Below, piece after piece: positions 1 to 64,000 of a DNA stretch of 64,000 nucleotides; positions within the stretch are counted from its first letter, which is position 1, and each line of letters starts with the position of its first letter. Source of the stretch: an uncultured delta proteobacterium (GTDB lineage Bacteria > Desulfobacterota > Desulfomonilia > Desulfomonilales > Desulfomonilaceae); the NCBI GenBank assembly GCA_963789265.1, contig CAWBKB010000001.1, forward strand, positions 1,440,001 to 1,504,000, written 5' to 3'. Both the position numbers and the translations under genes were made by a program. The notes below the pieces were generated by a model. That model saw only the letters and a program-made list of their open reading frames with translations. It had not been told where the DNA came from and did not search any database.

Positions 1-771
1 GTTATCCCTTTCAAGGAAGCACAGCAACAGGGGCAACAGTTGCAGATATTCGAGAGGTGCTTAACGTTTGCTCCGGCGTGAACCAGGCCGGCTCTGTCGG
101 CTTCATGGAGGATTTCTATAGCTTCCTCAGGCGTGATCTCCCGCCCTATGCCGTTTTCAATATAGGTACTCGGCAGCGACCCCGAAACTGAGACACGTTT
201 CGATGGGATGATTACAACCTTCGCCGGTGAGATGCGCTTCTTTTCGGCAGATACAATCGGCAACCGCGATTTTCCGTGCCGCCTTGATGTCTTCCTTGAG
301 TTTCAGATATGGATAAAGGACTGTGCCAAAGTGAATATCTTCACCAATCGGGATGACTTTGAACCCTGGAACATTGCTCGCACCCATCTCCTCCATGTAG
401 GCGGTGTCGTAATACTCCTTGAAGAGCATAGCCAACTCTTTGTCGATCTTTTTCACAGAATACTCGTACAGGCCGATCATGAAGGGAGGAACGTTGTACG
501 ACGTCTTGCCGCCACGCCGAATCCTGAACAGCAGTCCTCTGCGTGACATGGATTCCAATTTTTCCGTAAGTTCTTTTTCGTCCAGCCCTGTGCGCTTCGC
601 GATTTGACTTATCTCCTCCGGAAAGGGCATCAGTGAAACCACAAGCTCAGCCTCTTCTTCCGTAAAGAGTCTCTTCAATATTTTCAGTCCAACCCCGGAA
701 CTTGTTTCCGGAAACCCCAGCGGAAACTTGTCCAGGAACGAGCGCAACTTCATGTAAGGACTATCGGACAT
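1..771 (-). CDS. 4Fe-4S/ferredoxin-domain protein with N-terminal HTH-like region; +1 frameshift at ~165, runs off the left edge
   Basis: CICR..C..PIETCLSFG motif. Removing one base at 165-166 continues the frame as YYIENGIGREITPEEA...LVHAGANVKHLSNICNCCPCCC. Likely start ATG 771. Confidence 0.75.
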
Positions 772-965
772 TGATCGGTACCTCGTCTTTTTAGAATACA
801 CGAGAACTATTCCGCAACCAACCCTTTCAGGGATTTTATTAACTTCAATCGGACAAGACTTTTGGCAATGGGTATAATGCTGAGTCAATAGAGGAATTAC
901 GATGGCTGGATCTTACCCAGGAATTAAGAAAAGGACCTGCTTTGCGCCGGATCCTCCGGAATTTT

Positions 966-1012
966 ATGGTGCCGAGGGGCGGAATCGAACCACCGACACA
1001 AGGATTTTCAGA
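966..1012 (-). repeat. 3' half of tRNA-Phe(GAA), att-site copy 1 (not an intact tRNA)
   Basis: Minus strand reads CTGAAAATCCTTGTGTCGGTGGTTCGATTCCGCCCCTCGGCACCA (anticodon loop, T arm, acceptor, CCA). No D arm or 5' half beyond 1012. Identical to 21307-21353. Confidence 0.92.
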
Positions 1013-1108
1013 TTAAGTGACAAAGACCGAAACTAAATAATATCAAGCGCTTCTTTTGTGACACCCGTTGCCATGTTCCACCACAAACCAGGACGTTACA
1101 CAACCCAA

Positions 1109-1126
1109 TGGCACAAAATTGGCACA
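1109..1126 (+). repeat. Putative integrase arm-type binding repeats
   Basis: TGGCACAAAATTGGCACA matches TGGCACAAATCCGGCACA at 21221-21238 at 15/18 positions. Confidence 0.6.
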
Positions 1127-1453
1127 GGGCCAGTAATCGTACCAGCTATAAGTGAACTCCTTGAAAAGAAAGGCTAGCTGTCTGCTTTCCTGAAGAACGG
1201 CGGCGTGACACGCCGGAGGTCCATGTAATGATATCAACATGTGACGTGATATCACACCCGATTCAAGTCCAATTTGACCCCAAAAATGAACGATAAATGA
1301 AGAAAAGGGGCCCGCCGGGGGCCCTGTAATTTCATAGGATTTTGCTCTGTACGACCATAGCAAACGGCGGGTCTGGAGCATGCCGCTTGACCTGTATTTT
1401 ACCCTGTAGCTGATGAATATTTATGAGAATGTGGCGGATTTCTGCCTGCCATC

Positions 1454-1558
1454 CTTTTGCGGCAGTTTCTTCTTCTGTATTAACAAGGTGTTCAAGCCGC
1501 TTTCCGCGCAACGCTTGGCTACCACGGAACCGTCGCGTCCTCCTCCCACCACAATGAA
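1454..1558 (-). pseudogene. Degenerate N-terminal FAD-binding fragment (geranylgeranyl-reductase-like)
   Basis: Translates as FIVVGGGRDGSVVAKRCAESGLNTLLIQKKKLPQK, a decayed GxGxxG Rossmann start; no continuation. Confidence 0.55.
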
Positions 1559-1753
1559 ACCGAAAGACGGAGAATTATCCACCTGGAGGCACGTTCCTTG
1601 ATTTAGGTGCTTGGCTTGAGAAAAGAAGTTGCCTTGCGCTGCACCATTAAATGCGATGTACGACCTGATGACTTAAATCTTGGAGCATTGCCTTGGCAAA
1701 AAAACGCCAAGAAATTGTGGGAAATCGGCTAAACTTGTTCCGGTAACTGCACA

Positions 1754-2896
1754 CTAGCTGGCCGCTATCGCACGAACTGCTGAAAGCGCGGCAGAGACAT
1801 CTTCAGCCGAGTTCAACGGTCCAAAGCTAAAGCGCACTGCTCCTCGTGGGCTGATCCCAAGATCCTCATGCACCAATGGAGCACAATGAAGGCCGCTCCG
1901 CGTGGCAATGTTGAAGTCGCCATCCAGGATGGCCGCGAAATCTTCCGGGTCGACATTTTTCACATTGCACGTAAGTAGCCCAATATGACGGTCCAGCCTC
2001 TCCGCGCAATACATCTTCACGTTCTTCATAGCGGAGAGACCGTCTCGGAGGGTTTGCACGAGCGCCATCTCGTGGTTGTAGATGCTAGCCATACCGCGCT
2101 GAGCAAGGTATCGCAATCCTGCGGACAGCCCGATGATTCCCATGACATTAAGGGTACCGGCTTCGAGCCGATCGGGATAAGCCTCAGGGTGTGCAGTCTG
2201 CCAAGAATCGGAACCGGTTCCGCCGAATCTCGTGGCTCGGATGTCGATTTCGTCCCGGAGTACGAGGCCGCCGATCCCTGTGGGCCCCATCAAGGACTTG
2301 TGACCTGTGAACGCAACTACGCTGACATGCATATCTCGCATGTTAATGGGCACGACGCCGGCACTTTGGGACACATCGAGAATGAACGGAATTTCCATCT
2401 CGGTACACATTCGGCCGACTTCCTGGACAGGCTGGATCGTTCCAAGGACGTTGGACACGTGGTTGAGAATTACGAACTTGGTTGAGGGTTTGATGAGCTT
2501 AGCCACGTCCTGTGGGTCTATAAAGCCGTGCCTGTCAAAAGGAATCAGGTCAAAGGTAACCAATCCCATTTCGCGCAAGTGATAGAGAGGCCTGAGGACT
2601 GAATTATGCTCCAGTCTCGAACTCACTACGTGGCATCCCGGTTCGATCAGCCCGAGGATAATAGTGTTGAGAGCATCGGTGGCGTTGCACGCGAAAACCA
2701 CGCGGTCGGCGCTGTCACCTCCGAAAAAGTCGGCGATTTGGTGTCGAACGTCCTGCACGTAGCGCTCGCACTGAACAGCCAAGTCGTAGCTGCCGCGGCC
2801 CGGAGAAACGCCCAACCGAGCATAGGTCTCAAACATTTCCTGAAGGACCAGGGAAGGCTTCGGGAAAGTTGTAGCTGCATTGTCCAGGTAAGTCAT
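1754..2896 (-). CDS. Cysteine desulfurase family (class V PLP aminotransferase)
   Basis: YLDNAATT, EHNS, FTGHK (PLP Lys) and RSGLHCA (catalytic Cys). Confidence 0.92.
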   Translation of the reverse strand: MTYLDNAATTFPKPSLVLQEMFETYARLGVSPGRGSYDLAVQCERYVQDVRHQIADFFGGDSADRVVFACNATDALNTIILGLIEPGCHVVSSRLEHNSVLRPLYHLREMGLVTFDLIPFDRHGFIDPQDVAKLIKPSTKFVILNHVSNVLGTIQPVQEVGRMCTEMEIPFILDVSQSAGVVPINMRDMHVSVVAFTGHKSLMGPTGIGGLVLRDEIDIRATRFGGTGSDSWQTAHPEAYPDRLEAGTLNVMGIIGLSAGLRYLAQRGMASIYNHEMALVQTLRDGLSAMKNVKMYCAERLDRHIGLLTCNVKNVDPEDFAAILDGDFNIATRSGLHCAPLVHEDLGISPRGAVRFSFGPLNSAEDVSAALSAVRAIAAS

Positions 2897-2922
2897 TGAC
2901 GAGCCAAGAAATTATTCGATCA

Positions 2923-3270
2923 TCAGCAACTTTTGGGGTTAGGCAATCCGGCCAGACGCCGTGCGCCATGCCGGATGCCTCCGGGAAATAGGCGCTCAAG
3001 TTCGAGTAAGCTCAAGCCGGTCTGTTTCCTGATGTCTCGATTTAGTGGGGCCCGGCCGTTGGCAAAATAAAAGCTGCGCAGGAAATGAATCATTTCCCAT
3101 TGGCTGTCAGTAAGTGATTGAAGTCCGGTTTCCGTGGCAAGAGCCTCAGCAATTGGCTCTGTCCAGCTTTCCGGATTGATGAGAAATCCTTCTTCATCGA
3201 AAAGGACTTCCTTGCCATCGATCACCCTGATCGCTTGATTGTGGGCCTGCTTGGAGGCTTTGCTCTCCAT
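2923..3270 (-). CDS. TusE/DsrC-family sulfur relay protein (single C-terminal Cys)
   Basis: FDEEGFL..PESW, LFPGG and AGLPNPKSC C-terminus; ATG 3270 follows the oxidoreductase stop. Confidence 0.88.
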   Translation of the reverse strand: MESKASKQAHNQAIRVIDGKEVLFDEEGFLINPESWTEPIAEALATETGLQSLTDSQWEMIHFLRSFYFANGRAPLNRDIRKQTGLSLLELERLFPGGIRHGARRLAGLPNPKSC

Positions 3271-3275
3271 CGACG

Positions 3276-5943
3276 TCAGCTCGGCGCCTTTCCGTTGGTA
3301 ATGGACTGAAGCACTCTTTCCGGCGTGGCAGGAAGGTCGCAAATGCGTTCTCCGCCCGTGGCATCCTGTATCGCTGTAATGATCGCTGCTGCAGTGGGCA
3401 ACAATACAAATTCCCCCACTCCAACAGCGCCTAGCGTGCCCTTCTTGCGAGGCGTTTGGAGCAACAAGACCTCACTGTCAAAAGAGGTTTTCATCGTGGG
3501 GAATTTACTGGTAATCCAGTCTTTGGTCCTGCCGTGAACATACTCCTCACGAAGGGCCATTCCAGCGCCCATGTCCAGGCCGCCTTCTACCTGGCCTTCC
3601 ACCACACGAGGATTAATAACTGTTCCTGCATCCACAACCGCGGTCATCTTCAGTATGCGCACCTTTCCGCCCTGGGTATCCACCTCGACTTCAGCCATTT
3701 GCGCTCCGTGCACTCGAGACTCGAAAGGAGACCCCTGACCTGTTTTGGGGTCCATCAGGGTGGCGTCCTGCACTCTTGTTCCAAGATAACGAGTTGGTTT
3801 GCCGGCTGCCACCATTTCATCGTAACTTTTTGCACCGATTTCGGCCATGGCCTCCTTCAGGGCTTCTATCGCTTTCACCATCGCACCCCCGGCCATGTAA
3901 GTGATCCGACTGCCCGAAGCGGAACTTGCGTCTGGAGTGGTGTCTGTGTCTCGAGTGACCAGCCGAATCTTATGGGTCGGTAAGTCCATAAGGTGAGCGG
4001 CAATTTGAGTCAGCATGGCGTCGTTGCCCTCGCCTGGATCGGATACGGAGCCGTAAACTGTCAGACCTCCGTCCGGCATCAGCTCTACTGCCACATTGGA
4101 CCTGTCGGCTCCGCCTCTGCCAATGCCAAAGCTGCCACCGGCTATGCCCACGCCATGCCTGTATCTGCCCTGTTTAAACTCGGCGGCTTTTCGACAGGCT
4201 TCCACGTAGCGCGGTCTCAAGGCTTCAAGGCATCCTTGATACGGCCATTCTTCTATTACCTGCCCTGTTGAGATGGATTCCCCAGGTTTGAGCGAATTGA
4301 TCAGGCGAAACTCCAATGCATCCATTCCCAGCCTGCGTGACATAAGCTCCATTGCCGATTCCAGGGCGAAATTCACCTGAGGGGGTCCGGCCCCGCGAGC
4401 GGCTCCGCCCCAGGCCCCGTTCGTGTAGACTAGACTAGCCAAGGCTTTTACATTGGGGATGTTGTAAGAGCCACTTAGCATGTACAAGGACCTGAGCACG
4501 ATGGTTTTGCCGATGGACATGTGTGCCCCGTTGTCGACAGTGAAGTCGATAGCGTAAGCGGTGAGTTTCCCTTCCCGATTAGCCCCCAGTTTCACTTTCA
4601 TCTTGAATGGATGACGTTTGGTAGTAATCCACATAGATTCGGTAAGGCTACAGACGTAGCGCACAGGCCTCTCGAAATGCAACGCGGCTGCTGCAGCCAA
4701 GCCTTCTGCCGTGATGTCGATCTTGATACCAAACTGGCCGCCGATAAAGGCCTGTTCGTACCGCATGTTCTCCCATCCAAGCGCCTCTTGGAGAACCATT
4801 AGATGATGATGGATGTTTATGCTTCTGCCCACCACCACAAGTTTCGGTTCGTCTTCCTCTTCGCTGGTTTCAAGATAAGCGAGGGCGGCTTCGGGTTCCA
4901 TGGGGGACTGATGAATCAGTTGCGTGTTGAACTCCGCTTCCACCACCTCATCCGACTCGGCGAGGGCCGTGTCAGCATCGCCTTTTATCTGTGGATGAAC
5001 AAAACAGAGGTTAGGTATCTGCTCATGGAGTTGAATGCAACCTTCGGCAAGCGCTTGGTCAGTTGTTTCAACGATAGGTAAAGGTTCGTAACCCACGACC
5101 ACTGCTTCAGCCGCGGCCCGAGCTTGCTCTCGGGTTTCAGCAATTACCAGTGCTACGGCATCTCCCATCACATGGACTTTCTTGTCGCAAAGTAGGGGTT
5201 GATCGGTTTGCAGGCGATTGGAACCCTTGATGTGCTCCGCGGTCATCACGCCCACGACCCCTGCCATCTTCTCGGCTACGGAGCTATCTATTGATTTGAT
5301 GAATCCGTGGGAGCAGGGACTTCTCACCGCAGCCAATTCCAGGACCCCTTCCATCCGTATGTCTGCTGTAAACTTCGCCTCTCCACAGGCTAGCGCAAAA
5401 GCGTTTGGTCGGGGAAGAGGAACCCCAATAAGGCCGGCGCTGGAATCCGGCCGAACCGCTTCGGGCGTCTTCTGACCGCTCAAAAAGGCTGCAGCCAGAT
5501 GCACAGCCTCGATTATCTTCTTGTAACCCGTGCAGCGACAAAGGTTGCGATGCAGGGTTTCCATTATTAGCTTCGTGTCAGGGTGAGGGTTGCGGTCCAG
5601 CAACGCCTTGGTCGCCATGATCATGCCAGGCGTGCAAAAACCGCACTGCACAGCGCCAGCCAACACGAATGCCTCTTGGATGAGGTGCGGATTCTCGGGA
5701 GTACCCGAGACCTTCAATCGAGATGACTTCGGCTCCTTCCAAATCTGCAATCTTGGTGAGACACGAACGAACCGCCTTGCCGTTTACAAGAACTGTACAC
5801 GCACCGCATTGGCCTTTGCGGTCGCAGGATTGCTTGGTGCCGGTCAGGGACAAGTCTTGACGGAGTAGATCCAAGAGAACACGCCCGTCATCTGCGTCCA
5901 CTTTGCGCAAAATTCCGTTGACAGTTAGCCTGATGGTGCTCAT
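3276..5943 (-). CDS. Molybdopterin aldehyde oxidoreductase (Mop/xanthine dehydrogenase family, 2x[2Fe-2S] + Mo domains); +1 frameshift at ~5705
   Basis: GTKQSC..GQCGACTV in ORF 5578-6030 joins QCGFCTPG...NLCRCTGY, GGQFG and GVGE in ORF 3276-5750 when one G is removed. Confidence 0.9.
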
Positions 5944-5983
5944 AGACATTTCCTCGATCCCACGTTCGTAACTAAATTTTGTA

Positions 5984-7093
5984 TCACAACAGAGGGATTT
6001 CCATTCCTCTGACAATTTTTCGGAAGTCATCGAATTCGACGCATTTCACAGCCTGTTTGGCGATTCTGCGCAAACACTTGTTGCATGAGGTACACTTCGC
6101 GGTCCGGCGGTCAGGACCCTGTAAGAGGCGCTCGGGGAAGTCGGGCTCGCAAATCACAGGTCTGCACACACCTATCAGATCAATTCCGCTTTTCAAGAGG
6201 TGTTCCATGACGCTCAGGGTACGAATCCCGCCGGTGAGCGCCAGAGGCGTATCGCCCGCTGCCGTCCTGAACGCGGTGATAGCGCCTTCAAAATAGGCTT
6301 CGCGGTCTCCAGCTTCCTTTTTGAGGCGAGCCCGAAGTGAGATCTGTTCCTTAATACCTCCGCTCATCTCAATAAGATCCACTCCGGCGTCCCTTAGTTT
6401 CTTCGCTACAAGCGCGTATTCCTCAGTGTCAGCGCCATCTTCGATGTAGTCTGCGGTGTTCAGCTTCCACAAGATGGGGAAATCTTCTCCGACTCTGCTG
6501 CGGATAGAATGGTACACTTCGATCGCAAATCGGGCCCGGTTTTCCGGGCTGCCTCCCCATCTGTCGTGCCGCTTGTTGATTGCGGGAGAAAGGAACTGGC
6601 TCACAAGATAGCCGTGGGCCCCATGCACCTGGACCGCATCAAAGCCGGCCTCTTTGACCCTGCGAGCAGCTTCGCCGTACATCAGGATCAGATCTTGGAT
6701 TCTGTCGTCTGTAAGACTTTCAAGCGACTCGGCTCCGGAAGCCGCGCCGTAAGAATAGCCGGGGCCGGCTGATCCTTGATGCGAGATCTGGACTGCGCAT
6801 TTGCAGCCTTCGCGGTGCGTGTGCATGATTCCGGATAATGCGCTCAAGCCCTCTACGAAAGAGTCATCCCAGATCCCCAATTGGTGTTCCCAGGACCTGC
6901 CTCGATCTTCTATCGAGGCACACCCGGTTATGATCAAGCCCGCGCCTCCCCACGCGATGTTGTAATAGAGCTTCAGGAGGTCATCGGTGACGCGGCCATC
7001 GGTATCTGCCATATATTCCATGGTGGCGGACCTGAGAAGCCTGTTTGTCACTAACAACGAACCGACCTGACAGGGTGTCCCAATGCCTATCAT
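5984..7093 (-). CDS. NADH:flavin oxidoreductase (Old Yellow Enzyme family) with C-terminal CxxCxxC
   Basis: GFDAVQVHGAHGYLVSQFLSP..N.R.D.WGGS.ENR; CTSCNKC. Confidence 0.9.
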   Translation of the reverse strand: MIGIGTPCQVGSLLVTNRLLRSATMEYMADTDGRVTDDLLKLYYNIAWGGAGLIITGCASIEDRGRSWEHQLGIWDDSFVEGLSALSGIMHTHREGCKCAVQISHQGSAGPGYSYGAASGAESLESLTDDRIQDLILMYGEAARRVKEAGFDAVQVHGAHGYLVSQFLSPAINKRHDRWGGSPENRARFAIEVYHSIRSRVGEDFPILWKLNTADYIEDGADTEEYALVAKKLRDAGVDLIEMSGGIKEQISLRARLKKEAGDREAYFEGAITAFRTAAGDTPLALTGGIRTLSVMEHLLKSGIDLIGVCRPVICEPDFPERLLQGPDRRTAKCTSCNKCLRRIAKQAVKCVEFDDFRKIVRGMEIPLL

Positions 7094-7152
7094 GTTGTCT
7101 CCCAAGAGTCATCGGCAGAGATACCCGCGCACTGCCGGCGGTTCCACCTCTG

Positions 7153-8493
7153 TCAGCCGAGAGATTCCGCTATGAAGGCCGTGGTGAACTCACCTTTAGC
7201 GAACTTCGGGTGGTCGAGAATCTTGACGTTGGCCGCAATAGTGGTCTTGATCCCCTCTATCTGGAATTGGTTCAACGCTTTGGTCAAGCGCTTTCTAGAT
7301 TCATCTCTGTCTGTCCCCCATGCGATGACCTTTGCCAACAACGGGTCATAGTAAGGCGGCACCGAGCCGTTTTCTTCCAGTGCGTGGTCAATTCTCACAT
7401 GATCTCCCCCGTCGGGCAAAATCAAGCGGGTGATGCGGCCTGGCGATGGAAGAAACGTCTCGGGATCTTCAGCGTAGACCCGAGCCTCTATGGCATGGCC
7501 GCGCAATCGGACGTCCTCTTGCCTAAATGCAAGTTTCTGTCCCGACGCGATTTCCAATTGAGACTTCACGATATCAATGTCGGTCAACATCTCTGATACA
7601 CCATGCTCCACCTGTAGCCTGGCATTGACTTCCATGAAGTAGTAATGCCCGTCCTCGTCTCGTAGCCCTTCTAATGTGCCCGCGCCGTGGTAGTTCATCC
7701 TACTCACCAATCGCCTTGAGTAGTCGAAAAGCATTTCCCGGTCTTGAGCAGTCACAACGTTAGAGGGCGCTTCCTCGATGATTTTCTGGTGTCGGCGTTG
7801 GATGGAACACTCGCGTTCGCCGAGCAGGACGCAGTTGCCGTAATTGTCGGCAACGAATTGTATTTCGATATGCCTGGGCCTGGAAACCACCTCTTCTATG
7901 TAACAGGCCGACGATCCGAAGGCCATGTTTCCTATGCTGCAGGCCCGTTGGAATATTGTCTCTACTTGATCTTCCGAATCGACTCTCTCAATCCCTTTGC
8001 CGCCACCGCCTTTGTCCAGTTTGAGGAACAGCGGATAGCCATGCTCACGGCCGAACGCGATGACCTCTTGCGGATCGTGCACAGGGTCAAGGGTACCGGG
8101 GATAAACGGAACACCGACGCTGTCAGCAAGATGCCTGCAATAACACTTGGAGCTTATAGACTTCATGACCGCCGGGCCGGGCCCTACCCAGACGAGTCCA
8201 GCGTCCACCACTGCTTGGGCGAATATGGCTCGTTCCGAAAGAAAGCCATATCCAGGATGCACGGCATCGGCGCCTGTCGTTCGCGCCGCCCCAATGATGG
8301 CATCGATGTTGAGGTAGCTGTGCAAAGGATTAGAGGGACCAATCGGAACAGACTCATCCGCAGTCCGCACGTAGGCCGCGCCTCGGTCAGCCTCGGAATA
8401 AACCGCAACGGTGGCTATGCCCATCTCTCTACAAGTCCGAGTAATTCTGGCGACTATTTCCCCCCGATTGGCGATGAGCAGCTTCTTCATCAT
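7153..8493 (-). CDS. Biotin carboxylase (ATP-grasp)
   Basis: LIANRGEI, HPGYGFLSE, GGGGKG, ERECSIQRRHQK, FMEVNARLQVEH. Confidence 0.95.
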   Translation of the reverse strand: MMKKLLIANRGEIVARITRTCREMGIATVAVYSEADRGAAYVRTADESVPIGPSNPLHSYLNIDAIIGAARTTGADAVHPGYGFLSERAIFAQAVVDAGLVWVGPGPAVMKSISSKCYCRHLADSVGVPFIPGTLDPVHDPQEVIAFGREHGYPLFLKLDKGGGGKGIERVDSEDQVETIFQRACSIGNMAFGSSACYIEEVVSRPRHIEIQFVADNYGNCVLLGERECSIQRRHQKIIEEAPSNVVTAQDREMLFDYSRRLVSRMNYHGAGTLEGLRDEDGHYYFMEVNARLQVEHGVSEMLTDIDIVKSQLEIASGQKLAFRQEDVRLRGHAIEARVYAEDPETFLPSPGRITRLILPDGGDHVRIDHALEENGSVPPYYDPLLAKVIAWGTDRDESRKRLTKALNQFQIEGIKTTIAANVKILDHPKFAKGEFTTAFIAESLG

Positions 8494-8496
8494 CGG

Positions 8497-8727
8497 CTAG
8501 TCTCCGTCAACCACTTCGAGGATGACCATCGGCGTTCCTACATCCAGTTCGTCCCATTCTTTGGACAGCACCTTCGCGACAGTGCCATCCCATTCAGACG
8601 TAACCGATATTTCCGTTTTCATGCAATTGATAACCGCAACCTCTTGGCCTTTAGTGACCTTATCTCCTTCACTGACGACAACTCGGGCACAGAGCCCTGG
8701 AACAGCAGCATCCACGCTTCTTTCCAT
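8497..8727 (-). CDS. Stand-alone biotin carboxyl carrier protein
   Basis: 76-aa biotinyl fold with CMKT in place of the usual AMKM motif. Confidence 0.85.
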   Translation of the reverse strand: MERSVDAAVPGLCARVVVSEGDKVTKGQEVAVINCMKTEISVTSEWDGTVAKVLSKEWDELDVGTPMVILEVVDGD

Positions 8728-8854
8728 AACGGAGTTCCTTTCTGGATGTCAGGACGGTGCACTTCCTCGAGAAAACGTCTCCCGTCTCCTGGATTAAAGC
8801 CCATTGCTTCGTAAAAACCGTTACAACTCGAAAGTGGTGACCTTTTAGTCGCCG

Positions 8855-9838
8855 TCAGGCCATAGCTTCTTCCACGAAAAGCTTATTCTGGTCGACACGC
8901 GCCTGAGTAGCCTCTTCCTGCGTACACACAGCAAACTTGATGAAGTCTCTAGCTGGTGCCCCTTGACCAATCTGCCACAGGTCAGCATTGATCACACTTA
9001 GCGCGCACATATATCCGCCCAGAGTAGGGCCGTCGGCAATCAGCAGTACCGGTGTATTGCCACAAATGTTCAAGGCTCCACGCATGGCGTAGCCGTGATC
9101 GATTATGTTGGATGGGTGGCTTCCGCCCACTCCGCCGTCAGGACGTGAGAAAAAGCTGTCTGGTAGGGCCTCAAGTCTATAAGCGGAGCGGTTGGACGTG
9201 TGCTGAATTTTGAATGAGTGACTGAACAGGTATTCCATGCCCTCATCGGTGGCATAATCGGGACAAGTGTTCGGTCCGGGTACGGCTCGCAAGGTCCATT
9301 CCTTGGAATATTTCGGGATCACTTCTTTCTTGAGTTTTCTGCCTAACAATTCTTTCAGGCCGCGTAATGGCTTCCCGAACTTCACGACATCTCCAGGCTG
9401 CAACTTCCGACCTTCAAATCCGCCGTAACTTCCGAATATGCAGGTGGACTTACTCCCAAGATAGGGTGGAACGTCGATGCCTCCAGCAATCCCGATGTAC
9501 CACCGAAAACCATACTTCCCGATATGTGAAAACTTGATTACATCCCCTTTGTGAACCTCGACCGTTTCCCACATGGATATGGCCTGATCGTTTATGGATG
9601 GGGGATTAGGCGTTCCGGCTACGGCAATTACCGTGTCGGCGCCGAATTCAGCCTGGAAAAAGCCGGCCGTAACTTCAAGACCAGCCTCGCCCACGGGATT
9701 GCCGACCAGGAGATTGGCATATCCCAGGGCCACGTTATCAAAAGCGCCGGAAGGAGCCATTCCCTTTCCCAGAAATCCGAGCCTTCCAGGCCAATCCTCC
9801 ACGAGCGTTTCAAGTCCACCGTGTAACACTTTAAGCAT
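8855..9838 (-). CDS. Carboxyltransferase subunit, AHS2/PxpC type (urea-carboxylase-like)
   Basis: PSGAFD..ANLLVGN, GSKST..GG.EGR.L..GD, DGPTLGGY; RBS AAGGAG before ATG 9838. Confidence 0.88.
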   Translation of the reverse strand: MLKVLHGGLETLVEDWPGRLGFLGKGMAPSGAFDNVALGYANLLVGNPVGEAGLEVTAGFFQAEFGADTVIAVAGTPNPPSINDQAISMWETVEVHKGDVIKFSHIGKYGFRWYIGIAGGIDVPPYLGSKSTCIFGSYGGFEGRKLQPGDVVKFGKPLRGLKELLGRKLKKEVIPKYSKEWTLRAVPGPNTCPDYATDEGMEYLFSHSFKIQHTSNRSAYRLEALPDSFFSRPDGGVGGSHPSNIIDHGYAMRGALNICGNTPVLLIADGPTLGGYMCALSVINADLWQIGQGAPARDFIKFAVCTQEEATQARVDQNKLFVEEAMA

Positions 9839-9861
9839 GTTCTTTGTCTCCTTTCGTGAGG

Positions 9862-10848
9862 TCACAGGCGGGGCGCCATTTTCAGGCCCTGTTCGCGCTT
9901 GGCGCTTAGTTCCTTGATTCCTTGCTGCACCTCAGCGGAGTTGTACCACGCCATGTAATCCTTCACGACGATTTTGCCCTGTTCGATCTTGTATTCATAA
10001 TCTGTCTTGTTGTGGACGTGTTCGAAGATGTTCAGGATTTCTTCTTCGGTAACCTCGTGAAAACGCACCCGGTCTGCTGGCCTATAAAGAAACGGCCCGT
10101 CTTTAAAAATCGGGTGCTTCTGGCTGAATTGGAATGTTGGGATGGTGCGGCCGAAAAGTTGGTAGCCTCCACCGGTGGGAGTGGTATAAGTGAAGACACA
10201 TGGCCCTCCTATGCCCGCGGCGCCTTCGGGAGTCCAGGTCCGGGGAGGATTGTACTTCGGCACCACCAATGCGCAGCGTGGATCCACCGGCCACAGGAAG
10301 GCCCCACCCGGCCAAAAGCCTCCGCCGCTATTGAACCATTCAGTGCCCAGGAACATGTTTTTCGCCTCCTCGACGGAGACCCCGTTACACATAGCTATGT
10401 ACTCCAGATTGTGTCCGTTTATGACATTGGGAGCGTCAGGCCGGACTTCCCGTAAATATTTGTCCACTGCTTTTCTCGTTTCAGAATCTTCAAAAGCAAG
10501 AGGCAAGTGAATGATTCTCGACTCCAGCACAACATCGTCGATAGTGGGCATGGAGTTTTCCGCTTCTTTAATCCGGTCAATGAGGTCAAATACCTTAAGT
10601 ACGGTGGGATCGAAGTGGAACAGGTTCGTTCTCAACCCCGGAACCGTTTCTACCAAGCCTCTGATCTTCTTGGAGTGGATGATGTCATTTACGGCCAGCA
10701 TACGGAACGAGTCCTGCAACGCCGCACGTTGCTCGTGACCATATTCCACCTGGATAAAGCCGTCGCCGGCTTGCCTGAACAGAACCTCAAGCCTGGATTC
10801 CGTCTCTGGCATGGTGTCCAGTATCACCGCAAATCGTTCTCGACTCAT
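9862..10848 (-). CDS. Carboxyltransferase subunit, AHS1/PxpB type (urea-carboxylase-like)
   Basis: PKYNPPRTWTPEGAAGIGG and GGYQLFGRT, as in urea carboxylase CT domains. Confidence 0.88.
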   Translation of the reverse strand: MSRERFAVILDTMPETESRLEVLFRQAGDGFIQVEYGHEQRAALQDSFRMLAVNDIIHSKKIRGLVETVPGLRTNLFHFDPTVLKVFDLIDRIKEAENSMPTIDDVVLESRIIHLPLAFEDSETRKAVDKYLREVRPDAPNVINGHNLEYIAMCNGVSVEEAKNMFLGTEWFNSGGGFWPGGAFLWPVDPRCALVVPKYNPPRTWTPEGAAGIGGPCVFTYTTPTGGGYQLFGRTIPTFQFSQKHPIFKDGPFLYRPADRVRFHEVTEEEILNIFEHVHNKTDYEYKIEQGKIVVKDYMAWYNSAEVQQGIKELSAKREQGLKMAPRL

Positions 10849-10932
10849 GTCTCCGTTCTCCCTTGGTTTTTGATGACTTGATGGACTGAATTAGGAGCAA
10901 CCCAACCAGCCGGTCTCCTGGAACCATGTCGA

Positions 10933-12243
10933 TCAGGTGCCGGTAATCTCGGTGAATGCCTTCTCCAATATGTCCAGACCTTCCTCCAACTGATCATCGG
11001 TGATGACCAGAGGCATCAAGGTACGGATAACATTATTGAATCTTCCGCACGTGAGAACTATGAGGCCATGTTCGTAAGCATAGTTGATGATTTTCTTTGT
11101 TTCCTCCGCAGCCGGCTCCTTGGTCTTCCGATCCCTCACCAGTTCCAGGCCAATCATGGCGCCAAGGCCGCGGACATCGCCTATGAGCGGGAATCGTTCG
11201 TACATTTCATCAAAGCGTTGTTTGATAATCTCACCTATTCTTGCGGCCCTGGTACTCAAATCCGCTTCAGTCACAAAATCAAGAACAGCCAAGGCGGCCT
11301 TACACGAAAGAGGATTGCCGGAATATGTTCCGCCAAGTCCCCCAACCTGCGGCTCTTCCATCATTTCAGCCCTGCCGGTAACTGCCGCAAGAGGCAGTCC
11401 TCCCCCTAGAGATTTGGCCATTACAATGACGTCCGGTGCTACTTCATAGTGCTCGATTGCGAAGAGCTTTCCGGTTCGGCATATACCGGTCTGTATTTCG
11501 TCCGCAACGAACACGATCCCGTGCTTCTCGCAGATCCGGCTAAGTATGGAAAAATACTCCGGCGGAGGGACGACGAATCCACCTTCACCGAGGACGGGTT
11601 CCACCACCATAGCAGCGGTTTCTTCGGCTGCTACGTGGATCGCAAAAAAAGTCTCCAAGTGCTGCGCACAATAAACGCCACAATCGGGATAGGTCAGCCC
11701 GAACGCACATCGGTAGCAATACGCGTAAGGCATCCGATAGATTTCCGGAGCGAATGGGCCGAAACCGAACTTGTAAGGTTTCACCTTACTGGTCATCGAC
11801 ATGGTCAACAGTGTGCGTCCGTGAAAAGCGTCTTCAAACGCGATGACAGCGGGTCTGCCGGTATGACGACGAGCCACTTTGACGGCATTTTCCACGCCTT
11901 CCGCGCCACTGTTGACGAGGAGGGTCTTCTTCTCAAAATCGCCGGGAGTTAGCTGGTTCAGCCGAGAGGCCAGCTCCAGATACGGTTCGTACATGACAAT
12001 GTGAAAACACGTATGTAGGAATCGGTCCGCTTGATCCTTAATCGCTGCAACGACTTTTTCATTGCAATGCCCCACGTTATTGACGCCGATTCCACCGGCA
12101 AAATCCAGATATCTATTGCCTTCGACGTCCCAGATTTCAGCCCCTTTCGCCCGGGAAACAAAATAGGGGGTGACATAAAAGGGGCCCCTCGGCACTTTCG
12201 AGAATCGCTCTTCCAGGAGGGCCGCATTCGTTTTCTCAGTCAA
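10933..12243 (-). CDS. gabT: 4-aminobutyrate (omega-amino acid) aminotransferase, class III
   Basis: DFAGGIG, NSGAEGVENAVK, FHGRT, EPVLGEGG, DEIQTG, AKSL; GAGGAG RBS before TTG 12243. Confidence 0.88.
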   Translation of the reverse strand: MTEKTNAALLEERFSKVPRGPFYVTPYFVSRAKGAEIWDVEGNRYLDFAGGIGVNNVGHCNEKVVAAIKDQADRFLHTCFHIVMYEPYLELASRLNQLTPGDFEKKTLLVNSGAEGVENAVKVARRHTGRPAVIAFEDAFHGRTLLTMSMTSKVKPYKFGFGPFAPEIYRMPYAYCYRCAFGLTYPDCGVYCAQHLETFFAIHVAAEETAAMVVEPVLGEGGFVVPPPEYFSILSRICEKHGIVFVADEIQTGICRTGKLFAIEHYEVAPDVIVMAKSLGGGLPLAAVTGRAEMMEEPQVGGLGGTYSGNPLSCKAALAVLDFVTEADLSTRAARIGEIIKQRFDEMYERFPLIGDVRGLGAMIGLELVRDRKTKEPAAEETKKIINYAYEHGLIVLTCGRFNNVIRTLMPLVITDDQLEEGLDILEKAFTEITGT

Positions 12244-12427
12244 ATCGAAACTCCTCTCGCAAGATTTGGTATCATAAAGTGTATTTGCAATGATGACTTC
12301 CTGCGGTACTGGACTATATCCGCTCAGCCGAACAATCCGGCTAGTCAAGTCAAGGGGTTGTGGATGAGGCCCGAATCGGCGCCAGTGGCAATGACGTTCG
12401 CCCTAACACCAGACTCCTCCCTACGCC

Positions 12428-13180
12428 TTAGAGAACAGGTGCAGCCACCAGCACCCCGTTGTCCTGAAGGATCTGACGGACGGCCCTGACTATGCTCAGC
12501 GCACCGGGAGTGTCGCTGTGAACGCAGACCGAACTGCCCTCGATGGAGATTTCCTTGCCGTCTTCGGCCACAACTTTCTGCTCTTTGACCATCTTAGCCA
12601 CCCTCTCGGCCACATGGGTGGGATCGTGGGTTCCATGCTCGCGTGTGATCACCAGATTACCCTCGGCATCGTAACCAAGGTCAGCGTAGAGCTCAAACAC
12701 CGTGCGTATCCCCATCTCGTGAGCCACGTCAGCGGCCACTCCCTTCCTCATAATGTACAGGTAGAGATTTGGATCCACATCTTTCAGCGCCTGGCATACG
12801 GCGCTGGCGATTTCCTCCCGCCGGTGCACCATGCCGTAAAGAGACCCGTGCGGCTTCACATGGTGGAGACGGAGGCCGGTTGCCTCAACGAACGCTTTCA
12901 GCGCACCGATCTGGTACAATACGTCACAGTAGACTTCATCAGGGGTAACGTTCATTTCCCTGCGACCGAATCCCTGAAGATCGGGCAATCCGGGATGCGC
13001 ACCGACCTGCACCCCGTACCTCATGGCAAAACCAACCGTCTTCTTTATCACCGTTGGATCCCCTGAGTGGAAAGCACAGGCGACATTTGCAGAGCTGATG
13101 TATTGCATGAATTCTTCATCATTTCCCATTTTGAAAATGCCAAAGCTTTCACCCATGTCAGCGTTCAGATCGATGTTCAT
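12428..13180 (-). CDS. pxpA: LamB/YcsF family protein (5-oxoprolinase subunit A-like)
   Basis: DLNADMGES, SANVACAFHSGD, GAHPG.PD..GFGRR, HVKPHG.LY, CVHSDT. Confidence 0.9.
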   Translation of the reverse strand: MNIDLNADMGESFGIFKMGNDEEFMQYISSANVACAFHSGDPTVIKKTVGFAMRYGVQVGAHPGLPDLQGFGRREMNVTPDEVYCDVLYQIGALKAFVEATGLRLHHVKPHGSLYGMVHRREEIASAVCQALKDVDPNLYLYIMRKGVAADVAHEMGIRTVFELYADLGYDAEGNLVITREHGTHDPTHVAERVAKMVKEQKVVAEDGKEISIEGSSVCVHSDTPGALSIVRAVRQILQDNGVLVAAPVL

Positions 13181-13203
13181 TGAAGTGCTCCGCTTAGATC
13201 TCT

Positions 13204-14163
13204 TTATTGACCTTTCATGGACAGCCGGAATTGGTCCATCACTACGGCAAAAATGAGGAGACAGCCCATTACCATCATTTGCAGGTAGGAGCTGATGTTC
13301 ATAATATCCATCCCGTTCCTCATCAGGACGATCAGGATGGCCCCGAAAATTGCTCCAATGACGCTCCCTTCACCGCCTCTGAGTGAGACCCCGCCAATGA
13401 CTGCCGCTGCTATGGATTCCAAAGGTAGAGCCGCTCCAAGATTTGGTTCGCCTGAAGCAACCCGAGCGGTCAGCATCACGCCGGTAAGGCCCGCCAGTGC
13501 GCCGCACAGGATATAGGCGAGACAACTGTATTTCTTCACCGCAATGCCCGACAACCGGGCCGCTTCCTCGTTGCCTCCAAGGGCATAGAAGTACCGACCG
13601 ATTCTGGTTTTGGTGAGCATGATGTATATGATCGCCACGACGAGGATCGCCACCAACAAAGGAACTGGAACGCCCCAAACTTTGCCGATACCCATGTAGC
13701 GGTTGAAATCGGCAGGCAGATTGAAAATCGGCACACCTCCAGAAATGAGAAGAGCCAAGCCCTGTGCCACTGACATCATTCCCAGTGTGACCACAAACGG
13801 GGAAACGCGGAATACAGCAATCGTGATACCGTTGAGTGTCCCTACCGCAGTGCCGGTTGCCACACCAGCCAGCAGCGCGGCAATGATGGCAACCGCAGGA
13901 TTAGGAAACCATACAACGGTACTAGCCGTGACGATGCTGGTCAGTGCCACCGAAGATCCGACGGAGAGATCGAACCCGGCACACAATATGGTAAGCATCT
14001 GTCCCGCCGTGATTATGGCGAGGTACGTGGCTTGCCTGCTGACGTTCACCATGTTCGAAAACGTCATGAACCGACTTTCTGCAGCACTGAACAGGATAAG
14101 CAGCGCAACCAGGAGAAATGGAAGCACCCCGACATTGACAAACGTTCGTTTTAGAAACTCCAC
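13204..14163 (-). CDS. ABC transporter permease (RbsC type)
   Basis: GFDLSVGS, GGNEEAARLSGI, IAAAVIGGVSL.GG.G. Confidence 0.93.
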   Translation of the reverse strand: MEFLKRTFVNVGVLPFLLVALLILFSAAESRFMTFSNMVNVSRQATYLAIITAGQMLTILCAGFDLSVGSSVALTSIVTASTVVWFPNPAVAIIAALLAGVATGTAVGTLNGITIAVFRVSPFVVTLGMMSVAQGLALLISGGVPIFNLPADFNRYMGIGKVWGVPVPLLVAILVVAIIYIMLTKTRIGRYFYALGGNEEAARLSGIAVKKYSCLAYILCGALAGLTGVMLTARVASGEPNLGAALPLESIAAAVIGGVSLRGGEGSVIGAIFGAILIVLMRNGMDIMNISSYLQMMVMGCLLIFAVVMDQFRLSMKGQ

Positions 14164-14215
14164 TGAATGTCTACCTTTTCTTGATAGAATTGTGGCACAC
14201 CATCTGCTGTCTTCA

Positions 14216-15799
14216 TTAGGCCTGGGAACCGCCTCGAACGTTGTGACTCGTTACGAAGCGGTCATAATCGTAGCCGAAGCAGCTTGTGAGAATCTTCTCC
14301 TCGGTGGCTTCGGACCCAGGCATGATCGAGCATATCGATCCGCCGTGCATCACCATCACAGTGTGACAAAGATGCAGAATCTCCGGCAATTCTGAAGAAA
14401 TAAGGATCACAGCGGCACCTTTTTCGGCGTAGTCTTTGAGCAACCGGTAAACGTCACGTTTGGCACCAACGTCGATCCCGCAACTGGCCTCATCGAAAAT
14501 GAACACCTTTGTGTCTCTGATTAATCCCCTTGACAGCATAACTTTCTGCTGATTACCCCCACTGAGTTCATTGACAGTTTGATCGATGCGTGACGGGCGA
14601 ATCTTGAGCTTGTCGATGAGATTCTTCACAGTGGACTTTTCACGTCCCGCGTCTATGAACAGTCTGTTTTCAAAAAAGGGAATCGCGGCCAGGGTCTGAT
14701 TCTCCCTGATCGAACGGCACAATACTAAACCTTCTTTGTGCCTGTCCGCGGGGAAATAGAGTATCCCGCTTTCGATAGCCTTCGCGGGAGTGATTTTCTC
14801 CAATGGCTGGTCAAAGAGAAGCTTGGTACCGGCTGTAATCTTCTCCAAACCGAACATGGCACGTCCCACCCGGGATTTGCCTGCTCCTACCAGTCCGGCG
14901 ATACCGAAAATCTCCCCTTCCCTCACCGTGAAGCTGATGTCTCGGAGTCCGCTGGCCGTGGAGAGTCCTTCCACTGTCAGCACGGGTTTGCCTGGGACGT
15001 GGGTGATCCTAGGGAAAATTTCTGCGTACTCCCTGCCGGTCATCAGAGAGATCAGTTTCTTGTCGTCGGCCTCTCCCATGCTGAGCGTAGCAACATGTTT
15101 ACCATCTCTCAAAACCGTGATCCGGTCGCCTATCTTCTTTAATTCTTCCAGGCGATGGGAGATGTAAACGATCCCCACCCCATCGTCTTTGAGTTTCCTG
15201 ATGATCTCGAAAAGCTTGGCAACTTCTTTGTCCGTGAGGGAAGCGGTGGGTTCGTCCAGGATAAGCACTGATATCTTCTGCTGAAATGCCTTGGCGATCT
15301 CCACCATTTGGCGTTCGGCCCGCTTCAGGCCGCCGACCCTGGCCTGCAGATCGAGCTTGAAATCAAGGCGATTCAATGTCTCCTCGGCCTTTTTACGCAT
15401 AGCCTCCTTGTCGAGAAGGCCTCTCTTAACCATTTCCCGGCCGAGGAAGAGATTCTCAAGCACGGTAAGTTGGGGCACTAGGCTGAATTCCTGGTAGACC
15501 GCAGAGATTCCCATCATTCTGGCATCGTAGGAACTTCGGAATTCAACCTTTTCGCCGTTGACAAAGATCTCCCCGTCATCCGGAAGGTACGAACCCGCGA
15601 TGATTTTTGTCAGTGTCGACTTTCCCGCTCCGTTCTCGCCGAACAGCACATGTACCTCACCGGGCATGAGCTCAAAAGAGATCCTGTCCACCGCGAGGAC
15701 ACCAGGGAATCTTTTCGTGATATTGAGAACACTCAGGACGGGGACAGTCACTATTTTTTCTCCTTTGCTCGATCCTGCCACTTCCTCCGGAATACTCAT
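14216..15799 (-). CDS. ABC transporter ATP-binding protein (tandem NBD, RbsA type)
   Basis: GENGAGKST, LDEPT, LSGGNQQK. Confidence 0.94.
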   Translation of the reverse strand: MSIPEEVAGSSKGEKIVTVPVLSVLNITKRFPGVLAVDRISFELMPGEVHVLFGENGAGKSTLTKIIAGSYLPDDGEIFVNGEKVEFRSSYDARMMGISAVYQEFSLVPQLTVLENLFLGREMVKRGLLDKEAMRKKAEETLNRLDFKLDLQARVGGLKRAERQMVEIAKAFQQKISVLILDEPTASLTDKEVAKLFEIIRKLKDDGVGIVYISHRLEELKKIGDRITVLRDGKHVATLSMGEADDKKLISLMTGREYAEIFPRITHVPGKPVLTVEGLSTASGLRDISFTVREGEIFGIAGLVGAGKSRVGRAMFGLEKITAGTKLLFDQPLEKITPAKAIESGILYFPADRHKEGLVLCRSIRENQTLAAIPFFENRLFIDAGREKSTVKNLIDKLKIRPSRIDQTVNELSGGNQQKVMLSRGLIRDTKVFIFDEASCGIDVGAKRDVYRLLKDYAEKGAAVILISSELPEILHLCHTVMVMHGGSICSIMPGSEATEEKILTSCFGYDYDRFVTSHNVRGGSQA

Positions 15800-15849
15800 T
15801 TGGGGGTAGGCACGGCAGCCTACCCCGTTACTTGCACCAAATCACCCTT

Positions 15850-17016
15850 TCACTTTTTGGGTTCGACCTTGAATACCGGGCGGAAAGTCCGGGGCCCAAA
15901 GAGGAGTTCGTAAGGGTACTTATCAATGTTTGCTTTGGTAAGGGTCGGGATTAGGGGGCCGGATCTGAACGGAAAGTCTTTTCCGGGTTTCTGGCCGTTG
16001 AGAATCCGGACCATCATGTCTACCGCCATCTGACCCTGGGTCACAGTGAGGTCTGATGGCGCGGCGGCTACACTGCCTTTCTTGATCTTCTCGTATAAAG
16101 GCGGGATGATGTAGGTAGACACAATCTTAACGGATTTGGCCCGCCCTGACTCAGCCAGGGGTCCTACCGCGGCATCGGCGGCAACCGCATTGGCCACCAG
16201 ATAATCTATTTTAGGGAAGGTTTTCAGCGAATTCTCAATCAGACCTAGCTGTACGTCTTTTCCCGTGTCACCCCACTTGACTGCGAGGATGTTTACCTTG
16301 CCATCAAACTTTTTGATCGCATCTTTGAAGCCGTCCAGAGTGTCCGGCGCCCAGCCCGAACCAGCAGGACCAGGCAAGAAGACCACGTTGATATCTTTCT
16401 TGCCCTGGGCTTTCGCGTCTGAGACAACGAAATCTCCCGCGTGAAGTCCCATATCGAAAAAAGATACGAGTGCCTTGGCTGCTATGTCTTGAGCTTGAAT
16501 GTCGTTGATCACTTCAATAACAGGAATTTTTTTCTTGGTTATCTCCTGCACCACAGGGTCCAGTGCGGTGTATGAGATCGAAGCCAGGATAATGCCGTCT
16601 ACCTTCTCCTGAGCAAGGTTCTCCACCTGTCCGACCTGTTGCTCCACCTCGGTGTAACCACCGGCCGCAACAAGGTGAATTCCCACTCCCAACCGCTTGG
16701 CCTCTGAAATGATCCCGTAATCCACAGCAAGCCAATACGGGTCTTTCAAGTGCGGGAAGGAAACACCAATAACGTATGGCTTGTTGGCCTTTTCGGGAGG
16801 CGCCCATTCTTCCTGCTTTGGCCCCTGTAAGCTCGCAGCAGGGCGTCCTGATTTTTTCCCTTTCACGTCGTACTTGCCATAGTAAGAATTGACCTTAACC
16901 GGCCACCAAGGTTTCTCTGCCCCAAAACAAACGGCGCTGCTGAACAGAAACAGAGCGCACACTAGCGCCGTTGCAGGAACGAGGCCTCTAAGAGATGCGG
17001 ATCCTCCGATACTCAT
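15850..17016 (-). CDS. Periplasmic substrate-binding protein, TorT-like
   Basis: Signal peptide; FPHLKDPYWLAVDYG and PGPAGSGW resemble TorT-type binding proteins. Confidence 0.8.
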   Translation of the reverse strand: MSIGGSASLRGLVPATALVCALFLFSSAVCFGAEKPWWPVKVNSYYGKYDVKGKKSGRPAASLQGPKQEEWAPPEKANKPYVIGVSFPHLKDPYWLAVDYGIISEAKRLGVGIHLVAAGGYTEVEQQVGQVENLAQEKVDGIILASISYTALDPVVQEITKKKIPVIEVINDIQAQDIAAKALVSFFDMGLHAGDFVVSDAKAQGKKDINVVFLPGPAGSGWAPDTLDGFKDAIKKFDGKVNILAVKWGDTGKDVQLGLIENSLKTFPKIDYLVANAVAADAAVGPLAESGRAKSVKIVSTYIIPPLYEKIKKGSVAAAPSDLTVTQGQMAVDMMVRILNGQKPGKDFPFRSGPLIPTLTKANIDKYPYELLFGPRTFRPVFKVEPKK

Positions 17017-17196
17017 TTCATTTCCTCCTTTGTGCTGAACGCGTTTTCACGCGGATACCAACGGCTTACACCATTGCAAATCCCCCATCCCGACGCGCCG
17101 GGACGGAGAGGATGCACCGAGATTCGGGTTGAAACAAATCGGACTTAGAGAGGCGGACGGTCCGGTGGAACCATGCGGCCTTTCCTGTGGCCTTAT

Positions 17197-17466
17197 CTAG
17201 GCCTTGAGATTTATTCCTCGGATGTTTCCGCTGAGCCCTTTTTCGATGAGTTCCAAGATGAGCTTGCTGATATCGCTCATCGTGAGGGAGACGATCAGCC
17301 ACCGGTGGCCCTCGTGATCGGTGCAGACAACCTGCTTCTCAACTGGCGTTCCCTTCTCTTCCAGGTACGCCTGTGGATCAAATTTCAGCCCACCTTCGGG
17401 GATTTCAATAAGGATGTGTGACAATCCCTCGGATAAGCACTGGAGATCTAAACCTTCCGAGCCCAT
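17197..17466 (-). CDS. Hypothetical protein, first gene of the operon
   Basis: ORF downstream of the sigma-54 promoter; AGGTG RBS before ATG 17466. The TTG 17523 start in the ORF track overlaps the promoter. Confidence 0.5.
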   Translation of the reverse strand: MGSEGLDLQCLSEGLSHILIEIPEGGLKFDPQAYLEEKGTPVEKQVVCTDHEGHRWLIVSLTMSDISKLILELIEKGLSGNIRGINLKA

Positions 17467-17506
17467 TTTCATCACCTGGACAGGCTGCTTTGTTCCGACG
17501 CGTATG

Positions 17507-17523
17507 AGCAATATTTGGGCCAA
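17507..17523 (-). promoter_or_regulatory. Sigma-54 (-24/-12) promoter of the catabolic operon
   Basis: TTGGCCCAAATATTGCT = TGGC-N7-TTGC (GG-N10-GC). Confidence 0.8.
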
Positions 17524-17654
17524 ACATGGAAGTGGGAGACCAACGAGGCGAAGAATATGTCTAAGTTTGTGATTTAATAACGAATGTTTTACACGATGGT
17601 GGGTTGCACACTCTGAGGATATGGTTTAAGTTCGTGTTTGTGCGAAGGCACAAA

Positions 17655-17749
17655 TTATGCGCGATTGCATAAAAAAGCAACAGCATGTGCTTGGCGGCCT
17701 CATAAGAAGACGCTTATGCAGTAATGCATCAAAGATGCAGATTTGCATC
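17655..17749. promoter_or_regulatory. Three ATGCR-N4-TGCAT palindromes, putative enhancer (UAS) sites
   Basis: At 17657-17670, 17716-17729 and 17735-17748, about 135-225 bp upstream of the sigma-54 promoter and next to the bEBP gene. Confidence 0.7.
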
Positions 17750-17822
17750 ATTGCCATCGGCCTCTATAGCAATTGTCCAAAAAGATGTCCTTTTGCTCAT
17801 CTGAGGCATCGTCATCCAGACT

Positions 17823-17957
17823 GTAGAGGCACGGCATGCCGTGCCCCTACCGAACATCGTCATTCCCGCGCACGCGGTCCAGCGAAAGCGGATCAGACTG
17901 GACCTCGGATCAGAATCCCATAGCGACTGTGGTACCGGCGTGCCTCCCGTTCGCACT
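17823..17957. repeat. REP-like palindrome mosaic
   Basis: GTAGAGGCACGGCATGCCGTGCCCCTAC hairpin, then CGTCATTCCCGCGCACGCGG and GTGGTACCGGCG-type elements. Confidence 0.6.
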
Positions 17958-17965
17958 TCGGAAAG

Positions 17966-19666
17966 TCAATGACCCGAGTATCGTTTCATCTTGCGCGAAA
18001 TGGTCGACTGGTTGATCCCCAGGTGCCGGGCCGCCTGTTGCTGTGAACCATACTTCCGCACAGCTCCCGCTATTTGCTCGAGTTCTAGTTGGCCGATTGC
18101 GCTCTTTAGAGAACCCTGTTCAAGAGCCCGCCTAAGTTGGGCAGGACCCACGAACTGACAGACAAGGGGCGGAAGCTCGCTCAATGTAACGACTTCTGCC
18201 TTGCTCAGAACCATCATGGATTCGACAATATTTTGAAGCTCACGCACATTACCGGGATAATCATAGTGCAGCAGGGCATCAAGAACCTCTCCGTCGATGG
18301 ATCTGTTGAGATCGTGCTTGGCCTTGAACCTTCTCGTGAAGAAGGTGATCAGATCCAACATATCCTGGGTGCGGCCTCTGAGCGGCGGAATGGCTAGGGA
18401 AACCACGTTCAACCGATAGAAGAGGTCTTCCCTGAAGGTGTTCTTTCGCACTTGTTCGGCCAGATCCCTGTTGGTGGCTGCAATGACTCTCGTATCAACC
18501 GGTCGAACGGTGGAACCTCCGACGCGCATAACGCACTTCTCATCCAAGAAGCGCAGGAGCTTGACCTGCTGGCTCAAGGGGGCTTCGGAAATCTCGTCCA
18601 AGAATAGGGTGCCGCCTTCCGCCATTTCAACCAGTCCGGGCTTTCCTTTGGCGCCTGCGCCGGTAAACGCTCCTTTTTCATATCCGAACAGCTCCGACTC
18701 AAACAAAGTCTCGACAATTGATGCGCAATCAACCCTGACAAACGGCCCACTGGATCGTTCAGATTTCTGGTGGATCAGTTTTGCTACCAGACCTTTACCT
18801 ACTCCGGATTCTCCGGTAATCAAGACAGTAGTATCGAAACGAGCAACCATGAGGGCCCGTTCATAGACGGATTCCATCTCCTTGCTGCGGCAAACGAAAA
18901 AGTTGCTCTCGAGTTCCCGGAGGTGGAAGTCTGACAACTCGCTCCGGTACTGATCGACGAGCGCTTTACTCTCTTCCAGTTCGCGACGTATGCGGTCAAG
19001 TTCCGTTATGTCACGGTCGTTAATAATGATGACGTCGATTTCTCCCCGAGAATTCAGTATCGGATTTCCGGTGGCCAGCAACTTCTTGTTGGCTTTTGTG
19101 GTTTGAACCAGAGTCACGGTAGTCTTGCGTTTCAGCACCTGCACCGTCACCGATTCGTCCACGTACCCCTCAGCTACCAGGTCTGCCACGTTGCGTCCCA
19201 GGACATCCGGGGCGTTGCACCCGGTGTTCCGCTCGGCTGCCTTGTTGAGCTTTACGACGTTGCCGTGCCTGTCTGTGATCCACAGGCCGTCGTAGGACGA
19301 CTCCATGATTGCATCCAACAGTTGCGCCATCTGTTTGTACGATTCAAGTTCCCGTGCGTACTGGTCGTACGCAAAGACAGCCTGGAAAAAAGAAAAAACT
19401 CCTTCAATTCTATTCTTGAACCGCAGGGGTAATCGATTGGTGATGTAGAGCTTCCCTCCAATGGAGTCACGAACTCCAAGCTGCGGGATGCCGTCCTGGA
19501 AGACTGTTGAAATATCTTCCCAGACAGAACGTTGAATATCTCGCGCATGGCTGCCCACCAGTTCTTCCTTGGACAGGGCCAGGAATCTGGCAGCAGCGCC
19601 GTTTGCGTACGCTATAATGCCGGAGGGCAGTACGACAACGATCCCGTCCGGCACAATGTCCATCAT
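17966..19666 (-). CDS. PAS-PAS sigma-54-dependent activator (bEBP) with C-terminal HTH
   Basis: GESGVGK, ESELFGYEKGAFTGA, LFLDEI, FREDLFYRLNV, PGNVREL. Confidence 0.95.
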   Translation of the reverse strand: MMDIVPDGIVVVLPSGIIAYANGAAARFLALSKEELVGSHARDIQRSVWEDISTVFQDGIPQLGVRDSIGGKLYITNRLPLRFKNRIEGVFSFFQAVFAYDQYARELESYKQMAQLLDAIMESSYDGLWITDRHGNVVKLNKAAERNTGCNAPDVLGRNVADLVAEGYVDESVTVQVLKRKTTVTLVQTTKANKKLLATGNPILNSRGEIDVIIINDRDITELDRIRRELEESKALVDQYRSELSDFHLRELESNFFVCRSKEMESVYERALMVARFDTTVLITGESGVGKGLVAKLIHQKSERSSGPFVRVDCASIVETLFESELFGYEKGAFTGAGAKGKPGLVEMAEGGTLFLDEISEAPLSQQVKLLRFLDEKCVMRVGGSTVRPVDTRVIAATNRDLAEQVRKNTFREDLFYRLNVVSLAIPPLRGRTQDMLDLITFFTRRFKAKHDLNRSIDGEVLDALLHYDYPGNVRELQNIVESMMVLSKAEVVTLSELPPLVCQFVGPAQLRRALEQGSLKSAIGQLELEQIAGAVRKYGSQQQAARHLGINQSTISRKMKRYSGH

Positions 19667-19889
19667 GGCACCGAAGGCTTCGAGAAGTTTCTGAAAGGGT
19701 GTTGGCAGGTGTCCGCATAGACCTGGTCAAGGAAAGCCGGTAGCCCGGATTTCTTTTGAGTATTGGCGTAAATGATACCATGTTTCTTGAGGCACGCAAG
19801 GCTTGTCGGAGCTCACCCAGGGACTGCAATTGAGATCTGTGGTCTAGCGGGAGAGCCGCTTTGAGGGCCCTGTGATTCCATAGAATTTT

Positions 19890-20440
19890 ACTGAGAGCAC
19901 AAAGTATTCTCTTTGAGCCGCCTGAAAGGTCTTGGTAAATCTGATCAAAGCAAAATAACGAGATATCGCTTGTGGTCTCTGATATGGGTGCTATTACTTC
20001 CTCCATCCGCTTACTCAGAGTTACGCGACCGAGCACCCATTTGATGGCCAGAGGATAGTAAAACACTCTCTTAACGTACTGGTCTATCATCCCATCATCG
20101 AGTCGCGCTAAATCGACCAAACCCTTGTCCTGCGCAACGCGTCTGAACAAGAAAATAGCTTCCTTTTCTTTCAGTTCCTTTAGTTCATAGCGCCGTTCAA
20201 CTTGGCCCAATCCCTTCCTACTGGTGATCAGCATTTTGGCATTCTTATGGGCGTCCAAAATAAAGTTGATGATCTGCTCGTCTGTGATTGTTTCAAGATT
20301 GTCAATAACGATTAGTATCCGGTTGAACAGCTCAAAAATAGTGTTTACACCATCTTCTTTTTCCTGAAGAGTCCTACCTGGTAGGCCGAAACCCATTACG
20401 GAAGAGATGCTGTCCAGTAGTACCAGTTCGCGATTCAGTA
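19890..20440 (-). pseudogene. Internal fragment of an NB-ARC/STAND-like NTPase
   Basis: ILIVIDNLET (Walker B), LITSR, PLAIKW; no Walker A; flanked by unrelated sequence. Boundaries approximate. Confidence 0.6.
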
Positions 20441-20739
20441 TAGAATTTGATATAAGCGCCCCCACATACTTTTGGGGGAGGCAGGAGATGGGTGGAGTTA
20501 CGTCGGCGCTGCCGCATCTTTCGGAATTCGAGCTTACCTTTGTTTTGCAGGTCAACGATTCGTGCTTTGAGGGTCGGAACTTCATCCGAGGGTTCAACAC
20601 CCACTGATTCCTTCTTTTGGTCTTTACCAGGAACGGAAGGCTCATGAATGCCCGAACCAGCTTTGGATTTTTCAGGCTTAGGTTTGTCAGATTCCGCGGC
20701 AGCCGCAATCAAAGGACTAACCGAGAATATCAGAGCCAA

Positions 20740-21283
20740 AGCCTATCTAAGGCGTATGACGCTCTTTGCCGTGAATACGGGTTGCCGTGATCAAGAAATC
20801 TGCAAGTTGAAATGGGACTGGGAGGTTAACATTCCCGAGCTGCGGACAACTGTATTCATAATTCCTAAAGAGAAGGTCAAGAATCGGGAAGACCGGCCTG
20901 TAGTACTGAACTCCATTGCTGGATCGGTTGTAGAGGAAGTGAGGGGTATCCACGAAGAGTATGTGTTCACTTATAAAGGGAAGCCTCTCCAAAGGATTTA
21001 CAATCGGGCATGGAGACAGGCACGAGAGAGGGCAGGGCTTCCCCAGGTTCGTGTGCATGACCTAAAGCACACCTATGGCCGACGGCTTCGAGCTATGGGG
21101 GTGAGTTTCGAGGACAGACAGGACCTTCTTGGCCACAAGTCGAATAGGGTGACGACTCATTATTCCGCACCTGAGTTGATCAATTTGCTGCAAGCTTCGG
21201 AGAGGGTTTGCAGTCAGGACTGGCACAAATCCGGCACAATGGTCATCCTGAAAAAGAAACCCCGCCTTGCCGTGGTGGGCTAA
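20740..21283 (+). pseudogene. Tyrosine recombinase/integrase, C-terminal catalytic fragment (N-terminus lost)
   Basis: TGCRDQE, VHDLKH, LLGH, TTHY. The upstream part of the listed ORF is antisense to an unrelated secreted-protein fragment. Confidence 0.88.
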
Positions 21284-21306
21284 TGAGGCGGGATTCTTGT
21301 AAATTC

Positions 21307-21353
21307 ATGGTGCCGAGGGGCGGAATCGAACCACCGACACAAGGATTTTCAGA
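21307..21353 (-). repeat. 3' half of tRNA-Phe(GAA), att-site copy 2 (not an intact tRNA)
   Basis: Identical 47 bp to 966-1012; no tRNA 5' half follows. Confidence 0.92.
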
Positions 21354-21448
21354 CCGAATGTAAGCAGTCATAACAAACAAAATCAATCTGTTACGTCGAA
21401 CGACCGTTGCGCCCGATTCACTACAAATCACAACTTGTCACGACCGTA

Positions 21449-21877
21449 TCCCGCAAAAGTCCCGCACGCCATTCCCACCCCAAATCCCACCTGCGCGTCG
21501 TGTCTCCGCCGTGAGAGAATACCGACACACTTTTTCCGATGGATCTCAAAACCTCCTTGGGCGCACCGTTCCTGAATTTGATGTTTTTCCGTGGGGTCCT
21601 TTTGGGGACCTTTTTCACCGATGAAACACGATTTTGCAAATAAGAGGTCCCCATGAGGGTCCCCAAGAATCTGCTCGATCATGCCATCATCGGAGACCCG
21701 GCATCAATCATCCCTCGACCGTCGCTCTGCAGGGACTGCTGCCGTGTGAAGGCACGTTTCTCAAACCAGCACAAGCGGCTACGTCACGATTTCTTTGAAG
21801 AAATGAAGCATCATCGGTCACTATCAGGCACATTCGTGACGCATCACGGCGTCAAAAGCGACGCCAAAATGACGCCA
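21449..21877. repeat. Cluster of short 11-13-bp-period repeats (putative recombinase arm sites)
   Basis: TCCCRC x4 (21449-21491), TGGGGWCC x4 (21592-21665), GACGCCA x2 (21860-21877). Confidence 0.5.
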
Positions 21878-22080
21878 ACCATTGCTTGACGAATCAGCGG
21901 CATCCGGCTCGGCCATTTTTTCTGCCACGAGCAGAGCGATCCTCCTCTCCTGTTCTTGACGTCCTTCCTCATCTTTCTGACTTGTGGTTTTCCAAACTGA
22001 TATATAATGAGGACCACGGAGGCATCCTGCAACGAGCCGCCCGGCGTACGACCAAAGTCGTCTCATGAAGGAGACCTGCC

Positions 22081-25000
22081 ATGCAAGACCGGGACAAAAC
22101 CCAAGAGCAGCTCATCGATGAACTAAGAGCGATGCGCCAAAGGCTTTCCGCAATGGAGGCCACAGAAGCCCGGCTCCTCGGAACGGAAAAGGCACTGCGA
22201 GAGAGTGAGGAGCGGTTTCGACTTCTGTATGAGAACGCTCCTCTGGGTTATCAATCCTTGGACGAGAACGGCCATTTTCTTGAAGTGAACCAAGCATGGC
22301 TCGACACCCTGGGATATGACCGCGAGGAGGTCATCGGAAGGTGGTTCGGCGACTTTCTGGCTCCAGGTTATCAGGACCACTTCAAGATCAACTTCCCCAA
22401 ATTCAAAGCCGCGGGTGAGATTCACTGGGTCGAGTTTGAGATGCTCAGGAAAGACGGTTCCCAAGTCTCTGTTGCCTTTGATGGGCAGATAGGACGCGAC
22501 GAACAGGGACGTTTCAGACAAACTCACTGCATATTACATGACATTTCAGAGATCAAGCGATCAGTAGAAGCCTTAAAGGCGTCCGAATCGCGTTACAGAA
22601 GGCTCTTTGAAAATGCACAAGACGGAATTCTGATCCTCGATTTAGACACCGGTCAGATCCTGGATGTGAACCCTCATCTGATAAACATGTTGGGCTATTC
22701 TCACGAAGAGTTCCTGGACACGTTTCTTTGGGAGGTTAGTCCATTCAAGGACACCGCTCTGAACAAGGAGGCTTTTGCAAGACTGCGGCAAGGAGCCTGT
22801 GTCCGTTACGAAGACTTGCCCCTTGAAACTAGCGACGGGCAAACTATCGACGTGGAGTTTGTCAGCAACACTTATTCAGTTGATGGAATGACTTTTATCC
22901 AATGCAATATCCGTGACATCACCGAACGCAAACGGGCCGAGGAAGAGCTGCGCCAGCAAAGAGAAGAGTTACAAATTATCCTAGACTCTGTACCTGCTTT
23001 GATTTTCTACAAAGACACCAACAATAACATGGTCAATGCCAACAAAACCTGGCTTCAAACGTTTGGGTATACAGAACATGACGTTATCGGCAAATGCCTG
23101 GCTGAGTTCTTTCCAACGGAACAAGCAGCGGAATTGTTCCGGGACGATCTGGAAGTTATCACAACAGGACATCCCAAGCAGAATATTCTGGAAGTGATAG
23201 AAATTGATGGGCGACCTCGGGCGTTCGTCACGGACAAGATTCCATATCAGAACGCGAACGGGGACATTATAGGTGTCATCGGATTCTCGCAGGACATCAC
23301 CGACCGCAAACTGGCTGAAGAGGCAATTCGCACGAGCGAAGCACAATTGTCCAACGCATTGCAAATGGCTCATCTGGGCCATTGGGAATACGACGTCGCT
23401 AAAGATCTGTTTACCTTCAACGATGACTTCTACAAGATCTTTCGCACAACTGCTGAACAGGTTGGCGGATACACAATGTCGTCAGCCGACTATGCTCGAC
23501 GTTTCGTCCATCCTGACGATATATCTGTAGTCGGTAATGAAATCCGAAAATCCATTGAAGCCACCGATCCCCACTTCAGCCAACAGTTAGAACACCGCGT
23601 CCTCTACGCGGACGGAGAAATCGGCCATATCACTGTCCGAATTTTCCTGGTCAAGGACGACCTCGGACATACGATTAAGACCTATGGAGTGAATCAGGAC
23701 ATCACTGAGCGAAAACGGGTAGAACAAGCCTTGCAAGACAGTGAGCAGATGCTGAAGAGTCTCTTGGCCGCTTCTCCCGTCGGTATACTGTTTACACAAC
23801 ACAGCAAAATCAAGTGGGCAAATGACGCTTGGGTGACAATGTTCGGATTTGAAAATGAAGGAGAATATATAGATCAGCAGACGGAAATACTATATTCCTC
23901 GCAAGAAGAATACCAGCGTGTCCGTTCCATTCTTTATGGCAATCTCAAGCCTGGAAAGGTTTCTGAAACTGATGCAAGGCTGATGAGAAAAGATGGCTTC
24001 GCAATTGATGTCCATATACGGGTCAACTTCTTAGATCCCTCCGACCCTGCGAAAGGAACCATCTCGGCTCTTTCCGACGTATCAGACCGGAAACGATCAG
24101 AGGAAGAACTGCAGAAAAGTGAAGAAAGGTTGGAACTGGCACTCCAGGGAGCAGACTTGGGTTTGTGGGACTGGTATGTCCAGCAGGGGCGAGCTGTCGC
24201 GAATCAACGGTCTGCTGAGATGATCGGGTATTCACTTGACGAAATTGACCAGAGCTTTGGTTTTTGGGAAAGCCTGCTGCATCCCGACGATAAACGCCGC
24301 GCTTTGGAGAAGGTATTCAATCACCTGTCAAGCTTCACAGTCTCTTATGAAGAGGAGTACCGGGTGAGACACAAATCCGGTGCTTGGAAATGGATTCTTG
24401 CACGCGGCAAGATCACGGAACGTGATCAGGACGGAAAACCGTTGAGAATGACCGGGACCTATCTGGACATTACTGACAGGAAGTCATCCGAGATGCGTGT
24501 GGCCGAGGCCAATGAGCTAAGAGAAAAAATTCTTGCAGCGTCGCCTGTTGGCATTGAGGTATTCAAGGCAAACGGGCAATGTGTCCTCGTAAACGATGCG
24601 ATGGGGCGTGCCATCGGTGGAACGAAAGAACAGCTCTTCGCACAGAATTTCCGCCATATGGCTACCTGGGAAGCAGTCGGGCTCTTGGATGATGCCGATC
24701 AGGTTCTTTCCACGGGTGTGGATAAGCAGCGAGAGATCCATGTCGTATCGACCTTAGGAAAGGAGGTTTGGGCAGAAACTCGTTTGACCAGATTCAACTC
24801 TGGAGGTGAGCCTCATCTTCTCTTAGTCGTCAACGATGTTTCAGAGAGCCGGAAGGCCGAAGCGGCATTGCGATTCGAGAGAGAACAGCTTCTCTCTATT
24901 TTTGGGAGCATAAACGAGGTTATCCTCGTGATCGACCCGCGAACCTATGAAATCTTGTATGCGAACAAGTTCACTGAGAATTTATTCGGAACAGATATTA

Positions 25001-27162
25001 TAGGAGGGAATTGTTATGAGAAATTGAACGGCTTCGATAGTCCTTGTGAACATTGTGCCAATGACAGGCTCATGGAATTACAGGGCCAACCATATCAATG
25101 GGAATACCACAATCCAGTGCTGAAGAGAGATTTCCTTGCAACAGACAGAATGATAAGGTGGCCTGACGGGCGGGATGTGAAATTTCAACTTGCCATAGAT
25201 ATCACCGAGGCCAAGCAAGCTGACCAGGCATTGAGGGAAAGCGAGGAAAAATACCGGGCTGTTTTCGATAATGCTGGGATTGCGATCACTGTGGTTGATC
25301 GGGATAGCAGGAAGCTTACGCAGGCGAATCCTGCATTAGTGAAGATGTTGGGTTATAGCGGTGAAGAACTCCGGCAACTTACCCATCTGGACATAACTCA
25401 TCCTGAAGATAGAGAAATCACTAAACAACACGTAGACAGAGTTATGGAAGGGGCGTTGGATTCGTTCGACCTTGAGAAACGGTACATCAAGAAGGACGGG
25501 AGCATCATTTGGGGGCATCTTTCGGTATCGACCATTCGGGACGCAGAAGGAAATCCAGGGGCTGCGGTGGGCATGATAGCAGACATCGCCGAGCGCAAAA
25601 AGGCTGAAGATGCCGTCCGTAAGAGCGAGGAAATGTTAGAACTTACGTTACAAGCAGCGGATGTTGGCTTATGGGACTGGAATCTTAAGACCGGCTGGGC
25701 TGTCTGGAACGAACGTGCTACTCGGATGCTTGGACATCTACCCGGCGAGGTTCAGCCCAACCTTCGTGCATGGAAAAGCCTTGTCCACCCGGAAGATTGG
25801 CCCCACGTTTCTGAAGTTCTTAACAGCCATCTCGCGGGACGCCTTCCTCTTCTTGAGGTTGAGTATCGGCTGCGATGCAAGTCCGGGGCGTGGAAATGGA
25901 TCTTGGGCCGGGGCAAGGTTGTGGAATATGACGAGCATGGGAAGCCTTCGCGCATGATCGGGACGAATCTGGACATTACCGAACGCAAGTGTGCGGAGCT
26001 AGAAAAAGCAGATCTCAGAGAGCAGCTTATCCAGTCACAAAAGATGGAATCCATCGGCACTCTTGCTGGAGGTATTGCTCACGATTTCAATAACCTTCTT
26101 ACGGTCATCTTGGGTTTCTCGGAACTCATTATATCAGAGAAAGAAAAAGGGGATCAGGAATACGAAGACCTTACGAAGGTAATCCATGCCGCTAGAACTG
26201 CCGGGGATATGGTTCAACAAATCCTTGCCTTCAGTCGCAAGACGGAGACCAAGCTCCGACCAATCAACCTCAACAAGGAAGTTGGGCAACTAAAGAAGAT
26301 GCTCTCCAGGTTGATACCCAAAACCATTGTAGTTGAAATTAGCCTTGATTCCGGTCTTCCAACAGTGAATGCCGATCCCGCACAAATCGAGCAAATTCTG
26401 ATGAATCTGACGGTGAATTCCAGAGACTCAATGCCGAATGGCGGGCGGCTGCTCATCAAAACCCAAACAGTCATGCTGGACGAGAAGTATTGCCGCCTCC
26501 ATCTTGAAGCCTCCCAAGGACGGCATGCTCTTCTCGTTGTCACGGATACGGGTGTCGGCATTGATAGAACCACGATGGACCGTATATTCGAGCCGTTTTA
26601 TACGACCAAGAAACCGGGTCAGGGAACTGGCTTGGGGCTCGCAATGGTTTACGGGATAGTGAAAAGCCACGGTGGGCACATCATCTGTGAGAGTGAACTT
26701 GGAAGCGGGACCACTTTCAAGATATATCTTCCGGCGCACCAAGCTGAAGGAGAAGCAGACGTAACGGTTTCCAGTCAGTTTTCGGCATTAGGTGCAGGAA
26801 CAATCCTTTTGGTGGATGACGAGGAATTTGTACGAGCACTTGGACAAAGGATCTTAGAAAAGGCTGGTTACACTGTTATTACGGCGACAAATGGTCAAGA
26901 AGCTGTTGAGCTTTACAAGGATAAAGGGAACCATATTTCGCTGGTAATCCTTGACCTCATCATGCCGGTGATGGACGGCAATCAATGCATTACGGAAATC
27001 CTAAGGCTTGATCCGAGAGCAAGAGTGTTGATAGCGAGCGGATATTCTCCTGACGGAATCGTAAGAGAAACACTGGAAGGCGGAGCCAAAGGATTTGTTA
27101 GAAAGCCCTATAACGTGAAGCAACTCTTAAAAACTGTCCGGGATGCGTTGAAAGAGAAGTAA
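22081..27162 (+). CDS. Cytoplasmic multi-PAS hybrid sensor histidine kinase/response regulator
   Basis: About ten PAS/PAC repeats ending DITERK, H-box AHDFNN, N/G boxes, C-terminal receiver (VDDE, DLIMP, KP). Confidence 0.95.
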   Translation: MQDRDKTQEQLIDELRAMRQRLSAMEATEARLLGTEKALRESEERFRLLYENAPLGYQSLDENGHFLEVNQAWLDTLGYDREEVIGRWFGDFLAPGYQDHFKINFPKFKAAGEIHWVEFEMLRKDGSQVSVAFDGQIGRDEQGRFRQTHCILHDISEIKRSVEALKASESRYRRLFENAQDGILILDLDTGQILDVNPHLINMLGYSHEEFLDTFLWEVSPFKDTALNKEAFARLRQGACVRYEDLPLETSDGQTIDVEFVSNTYSVDGMTFIQCNIRDITERKRAEEELRQQREELQIILDSVPALIFYKDTNNNMVNANKTWLQTFGYTEHDVIGKCLAEFFPTEQAAELFRDDLEVITTGHPKQNILEVIEIDGRPRAFVTDKIPYQNANGDIIGVIGFSQDITDRKLAEEAIRTSEAQLSNALQMAHLGHWEYDVAKDLFTFNDDFYKIFRTTAEQVGGYTMSSADYARRFVHPDDISVVGNEIRKSIEATDPHFSQQLEHRVLYADGEIGHITVRIFLVKDDLGHTIKTYGVNQDITERKRVEQALQDSEQMLKSLLAASPVGILFTQHSKIKWANDAWVTMFGFENEGEYIDQQTEILYSSQEEYQRVRSILYGNLKPGKVSETDARLMRKDGFAIDVHIRVNFLDPSDPAKGTISALSDVSDRKRSEEELQKSEERLELALQGADLGLWDWYVQQGRAVANQRSAEMIGYSLDEIDQSFGFWESLLHPDDKRRALEKVFNHLSSFTVSYEEEYRVRHKSGAWKWILARGKITERDQDGKPLRMTGTYLDITDRKSSEMRVAEANELREKILAASPVGIEVFKANGQCVLVNDAMGRAIGGTKEQLFAQNFRHMATWEAVGLLDDADQVLSTGVDKQREIHVVSTLGKEVWAETRLTRFNSGGEPHLLLVVNDVSESRKAEAALRFEREQLLSIFGSINEVILVIDPRTYEILYANKFTENLFGTDIIGGNCYEKLNGFDSPCEHCANDRLMELQGQPYQWEYHNPVLKRDFLATDRMIRWPDGRDVKFQLAIDITEAKQADQALRESEEKYRAVFDNAGIAITVVDRDSRKLTQANPALVKMLGYSGEELRQLTHLDITHPEDREITKQHVDRVMEGALDSFDLEKRYIKKDGSIIWGHLSVSTIRDAEGNPGAAVGMIADIAERKKAEDAVRKSEEMLELTLQAADVGLWDWNLKTGWAVWNERATRMLGHLPGEVQPNLRAWKSLVHPEDWPHVSEVLNSHLAGRLPLLEVEYRLRCKSGAWKWILGRGKVVEYDEHGKPSRMIGTNLDITERKCAELEKADLREQLIQSQKMESIGTLAGGIAHDFNNLLTVILGFSELIISEKEKGDQEYEDLTKVIHAARTAGDMVQQILAFSRKTETKLRPINLNKEVGQLKKMLSRLIPKTIVVEISLDSGLPTVNADPAQIEQILMNLTVNSRDSMPNGGRLLIKTQTVMLDEKYCRLHLEASQGRHALLVVTDTGVGIDRTTMDRIFEPFYTTKKPGQGTGLGLAMVYGIVKSHGGHIICESELGSGTTFKIYLPAHQAEGEADVTVSSQFSALGAGTILLVDDEEFVRALGQRILEKAGYTVITATNGQEAVELYKDKGNHISLVILDLIMPVMDGNQCITEILRLDPRARVLIASGYSPDGIVRETLEGGAKGFVRKPYNVKQLLKTVRDALKEK

Positions 27163-27677
27163 CTACCGGCCCAGGAAGAAGTGCAGAGCAACAAAAGAAA
27201 GAAATGGTCTACGATTAGGACGTACGCCCGTTCCAAGGACTCGTCCGAACCGATTAACGGAATACAGTGTGCTTTATATCTCGAATGCCCGGCGCAATCA
27301 TGAGCCAAGGGTCGCCATTGCCAGGCATAATTAAGCCCTCCAAGAGGGATTACCGATGTCCTCATGCTGCGTTCATCCAAGAGTGAATCGGGTTTGGCTC
27401 TGCGAGGGGCCTGAGGGCTGGCAATCAAAATCGCAAAAGAATGTGACTGCTCACGAGAAAGATCCCAGGCTTGTGAACCGAATTTGTGTCTGACGTGCTG
27501 CGAAAAGCCTCTGAGACTCAAAGGCTGACCCTTCTCTACGTTTCAGAGAGGCTGAATGAGATCTTGTGAGGCGAATTTGCATCTGAGAAAGCCAAGAGAA
27601 TCTGCTCTCCAAAGTGTTGTACTGGAATAACCTGCGGCTAAGAGCATCCAGATGGGTGCGAGTGAGGAACATCGTTG

Positions 27678-28376
27678 TTATCTCCCGAATCGAACCCTCA
27701 GCCAAGTGAACCGCTTCTGTGTCTTGTCGTTCTTCACGGCAATAGCCAAAGCTTTTTTACTGCCCACGACGATCGCCAGTCTCTTTCCCCTCGTGATCGC
27801 AGTGTACAAGAGGTTTCTTTGCAGCAGGATGTAGTGCTGGGTCAGGAGAGGAATCACCACGCAAGGGTATTCGGAGCCCTGCGCCTTGTGAACCGAGACA
27901 GCATAAGCCAGGACCAACTCGTCCAGGTCTGAGTAATCATAGACCACGGATCGCCCATCGAACGTGATCGTCAGCTCCTGCATTTCAGTCTCAATCCGAA
28001 TGATTCGCCCAATGTCCCCGTTGAAGACCTCCTTGTCGTAGTTGTTCCTGATCTGCATCACCTTGTCATCGAACCGGAAGTTCCTGCCGCCCCTCGTTAC
28101 CCCGTCCTCTCTCGGATTGAGAGCCTTCTGAAGCTCGACATTGAGGTTGGTTGTTCCAACCAAGCCCCGATTCATCGGAGTCAGGATATGAACCTCGTCA
28201 ATCGGATCGAATCCGAACGCGTTTCTGATTCTACTGCCGACGAAATCCAAAATTATTCGGAGCGCTACTTCCGGCTCCGTCTTCTCGATGAAATAGAAAT
28301 CGTTCCTTCCCTCGGCATTGGGCTGAAGTCGAGGCATCAAGCCGCTGTTGATGCGACGAGCATTCACGATGATGTC
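27678..28376 (-). pseudogene. C-terminal fragment of RecD2-like helicase
   Basis: DKVMQIRNNYDKEVFNGDIG, LAYAVSVHKAQGSEY, RNLLYTAITR; Walker A region absent. Confidence 0.85.
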
Positions 28377-28910
28377 GGGGTCGCGGCCCCGGCATGCTAC
28401 CGCACGGACGGGGAAATCGGGCTATAGGGGGGTGAGTGGCGGGGCATCACACCGAACTGTTTCAACGGGTGGGGAACAATACCCCAACGGTCTCACTATC
28501 CATGAATCACGAAAATCCCCTGGTTTTGAACAAAGGTTCCGTCAATTCGGTTTGAATCTGATGCGATACTGTTTCTCGTTTCGAGGGACGATCTCAACAG
28601 GCCCGAGAGTCCATCTCCTTCCCGTAGAGCATCTAACGACATGCCTGTCCGCCGTTATCCAAATTCCTACTCGGTTAATAAAGTTTTTGGCACGACAATT
28701 GCTAGATGCCGCGTTCACGCGTGACACTCTGGCGGAGGGTCAACTCCGCCGAATTGGACGCTTAAGCCAAGACGAGGTGGGTCCATTTGGATTACATTAA
28801 GGAACGGTACACCTCAGGCTCCATCAAATAGTTCTCGAAAAGAGCCTTTTTGAAGTATCGACGTTCGACCAGAGTAAGAGACAAACACCTTCTCTCTGGG
28901 AGAGAAATCC

Positions 28911-29159
28911 ATGAGCAAACGTCACCTTGTGAAGATGCCGATGTTTTCGACAAGGGATCTTCCGGCTATAGTCCGCAAGTGGTACAAGAACTCAGGCGAG
29001 TGGGTCTCTCTCGGCGATCAACTGTGCGTTGTTGAAACGCGAAAGGCCGCTTACGACGTGGTCTCCGACGGCGAGGGCTTCTTAACCCAAATCGTTCCGG
29101 TGGGGGCTGTTGTGCGGGTGGGATACACTTTAGCCGAGTTGAGTTCACAAATGGAGTAA
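28911..29159 (+). CDS. Stand-alone lipoyl/biotinyl-domain protein
   Basis: KW....GE.V..GD.L..VET.KA...V.S...G.L..I lipoyl pattern. Confidence 0.65.
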   Translation: MSKRHLVKMPMFSTRDLPAIVRKWYKNSGEWVSLGDQLCVVETRKAAYDVVSDGEGFLTQIVPVGAVVRVGYTLAELSSQME

Positions 29160-29791
29160 ATCTCATGCTCGCCGGTTGCCAGGTGGGTGCGGGTCAGTTG
29201 ACGAAACTGATCATTTACCTTGATGATGATTCAAGGGATTCCGTAGCAATATTCTTTCCCCACAAAGATCAGATTGTCCGGGGGCTTGAAACTGCCGCCC
29301 AAGCCAGATTCAAGAACAAATGGGACTCAAGTAAGGGGAGGGAAAGAGAACGCGCAAATTGTCTCAGGCTCGTCTCCGATGGCAACCGCCGTCCTGGATC
29401 GGATTAGAGAGAGATCGTGTCTTTACCAGGAATGAGCGAAGGATTCTCGGCAGAGAAGAAGATACCCATTCTGCTCATCCTCCCGGCAGATATTCCCCAA
29501 AAAAGATCCCCATGAGTTTTGTCCGTTTTCTTTCGCAAGGCTTATTCTGCGTCTCTATTTGCGCTGACTCCACAATCCCTTTCGGAATTTATTCCCGAAC
29601 ACCCTGGTCATTTTTTTGTGGCCCTGAAAGTCTTTGCATAGACTGCGCTGCGGCTGCTTAAGGTTGATGGGGTTGGCGACAAGAGCCTTCCACCAATTCG
29701 GAGGGCATTCCTTACAAAAATGATAATTGACATTCTTCATGTTCCAGAGCAAACTTATCGACAACGATGCCATTTTAGGGAGGGAGTTGGA

Positions 29792-29998
29792 ATGAGCGGT
29801 AAAAATTATTGGGAGGCAAAGAACTGTCCCCCAGAAACCAAAGCCAAGTGTCCGGCATATCCAGACCACGGGCGAGACTGTTGGCTAGTAGCAGGAACCT
29901 TTTGCCGGGGAAAGCAACAAGGGACTCCGATGGAAAAGAGGGAGTTCTGCTTGTTTGATTGTGGGTTTCCAGAAGCAGTCGCAAGAGGTGAAGAATGA
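29792..29998 (+). CDS. Small Cys/Trp-rich (two-CW-type) protein
   Basis: NYWEAKNC...CPAY...GRDCWLVAGTFC...C..C; GGAG RBS. Confidence 0.7.
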   Translation: MSGKNYWEAKNCPPETKAKCPAYPDHGRDCWLVAGTFCRGKQQGTPMEKREFCLFDCGFPEAVARGEE

Positions 29999-30017
29999 GC
30001 CGGATGCGTCAAACGGC

Positions 30018-30311
30018 TCCCGACAATAGAGATAGAGTTCAAGGAATAGCGCTCTATAAGGGAGGCGATTCTGCCCAGGACAGCCATCACGGAACCCTCA
30101 AGTTCAGGCAACCGGCAACGGTGAGCGCAAACGTGACTCAGTAACCACCCTGAGCTGGGACACCCTAAACGGTGCATTGCCTCTCTGAGGTATCCCCGAC
30201 AGCCTTGTGAAAAAGAAGGTGTCTCCGCGAGCCTGAACCTCCCGAAAGGGAGTCGTGAGAGGTAGCGTCTCCGGCGAGAGTCGGCGGGGTTGTCGGGAGA
30301 TGCCAAATCCC
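30018..30311 (+). ncRNA. Candidate structured ncRNA of unknown family, copy A
   Basis: Highly similar to 50725-51017 with compensatory changes and GNRA tetraloops (see findings). Confidence 0.75.
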
Positions 30312-30561
30312 TCGGCCCATTTGGCGTGAATTATGTGGAACATTCAATGTGTTGTAGTCTTCTCTGCCGCTGACCGACGATGCAATCTAACCTCGTCGTC
30401 GGATTCTTTATAGCTTCTGCCCGCCGGTCGTATACCTGAAGACCAGGGTCGCAAAATGTTGATGTCCGTCCGAGCGTTTTCAACATAGGCAGGGCGCGAC
30501 GGCATTTGCACAAGCACCAATCCGTTCTGACGCGAAACGAGCCGTGGATTGCATTCGCGAA

Positions 30562-30870
30562 TCAGGCTTGTGGACTCGCTCCTTCCACAAACATAAGTCG
30601 CCTTTCCAGGGCTGCGTCGCGAAACTTCAGCGCTTCCGCGTATTCGGGAGACTCGTACCACTTGCGAATTTGCTCCATTGAGGAAAATTCTACGATAACG
30701 ACTCGGCGTGGGATTGGCTCGCCCTCGACTACTATAGCCTCTGCTGCTCGCGCAAGATAACGGCCACCGTAGGTTGCAATGGAAGCCGCTGCAAGCTGAC
30801 GATATTGGTTTGCAGCATCCTCGTTGATGATTTCGACCTCGGAGATAACGAAAGCACTCATGTGAGCCAC
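30562..30870 (-). CDS. DUF1330 family protein
   Basis: YGGRYLAR, VEG, RVVIVEF, WYESPEY. Confidence 0.85.
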   Translation of the reverse strand: MAHMSAFVISEVEIINEDAANQYRQLAAASIATYGGRYLARAAEAIVVEGEPIPRRVVIVEFSSMEQIRKWYESPEYAEALKFRDAALERRLMFVEGASPQA

Positions 30871-31098
30871 TCCTTAGAGGAAATGCAGGGCGTCAGTCCG
30901 GGAGCACACTGAGTAATCAGGCGGTCATGACGCCCAATGTTGAACTTCAACGGCTTCCGCAAGCCAGAGTGACACCGGAAAGCTCCATTTCTGGGCATTC
31001 CGGCTCATACAATGTAGGGCAGTTTACTTGCAGGAAACTCCCCGTTACCGATAGGAACAAGGCTCGTTGTAAATTGTTTAGCGTCGCATGGCACGCGT

Positions 31099-31542
31099 CT
31101 ACCATTTGCGGTACGACAGGAACTTTCCGTTGTAAGTGACGACAACCCGGTCGCCCTTTGGATCTGTCTTTTTCTGAATATCGATCTCGAAATCAATGGC
31201 ACTCATGATGCCGTCACCGAACATCTCGTGAATAATCTCCTTCATGGTCGTCCCATACACCTGGGTGATCTCGTGAAAGCGATACACGAGAGGATCAACG
31301 GGAACCGTAGCGTCAAGAGACCCCTTCATCGGACACTCCTGGAGCACCTCGGCCACTGACTTATCCAGGCCCAGAACCGCTGCTGACTTTTCAGCCAGCT
31401 CCGGGGGCATGCTGTTTTGGCCGAGCAAGGCTGAGGTCACCCAGACCGTATGGCTACCGACCTTTTCGGCAATTTGCTCCCAGGTCAATCCCTTTTCCTT
31501 CTTGGCTGCTCGGATTTTTTCGGTGGCTTCTTTCCTTGTCAT
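31099..31542 (-). CDS. cynS: Cyanase (cyanate hydratase)
   Basis: DPLVYRFHE, IHEMFGDGIMSAIDF, RVVVTYNGKFL. Confidence 0.95.
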   Translation of the reverse strand: MTRKEATEKIRAAKKEKGLTWEQIAEKVGSHTVWVTSALLGQNSMPPELAEKSAAVLGLDKSVAEVLQECPMKGSLDATVPVDPLVYRFHEITQVYGTTMKEIIHEMFGDGIMSAIDFEIDIQKKTDPKGDRVVVTYNGKFLSYRKW

Positions 31543-31584
31543 GTCGGGTCTCCCGTTTCTTAGGTGTGATGTCAGCCGAAATTA

Positions 31585-31600
31585 TGCGGCTATCTTGCCA
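31585..31600 (-). promoter_or_regulatory. Possible sigma-54 promoter of cynS
   Basis: TGGCAAGATAGCCGCA has GG-N10-GC, but the -12 element is imperfect. Confidence 0.35.
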
Positions 31601-32069
31601 TTTTGAGGTCTTCGGGACGATAACGGAGCGAGGGATGGTACCCGGAAGCCTGAAGAGGTTGCCGTATTTCCTCCCACTAGTCCCGACAGAGGTAAAACCG
31701 CCGTCACTTTGCTGAAAAAGGATCTTATATTGACGTCTAAACATAGCCTACTGCTCAGGCCACGGTCAAACTAATTTTTGCTGAACAGCCTCGATAACGA
31801 GCAAAACAAGATATCGCTCATAAGGCACCGGAGAACGATTCTCCGCGATCATCTGATTCGGGGTATGCTGACGTATTCAAAAATTCCGTCCGCGCGTCTA
31901 CCGCGTTCTGATTGCGCGAAATTGTCAAAATTCGGTGCCTGCAGTCATGACCATCTCACGTGAGATTGCGATTGACTGAGGGGGTGGGACCAGGTAAGCT
32001 CCAGGTCTCCCGATCCCAGGGGTTTCGAGCCCCATGTGGAAGGCGTAATGCTGGTCAGCGGAGTGAGTT

Positions 32070-32846
32070 ATGTGGGAAGCCATTGTGGCACAAGTGCTAA
32101 AAACATTGGGCAACTACGCTTGGCGTTTAGTTGGAGCCCTAATCATCATCCTCGTAGGCTTCTGGCTAGCAAAATTGATCAGGAAGACTCTAATGCGGGC
32201 ACTCACAACTCGAAAACTTGACCCTACGGTTATCTATTTTTCGGACAGCAGCCTTCAGGTTCTCCTGTATGGTGTGATTCTCATTGCAGCGCTCCACAGA
32301 TTGGGAGTTGAAACTACCTCCCTAGTGGCGATGCTTGGAGCTGCCGGTCTTGCCATTGGGTTTGCTCTGAGACAACAAATGTCAAACGTTGCATCAGGTC
32401 TGCTTATCATCATTTTCCGACCATTCAGGGTGGGAGATTACATTGACGGTGGGGGCTCCGCGGGCACAGTCGAGAAGATCGAATTGATGTCCACCGAGGT
32501 TCTCACACCAGAAAACGTTACCGTAATCATACCCAATTCGAAGCTGACAGCGGACAAGGTCATCAACTACTCCCGTCGGGATACCCGCCGACTGAGAATA
32601 GTAATCGGAGTGACCTATAAGGCTGATCTCAAGGCCATCAGAGATGCTCTGCAAAAAATCGTTGAGGGAGAGGATCTGATCCTGAAGGACCCGCCGCCAA
32701 CCATCACTATAAAGGAGCTTGGGGACAAGGGGATAAAGATTGAAATCAGAATGTGGGTAAAATCTGAGGATTATTTGAAAGCCAAGGTCCAATTGAACGA
32801 GAAGATTAAAGAACGATATGATTCTGAAGAAATCCCATTCCCTTAA
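32070..32846 (+). CDS. mscS: Small-conductance mechanosensitive channel
   Basis: Three TM segments, GAAGLAIGFAL, RPFRVGD, IPNS. Confidence 0.92.
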   Translation: MWEAIVAQVLKTLGNYAWRLVGALIIILVGFWLAKLIRKTLMRALTTRKLDPTVIYFSDSSLQVLLYGVILIAALHRLGVETTSLVAMLGAAGLAIGFALRQQMSNVASGLLIIIFRPFRVGDYIDGGGSAGTVEKIELMSTEVLTPENVTVIIPNSKLTADKVINYSRRDTRRLRIVIGVTYKADLKAIRDALQKIVEGEDLILKDPPPTITIKELGDKGIKIEIRMWVKSEDYLKAKVQLNEKIKERYDSEEIPFP

Positions 32847-33380
32847 TCTGCGGTTAAGGCCAGGGACTATGCGCATGAATGTCTTGTCCAGCTTCTTCCT
32901 GTTGTCCTGAACAGCCACCAGATTATGTGCCACTTGTTAAGGTAGAGGTATAGTGCCTTGATCTCCTGGTAGAGGGAAAGGATTTCCGGGTGTAGTGCCG
33001 GCGATCCAGGTTGTAAATATGGCCTCAGGAGTGGGTGGGCGATACCTTGATACGGCCATACTCTTTCCTCCACTTATAAGTACTGCCAAGCCGTGTTCGA
33101 GTAAGGATGGCGAGGACATGTTGGCTTATGGAAGCGCCATTTAGGTGCTCCTTTCTCGATGTATTCTGTTTGTGCCTAAGATATAGAGCGCCCCCGCTTG
33201 GGCACGCCTATCACCCTACGCCAAGCATGCACCGAATTAGCAGCTCCAGGATAACGTAGAGCCACCGCATCGCCTCCAGCGTGACCACGATGCAGTCCAT
33301 GAAAATTCCCATTTGTCTTACTCCTCTTCATTGCGGCGGCAGGGTTCACCCCACGACCCCTTGCGGGGCCGCTCGGGTGT

Positions 33381-33479
33381 TCACTTACGCGCCTTTTTTG
33401 ATTTCTTCGTTGTTTCTATAAATATCTCTGCCGCAGCCACCAGCAACGCGAACAAGAAGTTGACCACTGCTCGCTTCAT
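33381..33479 (-). CDS. 32-aa hydrophobic peptide with basic tail
   Basis: AAGGAGG RBS; MKRAVVNFLFALLVAAAEIFIETTKKSKKARK; paralogue at 34492-34617. Confidence 0.6.
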   Translation of the reverse strand: MKRAVVNFLFALLVAAAEIFIETTKKSKKARK

Positions 33480-33871
33480 TGTCGGCTCCTCCTTTCCGCA
33501 CATGCGTCTTCTATTCCCTTCATGATTGCCCCACTAACCCCTCAATTTTAAGAAGGGGAAAGAACAGAAGAAGAAAGCGGAAAGGACGATCAATTCTATT
33601 CCTCGGCCTGGTTGATGATATGAGCGCTTCATGGCAAAGCTCAAGCTTATGAGGCATTTCTTTTGATCCGGCCATTCCCCTCAATAGAGACCCACTTACC
33701 GTGAAATGTAGAACACCGGATTATTACCGTGAGGAGGTTCACCGTTCTCCTGGCACACACAACGGCCCTATGTGCCAATAATGCTTGATTTATGGGTGGC
33801 AGCACCTTATTGTATCGCTCGTTTCAAGAAACTAGTGACGAGGTAATGGCGAGGCAAGAGAAATGAAAATG

Positions 33872-34347
33872 ATGGACATAAGAGAGAAAATCCTGAAGGA
33901 ACTGGACAATAAACCCGGCGACACGTTTCCGTATCGGCAATTGCTCGTGCCATAGGCTCGAACAACAAAGGAACGAATGCAGCTTTGGGCAAGCTTTTTA
34001 AAGCAGGTCTTATTGCGCGGCTGCAGAAAGGAGTCTATTCGAGCAAGGCCCGCTCTCCAAAACCAACAGCAGTCCCCGAACCTCTAAGACCGAGAAAAAC
34101 AGCAACAACGGCAAAGGCTGCTAAACCCGTCCCCGAGCCTGCCGAACTTACCCCGGCGCCGACCTCCCCGCTCTCTATAATTACACTCGATCTCCTCGTC
34201 GAAGGAGAACAATCCAAAATAGATGCGAGCGGATTTCTGGGGAAGGTCCTTGAAAATAGGTCTGTCCTCGATGCACGGGTGAGTCAAATAACGGCCGCAG
34301 ATCAAACGAAGCTCAAGATACGGTTTTCATTTCCAGACGATGAATAG
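33872..34347 (+). pseudogene. Winged-helix-like hypothetical protein, frameshift at ~33925
   Basis: MDIREKILKELDNKPGDT joins VSVSAIARAIG...LGKLFKAGLIARLQKGVY with a one-base correction. Confidence 0.5.
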
Positions 34348-34467
34348 CACAGATATTCGACGTATTCCGGAGTGCCCTTGATTCAATCGAATCCCTGTCT
34401 AGGATCTCGACGGCGGCCCGAGTGATGCTCTGCGGTATTCGTGTACACACCTCCTCTCTTTGATCAG

Positions 34468-34536
34468 GGATATCCCTCAAGGATTTTCCCACTAGACCCT
34501 CAAATATAGAGAAGAGGGGAAGATGCAGGCGGGAGC
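34468..34536 (+). repeat. ~70-bp direct repeat, copy 1
   Basis: Near-identical to 35946-36015. Confidence 0.85.
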
Positions 34537-34617
34537 GGCCACGCACCGAGACATTCTTCTGAAAATCGCCGCAGCTACCAGCAACGCGAAAAAGGAGTTG
34601 ACCATTGCCCGCTTCAT
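34492..34617 (-). CDS. Second hydrophobic small peptide (paralogue, divergent C-terminus)
   Basis: Same leader and RBS; MKRAMVNSFFALLVAAAIFRR... Confidence 0.45.
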   Translation of the reverse strand: MKRAMVNSFFALLVAAAIFRRMSRCVAAPACIFPSSLYLRV

Positions 34618-34928
34618 TGTCGGCTCCTCCTTTCCGCACACACGTTTTCTATTCCCCTCCACCCCCCTCAAAATATAAGAAGGGGAAACAGGATAAGATA
34701 AGAAGTCAAAGAGAGACGAGACATGCTTACCGGCCTGAGTTTTGTACCGTGTACGCGAAAAAGACCTCTTCCTGCGGGTTTCTTTTGGTCGGATTAGTCC
34801 TTCAAAGAGTTTTCCTTTGACTCTGGTGTATAACAATAACCTTGGATCTTTTCGAACGGCTTCTTTGCCGGACAGATAGGCTCGAAACAATATGGCTTGG
34901 GGATCAGGTGAAGGAGGTGGAGGAAGAG

Positions 34929-35822
34929 ATGGGCTTGCAGATTTTTATAGGATCATGGCTCTCTCGCGGCCTCGAATGGTTGGAGCATGGATCGAAAGTC
35001 TTCTTGATTGTCGCGGCAATCCTTCTGGACGTTCTGATTGGGCTGCTGGACCATCTCACTGGGTACGAGATTTCCTTCTCCATATTTTACCTGATTCCCG
35101 TTTTCCTGGTTAGCGTGTCCAAGGGCAAAAGTGAAGGAATTTTAATTTGCTTAATCTGTGCAATTACGTGGCTGGCCACTGACCTGATAGGTGGCCATAA
35201 TTACTCTCAGATCTGGATACCGTATTGGAACGCACTAATGCACTTCAGTTTCTTTCTCGTGGTGAATTTGTTGCTTGTTTCAATCAAATCTTCAATGGAA
35301 TCCCTAAGTGACATGTCCAGGACGGATCCCATGACGGGCGCATTGAATATGAGAGGATTCGTCGAGAGAGCACATACGGAGACCGTAAGGGCTTTGAGAT
35401 ACGGACATGCAATCACCGTAGCGTATTTCGACGTGGACGATTTCAAAAAAATCAACGACAAATATGGCCACAGTATTGGTGATGAAGTTTTGACCCGAAT
35501 TGCGGAACGGACTTCACAGGGGATTCGGAGGACCGACATCTTGGGTCGTCTGGGCGGCGATGAATTCGCCATTCTTTTTCCCCAGACCGAGTTTGAATCG
35601 GCCGAAGTAGTCTTGAAACGCATCAATGAGCTCCTATCGCAGGAGATGCGACTTCAGGGCTGCTCAGTCACTCTTAGCGGCGGAGCCGTAACCTTCAAAT
35701 TTCCGCCTGCCTCCGTAGATGAAATGATAAGAAAGGCAGATAATCTCATGTACGAGGCCAAGAGACGAGGCAAGAACAATTGGGCTTTTGCGACCATACC
35801 AGACGGAGACCGAAGAATTTGA
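34929..35822 (+). CDS. Membrane-bound diguanylate cyclase
   Basis: N-terminal TM helices; DVDDFKKINDKYGH, RRTD (I-site) and RLGGDEF. Confidence 0.93.
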   Translation: MGLQIFIGSWLSRGLEWLEHGSKVFLIVAAILLDVLIGLLDHLTGYEISFSIFYLIPVFLVSVSKGKSEGILICLICAITWLATDLIGGHNYSQIWIPYWNALMHFSFFLVVNLLLVSIKSSMESLSDMSRTDPMTGALNMRGFVERAHTETVRALRYGHAITVAYFDVDDFKKINDKYGHSIGDEVLTRIAERTSQGIRRTDILGRLGGDEFAILFPQTEFESAEVVLKRINELLSQEMRLQGCSVTLSGGAVTFKFPPASVDEMIRKADNLMYEAKRRGKNNWAFATIPDGDRRI

Positions 35823-35945
35823 CTTGGGCTCAGCTTCTGTGTCAAACGTGCAGTGATGTCATTCATTCGATGGCTTTTGCCGCGTATTCTCCCTGATCCA
35901 TCATGGCAAACCCTCCTTTCCTGGATGTAGGGCACTTTTTTTCGC

Positions 35946-36015
35946 GGATATCCCCTCAGGGATTTTCCCTCTAGCCCCTCAAATATAGAGAAGAGGGGAA
36001 GATGCACGCGGGAGC
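35946..36015 (+). repeat. ~70-bp direct repeat, copy 2
   Basis: Near-identical to 34468-34536. Confidence 0.85.
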
Positions 36016-36140
36016 CCGCGAAGGTGTTATTTGGAGGACTTGTTAAGAGGGACAAGTCAGACAGTGCGGGACAGCAACCAGAAAAATGGACATCGGAACG
36101 TGCCGGGCTGGGGCATCATTCGGCGCACCTGCTCTCCTAT

Positions 36141-36308
36141 CTTTTTATCGGTAGGATGCAGACAAATGCGCTTTTCACCTTAGCGGTCGCCACGGTGGCG
36201 GGTCAGTGAAGTAACATGGCTACAGCAACAAGTCCAATCTTAAGCTTTTGCGAGAGGCGATTTTGATTCTTCCAGGTTCCGTCGAGGTGGGATCGGGAGG
36301 ATATTCGG
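36141..36308. repeat. Diverged non-coding repeat, copy 1
   Basis: Collinear with 41638-41803 (shared GACAAAT..CTTTTC..CTTAGCGGT...CACGG.GGCGGGTCAG). Confidence 0.7.
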
Positions 36309-36536
36309 TGGCGTCGGGGGAGGAAATGGGAAGGGACGGAGTGAAAATGCGGGAAAGTAGCTAGAGAAGACAATGTCAGCGTCTCAGGAAGGCCGCTGTA
36401 GCTGTTTTGTGAATTCTCTCTTTCGACCACCCGGAGGATGACATTACAAGTTCGGCCAAGATAAAAACGGTTCTGCCTGCCCTCCAAAGCTTATACTTTA
36501 TCCCTGCCGGTATCGCGACCGCTCTTTCTATACTCC

Positions 36537-37003
36537 TCACATCTTAGTCTTAATTCTTTCCCGATGACCTGCTGTTTCCGCTGCCAATTTGTCGAGCGCC
36601 TCAAGATACTCCGGCTTCTCCGTCCTTATAGCTCCCAGATATTTTTGCTCAATTACGGTGCGCTCGATTTCGTAAGCGGCCGCTAGCGCCTCATGCATTG
36701 TCAACCTGCCTGCCATGAATTTCTCAGATTGTGAGTGCACGTGGGAAACAAAAGCCCTGAGAGTGCAAGCGGAAATCGTTCCCCGGACCTAAACTTGTGG
36801 GGCTCTCGAATTATATTTTCATGCAGTTTTACCAGCACATCAGCGTGCAAGAATTCGTCGTGTGCAAGACCCAACCAGAATTCCGAGTCATGGGTAAAAA
36901 TCTCTGAGCAACTCCCATAAAACTCTCCAACCGTCTTCTCCACCTGTACCAGAGCATCTGCTGTCCGGATCACTTCTTCCATACGTCGCTCCGCCATGAG
37001 CAA
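36537..37003 (-). pseudogene. Ferritin/rubrerythrin-like protein, frameshift at ~36760
   Basis: E...FY...F...FW..LA.DE..HA and ET..H motifs split over two frames. Confidence 0.55.
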
Positions 37004-37485
37004 CCCTCTTTTTCTTTCACCGCAAGCGGTAATGAATCGGAGGATTGGATCTATTAGAGACCTTCTGTATCATCTGCCGCTGCCACATGCAACGGCAGGC
37101 GGACTTTTGAGGCAAACATTCATTTAGAAGCTGATTCTTGTTCTAGCAAGGAGCGAAACGACGAAGCAATCACGTTATTATACGCTCTCAATTCGTGAGG
37201 TTGTTTTCAACCTGGTCCATCATTAGCTCCTCGTTTCTTTCTCTACCAGACCGTAAACCTGCGGCCTGCATTTGCAGACGCTGCTTCCCGCGGCCGTTTA
37301 CTGTCCTGCGACGGGTCAGCAAAGACAACAGCGGGCAGTCAATCGGCTATGGCTTCATTCTCTTCAGTACATCAATATTCTCCTCAGGATCAAGCCGCCT
37401 AGTATAATGGGTATACGATTGATGAGAACCCCAAGCTATACGGAGGTGTCTTAACAACATAATTGTTAACCTGGGGGAATCTAAT

Positions 37486-37806
37486 ATGACCGCGAACAAG
37501 AACACGCCTGGTAATAAAATGGCTGAAGCAAACAGGGATGCCCACGAGCGAGGGAGGCCAAAAAAGGAGCCTAATGGTATGGAAAGAGTGAGTGAAGAGT
37601 TGCTCCTCAGTAATAGGGAGGTCTTTTCGGTGGGTTTTCCCAGTGATCAGTCTCTGAACGAGATTACCAGGGAACTAAAACGATTTTTCATCGAGGCAGC
37701 ATTGCGGCGATCTGGAGGCAGTAGGCAAGGCGCTGCTCGTTTGCTAAAGATTTCCCGTTATTCTCTGAAGCATTACATGAAGGCACTTAGTTACGACGGG
37801 GAATAA
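37486..37806 (+). CDS. Fis-type HTH protein or bEBP C-terminal remnant
   Basis: IEAALRRSGG..QGAARLLKISRYSL. Confidence 0.6.
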   Translation: MTANKNTPGNKMAEANRDAHERGRPKKEPNGMERVSEELLLSNREVFSVGFPSDQSLNEITRELKRFFIEAALRRSGGSRQGAARLLKISRYSLKHYMKALSYDGE

Positions 37807-37922
37807 CCGCGGAGAGTGGTTTAAGCCTTTCGGGCGATGATTATAGAGCCCCATAGGGTCCGGATAGTCAAGAGTTGCGGCGATGATCGCCGAAAAACCA
37901 ATTACTAAGAGGAGGGAACCTC

Positions 37923-38117
37923 ATGAACCCCGAACAAATGGCTCACTGGGCGTGGTCCCATGCGTGTGAGAAATGCCAGACTGAAGGCGATTGCGAGATT
38001 GAAGAGTGCCTGAACGCCCAGGAAGTCTCAGATTTTCTGAAGCGTGTTGTTCGATTCGAGGGCAAAGACAACTCCGGAAAAGCCGTGAGAGGCTGGTTCG
38101 TGCCGGACCGGGTATAG
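37923..38117 (+). CDS. Small Cys-containing hypothetical protein
   Basis: GAGGAGG RBS; CxxC..C...C. Confidence 0.5.
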   Translation: MNPEQMAHWAWSHACEKCQTEGDCEIEECLNAQEVSDFLKRVVRFEGKDNSGKAVRGWFVPDRV

Positions 38118-38374
38118 ACGCCGTGCCGACGACAACTTTGGATTCTTAGCTGTTTTGTGTGGGCGCCTCTTAGCACGAGGACTCTATGCCTTTCATGCCG
38201 CTAGGCGATTCACCTTTTGATTTACTCGAACCACGAGTTCTATCCCCTGTTTTTTTATAGCTTGCATAATTGCTTGAATCCAAAGAGGATCAGCGGCATC
38301 TCAATATACAAACGTGAAAAAACGGAGGCCCAAAACGTCGCGAATTAACCATCAAAGGATCAGGAGACCGAACC

Positions 38375-38677
38375 ATGGATCTGCAGACTTATTGTGACAG
38401 CATGTCGAGCGAACTGACCGCGTGGAAAGCCAAGGTCTATGACGTGGACAGGAAATTGGACAAAACTCCCTCGGGAGACAAAACAAAGGTAGTTCCGCAC
38501 GTCAACGAATTGCACATGATCATCGAGGAGCTTGGCGGCAGAATCACAAAACTGAGGACCGAGTGCCCAACAGTATGGGAACCTGAGAAAAAGGAGTTGG
38601 AACTCAAGGTTACTCACTTGAAGAAAGAGTGGGAAGAAGTTTGGCACAACGTATCCCCCGGCGATTTTGGCGGATGA
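38375..38677 (+). CDS. Hypothetical coiled-coil protein
   Basis: AGGAG RBS; helical composition; first of a four-gene run. Confidence 0.7.
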   Translation: MDLQTYCDSMSSELTAWKAKVYDVDRKLDKTPSGDKTKVVPHVNELHMIIEELGGRITKLRTECPTVWEPEKKELELKVTHLKKEWEEVWHNVSPGDFGG

Positions 38678-38705
38678 AACTAAGGCAAACATCATGGGAG
38701 TGACT

Positions 38706-38948
38706 ATGGAACGCTTTGAATACGAAATCAGCACGCATAGGGGAAATGCGCTTACCAAATTGGCATATTTTTGCTCGCAGGAGGGAGAGTGTTCGGTGGA
38801 GGAAGTGCGCGACGAGCAATCAGAAATTCTCGTGGATGTTATGAATGAACGCGGCTTACAAGGATGGGAGCTTATTCAGCTTGATTTCGGTAAGGAGGGG
38901 GTAATGGCCTTCTGGAAGCGCAGACTCGCTTCTAAGGTGATTCCGTAG
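38706..38948 (+). CDS. Hypothetical protein (DUF4177-like)
   Basis: FEYE...MNERGLQGWELI...FWKR pattern. Confidence 0.6.
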   Translation: MERFEYEISTHRGNALTKLAYFCSQEGECSVEEVRDEQSEILVDVMNERGLQGWELIQLDFGKEGVMAFWKRRLASKVIP

Positions 38949-39032
38949 TGACGCCATGGCCCTTTTGTCTGGTGATCGGTCTCACGCAGCACGTGCTGAC
39001 TGAAGACGCAAACTCAGAAAGGAGACGGAAGA

Positions 39033-39494
39033 ATGATTCGATGGAGACTTGGCACAGATCCGACCTGGCAGGAACTTGAGCAGCTTCAAAGGAGCATGGA
39101 CGACCTATTCAATGCGGTGACCAGCACGCGCAGACCGTCACTGGATCAGTCATGGCGAGGGGCGCGACTCTTTCCGCTCCTAAGAGTGAGGGATTTGGAC
39201 CAGTCGTATGTTGTTACTGCGGAAATTCCGGGAATGAAGACCGACGATCTCGAAATTAAGATCGAAGGAGACACGCTCATGCTGAAGGGAGAACGAAAGC
39301 CTCAGGGGGCCGGTGAGGAGATTAGCTATCACCGTCGCGAACGGGCAGCCAGGACTTTCCAGAGAAGCTTGACCCTTCCCGTCAAAGTGGACGCCGAGAA
39401 TGTCAGCGCAACATATAAAGACGGTATCCTTACCGTGACGTTGCAGAAGGAAAAAGCTGCGTTGCCTCGACAGATCACGGTCAAGGCGGAATAA
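39033..39494 (+). CDS. Small heat-shock protein (Hsp20)
   Basis: AEIPG, ERAARTFQRS, ATYKDGILTV. Confidence 0.92.
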   Translation: MIRWRLGTDPTWQELEQLQRSMDDLFNAVTSTRRPSLDQSWRGARLFPLLRVRDLDQSYVVTAEIPGMKTDDLEIKIEGDTLMLKGERKPQGAGEEISYHRRERAARTFQRSLTLPVKVDAENVSATYKDGILTVTLQKEKAALPRQITVKAE

Positions 39495-39528
39495 GTAATC
39501 ATTGATTGCCAGTAAGGAGGAGACGCAC

Positions 39529-39930
39529 ATGGCGGACCAAGAGCTTGAGGCTAGGCCAAAACAGCATGCAAAGCTCCCCAAAGGGGAGCTCACTCAAGAA
39601 GGTATGTATTTTGAGCCAGCCGTGGATATTTACGACACGCCTTATGAGCTGGTACTCTTGGCCGATATGCCCGGAGTCAAAACGGAGGGCGTGGAAATCG
39701 ACCTCAAAGATGACACCCTGACAATTATGGGAAAGGTTCATGATGTAAACGACCAAGGGGAACTGATACTGGCCGAGTACCCGGTAGGAAATTATTTTCG
39801 CACCTTCTGCCTCACGGAGGTCATAGACCAGAGCAAAATAACTGCAGCCATGTCTGACGGGGTGCTCAAACTCACAATGCCCAAGGTTGAGAAAGCCATT
39901 CCGCGCAAGATCCCTGTTACAACAGATTAG
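39529..39930 (+). CDS. Small heat-shock protein (Hsp20)
   Basis: PAVDIY, ADMPGV, DGVLKL; AAGGAGG RBS before ATG 39529. Confidence 0.92.
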   Translation: MADQELEARPKQHAKLPKGELTQEGMYFEPAVDIYDTPYELVLLADMPGVKTEGVEIDLKDDTLTIMGKVHDVNDQGELILAEYPVGNYFRTFCLTEVIDQSKITAAMSDGVLKLTMPKVEKAIPRKIPVTTD

Positions 39931-40149
39931 GTGTGCCTGTCATTGGTGGGGGAGCTTTTCAGGCCGAAAGCTTCCCACACTCTATATCCTTAATTTCTTC
40001 TCTAAAAAATTCCCATTTCCTCTGACTTTGAACATTTGAAGCGAATTTTAGTGATGGCAAGTCCGAGCTCAAGTGACCACTTGAGCATGAGTCCCCTCGA
40101 TCCCGCCACAGGTAGCCGTGCTGAGCCACAATCGGAGGTACTTTCGTCA

Positions 40150-40632
40150 TTACATTTTACTTGGCGAAACTTTCGACGGCCGCCATCCGCCTTCCATTTT
40201 CAGCCCGAGCACCCTCTTGAAATCAGCAGCGTGTTCCAGTGCCCGAGTCAGTTCGTCTCCCCCTCGGCCCAACGATTCTTTCCACTTTTGCTTCTCCACA
40301 GTGCCAAACACAGTGTACTGATTACCAATGATCTCAGGTGCACGTTTCTCGAACGTTGGAACAAGTTCGTCCTCCAGCTCGTCCTGGTGCGCGATGATGA
40401 GTTCGCAAGGGGAGCAGTATCGGCAGGTCTTGCCGAGCGCCAAAAACCCGCCATGTTCGATATGAATCAATAGAGCGAATTTCCTCATGTGGGTCGGTCG
40501 CTGGCAAAGTGGGCACCTACTTAGGCGGGCATTCTTGTGAGGATTCAAAATAAACGTGAACCGTGGAGGAAGCTTCCCCACAGTGCCTTTTGGCACATGA
40601 CTTCCGGATACGTCACTTTTGTTTGCGCCCAT
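40150..40632 (-). CDS. Hypothetical protein with CxxC pairs
   Basis: CPLC and CRYCSPC. Confidence 0.6.
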   Translation of the reverse strand: MGANKSDVSGSHVPKGTVGKLPPRFTFILNPHKNARLSRCPLCQRPTHMRKFALLIHIEHGGFLALGKTCRYCSPCELIIAHQDELEDELVPTFEKRAPEIIGNQYTVFGTVEKQKWKESLGRGGDELTRALEHAADFKRVLGLKMEGGWRPSKVSPSKM

Positions 40633-40869
40633 TATTCTCTATCCTGTGCCACCACTTTTTTCGTTAGATGACCTGGCCAGAATCTCCTTAAAGTGGCCAA
40701 TGTACTTGTCGGCGTCAGGCTGACGAAGGTCTGCTGCCTCCGATTGCGCTCTGGGGGTTGTGGTGAGGGTGGCACCTGCACCCCACCATCTATAAGCTTT
40801 ACCATGCAGGCCGGGGCCTGTTTCTCTTTCTCTGTACATGGCGCTTGATTTTCTTCAGCGACGGGCAAA

Positions 40870-41304
40870 CTACAGCCGGCTAGCCTCATTCGCGCTCAAT
40901 GCTACGCGAGCGTGGACCAGTTTTCGGTACTTCTCCGCGACCTTGGCTTGATCACCTTTGGAGAGCGCATTCAGAATGTCACCCTCCAGCTCAGCTACCT
41001 CCAGCCTCGAATAATAGTCAAGAGTTTCTTTGAGATGAGCCAACACGATCTTTCCTGTCAGCAAAGGATGATTGTTGGTAACGTTCGCATCGGGGAATTG
41101 CAGTCCGTGCTCCAACTCGACTTCCAGACCACGACGGAACTCATCGGCAGTTATTTGAGTCGCCTCCGCCCCGACGGCGGTCTGTATGACTTGTGCCTCT
41201 TCAACGGCGACGGCAGCCTCTGTCAGCGACGTCCAGTCCCGAATGCCGAGTTCACGGCACACCCTCTGTACTTCCTCGGTCGTAATGTATTGTGGCAGTT
41301 TCAT
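40870..41304 (-). CDS. DUF5661-like hypothetical protein
   Basis: GLEVELEHG...GKIVLAHLKE..DYY; GGAGG RBS. Confidence 0.7.
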   Translation of the reverse strand: MKLPQYITTEEVQRVCRELGIRDWTSLTEAAVAVEEAQVIQTAVGAEATQITADEFRRGLEVELEHGLQFPDANVTNNHPLLTGKIVLAHLKETLDYYSRLEVAELEGDILNALSKGDQAKVAEKYRKLVHARVALSANEASRL

Positions 41305-41637
41305 CCCATCCTCCCTGGAATCATGCGGCGGTTTTGCCATTACGGGTGTCTTCGGACTGGTGCCGGTTGCAGGCTGGTTTCTCTGGCCCCGAAAAGATCC
41401 CCGCATGTCTCACCACGATACCCGCTGGATGCAAAACCGTCGTCACGTTGCTCAAAATGGCTGTTGTTTCTTGCTGTTGAACGTAACTCACCTCACGTTC
41501 CTCGGTCAAGGACAATATTCGACGTTACTCATAACCCGAAGACGGCATGGCAGTACTGAGCCAAAGGAAAGGCTGTATCTTCTTGGGAATGCTACTTCCT
41601 AACGTGAGCCGACTTATCAGCGCTCCCGTTCTTGCAT

Positions 41638-41803
41638 GTTTTTCTTGGCATGATGCGGACAAATCCACTTTTCGTCTTAGCGGTGGTCACGGCGGCGGGT
41701 CAGCAATATGAGATGATTACAGCTTTAAGTCCCATCCTTAGCGTTGCGAGATGCGGATTTCATTCTTCTCAGTTTCTTCGAGATCGGATCGACAGGGTAT
41801 TCG
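41638..41803. repeat. Diverged non-coding repeat, copy 2
   Basis: Collinear with 36141-36308. Confidence 0.7.
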
Positions 41804-41985
41804 GGCGCAGACGGGAATGGAATGGGTGCGGGCGAACTTGATAGTGCGAGAATCCGCGGTCGGCTCGCTTCAGCTATGTGCCTAGGGGCACCTCCTTGCA
41901 GATAACGAGTACAGAGGGCAAGGGAGGAGATAGCGTCTGCGAACCCTTGCCCGACCGGCCCTCATGCTAATTCACAAACAATCTA

Positions 41986-42306
41986 TTACCAGCGGGATCC
42001 TCCGCCGCCGCGTCCGCCGCCGCCGTCTCGCCTTCCACCGCCGCCGCCCCGAGAGTCGGTCTTGGGTTTAGCCTCGTTCACTGTCAGGCTCCTGCCGCCG
42101 AGATCCTTGGAATCCAGAGCCTGGATCGCCTTGAGACCTTCTTCGCGGTCGGACATTTCGATGAATCCGAATCCCCGAGACTTGTTGGTAAACTTGTCAA
42201 CGATAACCTTGGCGGATACTACTTCCCCGTAGGTTGCGAACAGGCCCTTGAGGTCTGCCTCACTGGTATCGAAGGACAGGTTTCCCACATAGATTTTAAT
42301 ACTCAT
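41986..42306 (-). CDS. RRM RNA-binding protein with Gly-rich tail
   Basis: RNP2 IYVGNL, RNP1 RGFGFIEM. Confidence 0.95.
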   Translation of the reverse strand: MSIKIYVGNLSFDTSEADLKGLFATYGEVVSAKVIVDKFTNKSRGFGFIEMSDREEGLKAIQALDSKDLGGRSLTVNEAKPKTDSRGGGGGRRDGGGGRGGGGSRW

Positions 42307-42517
42307 TCTCTAGCTCCTTTAGAAAAGGCGCGCCACACGCTATGCGAGAGTGCATTTGCAAATACGAACACGGGCTCTTTGTGAACGGGGATCAACCGGA
42401 TGGAATTGCGGTCTGAAATCCTCTACACGGGGCCTATGTCCAGAATCCTAATCCTTGCATGACGCCCGTAGTCACTGCGAGGCCAACTGGAGAAACACAA
42501 GTTAAGGTTCAATACGG

Positions 42518-42546
42518 AGGCTAGGGGCTAAGGCTTTAGTTGTCAA
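42518..42546 (-). promoter_or_regulatory. Sigma-70 promoter for the RRM gene (long ~200-nt leader)
   Basis: TTGACA-17 bp-TAGCCT. Confidence 0.55.
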
Positions 42547-43100
42547 GCGATTGTATTCGTAACCTGCAATTCATTTTTATTCTTGCATTATATCAAAGAC
42601 CCACGCCTGTTCCGTTCGGTAGAGCCCTCCAGTTGTGCAGGGATTGTAAGATCCTGACGTGCCCGTGGTCGCTGAAGGCCCTCCTGGGCTACTGGTCACA
42701 CCCAGGCACACATCGGGGTTAAAGCTCTGAGAACCATTCTCCGCGAGTTTCCACTTTCGGGCATATCGAGTATCCGGAAGTTCCGTCAGCGCGTCTATGG
42801 CGTTCTGGTTGCGCGAGAACGCAGGTCATAGCAAGATCTTCGCCGCATCCTTTCGGTTCCCCATCGGCAGATGGATCTGTTTCGAATCGGTAGCAAGACT
42901 GCAAATAGGCTACGCTACTGGAATATTTATAGGAGGAGCACGTGAAGCTCAAACAGAGCGAATTCTCTCAGAAAGGCACCCTAAGCGCCGCATAAGAAAA
43001 GAGTCAGCAAGCTGGAATACTCGATGTTATGGTTACAGCGACTTCAGATCCTAAAAGTGAGACCGATCCCAGCGTGATCCTTTTAGTTATGCTGCCGCCA

Positions 43101-43517
43101 CTACCCATCATCCACCTTTCCTCTCAGTGCTTTTACTCGTCCTCGTTTGGCTTTGCTTTCCAAACGCTTTTCCTGGGACCCTTGCGTTGGCTTCGTCTCG
43201 TGCCGTCGTTTACGGGAAACCATTACGCGCCTGATGAGATCTCGGAGCCTATCAAGTGCATCTTCTCTATTCTTCAGTTGGGTGCGATACCGTTGCGCCT
43301 TGATGATGACGACGCCTTCTTCCGAAATACGATGATCCTTTACCGTCAATAGCCTTTCTTTGTAAACATCGGGTAATGATGAAGCCTTGATATCAAACCG
43401 CAGATGAACGGCGGTAGAAACCTTGTTCACATTCTGGCCACCAGATCCTTGAGCACGTACAGCGTGAACGTCAATCTCTTCGCTTGGGATCGTTATTTCG
43501 TTTGGAATTTCCAGCAT
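43101..43517 (-). CDS. arfB: Alternative ribosome-rescue peptidyl-tRNA hydrolase
   Basis: GSGGQNVNKV motif and basic C-terminal tail. Confidence 0.93.
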   Translation of the reverse strand: MLEIPNEITIPSEEIDVHAVRAQGSGGQNVNKVSTAVHLRFDIKASSLPDVYKERLLTVKDHRISEEGVVIIKAQRYRTQLKNREDALDRLRDLIRRVMVSRKRRHETKPTQGSQEKRLESKAKRGRVKALRGKVDDG

Positions 43518-43563
43518 GAATCAAGCGACTTTGTGAGACAAGACAGCCTTAGTAAAATGCCAC

Positions 43564-44010
43564 TCATGATCCGAGGAGACATTTCTCTGAACTGTTGTGT
43601 CCGTCGTAATATCTCGCCTCTATGAGGTTGCCTTCTGGGTCCCGAAAATAGATTGACATCCCTTCACCATGAGCGCCCCATCGCTGAACAGGTCCCTCTG
43701 TTATCGGAACGGCGTTAGCCTTAAGTCTTTCCAGTAGGTTCTGCCAAGTCTCCTTACTCAACGCAATACAGAAGTGGTTCAAGTTTTCTCGGCCTTCCCC
43801 CGCCCGAGCGCTTTTCTCCCACATCGTTTTCGGGAACAGGTCGATGATTGTGTCCGCATTCAGGCGTACCGACGGGAAGGGTACCTTCCCGGCTCGATAT
43901 TCTTCCAGGCGCTCAGTCGGAAACTTAAGTACTGTCGAATAGAAAGCGATCATCTTCTCATCATCTTTCATGTTCAAAACAATGTGGTCCATAACGCATT
44001 GCATATTCAA
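43564..44010 (-). CDS. VOC/glyoxalase family protein
   Basis: DHIVL, NHFC, SIYFRDPEGNLIE. Confidence 0.88.
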   Translation of the reverse strand: MNMQCVMDHIVLNMKDDEKMIAFYSTVLKFPTERLEEYRAGKVPFPSVRLNADTIIDLFPKTMWEKSARAGEGRENLNHFCIALSKETWQNLLERLKANAVPITEGPVQRWGAHGEGMSIYFRDPEGNLIEARYYDGHNSSEKCLLGS

Positions 44011-44076
44011 TCCCTCCCAAAAAAGTCACGAGGACTCCGAGATCTCAGGACTGAGACCTACCATGCCCCATTTCCG

Positions 44077-45736
44077 TCACTCAAATTCCACTTCCAAGGG
44101 CACCAAGGGAAACTCCACGGCATTTGTCATGATCTCTTCCATCAGAGTACGAGTCCGCTCAACTTCTTCTTTTGGTGCCTCAACCCAAACGGCATCGTGT
44201 ATGATCATGACAATACGGCATTTCATCTTCCGCCTTTGAAATATAGCTTGGAGGCTTACGAAGGCCAACGTCAGGACATCAGCTTCAGCCTGTTGCAGTA
44301 CCTGTGGCTTTCACCCGTCGTTGCTCGGACACGCCGAATTCCTGGTCAAATCGTCGTCTTCGCCCTACATAGGATTCGACATAACGGTCCTGGGGCTCTT
44401 TCTTCTTCAGATCAGCCATAATCCCATCCAAATACCTCTTAGCCACCGAATATTTAGACCAGAAGGCGTTAATATAACCTTGGGCCTTACGGGTACCCGT
44501 GTTCAGCTTCTGCCCGAGGCCCCAAGCGGTCATTTGGAAGAGTATGCCGAAATTCACCTCTTTGGCCAGGTCTCTTTTCACTTTGTCTGTTGCGCCCTGA
44601 ATACCGCACATCTCCGCGGTCAACCAATGTACGTCTTTACCTTCACGGAAAGCCTTTACCAGTTCAGGGTCTCTGGAAAAGTTCGCCAACAGGCGGAGCT
44701 GGATTTGTTTGTAGTCCGCCTTCAAAAAGACACAGCCCGGAGCGGGAATTAAGAGCGGCCTGCAGATCTCCTTGTTAACGTTTTGCACTGGCGGATCTGA
44801 TGCATAGACGCGACCCGTGCGAGACATGACCTTCCATTCAGGGTGCACCCGAGTGGCACCCGCTGCTTCCTCAAGAAATCGCAAATCTATAGACCTGTCC
44901 TGCCATTCCAATATCTGGGCTGCTATAGGATGTTTTGGGGCTAAGCGCTTCAAGTCTGCTCGTGTTACCACTTCCTTGTTACCGCCACGCCATATTTTCC
45001 GACCCCGGAGCAAATCATAAACATCCCGTTCGGACCATAGATTCATCTCTCTTCCGCCAGTGATCTCATCGGCCAATGCTTTACTTTTGTTGAGAGCATC
45101 CCGGTATGCCACTGCGGCGGCAGCGTGATCTACCCCGATCCCGTAACGGCTCATCTGCAAAAGCATTAGGGCGAGGGCCAACTGGATATAAAAATAATTG
45201 AATTTAAGATCCGGGTCGGCTTCGTGGATTAGTTCGAGCAGTTCATAAGCCAAATCGTATATCAGGTGTGCATCGTAAGCCAGCATACCGCGGATTGATT
45301 CAGGGTAGGGATTATCAGCAAGGACTTTGTGCCATAGCGGATAGTCTTCGGACAAGTATTCGTGTACCAAATGGCTCACAGAGTAATCTTTTTTATATCC
45401 CTCTGAATTCAGCAAGTAAGCCATTAGCTCCGTATCAAGGATAAGATCTGTACGAGTGTGCTCATCTCCGAGGCGCAAATCTCGCCATATACGGCTGATG
45501 CCGTGCACTGCTAACCGGCACCTTTGCGGCTCATACAAGAATTTCTTGATAAGCTGAAATTCTTCAAGACTGACATCTACACACGCATGTTGGACTGATA
45601 GGCCGTACAAGCCGATTATTACTCTATCGTGAAATATGAAAGGAGCTGTAACAGCCACAGGAGTTTCAAGCTGGACAAAATCATTGCTCTGGTTGAGATC
45701 TTCAAGGCTATGAAAGACTTTTAGCTGTATACCCAT
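44077..45736 (-). CDS. Divergent short family-A DNA polymerase (~552 aa after correcting a +1 frameshift at ~44301)
   Basis: TGRVYASDPPVQN, motif A ADYKQIQLR, motif B RDLAKEVNFGILF, LQQAEAD, motif C IIHDA; no 5'-nuclease domain. Confidence 0.88.
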
Positions 45737-45883
45737 GAATACTCAACTTCTGTAATACTATAATACCGTAGAGCTACTAGTACTATTATTAATAAGGAGA
45801 GGGGGCAAGGTGCAGGGGGGATATAACATTATAAGGGTGGTACCGATTTCTACAATAAGCTGATATCATTAGTTAAAGACCTG
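45737..45883. other. AT-rich/G-run spacer, possible replication origin
   Basis: TAATACTATAATAC..CTACTAGTACTATTATTAATAAGG followed by G runs, between the HTH gene and the polymerase. Confidence 0.35.
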
Positions 45884-46960
45884 TCACGTATATACTTGGA
45901 ACTTGGGCGAGGACCGCACCACCCAAATGCCGTCTCGTATGGCAAGCAAGCCCACTCCCTGAAGGTGCTTTCGATGAATTCCTATCTGCTTCGGAGTGAC
46001 TTGTAACTCACGGGCAATGGCCACATCGGTCAGATGGAGCTTCCATTCATTGCGGCGGGCAGCCTCTTCCTGCTTGACCAGCAGCCATAGATAGAGGCGC
46101 ACGGCTGCACTGTTGATTCGGCTCAGGATTCGGTCGTCAACGATCTGCGGCCAGAAATAAGCGAATTCGTCGGAAAAAGTGCGAGTGTGCTTCAGTTCAA
46201 CCCTTTCAGAGCCACTTATCAGTTCTTCCGCTTCCTTTATAAGCTGGGGCACGTGCTGACGGCGCATGTTGCTGTAACGCTGAATGAGATCGAGAAGCTT
46301 GGCCTTAGGAACTTCGTAACGGACTATTTTAGGCTTTTTCTCCACACCGTGTGCCTCGAATTTGCCGACCTTACCGAACTCTTCGGCCACGATGGTCATG
46401 GCGGAAGCTACTGAGCGGAATCCATGAAAGATCTGAATTAGGCTGTATATGTCCACAGGGCTGATGCGGTTGGGATTACGGCCGTTCAGCTTGCATCTCG
46501 TACGCTGGCACTCCGTGGAGTGGCAATCAAAGCCGACCTCCCCCTGTGAAGTAATGGCCATCTCAAGGGCTTCCGCATACCAAGTGTCAGGATCGCCTAC
46601 ACCCTGGATTTTGTATTTCTTCCTTATTTCTGCGGATAAGCGCAAAGGCTTTTGAAACTTCGGGACCAGGCAATCAAAAATCAGGGTGGGGCCGGAGAGA
46701 GTTCCATGCTCGGCATACCGTGTTCTTAAGAAGTCTCGGGTCAGTTCAAAAAAGCGCCAGTGTTTGATCGTCTGCGGGTCCCATGTTCCCTTTGCGCCAG
46801 GTTCCACAAAAGAGAGGTCCCCAATCTTTGGCGCGGGCTGCTCATCGGGTACAAAAACGTTATAGGTCTTCCCATACTCGTGCCATTGCTTGAGCAAGGC
46901 GTCTCTTTGATCGTTAGATTCTTTGGGATCTTCCTTTGAGTTCATTCCGGTGCTCGACAC
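45884..46960 (-). CDS. Hypothetical protein with Cys cluster and C-terminal winged HTH (Rep-like?)
   Basis: CHSTECQRTRC; AVRLYLWL...LTDVAIARELQVTPKQIGIHRKHLQGVGLL. Confidence 0.65.
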   Translation of the reverse strand: MSSTGMNSKEDPKESNDQRDALLKQWHEYGKTYNVFVPDEQPAPKIGDLSFVEPGAKGTWDPQTIKHWRFFELTRDFLRTRYAEHGTLSGPTLIFDCLVPKFQKPLRLSAEIRKKYKIQGVGDPDTWYAEALEMAITSQGEVGFDCHSTECQRTRCKLNGRNPNRISPVDIYSLIQIFHGFRSVASAMTIVAEEFGKVGKFEAHGVEKKPKIVRYEVPKAKLLDLIQRYSNMRRQHVPQLIKEAEELISGSERVELKHTRTFSDEFAYFWPQIVDDRILSRINSAAVRLYLWLLVKQEEAARRNEWKLHLTDVAIARELQVTPKQIGIHRKHLQGVGLLAIRDGIWVVRSSPKFQVYT

Positions 46961-47225
46961 TTGAATAGTTGTCGCTCACTTTAGTACAAGCAAGGCATGC
47001 GGAGGAACCTTGTTTCCTGTGGGCGTAATTGGCCGCGAGATTCGTCCTATAAGGGGTCTAGAATGGATTCTGAGAGAAGTTAAAGATTGGGGTATGTCTT
47101 AGAGCATGGTCGTTTTTCGAACATTTGGAAGAGATACGGTTTGCGCGAGCTTTGGGAGCAGGTTTTCTGAATAGGCCACAGAACCTCGGATACCGGGCTT
47201 AGCTCACGTTCTACCGTGAAATGTC

Positions 47226-47573
47226 CTAGCAGTGCAGAGGCCGTACTGTCGAGCCTGAAAACGTGCCAAAACTTGTCTTTGGCACAGAGTAAGCTGGCCC
47301 GCCCCAATTGGCATCTCCGTTGGACTCATGCTTGCTCACGGAATTCACGAGCTTTTCTCTAACCGCCATAAGTAAGCCCTCTCCGGCGAGCAACCCTCGC
47401 GGGCTCTTCTCTGAGGTGAGCTGTTTGAAGTTCTGGGTGTAATAATTGGAAGGACCTAATAGGGTGAGAAGGGCACCGAACGCCAGTATTTGCCAGTTGA
47501 GGAAGGCTCGAAGATCAAACCCATTGTGCAGCATAGCCTCGGCAGCACTGATGAGCTTGTCGAGGGATTCCAT
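47226..47573 (-). CDS. Hypothetical protein
   Basis: AAGGAGG RBS before ATG. Confidence 0.55.
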   Translation of the reverse strand: MESLDKLISAAEAMLHNGFDLRAFLNWQILAFGALLTLLGPSNYYTQNFKQLTSEKSPRGLLAGEGLLMAVREKLVNSVSKHESNGDANWGGPAYSVPKTSFGTFSGSTVRPLHC

Positions 47574-48401
47574 TTCTCCGCCTCCTTTTCACAACTGTCA
47601 TGAAGTGACCGCGGTGCGGATAGAATGTTCCCTAGGGTCTAGGAAAATTATAAGGGTCTTACGGAGGAATGTGTGAAAAGTGACAAGTGTCTCCAGGGAG
47701 GCTTGCAGACCCTTCTCTTTAGTCTTACTGTCTTGCCGCCCAACAACGGCTTCTTGCGGCGGTTCTTGGAAGAGACGCAGAATATGCTCAAGGCAAGAGC
47801 AATGAGAATGAGTGGCCTCCTGAGAAGGATCAATGAATCAGGACAGGAAACCGAGGCTCTGCTCAGAATAGCTGCCGGCAGGATGGAAGCTGCCCAAGCA
47901 AAGCCTTGAGAAAGACCCGGTAGGATTCAACTCCGCAGGTCTTCTAAATGTTTTCATGCCCCCACGTCTCCCCAACCGATGAACTGTCCACCTCTGCAAG
48001 ACGGCTCTCATTACTAATTTTGAGTTATTCGCTCGGCAAAAGTTGAAAACTAAACAGAAGGACCTGCCAAAACGTAAGGCCATCGGCGAAAGTTTGCTTG
48101 ATCTCCCCTTCCAACTGGCACTTCCAGTTTTCCGGCCATGTCCGGCCCTCATTTATTGAGCTTGATCATTCCTCAGTCTCCGATGCCGGACTTTCATTGC
48201 CCCGAACCAATCCGAAGAGGTCCGTCTAAATAACGATAATGCTAGTTTTTGATCAGTAATTGAAAAAAGGGAGGCATTTTCAAATCAATTGACTATAATA
48301 ATAATTGTTCTTAAAGCGGCGGCGATTAATTATCACATGAGATGTGCCTTCCCGCAAAGATCATTCTCATCTGAGCATGAAGGTGGCGCCGGAGGCGACT
48401 A

Positions 48402-48749
48402 ATGACAATCGAAAAGGACGGCCGCAATGTGAATGCAAGGCAAGCCGTGACATTGATCCGCAGCTCGATGACTAACGTGGAACTGCTGCACAGGTTGAAG
48501 ATCAGCCCCAAAGGATTCAGCGATCTGTTGAGCCAGCTTTTCCAAAAGAAACTGATAGGAGAAGAAGATTTGAAACGCAGAGGCTTACGCTTCAAAATCC
48601 TGAAGAAAGAGCAAATCGCTGCCGTACCAATTAAGCCTTCACCGGCTTCGTGGGAAGACGACGAGTATGAATTTCCCGACACGGTTGTTTTGACCGACCT
48701 GCTCACCCCCCTGCATACCGATTCCCTGCCGCCAAAACTACGCCGCTGA
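48402..48749 (+). CDS. Hypothetical protein with a Desulfomonile-type helical repeat domain
   Basis: VNARQAVTLIRSSM...LKISPKGF..LL.QL...LI resembles a domain I recall as expanded in Desulfomonile; GGAGG RBS. Confidence 0.55.
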   Translation: MTIEKDGRNVNARQAVTLIRSSMTNVELLHRLKISPKGFSDLLSQLFQKKLIGEEDLKRRGLRFKILKKEQIAAVPIKPSPASWEDDEYEFPDTVVLTDLLTPLHTDSLPPKLRR

Positions 48750-49364
48750 TCGAGTACTTTCACGTACCTCGACTAATATTGCGAGTTCCTTTATCAGTGA
48801 ATCATATTCTACCTGGACTTTATCGGTGTAGCTCGAAGCAGATCTAATCACCCACATGCAACTCTATGAAAGGACGTCTCTTTCCGATAGTCAGATAACC
48901 AGAGCATTTGTCGAGTCGGAGAAAGCCATAGCGGAGCTGGATTAGATCACTTTCACGTTCCGGATGACGGGGAGCGTACTCAATTTAACTCTCCCGACGT
49001 CGGGAAAGTTCCGTCGGACGGGGTTTTCAGACGGGGCGAATTGAAAAAAATTAAGCCCTTCATTTTCAACAAGCGCCCCTTAATGGAGGATGAATCGTTT
49101 GTCTCTGGTCGTGCATCAAATACTCCAAGAGCCGAACGTTCGGAGGTGTGTACGATTAGGGGAGGTAAGTTCTCAATACCGTTCGTTTCTAATACATATG
49201 ATTCAGAAGATTTGAAGTTGAATGCTGCTTTGGCCTTAGGTTAAGGAGAATTCGATACTGCCCTGAATCATGGTAAAGATAAGAAATTTGTATAAAGACG
49301 CTGGAAGGACCAATGAGAACCAATGTAAGACGACAATCCTCTTCGATCATACTTCTCGGAGGAC

Positions 49365-50072
49365 ATGGAAATGAAAAACTTAAGCAAAGTAGGTATTGGC
49401 ACAATCCCCCTTCTATTACTTCTATTTGTGATTTCAGGAGTTGCTAGAAGTGAAGAGGTGCCTGCGATTCCAGCAGGTGCTAAGGCTTTCGTAGCCAAGG
49501 TTTCGGCAAATAGGAACTGTCTATTAGTACGTAGCCAGGCTGGCGAGTCTTCAAGAGTGGTCGGCTGTCTTCCGCGATGTAAGAAAGTAACACTGACAGG
49601 TAATTCAAACGATATATGGGTACAGATGTCTGCCCCCATATCTGGCTGGGTCAATGGGTTGTTCTTAGATCCTAATCCAAGAATATGTAATTTAGGGTCA
49701 TATGCCGGGGTAGCTCCATATGATGGCCCAGATCCCAGCCTGTATCCAGAGGACTATTTTGACTGGTGGAGTTCTCCTAGATGGGCTTGGTACTGGCCTT
49801 GGTGGTGGCATTACAGACACAATCGATACCATTTCTTCGCCCATCATCATCCTCGGAAACATCACGGTCACTACAAATATGTCCATGTTGGGCACCATCC
49901 GGCTCACCATGCTGTACGCCATCTTGAAAAACCTCACCAGGGGGGAAAACACGGTGGTAACAAATTCGCTAGACCTCACCATGGTGCCAAGAGATCCGCT
50001 GTGCATCACCATCGTGGTGGATTCCATAGAGCCGCTGGCCATGGTGGAAGACATGGTGAAAGACACCGATGA
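49365..50072 (+). CDS. Secreted SH3b-like protein with Trp-rich segment and His-rich tail
   Basis: Signal peptide; LLVRS...VG.L...V.L....WVQ....GWV; His-rich C-terminus. Confidence 0.7.
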   Translation: MEMKNLSKVGIGTIPLLLLLFVISGVARSEEVPAIPAGAKAFVAKVSANRNCLLVRSQAGESSRVVGCLPRCKKVTLTGNSNDIWVQMSAPISGWVNGLFLDPNPRICNLGSYAGVAPYDGPDPSLYPEDYFDWWSSPRWAWYWPWWWHYRHNRYHFFAHHHPRKHHGHYKYVHVGHHPAHHAVRHLEKPHQGGKHGGNKFARPHHGAKRSAVHHHRGGFHRAAGHGGRHGERHR

Positions 50073-50724
50073 GCTAGTTTAATCAACCGAATCTGATGGG
50101 ATAGCATCTTCTGGGATTAAACGGCGCTTTAGGTTGGTCCTGAGCAGCCGACGATAGAGATGACCTGGTGGTGGATTCGTTCCTCGGATCTGGCACAATT
50201 GCGCTCGCTTGTCAAAGACTCAATCGAAGGATCGTCCGTCCCTTCTCGAAACGAGTATGAACGTGATGCATTCCCCGTCCTGTGATCCCGAAACAGTGAT
50301 AGACTATGCCCGTGGACATGACTTCCTCGCCTTCTCAGATTCGTTACAAAGCCAAGAAGGCAGGAAATCATGTCCTTTTTCACTTTTCAACTAAGGTACA
50401 CACTTACGCGAAGATCCGGAATTAAGAAACTACAATCATAGAAGAGTTAATCAAAATGCACCAGAATTATAAGTGGTTGCATCAGAAACAATTGCTCTCT
50501 CAGTTGGAGAGATGGGGAAAAAATATTCAAGACCGCATCGAATGGCAACGTAAGAAAATTGACGAAGAACCGACGTCAGAGGAGGACGACAAATCCGTCA
50601 AGGAACCTCAATACCGAGAGCCTCTGGACTTGCTGAAAAGGAAATTACATAAAATGGCTAGATATGATTACTGACGTGATAAATTCAATCGTCTACGAAC
50701 CTCTTTGCTTGATAAAGGGCCTGA

Positions 50725-51017
50725 TCCCGACACCCGAAATGGTCTTTGCAACCGTTGCACAAAAGGGAGGCGATTCTGCCCAGGACAGAAATCACGGAAC
50801 CCTCAGGTTCAGGCAACCGGCAACGGTGAGTAAAAACGTGACCGGGTAATCACAACCCCCGGCCGGGACACCGTAAGGTGCATTGCCTCTTTTGGGTATC
50901 CCCCGGTAACCTTGAGAAAAAGAAGGCATCTCTCACGAAGCGTGAATCTCGGAAAGAGTCGTGAGAGGTAGCGTCTCCGGCGAAAGTCGGCGAGGTTATG
51001 AAGGATACCCAAATTCC
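50725..51017 (+). ncRNA. Candidate structured ncRNA of unknown family, copy B
   Basis: Paralogue of 30018-30311 with covarying stems. Confidence 0.75.
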
Positions 51018-51042
51018 ACAGACCCATTACCTGACCGTCAAT

Positions 51043-52155
51043 TTATTTCCTTATCTGCCCCGACGGTTCGTATGAATCCCCCGGACCGACCCCGTAGAAA
51101 AATACGACAAGTCGGTAGGGAGGCACGAAATCTCTCTTGTAAAACTCATAGACCGTGGGGCTGATTTTCTTGGGTTTGCCGGAAAAGCAAAGAGATATGA
51201 TCTCATCGGGGGTTTCTTTTTCGATCCGCAAGGTAAACGTTCCTATAGGCCCTTTCCAGTTCCGGCCGGTGCCCAGGATATACTCGACATTCTTCACGTT
51301 AAAATCCACTATCTCGGCACCTTTGGCAGCGAGGTCTTCGAGGTTCTTAGCTATTGCCTGCCTTGTTCGCTGGTCCAGACATGCCTCATGTCTACCGTGA
51401 TCAGCGAACCAGTGCGGTGTGGGTACCGGTACATGGCGATAAACTTTTTGATAGTCCTCAGATAAGTAGCCGAACTCCTTGTTATAGGCATTGCCGCCGT
51501 AAGTTCCGACGACTGGGTTGTAAGAAATCTCTACAACGGTTTCTTTTCCCGCAGGAAAGGTCTGCTCCTAAAATGCCGTTTCGGCGACCTCTAAGTCACT
51601 TATTTGCTTTCCCTTAGCCCAAATGAGATTGTATACAGCATTTTCTTGATCTTTCGTGAGATCAGCCTCATCAGCTTTACCAAAGATTTGTTTGTCGAAC
51701 AAACCGAGTTTCCTTAGCTGAGCCGTCACATCGTGATCAACAACTACGGCCTTGCGAACGACTCCTGGTGCTACCGAACGGCCATCTACCCAAACCTTAA
51801 AAGTTGCCATAATAAACGCAGAACCATCAGCATCCGGAAGCCAGGGACGGGGAGCTACAGGAAATGCGACCGTTGTTTTTATGTCTTTGAGAGATTCGTT
51901 TCGGAAGCGAAATTTAGCTCGTACTGCTTTTGTGGAAATCTCCAAAATCTCTTCGAGCAATCGGATGTCTGCACTCTTGGTGAAGGTGATTCCGCCTGCG
52001 CCAAGACGAGCGGTTGTTTCGTTGGAGAAAGCCTCAGTTGCCGATACCAATGTCGCTGTAACAATTATCAGTTCAGCGAGAAACACTCGAAAGAAAAGGT
52101 GCGTCACGTCGATAATTCTGGAGGTGTTCACAAAGGCCAAGCGATGATCTTTCAT
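51043..52155 (-). pseudogene. DUF4424-like secreted protein with in-frame TAG at 51568-51570
   Basis: ORFs 51568-52155 and 51043-51309 share a frame; NETTARLGAGG, F*EQTFPAG, YILGTGRNWKGPIG. Confidence 0.7.
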
Positions 52156-52319
52156 TTTTTTCCGTCACCTCGCAAAGGTATTATTGAGCGAAGTTTGGCG
52201 AAATATTGGAGAATTTGGAGTCATAATCGGCCGGGGCCTGGTCTATTTCAAGCCTACAAAGATGTCCAACCGGCAGGATATCTGGTCTTGACTTCCGAAG
52301 CTATTAGTAGGACCTGCCT

Positions 52320-53423
52320 CTACTGCTCATACTGCTTTCGGGACTTATCCCCCTTCCACTTTTCCGCAAATTCTCGCGTGATTCCTAAGTACTGGTCCCC
52401 GTACATTTCGCTACGTTCGATATAGGTGTTTTCCCACCACTCATTCCATGTACTGATGAAAATCCAGTCAGGATGGCTTTGGATCGCGGCCTCAAGAGTG
52501 GCACGATACGATGCTCCATTATCTCGATCTTTAGATTGTCCCTTTCGCCCTGGCAATCGGCTTTCGTCATAACCGGGTTGAGCAGTGGCCGCCCAAATCT
52601 TGGGCGTGGAGATGTCGGCCAAGAGTGGGTAATATAGCGTCGTTCGCCGAGCCCTACGGAAAACTTTTGCAGGATTTGGAATAGTGAACACACCGTACTC
52701 GTGCAAACCGTCAAACACATCGAGAGCCGCTATGTTCCGCCCCAATGCCAGATACACGGCATTTAGCCCTTTGTCACGGAGTTCCCCAAAAATATGTTTC
52801 CACATATCGAGCGGTACCTTCTGGGATGTCCAAATCACAATCAGCGGTTTCCCATCCACTTTCATGAAGGAGGGATGGTCGCGATAGGTGGAAATTACAT
52901 AAGCGAGCCACTGAAATATCTGGTCTTCGGTCCTTGGTTTTCCGTGCTTCAGAGTCTCAAAGTATATGCTAACAAGGAATTTCCTGTGCCTGGCGATTTG
53001 CAGCAGGATCTTCAGGTTCTTATCACTGTATGTCCCCGGCCCCCACCAAGATGAAATGAAACCATCAATACCGGCACTTTGAGCCTGCTCGACCTGGCGA
53101 GCTACGGATTCTGAGTTGGATGAAGAGTAGGGAGAGACCGGGTGATCTTTGAGCTTGGGATTTGACCAATCTCGAAGATGGTACCAAGGATAATAAAATG
53201 CCCAAAGCAGCTTTCGGTCAAGGACATGGCGAATTCGCTTTCGAAGCGGTTGGGTGTTCCTTAAGCCGGTAAGGTCAACAGAGACACTCAGAGAATTTCG
53301 ATATGGGTCTCCCGGTACAGAGCCATAATGATCGATTTCTCGAACAAACTGCGGTCCATTCGCGGAGACATCGTACACTTTCAAATTGCTCCGATTGGAG
53401 CTGCCTTTCCGCAAAATAAATTC
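52320..53423 (-). pseudogene. GH99/GH71-like glycoside hydrolase, 5'-truncated by the IS
   Basis: AFYYPWY, GIDGFISSWWG, PGYDE, ISTWNEWWENT; frame runs into the IS end. Confidence 0.75.
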
Positions 53424-53435
53424 GGAAGTATTCTC

Positions 53436-53464
53436 TTGACAAACCCACAAGAAACTATTATATT
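53436..53464 (+). promoter_or_regulatory. Sigma-70 promoter of the transposase
   Basis: TTGACA-17 bp-TATATT. Confidence 0.7.
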
Positions 53465-53498
53465 AGGGGGCATAGGGTGAATTAAAGGGGTTGCCAAG

Positions 53499-54446
53499 AT
53501 GAATCTAGCAGAACTTACAAAGATGACGGAAGCACAAGCTAGAGAATTTCTTGAGGAAGTTCGCTGGCACGGAAATCCTACTTGTCCTCACTGCGGGGGG
53601 ACTGACGCGTATCAACTCCGTGGAAGCGCAACGCGCCCCGGTGTTTGGAAGTGTTCGGCTTGTCGTAAGCAGTTTACTGTGACTGTGGGGACGGTCATGC
53701 ATCGCTCTCATCTCCCTCTTCGTACGTGGGTTATCGCTTTCCATCTTATGTCTTCCTCTAAGAAGGGAATTTCTGCCCTACAACTTCAAAGAGTCTTGGG
53801 AATTGTTAACTATAAGAATGCTTGGCATCTAGCTCATAGAATAAGGCTTGCAATGACAGAGGGCTTAGGAGTCTTCCCCTTGAAGGGAACCGTTGAAGTA
53901 GATGAGACTTATGTTGGGGGCAAGCCGAGAAAAGAGAGCAAGGGCAGCTCAGAGAAGCCAAAGAAAAAGTCTAAGCGTGGTCGTGGGACTGATAAGACTC
54001 CTGTGCTAGCTTTGGTAGAGAGAAACGGTAACGTAGTCTCTAAGCCCATAGAAAGAGTTAATGCTTCTACCCTCAAAGGTGCTATCAAGGAAATGGTTCA
54101 CAAAGATTCTTGTATCATGACCGACGAATGGTCTTCTTACACTGGTATTGGTGAGCATTTCAATGGTGGTCATGAAGTAGTGAAACACAATGACGGTGAG
54201 TTTGTCAGAGGAAATGCGAGCACCAATACGGTAGAATCTTACTTCGCACTGTTGAAGAGAGGCGTCCACGGAGCATTCCATCACGTGTCTAAGACACACT
54301 TACACAGATACTGCGATGAATTTTCTTTCAGGTGGAATCATAGAAAGATTGACGACGGTGAGAGGACAGTTTGCATTATTCAGGGTATAGGTGGAAAGAG
54401 GCTTGTATATGCTGATTGCAGGGGATTAATACATGAGCACAACTAA
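53499..54446 (+). CDS. IS1595-family transposase
   Basis: Zn ribbon CPHC..CSAC, SSKKGISALQL, VEVDETYVGG, IMTDE, NTVE, RYCDEFSFRWN. Confidence 0.93.
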   Translation: MNLAELTKMTEAQAREFLEEVRWHGNPTCPHCGGTDAYQLRGSATRPGVWKCSACRKQFTVTVGTVMHRSHLPLRTWVIAFHLMSSSKKGISALQLQRVLGIVNYKNAWHLAHRIRLAMTEGLGVFPLKGTVEVDETYVGGKPRKESKGSSEKPKKKSKRGRGTDKTPVLALVERNGNVVSKPIERVNASTLKGAIKEMVHKDSCIMTDEWSSYTGIGEHFNGGHEVVKHNDGEFVRGNASTNTVESYFALLKRGVHGAFHHVSKTHLHRYCDEFSFRWNHRKIDDGERTVCIIQGIGGKRLVYADCRGLIHEHN

Positions 54447-55842
54447 TGCTGAGCTTGAGGAATGGATGAGAGTACCCCGCGAGGGTGTTCTAGAGTTCAA
54501 GGCGGCAAGGAACCAGTATGACCGCGAAAAGGTGTATGGTTATAGTGTGGCAATTGCGAATGAAGGTGGGGGCAAACTCATTCTTGGTGTGAGTGATTCA
54601 CTTCCTCGTCAGGTGGTTGGAAGTAATGCGTTTCGCAACATAGGTAAGATTACTCAACAGCTTTTTACAAAGCTTCCCTTTCAGGTAGATGTGGAAGAAT
54701 TGCCACATCCAGACGGACGTGTAGTGATATTTCACATACCTGCCCGACCTATAGGTACTCCTTATGAGCTTGACGGAAAATTTCTAATGCGCGTGGGTGA
54801 ATCTCTAGTTCCGATGTCTTCGGACCGTCTCCGACAAATATTGGATGAGGGTAAACCTGACTGGTTTTCTGAGGAGGCTAAGAACGAATGTTCATCAGAT
54901 GATGTAATACAATTGTTAGATGTTCAGAGCTATTTTGACTTAACGAAAACATCGCTTCCAACAACGCGCGATGCTATTCTGGACCGATTTGAACAGGAGA
55001 GTTTGATTCTACGAAAGGGAGAATTCTGGGCAATAACCAACTTGGGGGCTATCCTCTTTGCTAAGAATTTAGAGCACTTCGTTTCTACTTCTCGTAAAGC
55101 TCCGAGAGTGATTGTGTATCCTGGAGTTGATAAGACGGATACCGCTCGTATTGATGAATTCAAGAAAAAAGGATACGCCGCTGGTTTTGAGTCTCTCATA
55201 GACTTTATCAATGGACAGATTCCAACAAATCCAACTATTCTCAAAATCTTGCGCGACGAAAAGAAAATGTTTCCTGAGATTGCTATACGCGAGGTTATAG
55301 CAAACGCCCTTATTCATCAAGATCTTACAGAAACAGGCATGTTTGTAATGGTGGAACTTTACTCAGACCGACTGGAAATCTCAAATCCTGGGGCACCGGC
55401 TATCCCGCCCGAACGATTTATTGATGGGTACAAAGCACGTAATGAGCGGTTAGCGGACCTAATGCGGCGTATGGGCATTTGCGAAGAAAGAGGTAGTGGA
55501 ATAGACAAAGTCATTCGTTGGGTGGAAGTATATCAACTGCCTGCTCCTGTTTTCCGAGACGGTCAGCAGGATACCCAAGTAATTCTGTTCTCGCACAAAG
55601 AGTTTGAGGATATGGACCGCTCTGACCGCATTCGAGCCTGCTACCAACACTGCTGCCTGCGCTATGTCATGACAAAAGGTATGACTAATCAGAGTTTGCG
55701 TAAAAGATTTGATCTAGATAAGAATCAGACACATGCAGTCTCTCGAATTATTGCGGCAACAGTCCAAGAAGGACGAATCAAATTGGCTGATACGGGGACG
55801 ACCTCAACCCGATACACTAAATATATTCCATCATGGGCTTGA
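54433..55842 (+). CDS. AlbA_2/Schlafen-like domain + HATPase_c_4 protein
   Basis: LEFK...AIANEGGG.LILGV.D; REVIANALIH, SNPG, RN..LA..M...G..E.RGSG. Confidence 0.85.
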   Translation: MSTTNAELEEWMRVPREGVLEFKAARNQYDREKVYGYSVAIANEGGGKLILGVSDSLPRQVVGSNAFRNIGKITQQLFTKLPFQVDVEELPHPDGRVVIFHIPARPIGTPYELDGKFLMRVGESLVPMSSDRLRQILDEGKPDWFSEEAKNECSSDDVIQLLDVQSYFDLTKTSLPTTRDAILDRFEQESLILRKGEFWAITNLGAILFAKNLEHFVSTSRKAPRVIVYPGVDKTDTARIDEFKKKGYAAGFESLIDFINGQIPTNPTILKILRDEKKMFPEIAIREVIANALIHQDLTETGMFVMVELYSDRLEISNPGAPAIPPERFIDGYKARNERLADLMRRMGICEERGSGIDKVIRWVEVYQLPAPVFRDGQQDTQVILFSHKEFEDMDRSDRIRACYQHCCLRYVMTKGMTNQSLRKRFDLDKNQTHAVSRIIAATVQEGRIKLADTGTTSTRYTKYIPSWA

Positions 55843-56210
55843 GGTGCTCTTTGCAAGCAAATCCAAATTCTCGTGAAAGAAACACCTAACTTACAGTAAT
55901 CTCTGGGGATGTTTCTTTGCACGCAAATCCTTAACGGGTTTTTGGAGTTAAACATGCAAAACAAAAAACAACGTCTCAAACCTCTATCACTCTACGGCTT
56001 AGACCTAAAAGAAGCCCTGCACGCCATGCTTTCAGTTGACCCGAGAAAGCTCAAGTTGCTGGAAGAGAAGACAGAGGAGCAGCATTCAAACCTAGGACGA
56101 GACGCGAAAGTGAAGGACATACGAAAATGACCTGTTTGTCCTCTACACATGTGGAAAGAGGCGTCTTTATATCATTCCATCTATAGGGGTCTTGCCCTCG
56201 GACGTTGCTC

Positions 56211-56495
56211 TTAGTTGCTCCTAGAGGAATTCAAATTGATGGAATTGGTTGTGGGGTTTTTCCCTTTATAGGTGTTGCTCTTAGTGGAATTAATAGTAGT
56301 AGGTTTTTTCTTGAAGCTCGCATTGCTCTTAGAGCTAGCAATAGTGGTAGCGTCGCTCGGAGAGGGGCTGGAAACATCGCTCGAATTGCTCTTAGAGCTA
56401 CGAACAGTAGTCCCTGCCTGAGCCCCGACGATTGAAACTACGGCAAGAAATAGTCCTGCTACTAGAATGATAAGTCCTTGTCTTAGTCCGGTCAT
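56211..56495 (-). CDS. Small secreted protein with four S[ST][KR]SN repeats
   Basis: GAGGAGG RBS, signal peptide ending AQA, repeats SSKSN/SSKSN/STKSN/SSRSN. Confidence 0.7.
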   Translation of the reverse strand: MTGLRQGLIILVAGLFLAVVSIVGAQAGTTVRSSKSNSSDVSSPSPSDATTIASSKSNASFKKKPTTINSTKSNTYKGKNPTTNSINLNSSRSN

Positions 56496-56575
56496 GATCC
56501 CTCCTCGTGTTGTATTGTCGGCACGTGCCTGTTGAAAAAGAGTAGTTGTCAAGCGTCCCTGCTTCCTAACCTGGG

Positions 56576-57118
56576 TTAGACATACAGAAAGGAGAAAGGG
56601 TTCGCGAATTTCATATAAATTTTATAGGAAATTATTTCAGAGGGCAGCGTGGGTTTGTCAAGAGAATAATTCCGAATAAATTTAAAAGCCTCATTTACCG
56701 CGGCCGGCGTGAGTGCGTAATCAACTGTAACACCCACTCGCTGCCTGGATTTTGCTGCGTTGAGTGGCTGACGCAATGCGAGTCGGCAGGAGTTTGCTTG
56801 CACTCGATTTGGATTGCCGTTAACAGATATCACCCTTGCGGTCAGGATCTTTGCTGGATTCTTGACAATCAGCGCTGCCCTGTCGGACGTGGTGGAATAT
56901 TTTATCCGCAGACGATAGAAGGAAATAGTTTCCGGGATTGATCTTCCGGGAATTTGCCTAGCAATGCATGTTGTTTCTTCTGCGGCAACCCGCCCTGTAG
57001 AACCTGGGTCGATTTCTTGGACAGATTCCGCCGAAGCCGCTGCAAGGAGCCAGAGCAGTATCAGTACGCTCACCCAAGGTTGGAGCCATTTCAAATGGTA
57101 CGACGTTCTCAAGTCCAT
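56576..57118 (-). CDS. Hypothetical secreted protein
   Basis: Hydrophobic signal ending ASA. Confidence 0.5.
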   Translation of the reverse strand: MDLRTSYHLKWLQPWVSVLILLWLLAAASAESVQEIDPGSTGRVAAEETTCIARQIPGRSIPETISFYRLRIKYSTTSDRAALIVKNPAKILTARVISVNGNPNRVQANSCRLALRQPLNAAKSRQRVGVTVDYALTPAAVNEAFKFIRNYSLDKPTLPSEIISYKIYMKFANPFSFLYV

Positions 57119-57190
57119 TTCCCTTGTTGTGTGCTACCCAGCATTGCGAAGTATAGAAGGCAGTCCGTCGGGTTATCCATCAAGTCAAGA

Positions 57191-59333
57191 TCATTTGTTC
57201 GTTTTCATCTCAAGTTTTCCTTTTGTGCCGATGGCAAAATCTAGTCCTCCATCGCTCAACCAGGCTTTTGCTACCGAATTTTTCTTTAGATACGCATCCC
57301 AAAACTTTGTCGTAATCATTCTCACCATTTTATGGACAGGTCCGTTGTGTACGTTTGCCGGAGCCGATGGTTTATCGGGCAGATTTGTCCGGTCACTCTC
57401 ACTCAGCATGATCAAGTACCTGATCGCCTCCGTTAATGTGGTCATAAGGCGCGCGGTGATCGTCCAGTTGCCTGTCTGCTATCTCCCTATTAGCTTGCGC
57501 ATGTACAATATGGAGAATGGGTATTGCTATCTTTGCAAAAGCCGAGTTCTCATGAGCTTTTTGACGGTGCGGCACGTCAGGGTCCAGAAGCGCGGCAGCC
57601 TTGATCCTGGTATCCATGAACGTCTTCTCATGGCCTTGGGCTGTATAGAAAACCTGACCTATGACGGCAAGAGCCGTCACAGCTCCCAGTCCGACCCCGG
57701 CCATGCCTATGCAGTTCAGGTCTATTCTCCCCTTTAAGTGACGGTCGTCAACGTTCAGCCTTTGTAATTGATCAATGGCAAAGCTCACATCGCGAGTGCG
57801 ATTCCAGAACATCTTCCATTTTTTGAGCGGCGGGCCGGCAGCCTTTAAGGCCGGGTTGACCGAACCAGCATCCGTTCTTTTATGCTGGAGATGTACAGAG
57901 ATGTATCCACTAGCTGCCCAATGCCTGCCTAAATGCGAACCGCTCTCTCGGGTTCCTCTCAGCCCGTGTGAAAAGATGATCGCCGGAAAGGGTCCGTTGC
58001 TGCCTTCCGGATAGTATATCTTCACTGGTAAGGCTCTATTTCGGCTCTGATCCAACCAATTCTCTTCCAGGACAGCGACTGCGTATCCAGGTGGTCCCGT
58101 TTGCCGCGCCCTTTGATAAGAGGAAAAGAGTGCAATGGTAGCAGCGACCAAAGCAATACAAATGCCCGCAACGATTAGCCTCTTGGCGTACAACGTCTTT
58201 GATGGAACGGTTCCAAATACGTCAGTTGAGGTAACGGTCTGAGCTTTTGTTGCGGTTGCACAAGTTGGGCTCCCGGTATTTTGCGATACATTTTCGGATA
58301 CCTCCTGCTCCACTTCAGCCGGTGACGGAGGGCTTACGTGGACAACACCGGAATCAACGAGAGGCTGGGTAATACCCGCCGCGCCAGAAGTATGTCCGCC
58401 AGCAAGCGATGCGAGTAATGATCGAGCCGCTTGTGTTCGTTCATGGCACAATCCCGTCTCCTGAACGAAAGCAATTCGAAATTCTTTCACCGACTCGAAA
58501 CGATCTTCGGGATTGTGCTTCAGAGCCTTAAATACACATGGAGGAACACCCGGGCGGTCGGTCTCGTCTTCAGGAACTTTGCCAGTGAGGGCATAATAAA
58601 CGGTGGCACCCAGCGCGTATATGTCCGATGTCTCAGAAACTTCCCCCCTGCCAGCGTACTGCTCTGGGGGCATGAAGCCAACGGATCCCATTACCAACCG
58701 CCTTGTAGCAGTGGTGGTATCACCAAGGGCTGCCCTGGCGATGCCGAAATCACATACCTTGATGTCTCCCGATGGCCGTACGAGAATGTTGGCAGGCTTG
58801 ATGTCTAGATGGATTACGCCTCGGGAATGAGCGTACTGTAGCGCGTCGCAAACTTGGAGGAAAACCGCGCCGACCAAATCTATGCCGCCTTCGTGGTCTC
58901 TCTTGAGGATCGTGTGAAAACTCGTACCAGGAACATATTCCATGACCACGAAGTGCCTGCCCTTGTTTATTTCGAGATTGTATATCTTTATGATGTTTTC
59001 GTGGGTAAGCTCCCGAGAAATAATTACTTCCTTTTTTATCAACGTGACCGCGTTTGCATAATTGTTCAGGTCGCGATGCAGCATTTTCAGAGCCACCGGC
59101 ATGTTGCGAAGACTTATTTGGCGCGCCTCGTAGACCTTCCCCGCGCCTCCTCTACCTATCAACCTGACAATATTGTAATCCCCTGCCACAATTGTTCCCG
59201 GGGGCATTACCTCGCCAAAGTCGGCCGGCAGCTTGACTTCTTTCCCATTTATCACAACTATTTTCCGGCAGACCGGACATGAGGTCACGTCAGCGTCTAT
59301 TGGAGTTCTGCACTTGGGACAAAATGTGCTCAA
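57191..59333 (-). CDS. Zn-ribbon + Hanks-type Ser/Thr kinase + TM + alpha/beta-hydrolase-like domain; +1 frameshift at ~57420
   Basis: GRGGAG, VALK, HLDIKPAN, DFG, PPEQ; TM; IIFSHG, RTRDVSFAID; C-terminus KFWDAYLK in ORF 57191-57445. Confidence 0.85.
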
Positions 59334-59490
59334 AACATGCTCCCTGATATGAACTGCTCCGCAAAATGTCTAAAATGCCACGCAAGAAGTGTTAGTTGGC
59401 ATGAAGGAGGCGACTTCTTGCCGGGTGGAATCCAATTCACCGAGAAAACATTTTCCTCAATGAACTCATGGTCTCAATAGCCTGCAAGCC

Positions 59491-61155
59491 CTACTTCTTG
59501 CCTCCGTATGCCTTCAGTAGATCTGCGATCTCCTTATGACCATGCTTCTCCGCGATTGCAAGAGGTGTCTCACCAGCATCATCTCTGGCGTTGATATCAG
59601 CACCTTCTTCTAAAAGCATTTTTACGACTTCAGGACGACTGGTCTTAGGGTCTCCAAACCAGCCCGCACTCGCAGCCGCCATCAATGCCGTCCAACCGTT
59701 GTCGTCCTTTGCGTTAATATCGGCGCCTTTTTCCAAGAGCATTTTTACGACTTCAAGATGACTGGCCTCGGGATCTTCAAGCCCGCCACCGGCAGCCGCC
59801 ACCAAGGCTGCCTCAAGGTCCTCAGTTGCTCCTTTCTCCAGAAGCACTCTCACAACATCCGGGTGACCATTTGCAGAAGCTTCGAACATCGCCCTCCCTC
59901 CACCTACAGCCTCTGCATTGAAGTCTGCCCCTTTTGTCAGGAGCAATTTTACGACGTCGAGATGACCTTTCTCAGACGCGGCCATTAATGCAGTCCAACC
60001 ATTTTCGCTCTTTTCATTTATATTGAGCCCTTTGTTCAGAAAGAATCGAACCATTCGAGCCTTGCCCTTCTCGGAAGCCAACATCAAGACCGTAAGCCCC
60101 CCATCGTCTTGGATATAGTACTTCGCATTGATATCAGCCCCTTTTTCGAGGAGAAGCTTGACTACCTGGAGATGACCCTTCTCAGAGGCCGCCATTAATG
60201 CCGTCCAATGATAACCGAAGCTCTTTTCATTGATCTTAGCTCCTTTGTTCAGAAGGAATCGAACCATTGGAATGTTGCCCTTCTCGGAAGCCAGCATCAA
60301 GACCGTCCATCCCGGGTCGTCCTGAGTTCTGTTCCTATACTGTGCATTGACATTAGCACCTTTGTCCAAGAGGCTTTTAGCCAATGTCAGGTCGTCGTTC
60401 CTGATAGCCTCTATCAATGCCTTGTCCTTGTAGCCGGAACCAAGCGCATTAGCGCCATGCGCTTTGAGCAATTCCACGATTCGGACATCCCTCCTTAATG
60501 AAGCTGCTCCCAATGCTGTCAAACCATTATCATTTTGAACATTGACCTGAGATCCGTATTTGAGAAGTAGCTTTGAAATGTCATAGTACCCATGCTCACA
60601 CGCCATTATCAAGGCTGTAGAGCCGTAAGAGGTCTTTGCATTGACCTCAGCCCCCCTTTCTAGAAGCAGTCTGGCTACCGGGAGTTTAACTCTCTCAGGA
60701 AGCTCAACCGGATCATTATCCGTCACTGTCTCCGCAAGCTCATTCAGGTCACTATTCGTCACAGTAGCCATCAATGCCGTCCGTCCTGCACTATCCGTTG
60801 CGTTAACGTCAGCGCCGTAGTCCAGAAGCAGTCTTACTACATCCAGACGACCACTTTCAGAAGCCGACATCAGTGGCGTCTTCCCATCCATCATCTTTGC
60901 GTTGACATCCGCTCCCCTGGAGAGGAGCATTTCTAGAATAGCAAGGTGGCCCTCGGACAAAGCAAGGCTCAATGCATCGGGGTCCAGGGAATTTACATCG
61001 GCTCCCTTTTCCAGAAGTTTCTGCACCTGTTTCAAGTCATTGCAAATGACGGCTTGTTCCAACGCCTCGCCTTGTTTCCCATAGACTGCCGAACAAAACA
61101 TCGTCAGCATGGCAAGCAGCCCAGCATATAACGGAAGAATTGCAAGCTTGCGCAT
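59491..61155 (-). CDS. Secreted ankyrin-repeat protein
   Basis: Signal peptide; many G.TALM.A...GH...V..LL..GAD.N repeats. Confidence 0.93.
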   Translation of the reverse strand: MRKLAILPLYAGLLAMLTMFCSAVYGKQGEALEQAVICNDLKQVQKLLEKGADVNSLDPDALSLALSEGHLAILEMLLSRGADVNAKMMDGKTPLMSASESGRLDVVRLLLDYGADVNATDSAGRTALMATVTNSDLNELAETVTDNDPVELPERVKLPVARLLLERGAEVNAKTSYGSTALIMACEHGYYDISKLLLKYGSQVNVQNDNGLTALGAASLRRDVRIVELLKAHGANALGSGYKDKALIEAIRNDDLTLAKSLLDKGANVNAQYRNRTQDDPGWTVLMLASEKGNIPMVRFLLNKGAKINEKSFGYHWTALMAASEKGHLQVVKLLLEKGADINAKYYIQDDGGLTVLMLASEKGKARMVRFFLNKGLNINEKSENGWTALMAASEKGHLDVVKLLLTKGADFNAEAVGGGRAMFEASANGHPDVVRVLLEKGATEDLEAALVAAAGGGLEDPEASHLEVVKMLLEKGADINAKDDNGWTALMAAASAGWFGDPKTSRPEVVKMLLEEGADINARDDAGETPLAIAEKHGHKEIADLLKAYGGKK

Positions 61156-61239
61156 CGCGAACCACTCCTAGACGATTGACTGCGGTCATAGCGAGAAAAG
61201 TCTACCTCTCTGACATCCTTCAAAATAAAGGATGCGGAC

Positions 61240-62295
61240 TCACGGTTGGTTTTTCGCAGTTTCTGATTTGGGTGCGTCCATTCTCACCAGAAGCCACTTC
61301 CGGGCATTAGTCGGTCCAAGATGAACCAGTACTTGGGTTTGAGCTTGGGTAAGATTGTACACTCCTGTTTCCATAATCATCTTCTCTTCCGGCCCGCTAC
61401 CTACCATCCATGCTGCTCGTTGGGTTTGCCTGTCTACGCTCCCATGAACGGGTCGGGTATTCTTCGTGACTACATTGTAAAATGTCCCAGCAATTGCGCC
61501 TTCTTTACTTATAGCGAGTTGCAGAATTGCGTGTGGAGAATCCGCATTCGGACGTTGGAGGGCGAAAACTCCCAAGGGCATCCATTCTGATTTCTCAGAA
61601 ACTCCTGGCGGCTCGTTCAACGCAAGGGTACGGACGTATTGATAGTACTGGTCCGCTGAATACTGTCGTTTTCCGTTAAAATAGACACCATCGTCCTGGT
61701 AATAGATATTAGTCCCATAATCATACGGAATGGGCGATGACCAAGCTATGCCGGGTAGCCACCCCGTTAAGGCCACCCAATTACAACGTCTCCACCAGTA
61801 ATAGGGGCCGTGATGCGCCCACCAATGAGGATACCACCGAATATTGGTTATGTTCGTGACAGAGTGATTTTGCCACCATCGTGGAGTGAAGGCGATTCTG
61901 TGACTCGCCGTGAATTGGGTGCGAACACCCCGAGCCATCCGCGCCAGTCTGGCGGGATTGGTAGGCTTCACAATGTTGTGAGGACCATGCAATCCGTGGA
62001 CAGGCCCCCCTGGGTTGATTCCTTGTGGATGCCTGTGAACTTCTTTTAGTCCATGTGGCGTAACGTGAGGATGATGCTCCACTGCTTTCGGATGTTGTGC
62101 ATGATGCAAGGGGCTTTTGTTGGGATCGTGATGGGCAACGGCCTGATGCTTTTTGGGGTGGCTCTTTGCCTGATGATGAGCCTTTGCACTACCGGTGTGA
62201 TGTCCTCCCTCTCGTTTGCCAATCGCCCATGTGGTTCCGCAAGACAGAGCTACCAGTGCGACCACGATAAGAATATTGACTGGCGGTTTTTTCAT
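61240..62295 (-). CDS. Secreted hypothetical protein, His-rich N-terminus and Trp/Tyr-rich core
   Basis: Signal peptide, AAGGAGG RBS, EWMPLGVF...TQRAAW..METGVYNLT. Confidence 0.75.
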   Translation of the reverse strand: MKKPPVNILIVVALVALSCGTTWAIGKREGGHHTGSAKAHHQAKSHPKKHQAVAHHDPNKSPLHHAQHPKAVEHHPHVTPHGLKEVHRHPQGINPGGPVHGLHGPHNIVKPTNPARLARMARGVRTQFTASHRIAFTPRWWQNHSVTNITNIRWYPHWWAHHGPYYWWRRCNWVALTGWLPGIAWSSPIPYDYGTNIYYQDDGVYFNGKRQYSADQYYQYVRTLALNEPPGVSEKSEWMPLGVFALQRPNADSPHAILQLAISKEGAIAGTFYNVVTKNTRPVHGSVDRQTQRAAWMVGSGPEEKMIMETGVYNLTQAQTQVLVHLGPTNARKWLLVRMDAPKSETAKNQP

Positions 62296-62896
62296 GTTCG
62301 TTCCTCTCCTCCTTACTTTGGGCTCATACTCTAGTTTTGTTTCTTCTCAGATCGCTTCCCAATAATCTTGATCTCCTCTATGTTGGGTACCAGCCGACTC
62401 TTATACACACGCGCAGAGGTACTCCAGACAAAAGTCTTCTTGTTGACAGGCTCGTAAATGTTAGTCTCGGAGCGTTCCGGCAACGGATAGAGTACCGGTT
62501 ACTAAAACTAAGGTGACAATGACTAAACGGCTCATGCCCACACTCCCATTCATTGCAAATAGAAACAGCCCCTCGAAGTTTGTTTCGTCTCCGATTCTCG
62601 GATCGTCCCCAAAGCCCCAGCCACCCGAAAAGAAGATTTGGCTGCCCCTGGTTAGGTGATTTTTCCGTAGGCTGATTATTCTATTGGACGATGCGAGGTT
62701 AATGTTGTTAAAAGAAATCTTTTTGAACTTTGTTCGTCTCATAGTATCGGAGACCTCTTAACAGCATGACAGATTTACTACCCAGTGTTGTTTTTCACAT
62801 TAAATTGACTGATTTTTTCTGATTATTTGGGACAGAGCGCCTAGTTTTTCAGATTGTTTTGACTGGGCCGGGTGGTCCGGCCCGGTGATAGGTTGT

Positions 62897-63706
62897 TCAA
62901 AAGATTTCGGTAGCTGCGAGTCTGACGTGATCTGCGGTGACGATGGTGGATTGGTTGTTTGCCGCTGCGACGAGAGCGCCTCTTGCCAGATGGTTAGCCT
63001 TCCTGAATGTTCCTCCTGAGCCTTGATGGATTGCGGTGATCGCAGCGTCGTCAAAGAGGCTGGATTTGACGCCTGTGAGAGAGAGATGGTGAGAGAGGTA
63101 CTGTTCCATCTCCTGCCTGCTGACCGGCTCCATATGGCTGCGTGCGACGATTCGTGACGCGAGCGGAGCGGAGGTTTGATACATGAGCTTGTCGATGAGG
63201 TTGCTCCGCCCGGTCAGGACAATAGGCAACCACGGTTTTGAGTCAGCCTCGAAGACGGTGATGGTGTGGATCTCGGCAAAGACCTCCAGACGCATCAACG
63301 ATGCCTCATCGACCACCAGCACGATCTTCATCTTCTTTTCCAGGATCACTTCCCGTACTGCCTTCTTGATAAGGCGCACCATGATGGCTTTCTGTGATCC
63401 CGCCATGTGAATACCGAATTCAGCGAGGAAGAGCCGATAAAACTCCAGAATGGAGCCTGAGCAGGCAGTGATCCACACGGTCTTGTATTCGGATGGGTGG
63501 AGCTTTGAGATGACGTACCTGAGAGCCGTGGACTTTCCCGATCCCACCTCGCCGGTGAGGGTCGCAATAGCTCCCAACCTGACCGTATAGTCAAAGCGCT
63601 CTTTGATTGCTGCAATGTCTTGGGTTTCCAGAATGTCCTTGATGTTTATGTCGGTGGGGAACGCCTCCCGGCTCATGCCGAAGAAAGATCGATAGTTGGT
63701 GCTCAT
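62897..63706 (-). CDS. ExeA-like AAA ATPase (transposition helper)
   Basis: GEVGSGKST, VVDEA; ATGA overlap with the transposase. Confidence 0.88.
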   Translation of the reverse strand: MSTNYRSFFGMSREAFPTDINIKDILETQDIAAIKERFDYTVRLGAIATLTGEVGSGKSTALRYVISKLHPSEYKTVWITACSGSILEFYRLFLAEFGIHMAGSQKAIMVRLIKKAVREVILEKKMKIVLVVDEASLMRLEVFAEIHTITVFEADSKPWLPIVLTGRSNLIDKLMYQTSAPLASRIVARSHMEPVSRQEMEQYLSHHLSLTGVKSSLFDDAAITAIHQGSGGTFRKANHLARGALVAAANNQSTIVTADHVRLAATEIF

Positions 63707-64000
63707 GTACGGTCCTTCTTTCCCCAAAGACTTCCACCTTGGTATTTTTCTGCCTCCTCGGAGGATTGAAGCTCTATATTTCGCCACTTGTCCCGTTTCA
63801 CCCGGCTATTGACGTGGATATTTACTGGGGCAGCCATGCCGAAAGAGACTCCGCCGAGCATGATCTCGACCTGATCCGGCTCTTGTTCGTGATATAGAAG
63901 GGCGACTTGTTTGCCTATGAGGGGGACAGGCGCTTCAAAGATCCTTCCGTCCAAGCTTATGGTCCTGTCTTTTGCTACTCTTCGTCGCACGGTCTTGCGA
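63703..64000 (-). CDS. DDE transposase, Mu-like C-terminal domain (partial, runs off the right edge)
   Basis: RRVAKDRTISLDG..FEAP..LIGKQV; coupled to the AAA gene. Possible element end at the TGT at 62786. Confidence 0.8.
   Translation of the reverse strand, partial: RKTVRRRVAKDRTISLDGRIFEAPVPLIGKQVALLYHEQEPDQVEIMLGGVSFGMAAPVNIHVNSRVKRDKWRNIELQSSEEAEKYQGGSLWGKKDRT

Follow-up and report, generated by a model that had tools for sequence, protein, structure and literature searches.

A previously uncatalogued two-domain structured RNA in accessory genome islands of the Desulfomonilaceae

Large bacterial RNAs with an intricate, covarying fold whose function is not known are rare, with about a dozen classes described, and several such classes were later found to be ribozymes, partners of RNA-guided nucleases, or self-assembling RNA cages. 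OLE, ROOL, GOLLD and raiA are large "ornate" bacterial RNAs of complex fold, whose biochemical role is not known. HEARO RNA (RF02033), which lies directly upstream of iscB or isrB within an IS200/IS605-type element, is now recognised as the omega-RNA of IscB. The omega-RNA of TnpB overlaps the 3' end of tnpB, in an element whose ends carry hairpins recognised by a Y1 transposase, and the bridge (seek) RNA of IS110/IS1111 lies in the non-coding end of the element, beside the DEDD recombinase gene. Group II introns have a six-domain fold that includes domain V, an intron-encoded or trans-acting reverse transcriptase, and insertion after terminators; integrons have an integrase plus attC sites, which are imperfect palindromes of 57–141 nt at the cassette ends. 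CpxQ and SroC are sRNAs derived from 3'-UTRs; these are short, single-copy, Hfq-dependent base-pairing RNAs, each tied to one gene.

The element described here lies in a 64-kb stretch of DNA ("the window" below; positions 1440001–1504000 of contig C1 of the source genome, G000). A sequence-only reading of the window had reported two copies of an unrecognised structured RNA, at 30018–30311 and 50725–51017, and alignment and BLAST find the element at both sites. The core of the first (copy A) occupies 30017–30307 and that of the second (copy B) 50724–51013, both on the + strand, and conserved tails continue to about 30330 and about 51058, respectively. The two are 82.9% identical over 240 nt (BLAST E 1e-59), far above chance, and can be aligned end to end; their cores consist of long near-identical blocks, with divergence at the sites of compensating changes. 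The total of two does not stand for the genome as a whole, which has ten BLAST matches and, in all, five different full-length copies, one duplicate and about five fragments. The scan against Rfam 15 (4227 models) that the sequence-only reading had proposed gave no known family: there were no matches at the gathering threshold in the 64-kb window, no + strand match to copies A and B at E<=10, and no matches in 17 further loci at E<=5. The sole match inside the element at E<=10, to mir-373 on the - strand, scores 15–16 bits against a threshold of 69 and is due to chance. A literature search on Desulfomonile structured RNAs and on conserved sequence words did not find the element. This RNA family is previously uncatalogued, being new to Rfam 15 and to the literature searched.

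The structure was derived by hand from a 14-sequence MAFFT alignment made without a structural model. The core measures about 250 nt (about 300–340 nt once the variable hairpin modules of the 5' leader and 3' trailer are counted) and has 12 helices in two closed multi-helix domains, P1–P7 and P8–P12, for which we built the covariance models R2 (domain 1) and R1 (domain 2). In domain 1 of copy A (30058..30187; R2 134.1 bits; + strand, as are all the parts of both copies given here), P1 (30060–30069/30176–30185) closes P2 (30074–30078/30155–30159), which in turn encloses P3 (30087–30091/30132–30136), with P4 (30097–30100/30122–30125) and P5 (30112–30114/30119–30121) inside it, and P6 (30137–30141/30150–30154); P7 (30161–30164/30171–30174) is next. 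In domain 2 (30189..30307; R1 112.1 bits), the 19-bp P8 (30189–30207/30285–30304) closes an A-rich internal loop (30208–30216), P9 (30217–30220/30267–30270), P10 (30222–30230/30253–30262), with P11 (30239–30243/30248–30252) inside it, and P12 (30271–30275/30280–30284). The strand 3' of P4 (GTTCAGGC, 30102..30109) and the strand 5' of P11 (GCCTGAAC, 30231..30238) can form a loop-loop pairing between the domains. The invariant junction nucleotides are GGAAC, the A-rich GAAAAAGAAGG loop and GGUAU. The parallel parts of copy B are domain 1 at 50763..50893 (R2 133.4 bits) and domain 2 at 50893..51012 (R1 101.5 bits), and the middle of its P8 is an internal loop.

This structure retains the following helices of the sequence-only reading, all of them covarying: P1 (GGGAGGCGAT/ATTGCCTCTC), which closes domain 1, P3 (TCACG/CGTGA), P5 (ACCG-GCAA-CGGT), P6 (CTCAG/CTGAG in copy A versus CCGGG/CCCGG in copy B), P7 (CACC/GGTG), the long closing stem of domain 2 (P8), the CTC(CC)/(GG)GAG hairpin (P11) and CCGGC-GNRA-GTCGG (P12). 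A GAAC/GTTC hairpin proposed at the same time was dropped, since its loop would contain the 5' strand of the strongly covarying P4, with which it is incompatible. Helices P2 (CCCAG/CTGGG, and CGTAG/CTACG in copy D), P4 (CTCA/TGAG in some copies and TGGG/CCCA in others), P9 and P10 were absent from that earlier scheme.

Homologues of the two copies show strong covariation in alignments of 14, 45 and 66 sequences. In the MAFFT alignment (14 sequences, 82 pairs), 90.2% of 1111 cells are standard pairs, compared with 35.9–42.9% when the 3' partners are slid by 1–3 columns, and both sides have changed in 27 of the 82 pairs versus 8–13 when slid; on four of five measures none of 500 shuffles matches the observed value. 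The larger alignments are model-fitted and hence biased towards the model; in these, domain 1 (45 sequences) is 87.8% paired (30.5–40.1% slid) with double changes in 26 of 33 pairs, and domain 2 (66 sequences) is 91.7% paired (35.4–42.3% slid) with double changes in 28 of 37 pairs. Single pairs run through three or four Watson-Crick types; for example, one pair in P6 is A-U in 15 sequences, C-G in 12 and G-C in 12. The preference for the + strand that the sequence-only reading had drawn from G-U pairs is borne out, as G-U pairs and folding-energy asymmetry agree. The + strand of copy A has a folding energy of -107.4 kcal/mol (z = -4.03; none of 200 dinucleotide shuffles is as good) and the - strand has z = -0.60; alternation between Watson-Crick and G-U pairs is common, and some pairs are G-U in most copies, which on the opposite strand would be A-C mismatches. 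Helices of old, diverged paralogues (see below) have thus been kept by compensatory changes, which indicates selection on the RNA fold: the element is a real two-domain, + strand RNA fold under purifying selection. The core of the earlier proposal, a large multi-junction + strand ncRNA of an uncatalogued family, is therefore supported both by this covariation and by the absence of Rfam matches.

The cross-domain pseudoknot is an 8-bp pairing (also written GUUCAGGC/GCCUGAAC) that is nearly invariant. The complementarity claimed for it in the sequence-only reading is present and conserved, including seven of eight pairs in copy B (50807–50814 with GCGTGAAT, 50940–50947), and 322 of 336 cells are paired across the 42 full copies. 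Compensatory proof did not follow. Almost every variant is one that wobble pairing tolerates: A-U becomes G-U in 19 copies, C-G becomes U-G in four and U-A becomes U-G in three. There is one true double change, and a shuffle control equals the observed value in 60 of 2000 trials. As its variation is almost all of the wobble type, we grade the conserved pseudoknot as consistent with the alignment, not proven by it.

Non-orthologous copies also share sequence outside the core. The leaders, which comprise the 40–45 nt before P1, are of a few types with one or two hairpins each, and the same types occur in copies that are not orthologous. The leader of copy A (30017..30057) has a variable hairpin, ATAGAG...CTCTAT. 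Leader type L1 is found in copies B, D and E and in several metagenome copies, and ends 1–2 nt before P1 with the near-palindrome CTGCAAC-N-GTTGCAG; in copy B (50724..50762) it has two small hairpins, of which the second is this near-palindrome (TTGCAACCGTTGCAC), ending 2 nt before P1. The trailers are of several unrelated types. Type T1 starts with TTCCTCGATCC and in five of 64 copies ends with the same CTGCAAC-N-GTTGCAG, 41–44 nt past P8. Copy B has a diverged T1, ATTCCACAGACC (51013..51058, beginning ATTCCACAGACCCATTACCTGACCGTCAATTTATTTCC...), and the conserved trailer of copy A (30308..30330, TCCCTCGGCCCATT...), which is also common to non-orthologous copies, starts with a sequence related to T1, TCCCTCGGCC. 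In all, the near-palindrome is present in six of 42 leaders and five of 64 trailers; it occurs about three times in the source genome, always in leaders, and zero to three times in each of five relatives. L1 resembles a shortened T1, so the elements could be former tandem units, or the modules could be processing or recognition sites. Inspection by eye found no consistent complementarity between leader and trailer, or between trailer and the GGAAC junction.

The other full-length copies in the source genome are C (contig C1, about 1522.4 kb), D (contig C1, about 1515.3 kb) and F (contig C8, about 118.4 kb). The duplicate, A2 on contig C5, is identical to copy A and lies within a segment of 6.8 kb that matches window positions 27696–34496 at 99.1% identity. 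Among the fragments, E retains the 5' 120 nt alone, and G, H and I retain the 3' 85–100 nt alone; overall, truncated copies include about seven with only the 3' 85–100 nt and about five with only a 5' part. BLAST finds the element in seven of 61 genomes (the source genome included) and model R1 does so in 13 of 70 from the order, all of one family, with 0 to 14 matches per genome; R1 has no matches in 150 other genomes drawn evenly from the phylum. A pattern scan of named genome records gave, among the 80 matches listed, at least seven loci that match R1, five in records named as Desulfomonilaceae bacteria and two in records named "uncultured delta proteobacterium", the other 73 being chance matches. 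These names agree with the lineage, Desulfobacterota, that the sequence-only reading had guessed. With a stricter pattern, metagenomes gave 41 loci, 25 of which match R1. There was no BLAST match in the phage and plasmid collections. Among the genomes searched, the element was found only in one family, the Desulfomonilaceae (sulfate-reducer relatives). A pattern scan of viral contigs gave a single match, in a giant-virus MAG, which is probably due to chance.

Identities between copies were calculated from the joined R1 and R2 model alignments. The nearest relative of most copies is in another genome, at 74–90% identity, and the copies inside the source genome are 70–84% alike; these copies are therefore old paralogues. 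We found no near-identical copies at different sites, the only identical pair being that within the 6.8-kb segmental duplication. Orthologous positions have been kept across species of the genus in two cases: copy F and one copy in genome G005 both come after a glyoxalase gene, and copy B and one G005 copy both precede a convergent DUF4424 gene. That old paralogues have each retained the fold points to selection on the RNA rather than to a recent burst of transposition. One relative that has no RNA, G002, carries the same 105-aa gene with its terminal hairpin as RNA-bearing genomes, followed by a different sequence and a convergent tRNA gene. The similarity stops about 20 nt before the leader, just past the hairpin that ends the upstream gene, so the element is located at a synteny break. 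No clean empty site was found: the 105-aa-gene locus is a one-sided break, and the copy F and DUF4424 loci have no usable counterpart in the RNA-free relatives.

In the window, the leader of copy A starts 19 nt past the stop codon of a small, cysteine-rich gene on the same strand (29720..29998, +) that encodes a 92-aa two-CW-domain protein (NCBIfam NF045718, 37.2 bits versus a cut-off of 35). On its downstream side are a convergent DUF1330 gene (30562..30870, -) and then a cyanate lyase gene (31099–31542, -), both assigned by Pfam. The trailer of copy B abuts the stop codon of a convergent DUF4424 gene fragment (51043–51309, -). A tRNA/tmRNA scan of window positions 29000–52000 found none. An ORF that crosses copy A on the - strand (29806–30306) is spurious. 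Elsewhere, too, the setting is that of accessory or variable genome islands with transposases (IS481, IS66, IS21 and IS1595-like), gene fragments and defence-type genes. Tabulating the neighbours showed unrelated gene contexts, as the sequence-only reading had reported, and among the loci examined no protein family adjoins all copies. The accessory genes nearby include those for glyoxalase (six loci), DUF4424, DUF1330 with cyanase, CMD, SDR, FMN reductase, EamA, TauE, chromate transporter, ABM, GNAT, CBAH, and ankyrin and Sel1 proteins; other neighbours are sensor kinases, transposases and gene fragments. When neighbours are taken by a crude rule (greedy longest ORFs of >=90 aa, nearest within 500 nt), the upstream one shares the strand of the RNA in 22 of 30 copies and lies on the opposite strand in eight; downstream, 20 of 27 copies face a convergent gene and seven a gene on their own strand. 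These loci are partly orthologous and so not independent, and for copy A the rule picks a spurious ORF over the two-CW-domain gene. The leader starts 2–84 nt past a stop codon in many copies.

Our preferred explanation, which we hold tentatively and at somewhat less than even confidence, is that island operons carry the element at their 3' end as a new functional RNA module, which would serve as a transcript-end module, as the RNA of a ribonucleoprotein, or both. The RNA would have no promoter of its own and would be made by read-through, as the 3'-terminal part of the transcript of the upstream gene or small operon, often a unit in which an accessory IHF/HU-like gene precedes one variable gene. 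Excision of the RNA at the flanking hairpin modules may follow. A self-contained, folded module at the 3' end would cap the transcript and insulate it from the convergent neighbour, and the RNA would probably also form a ribonucleoprotein particle with small nucleic-acid-binding proteins from neighbouring genes. The neighbour orientations and the short distances from stop codon to leader favour this, as do the promoter searches: consensus scans for promoters and terminators around A and B found nothing on the + strand, and a search of 44 upstream regions for sigma-70 and sigma-54 motifs (by eye and by regular expression) found one weak match only. The protein partners are suggested by an IHF/HU-like gene 0.2–1.3 kb upstream, on the same strand, of at least ten copies in nine loci (L037, L038, L067, L208, L225, L240, L272 with two copies, L273 and L274), usually with one variable gene between it and the RNA. 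Locus L272 has three IHF/HU-like modules in tandem, two of which end with the RNA (one of them with domain 1 only). In several loci the sequence directly before the RNA encodes a small protein, or an N-terminal domain, that carries the motif ..DI..G..D..LM.KYGL...GL...F.+L and is weakly DUF433-like (E 0.0035, short of the cut-off). One or more IHF-alpha-like genes are present in every genome of the order, and RNA-rich genomes tend to have many extra IHF paralogues (14 with 14 RNA matches, 10 with seven); one genome has eight IHF paralogues and no RNA.

Several observations sit less comfortably with such a role. A mere terminator or stabiliser would not require 12 helices, a pseudoknot and invariant junctions, and the pseudoknot itself lacks true compensatory support. 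An IHF-like gene is near only about one fifth of all copies and near none in the source genome, eight of the 30 upstream neighbours are on the opposite strand by what is in any case a crude rule, and several copies are truncated at either end, as in decaying selfish DNA. The nearest parallels are also partial. The element resembles CpxQ and SroC in its inferred origin from an mRNA 3' end, its apparent lack of an own promoter and its putative release by processing, but its fold is large and autonomous, and the genes to which it is attached are many and unrelated. Like REP/BIME, ERIC, Correia and RUP repeats, it favours gaps between convergent genes and the 3' ends of transcription units, would be transcribed within the adjacent mRNA, and has mRNA protection or insulation as a possible role. 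Those repeats, however, are simple palindromes of short length that number tens to hundreds of nearly identical copies (with a RAYT transposase association in the case of REP), whereas this element has few, diverged copies, each with a pseudoknot and 12 helices in 250 nt. A REP/BIME-type repeat was rejected, as the genome has only five full copies, 70–84% alike, and the flanking palindrome occurs only about three times in it.

It is possible, although we consider it less probable, that the RNA belongs instead to a mobile or cassette-shuffling system, as a guide, bridge or intron-like RNA or as a non-autonomous element served by a protein in trans. Its multicopy nature, its patchy distribution, its clustering in islands with transposases, gene fragments and defence-type genes, its truncated copies, the G002 synteny break right at its 5' edge, and the bracketing of some cores by related modules with a rare near-palindrome would all fit. 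HEARO in particular is similar in being a pseudoknotted, multi-helix RNA of about 300 nt that is often multicopy, is patchily distributed in mobile or variable DNA, and has some copies without a partner gene. The element differs from it in that copies A and B have no match to its covariance model even at E<=10, and in that the upstream sequence is one of a few conserved hairpin types and not a unique guide for each copy; in addition, no iscB, isrB or tnpB ORF adjoins any copy examined, and the best NF040563 (IscB) match in the genome is an HNH match on contig C6, far from the copies, with 43 bits versus a cut-off of 175. A TnpB omega-RNA or IS200/IS605 right end is likewise rejected, PF07282 having no matches in the genome (95.6% complete), and none of six Y1_Tnp genes has the element's flanking hairpin or its CCTCGAT motif nearby. 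Five IS110-type genes are present, none adjoining a copy, the nearest about 55 kb from A. There is no Rfam match to a group II intron, 250–340 nt is too short for one, and no reverse transcriptase gene lies beside any copy examined; the sole likeness to class C introns is the position past a gene-end hairpin. An integron cassette or attC site was discarded as well, since the best TIGR02249 (integron integrase) match has 82 bits versus a cut-off of 265, the element is a nested multi-helix structure of 250–340 nt, and its neighbours are not uniformly oriented. A model in which the element is a tRNA-like integration site requires 3' fragments downstream of an intact copy, and they are not found there. 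More generally, no reverse transcriptase, nuclease or recombinase is consistently adjacent among the copies examined; a 403-aa ORF upstream of copy D, considered as a candidate partner, encodes a membrane protein and not a nuclease. The element is neither a recognisable IS end nor a coding remnant, which the sequence-only reading had kept in view, and BLAST of the RNA against the source genome returns RNA copies only. No target duplications or inverted ends were seen, and the lack of near-identical copies at different sites and the stability of orthologous copies across species also argue against recent mobility.

A large ribozyme, self-cleaving or otherwise catalytic, that would process the 3' end of the upstream transcript or itself seems to us quite unlikely; such an activity is compatible with either of the two preceding explanations. 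Its size, its complexity, the invariant unpaired junction nucleotides and the conserved pseudoknot would suit a ribozyme, its scattered, multicopy, context-independent spread is typical of self-cleaving classes, and it appears to lie within longer transcripts and not behind an own promoter. On the other hand, no Rfam ribozyme family is matched and no candidate cleavage site can be inferred. The complex multi-domain fold and strong covariation are also reminiscent of OLE, ROOL, GOLLD and raiA, and ROOL and GOLLD travel with mobile DNA, but the element is much shorter than OLE, ROOL and GOLLD and matches no model, and it occurs as several diverged paralogues per genome, within one family, and is absent from the phage and plasmid records searched.

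We think it very unlikely that the element is a riboswitch-like sensor, a 3' platform that would control read-through antisense to the convergent downstream gene. The frequency of convergent downstream genes would suit this, and in some copies the trailer sequence TCCCTCG could pair with CGGGGGA of the 3' strand of P8 to give an alternative hairpin; however, these genes are functionally unrelated (DUF4424, DUF1330, SDR, EamA, ABM, chromate transporter, ankyrin, Sel1), no own promoter was found, the trailers are of several unrelated types, and 250 nt is unusually large for an aptamer. A conventional riboswitch or cis-regulatory leader is rejected for its wrong position and incoherent downstream genes, in agreement with the earlier view that a riboswitch is less likely. 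Finally, it is scarcely credible that the element acts as DNA, for instance as a recombination site folded from a single strand or as a stretch bound by protein, even with IHF-like genes recurring nearby and a palindromic motif in the flanking modules, because the nested 12-helix fold that covariation preserves, with its many G-U (G-T) pairs, belongs to one strand only, folding energy differs between the strands, and double-stranded protein-binding sites do not covary in this way.

The element combines this fold with an unusual genomic habit: it forms the 3' tail of accessory operons, with a convergent gene opposite it and often an extra IHF/HU-like gene before it. Its core of about 250 nt is small enough for direct structural and biochemical study, and more than 60 natural variants are usable for covariation analysis; an entry in the RNA family databases would stop it from being misread as empty intergenic DNA or spurious ORFs. 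The element may even be the RNA core of a new ribonucleoprotein or ribozyme system of genomic-island operons, engaged in catalytic processing or marking of 3' ends, or in cassette capture and reshuffling with IHF/HU-like and small HTH proteins, although we regard this as unlikely; a cassette role, if true, would operate without the known RNA-guided enzymes (TnpB, IscB, IS110 recombinase, reverse transcriptase). If the RNA acts in cis, it would represent a new way for acquired genes to carry their own transcript-end module, and catalysis or action in trans would make it a new RNA machine.

The 6.8-kb segment of the window that contains copy A of the RNA (27696-34496) is present a second time, in inverted orientation and at 99.1% identity, on another contig of the same genome (C5:414832-421638). 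This points either to a segmental duplication of recent date or to a second strain merged into the bin, whose contamination is estimated at 6%. Within this segment, the minus-strand ORF at 27678-28367 is a gene fragment, since it carries only the C-terminal part of a RecD-like helicase (SH3_13 and UvrD_C_2 domains). A second inverted match concerns the right end of the window, where 62786-64000 is 100% identical to C1:2491874-2493088, farther along the window's own contig, and includes a minus-strand ORF (62897-63787) similar to the XrtA/PEP-CTERM-associated AAA ATPase; from the perfect inverted match and this ATPase-like ORF, the stretch probably belongs to a repeated element.

The first 20.7 kb of the window are occupied by a long minus-strand metabolic operon that includes oxoprolinase/urea-carboxylase-like genes, an ABC transporter and a sigma-54 activator. 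A short plus-strand ORF of 211 amino acids (20648-21283), which resembles tyrosine recombinases (weak XerA/integrase match, E 5e-10), lies at the switch from this operon to the variable region in which the RNA copies are found, and its site may be an island boundary.

Several loci elsewhere have features of their own. Upstream of the glyoxalase gene that adjoins copy F of the RNA on contig C8 of the same genome, there is a 60-70-nt recurrent stretch (positions 9760-9826 of the extracted locus L014); it is found at many sites in four related genomes with 76-97% identity, is not related to the RNA, and may represent a piece of either a widespread repeat or a conserved coding motif. In G002, a relative without the RNA, the site where its relatives have it (locus L252, contig C15, positions 1050-1400) shows, from a by-eye reading of the alignment, a putative terminator hairpin and, on the opposite strand, the putative 3' end of a tRNA gene. 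Locus L272 (G080:C87:1-8500) contains three tandem repeats of one module, each about 2.3-2.5 kb long. Units 1 and 2 each open with part of a gene for SRAP, the SOS-response peptidase, on the minus strand, after which comes an IHF-like gene; in unit 3 an IHF-like gene comes first, and no SRAP fragment was seen ahead of it. The RNA stands at the end of two of the three units.

Just upstream of copy B, an 800-nt stretch (49358-50160) recurs with 93.5% identity at C1:2415333-2416135, which marks it as a repeat or small mobile element of unclassified type; its 235-aa ORF (49365-50072) has no family match. The minus-strand DUF4424 gene convergent to copy B (51043-52155) consists of two separate ORFs (51043-51309 and 51568-52155) that match opposite ends of the family profile, and is therefore probably a pseudogene; in the relative G005, the equivalent place is occupied by an intact tandem pair of DUF4424 genes. 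An IS1595-family transposase gene (53499-54446) and, after it, a Schlafen/AlbA_2 plus HATPase_c_4 gene (54433-55842) place mobile and defence-type genes 2.5 kb from copy B.

Follow-up and report, generated by a model that had tools for sequence, protein, structure and literature searches.

What kind of enzyme results when a DNA polymerase I relative changes its sugar steric gate and is encoded beside a putative DNA-binding protein? The question is raised by a two-gene cassette on the minus strand of the 64,000-nt stretch of Desulfomonilaceae DNA analysed here (the window). The host of the cassette is a soil bacterium. A sequence-only reading of the locus proposed a mobile-element module in which the altered polymerase may use rNTPs, in primase-like or mixed synthesis, together with an upstream Cys/HTH protein acting at an AT-rich, ori-like spacer. 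Several of the features that it described are found, and others need revision. The general appearance of the cassette is that of a machine for targeted DNA synthesis or priming, of a kind not described before.

The polymerase gene is located at 44077–45736 (minus strand) and encodes 552 amino acids after one extra base is discounted. It is recognized by Pfam DNA_pol_A and by alignment to Bst Pol I, the best match among solved structures (E 3.5e-36), and is ∼30% identical to bacterial DNA polymerase I. Residues were numbered by alignment to E. coli Pol I from NC_000913.3. The three unusual motifs described earlier are all present in the minus-strand translation. Motif A reads D341-Y-K-Q-I-Q346-L-R, with Q346 (CAG at 44699–44701) at the position of E710. 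Motif B reads N395-F-G-I-L-F400-Q401, where F400 (codon 44537–44539) corresponds to Y766 and Q401 to G767, and motif C is H513-D514-A515 (44191–44199), with A515 at the position of E883. Both catalytic aspartates (D341 = D705, D514 = D882) and the motif B Arg and Lys (R388 = R754, K392 = K758) are retained, as had been stated, and E484 is a new glutamate at the A852 position. The 5′ nuclease is indeed absent, Pfam giving DNA_pol_A only. The 3′–5′ exonuclease domain, approximately residues 1–180, is full-length and dead by its residues: D355, E357 and D424 are replaced by T, P and I, and the D501 equivalent (D155) alone remains. By profile and catalytic residues the polymerase is classed in family A, and it departs in conserved traits, not in fold or homology. 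A canonical 900-aa Pol I with its canonical residues intact is also encoded in the same genome.

As given in the window, the gene is split. Its span of 1660 nt is 3n + 1, and it appears as two open reading frames one frame apart, ORF1 at 44285–45736 (483 aa) and ORF2 at 44077–44268 (63 aa), the latter carrying motif C; these score 151.2 and 36.4 bits with Pfam PF00476 (DNA_pol_A; cut-off 34.3). The split is due to a one-base excess at a GG (44301–44302, minus strand). Protein P0001, of 552 aa, is 100% identical to ORF1 and continuous across 44301/44302. A 522-nt contig from run X1 spans 44000–44446 and has one base missing at 44301, being otherwise identical, and a contig from run X6 ends at the same site and agrees with X1. 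Because these contigs from two public runs do not have the extra base, an intact 552-aa gene exists; both runs stem from a single study and may be the very data from which the window derives, and contig coverage has a gap at 44470–45240 that includes the Gln codon at 44699–44701. Thus, the protein of ∼552 aa described earlier stands for the form in other contigs, but not for the frame-broken gene of the window.

In family-A polymerases, E710 and Y766 are textbook cases of invariance. Both have been called universally conserved in the A family (PMC3715850). In a set of 47 sequences reaching down to 27% identity, the steric-gate position is Gln in every one, and the E883 position is A in 34, G in five, S in five and C in three. 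Since Gln is found at E710 in 47/47 and Glu never at E883, the substitutions are conserved family traits and not the decay or sequence error that a check of homologues might have revealed. The position of Y766 is less uniform (F in 42, Y in four, one gap), and the earlier statement that Glu and Tyr are both changed therefore holds family-wide for Glu but not for Tyr. Compared with bacterial Pol I enzymes such as Klenow, Bst and Taq, the polymerase shares the fold family, the catalytic Asp pair, the O-helix Arg and Lys, H881, R668 and Q849; D705, D882, H881, R754, K758, R668 and Q677 are kept in all 47 sequences. It differs in having no 5′ nuclease and a dead exonuclease site, in E710Q and the loss of E883, in a Glu at A852 (47/47), in Q or M at G850, and in a thumb helix that has lost 5–6 residues, E. 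coli 682–686 being deleted throughout. N845 is Ala in 34 of the 47. Neither the catalytic nor the new residues vary across clades of 27–40% identity. An invariant Glu852 together with the thumb deletion points to an active site that has been redesigned and not merely made sloppy. In effect, the retention of Gln710 across deep divergence, with the loss of E883, the gain of Glu852 and the thumb deletion, is a natural experiment in rebuilding the Pol I active site.

No family with these traits is described in the literature searched, where a minor Gln-gate cluster could still be present among the 19 clusters of PMC10201439, as far as its available text goes. Phe at Y766 is shared with the DpoZ phage polymerases and is called unique to two DpoZ clusters of the 19, but a steric-gate change is not reported for DpoZ in the available text of that source (PMC10201439). 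The best phage matches to the polymerase are 27–29% identical and are not labelled DpoZ, and the window's Pfam scan shows no PurZ context.

Does the altered gate admit ribonucleotides? Published data on Klenow enzymes carrying the same substitution do not favour rNTP use by a Gln-gate polymerase. Gln and Glu have the same shape. Klenow E710Q, a slow enzyme with a mutator phenotype, shows no improvement over the wild type in closing on rUTP; its Kd2 for correct dTTP is 230 μM versus 0.83 μM for the wild type, with slow incorporation, and Klenow Y766F behaves as the wild type does (PMC3715850). In addition, the staphylococcal polymerase CCPol keeps E710 and primes with dNTPs, and Gln is therefore not needed for priming (PMC7581432).

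The gene upstream of the polymerase, here termed the partner gene, is confirmed as a 358-aa open reading frame from a GTG at 46960 (45884–46960, minus strand); the start is likely the ATG at 46943–46945, giving 353 aa. Alignment, AlphaFold models, fold searches and complex prediction outline an N-terminal segment (∼12–47), a four-Cys domain (∼52–201) and a winged helix (∼218–354). The alignment shows C97, C146, C151 and C156 to be invariant or nearly so, and these are putative zinc ligands. The C-terminal part is a winged helix by predicted fold (NtcA, Z 7.0; the RepA_N-type initiator 4pta, Z 6.7). Foldseek against the PDB returns weak winged-helix rows only for the whole partner, none at E ≤ 0.001, and nothing meaningful for its N-terminal domain, and the partner and five neighbouring open reading frames have no match in PHROGs or PADLOC. 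The 5′ flank of the gene (46961–47184, minus strand), delimited by copy comparison as a promoter-like region and 5′ UTR, shows 83–85% identity to the flanks of three further copies; the proteins of those copies have diverged far more.

Models of the four-Cys domain weakly resemble the zinc ribbon of DnaG primase. DnaG zinc-binding domains are the sole matches at Z ≥ 4 to the globular part of the domain model (2au3_A, Z 5.2, rmsd 3.5, 92 residues aligned; 1d0q_B, Z 4.3, 86/102 residues), the likeness to zinc ribbons being weak (Z ≤ 5.6); Foldseek gives no match for this domain. Atlas leads include clusters carrying PF01807, with scores of 0.88 and 0.78. At the profile level, hhalign pairs partner residues 170–199 with positions 64–93 of the DnaG zinc-binding domain over 30 columns, with a probability of 24.7%; PF01807 is absent among the best 25 of 44 families matching 48 partner members at E ≤ 5, and a six-frame PF01807 scan of this genome finds DnaG alone. 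The partner has the same order of elements as zinc-binding domains of the DnaG/T7 type, i.e. Cys knuckle, strands, Cys knuckle and a helical D-x-F...A-x-x-x-A segment, but differs in having no HMM-level match, in C4 rather than CHC2 ligands and in an insertion of ∼45 residues between the knuckles. It further differs from DnaG in that there is no TOPRIM in the partner, and catalysis would be by the separately encoded family-A polymerase.

The two proteins are predicted to form a complex. Three predictions of polymerase plus partner give ipSAE values of 0.86, 0.86 and 0.87, compared with 0.01 for the best control. The ipSAE mark is reached by 116/157 solved complexes and 2/215 mismatched pairs, a calibration that is only approximate here because our own alignments served as input. 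The runs have at least 48% of contacts in common, with a partner pLDDT of 76. The predicted interface involves polymerase residues 30–35, 78–86, 103, 115–148 and 155, in the exonuclease domain, and partner residues 21–46, 68–75 and 90–92; W26, Y29, G30, F36, V37, P38, Q41, P42 and P44 are near-invariant interface residues of the partner. In these models the N-terminal segment of the partner docks on the dead exonuclease domain of the polymerase, which may have been reused as a protein docking platform.

The intergenic spacer (45737–45883, minus strand) is 147 bp long and AT-rich (39% G+C), as had been noted, and is ∼170–360 bp at other loci. It consists of a conserved box, then a C-rich tract and then a variable AT-rich leader. 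Its proposed ori-like character is not supported: no iterons are found in or around the spacer, the conserved part is a promoter-like box and the AT-rich leader varies in both length and sequence. The box (45825–45846, minus strand), defined by spacer comparison, has a GGTACC palindrome beside TATAAT and is present in 8/8 close-clade spacers; a TACC...TA-rich variant is found in nine further spacers, chromosomal and plasmid. The box probably serves as promoter plus operator, and the winged helix of the partner is a candidate to bind it. Since it lacks a good –35, the box is not called by a simple sigma-70 scan; the sigma-70 and terminator scan of 42600–47700 gives three promoter-like sites versus 4.3 expected, none of them in the spacer. 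An Rfam scan of 41000–50000 (E ≤ 1) and a tRNA scan of the window reveal no match.

Whether the polymerase and its upstream gene co-occur was assessed from both directions, and they prove to be a fixed pair in most loci. At 19 loci reached via a near-full-length partner, the polymerase is found 170–360 bp downstream on the same strand in 14, as remnants in two and not at all in three. Via the polymerase, 20 loci show a partner directly upstream, full or split, in 12 and a remnant in two. No conserved third gene (helicase, recombinase or other replication gene) is seen across 20 + 9 loci. Among the data searched the pair is found in Desulfomonilaceae only. The partner occurs in 4/401 genomes sampled across the phylum, all of one family, and in 175 representative clusters among 1.84 billion proteins; 14/25 genomes of the same family are without a strong match to the module. 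Some genomes carry several divergent, decaying copies, up to about ten. Many copies in relatives are degraded to fragments or have internal stop codons, and this genome has a broken second copy; at least 16 copies in relatives are full-length and open. In a sister genome the same site, beside glyoxalase and arfB, is occupied by another version of the entire pair that is 30% identical. Plasmid pDESTI.01 of Desulfomonile tiedjei DSM 6799 carries the pair as well (genes 23910–24956 and 25204–26913); on this plasmid there are also a separate ParA gene and a candidate Rep of the HTH_36 type, so that replication of the plasmid does not have to depend on the module. The mobile-element character proposed earlier is supported in that the pair occurs patchily, in several copies that have often decayed, and also on a plasmid. 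No transposase or integrase accompanies it.

The closest analogy is with CCPol-MP of staphylococcal SCC elements, in which a family-A polymerase with a truncated last thumb helix acts as a primase and its exonuclease remnant is bound by a small partner protein (PMC7581432; PMC10201439); related Pol-SSB pairs are reported from mobile elements of Bacillota (PMC10061031). In both systems a family-A polymerase gene lies beside a separate gene for a DNA-binding protein and both are linked to mobile DNA. In both the partner is placed on the exonuclease-domain region, here by prediction only (ipSAE 0.86 vs 0.01), and the last thumb helix is shortened (E. coli 684–692 in CCPol; 682–686 here, in 47/47). 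There are also differences. The partner here, at ∼350 aa, combines a Cys4 domain with a winged helix and is not a small OB-fold SSB; the exonuclease domain is full-length but dead, rather than truncated; and a helicase and a site-specific recombinase are linked there, but none here across 20 + 9 loci. E710 is kept in CCPol and is always Gln here, the hosts are Bacillota there and Desulfomonilaceae here, and the gene order here is partner first.

The best explanation, held tentatively and by analogy with CCPol-MP, is that the pair forms a primase-polymerase of two subunits that is targeted to a site and belongs to a module of selfish or plasmid-derived nature. The two genes would encode a heterodimeric, specialised DNA-synthesis enzyme. 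Its catalytic subunit would be a polymerase of Pol I type in which the metal-binding Asp residues and the primer/template and triphosphate contacts are retained, and which works without proofreading. The pocket for the sugar and nascent base pair would be remodelled by Gln at 710, in most cases Phe at 766, the absence of Glu at 883 and a new Glu at 852, with a shorter last thumb helix. The exonuclease domain would hold the conserved N-terminal segment of the partner, and the partner would supply two further domains, a zinc ribbon of primase-like type and a winged helix that binds DNA. The partner may thereby keep the enzyme at a specific DNA site, where strands would be started or extended; we infer this targeting and priming role from the analogy with CCPol-MP and with the zinc ribbons of DnaG and T7 primases. 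The primase-like idea gains indirectly from the weak DnaG zinc-ribbon likeness and the CCPol-like shortened thumb helix.

The pair may instead be a conflict module (toxin-antitoxin, abortive infection or other defence), a reading that we consider unlikely but of real weight. The effector would be the polymerase, either harmful or directed at phage, and the HTH partner would be a repressor and/or stoichiometric inhibitor that binds both the promoter box and the enzyme. A repressor-plus-effector pair fits the HTH-first gene order and the conserved GGTACC palindrome overlapping a TATAAT box before the polymerase gene equally well. The patchy, multi-copy and often decayed distribution also fits, as do flanks better conserved than coding sequences, and the 30%-identical pair at the same site in the sister genome can be read as cassette replacement. 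The plasmid copy lies among AbiE and BREX-like genes, and a type ISP restriction gene adjoins the module at locus L044. A spacer of 147–360 bp, however, is unlike that of tightly coupled toxin-antitoxin genes, and the predicted interface is on the exonuclease domain and not in the polymerase cleft. Defence systems are usually widespread, whereas this partner was found in only 4/401 genomes and 175 clusters, and has no PADLOC match. The UG9 reverse-transcriptase defence candidates (PADLOC RTasPolA; PMC9226505) likewise have a family-A polymerase among a few accessory genes that are not part of core replication, and the RTasPolA model matches the polymerase at 2.4e-26; but at 91 bits it scores below the generic Pfam DNA_pol_A (151 bits), the partner is unrelated, and no reverse-transcriptase domain is present among the window's open reading frames or the neighbours of nine other loci.

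An auxiliary low-fidelity repair or mutagenic polymerase, without exonuclease and recruited by the partner to DNA sites or lesions, is a more doubtful proposal. Klenow E710Q being a slow mutator (PMC3715850) is in its favour, together with Ala at N845 in 34/47, the lost exonuclease residues and the canonical Pol I that the genome retains; APEX and CHEAP, whose role would be comparable, are cellular family-A groups with an auxiliary function, found alongside Pol I in bacteria (PMC10201439). But up to about ten divergent, decaying copies per genome, or a location on a small plasmid, are rare for repair genes, the module is missing from most genomes of the family, and Glu852 and the thumb deletion point to a redesigned active site. 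The zinc-ribbon and winged-helix partner also speaks against it. We know of no repair adaptor of such a kind. That the pair is a non-functional relic, a decaying paralogue pair whose odd residues arose under relaxed constraint, seems very improbable. The frameshift of the window copy as given, the broken second copy and the fragments and internal-stop copies of relatives are what a relic would show, but the X1 and X6 contigs have the intact frame, at least 16 relatives' copies are full-length and open, the catalytic and new residues are invariant across distant clades and the interface residues of the partner are near-invariant. For the family as a whole the relic reading is largely refuted.

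A bolder version of the primase-polymerase reading, which we rate as improbable, is that the cassette is a minimal self-replicating or self-mobilising element. The partner would recognise the element's own noncoding DNA, either the promoter-box region or the conserved flanks, and would let the polymerase start synthesis de novo at that place and copy the ∼3.5-kb cassette. The invariant Gln710, Glu852 and shortened thumb would then be adaptations that hold the initiating nucleotide. If true, multi-copy spread would be explained without a transposase or integrase, and the element would match, with a family-A enzyme, the self-synthesising elements known with polymerases of family B. If, more simply, the pair primes, a primase would have arisen from Pol I a second time and independently, here by borrowing a DnaG-like zinc ribbon in trans, and the pair would provide a compact, site-targeted DNA-synthesis tool. 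The question is open to direct testing, as D. tiedjei DSM 6799, which is in culture and non-pathogenic, has the pair.

A repeat of ∼280 nt (42727–43001, no strand assigned) is found in many loci directly 3′ of the polymerase gene and may belong to the module. It is not convincing as a structured RNA: RNAalifold with 17 copies, on one strand, gives –11.6 kcal/mol, of which the covariation term is –0.41, and three compensatory pairs. Nor does it appear to be the leader of an RRM gene, as such a gene adjoins it in only 3/30 loci. At the present locus the repeat is parted from the polymerase gene by a glyoxalase gene (43564–44010) and an RF-1/ArfB-like gene (43101–43517).

The polymerase gene lies on the minus strand at 44077-45736 and, in the window sequence, consists of two open reading frames offset by one frame. 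The first (44285-45736, 483 aa) matches positions 12-280 of the Pfam DNA_pol_A profile with 151 bits, and the second (44077-44268, 63 aa) matches positions 311-373 with 36 bits. The break falls at the GG at 44302-44301. P0001, a 552-aa protein in a public collection, is 100% identical to the first frame and runs on through the break. A 522-nt contig from the sequencing run X1 matches 44000-44446, the sole difference being one base missing at 44301, and a contig from run X6 ends at the break at 44301 in a pattern compatible with the shorter form; both runs are from one study and could share the window's source. Because P0001 and these contigs give an unbroken frame, the gene is taken, on sequence grounds, to be whole in some very close genomes at least, and the extra base at 44301/44302 to be either a mistake of assembly or a lesion that arose very recently. 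The length of ~552 aa given in the sequence-only reading thus holds for P0001 but not for the window copy, which is split into 483 and 63 aa.

The motif readings made earlier are exact: Q346 (CAG, 44699-44701), F400 (44537-44539) and H513-D514-A515 (44191-44199). Residues were numbered by alignment of 47 family members, ranging in identity from 89% down to 27%, with the genome's own canonical Pol I and with E. coli Pol I (NC_000913.3), whose numbers are used below. D705, D882, H881, R754, K758, R668 and Q677 are kept in all 47 sequences, and Q849, R841 and R690 in 46. At position 710, Q replaces E throughout (47/47), and at 883 Glu is found in none (A in 34, G in 5, S in 5, C in 3); these homologues bear out the view that the substitutions are neither decay nor error. 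Ala852 is Glu in 47/47, and a deletion of five to six residues at positions 682-686 is likewise present in every sequence. Other changes are Tyr766 to F in 42 (Y is retained in 4), Gly767 to Q in 33, Asn845 to A in 34 and Gly850 to Q (41) or M (5). In the exonuclease domain D355 is replaced by T or S, E357 by P, and D424 by I in 42/47 and by T, V, M or L in the remainder; of the catalytic set, the D501 equivalent alone is retained. The genome's own 900-aa Pol I has canonical residues at every such position. Since the changes hold across 47 sequences of 89% to 27% identity, they are fixed traits of a constrained family.

Upstream of the polymerase, and separated from it by a 147-bp spacer (within 44077-46960, minus strand), is the partner ORF of 358 aa (45884-46960, minus strand). 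That this gene co-occurs with the polymerase was confirmed from both directions. A survey starting from the polymerase gave matches in 41 related genomes, and among 20 loci fetched, a partner homologue is directly upstream in the same orientation, full or split in 12 and as a remnant in 2. A contig scan starting from the partner gave 34 loci, 19 with a near-full-length partner; the polymerase starts 170-360 bp downstream in 14 of these 19, is present only as a remnant in two (L056, L061), and is not adjacent in three (L042, L048, L067). By gene order, then, the upstream gene belongs to the polymerase. The remaining neighbours vary by locus and include ankyrin proteins, transposases, a type ISP restriction gene, Nramp and sensor kinases; no conserved third gene is found across the loci whose neighbours were compared.

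Pfam detects no family above cut-off in the window's partner copy, and among 48 partner members there are weak matches to HTH_Crp_2 (35) and HTH_36 (20). C146, C151, C156, D123, D170, K66, W68, W127 and Y128 are invariant in the partner alignment and C97 is near-invariant; an N-terminal stretch is also strongly conserved (W26, Y29, G30, F36, V37, P38, Q41, P42, P44). In the AlphaFold model (mean pLDDT 80), residues 218-354 form a winged helix whose best fold matches are NtcA/CRP-type proteins (Z 7.0), the RepA_N-type plasmid initiator 4pta (Z 6.7) and the DnaD N-terminal domain (Z 5.4). A separate model of residues 1-215 (pLDDT 80.5, pTM 0.70) has DnaG zinc-binding domains as its top fold matches and the sole ones with Z >=4, both low: 2au3_A (Z 5.2, rmsd 3.5, 92 residues) and 1d0q_B (Z 4.3, 86/102 residues). 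Other matches mostly cover the N-terminal helix only, and weaker ones reaching the globular part are Twinkle (7t8b_A, Z 3.3) and Mediator (6xp5_Q, Z 3.2). A language-model look-up returned a cluster in which 15% of members carry PF01807 (score 0.88), and also one of DnaG primases (score 0.78). When the partner was compared, profile to profile, with the DnaG zinc ribbons of 11 related genomes, its residues 170-199 fell opposite ribbon positions 64-93, with a probability of only 24.7%; Foldseek gave no match for this N-terminal domain, and the PF01807 HMM did not detect the partner among the matches listed for the 48 members or in the genome scan. A remote, putative DnaG-type zinc ribbon is likely but unproven.

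Prediction of a polymerase-partner complex, with both family alignments supplied, gave ipSAE values of 0.86, 0.86 and 0.87, and three controls gave 0.00-0.01. In a benchmark, 116 of the 157 solved complexes reach that mark, as do 2 of the 215 mismatched pairs; these counts are only roughly valid here because our own alignments went in. The runs have at least 48% of contacts in common, with a partner pLDDT of 76. No similar complex is known to us, so the high score is unlikely to reflect a solved structure already learned by the predictor. The predicted interface involves partner residues 21-46, which are in the conserved N-terminal stretch, 68-75 and 90-92, and polymerase residues 30-35, 78-86, 103, 115-148 and 155. 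The polymerase side is the dead exonuclease domain, former Exo I-III motif positions included. The modelling supports binding of the partner to the polymerase.

The partner profile finds 175 representative clusters (E <=0.001) among 1.84 billion proteins, many of them fragments. The partner is present in 4 of 401 genomes sampled across the phylum, all 4 in the window's own family, and in 0 of 393 sampled from other families; strong polymerase matches occur in 11 of 25 genomes within the family. Record titles and protein names of the loci carry Desulfomonilaceae and related labels. The polymerase is found at ~12 places in the related genome G005 and 10 in G001. Single genomes hold clades only 27-40% identical to one another, and in multi-copy genomes many copies are truncated or have internal stops. 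The window's genome has a second, broken module (G000:C5:398245-401701), with the polymerase in three frames and a stop codon in the partner, and three partner fragments, at places including C5:390224-390712 and C1:1139302-1139886. G005 and G001, the genomes richest in modules, also contain several 800-900-aa ORFs with a Zn_ribbon_DnaG match (e.g. G001:C40:99053-99322), one of them ~2.6 kb from a polymerase fragment; these are probably mobile-element primases. The best phage matches of the polymerase are generic (27-29% identity).

The 26.9-kb circular plasmid pDESTI.01 of Desulfomonile tiedjei DSM 6799 carries a polymerase copy, 38.5% identical (25204-26913), and its partner (23910-24956). 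Homology to the chromosomal copies covers the two genes and spacer only, 23961 to 26913. Other plasmid genes encode ParA, an HTH_36 protein that may be the plasmid's Rep, rnhA, AbiE, BREX-like ATPases and a tyrosine recombinase. The rnhA product, RNase HI (4670-5113), and a PD-(D/E)XK nuclease (3079-3840) are encoded on this plasmid (NC_018026.1), and ~1.5 kb without annotated gene follows the polymerase stop codon; these could bear on primer processing or the plasmid origin.

The spacer had been described as ori-like, a description that found no support: no iterons were found in or around it, and its conserved box reads as a promoter with operator. In close-clade spacers (8/8) a GGTACC palindrome lies beside TATAAT, followed by a C-rich tract and an AT-rich leader of variable length and sequence; in more distant clades and on the plasmid the box takes a TACC...TA-rich form, and the C-rich tract again comes next. 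The box looks, from its sequence, like a promoter-operator rather than a recognisable origin, and makes a natural candidate for binding by the partner's winged helix. The polymerase leader is a fast-changing stretch: L040 has a long (TA)n run there (spacer about 8023-8293), and L046 an apparent tandem duplication of the polymerase gene start (spacer about 8023-8382). The 224 bp upstream of the partner (46961-47184) and its first ~40 codons (to 46836) are 83-85% identical to three copies (G000:C5, L048, L064) whose proteins are only ~41-46% identical. A CCCTTAT box resembling a promoter and a short GGAAC...GTTCC hairpin lie in this flank, which is a cis element or else a tract of recombination.

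Immediately 3' of the polymerase gene come glyoxalase-family and RF-1-domain (ArfB-like) genes (43101-44010). At the equivalent site of a sister genome (L026, 7091-8040), these are 82% and 96% identical, respectively, and the polymerase and partner are 30% and 25% identical. A divergent pair beside conserved neighbours indicates exchange of whole cassettes at this fixed site, with the flanks conserved. Beyond these genes is a discrete ~280-nt repeat with sharp borders (42727-43001). At 10 or 11 of 30 loci around its matches, the 3' end of a polymerase, whether gene or remnant, is <=1.2 kb away and the relative orientation never changes; at four of these loci the repeat is within ~30 bp of the gene end. 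It also occurs alone. Its matches number 26 in G005, 9 in G001 and 5 in the related genome G006; the window's genome has only two full copies, both at polymerase modules. On the strand tested the repeat showed no convincing RNA structure, and Rfam has no match.

At the sequence level, these comparisons establish that the family-A polymerase is under constraint, keeps its catalytic equipment and lacks proofreading, and that its gene follows that of a Cys4/winged-helix protein. The partner N-terminus is predicted to plug into the dead exonuclease domain, and in the likeliest scheme the partner would tether the polymerase to a DNA site and help it hold the template and begin synthesis, as do the zinc ribbon of DnaG/T7 primase or the MP of CCPol. 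Glutamine has the shape of glutamate. In Klenow, E710Q has an overall affinity for the correct dNTP ~280-fold below wild type (Kd2 230 uM vs 0.83 uM), is slow to incorporate it and acts as a mutator, and Y766F is about equal to wild type (PMC3715850). On rUTP the closure constant K2 is 0.056 for E710Q, 0.083 for wild type and 0.16 for E710A; E710Q is thus no better than wild type and E710A is better (PMC3715850). Given these data, the substitutions alone would lead one to expect either low fidelity or changes elsewhere that compensate, of which the invariant Glu852 may be one, and do not predict ribonucleotide use. The 682-686 deletion falls in a helix described by Bebel et al. as shortened in CCPol and single-subunit RNA polymerases, which they suggest leaves space for the triphosphate of the first nucleotide (PMC7581432).

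An auxiliary error-prone repair polymerase would fit the Klenow data, but is at odds with the copy number, decay and plasmid location. The operator-like box and the population pattern agree with a conflict module of repressor or inhibitor plus effector; such a module matches poorly the confinement to one bacterial family and an interface lying away from the active site. Pure decay of the family is excluded by the conservation. Partner-assisted synthesis from a DNA site is the preferred, though tentative, scheme, and its closest functional precedent is the CCPol-MP and Pol-SSB pairs of Bacillota. As described, those partners are OB-fold proteins (PMC7581432; PMC10061031; PMC10201439), the exonuclease domain is truncated, helicases are linked and E710 is intact (PMC7581432), whereas here the partner is Cys4/winged-helix, the exonuclease domain is dead, no third gene is conserved and Q is found in 47/47. 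The text of the 2023 reclassification of family-A polymerases into 19 clusters reports none with a changed steric gate, and calls Phe at the Y766 position unique to DpoZ (PMC10201439). No literature description of this polymerase-partner family was found; by homology, the polymerase is filed as an apparently undescribed family-A subfamily with a new kind of partner.

Upstream of the module is a 115-aa ORF (47226-47573) of no known family, which is not conserved beside other modules. A box before it (47644-47665) resembles the polymerase-spacer box (direct repeat D4, 82% identical). Elsewhere in the window (20648-21283, 27678-28367, 53499-55842) are a phage-integrase fragment, a truncated RecD-like helicase C-terminus, an IS1595 transposase and a Schlafen/AlbA_2-HATPase_c_4 gene. 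From ~20 to 57 kb the sequence has the look of an island region that is variable and in decay.
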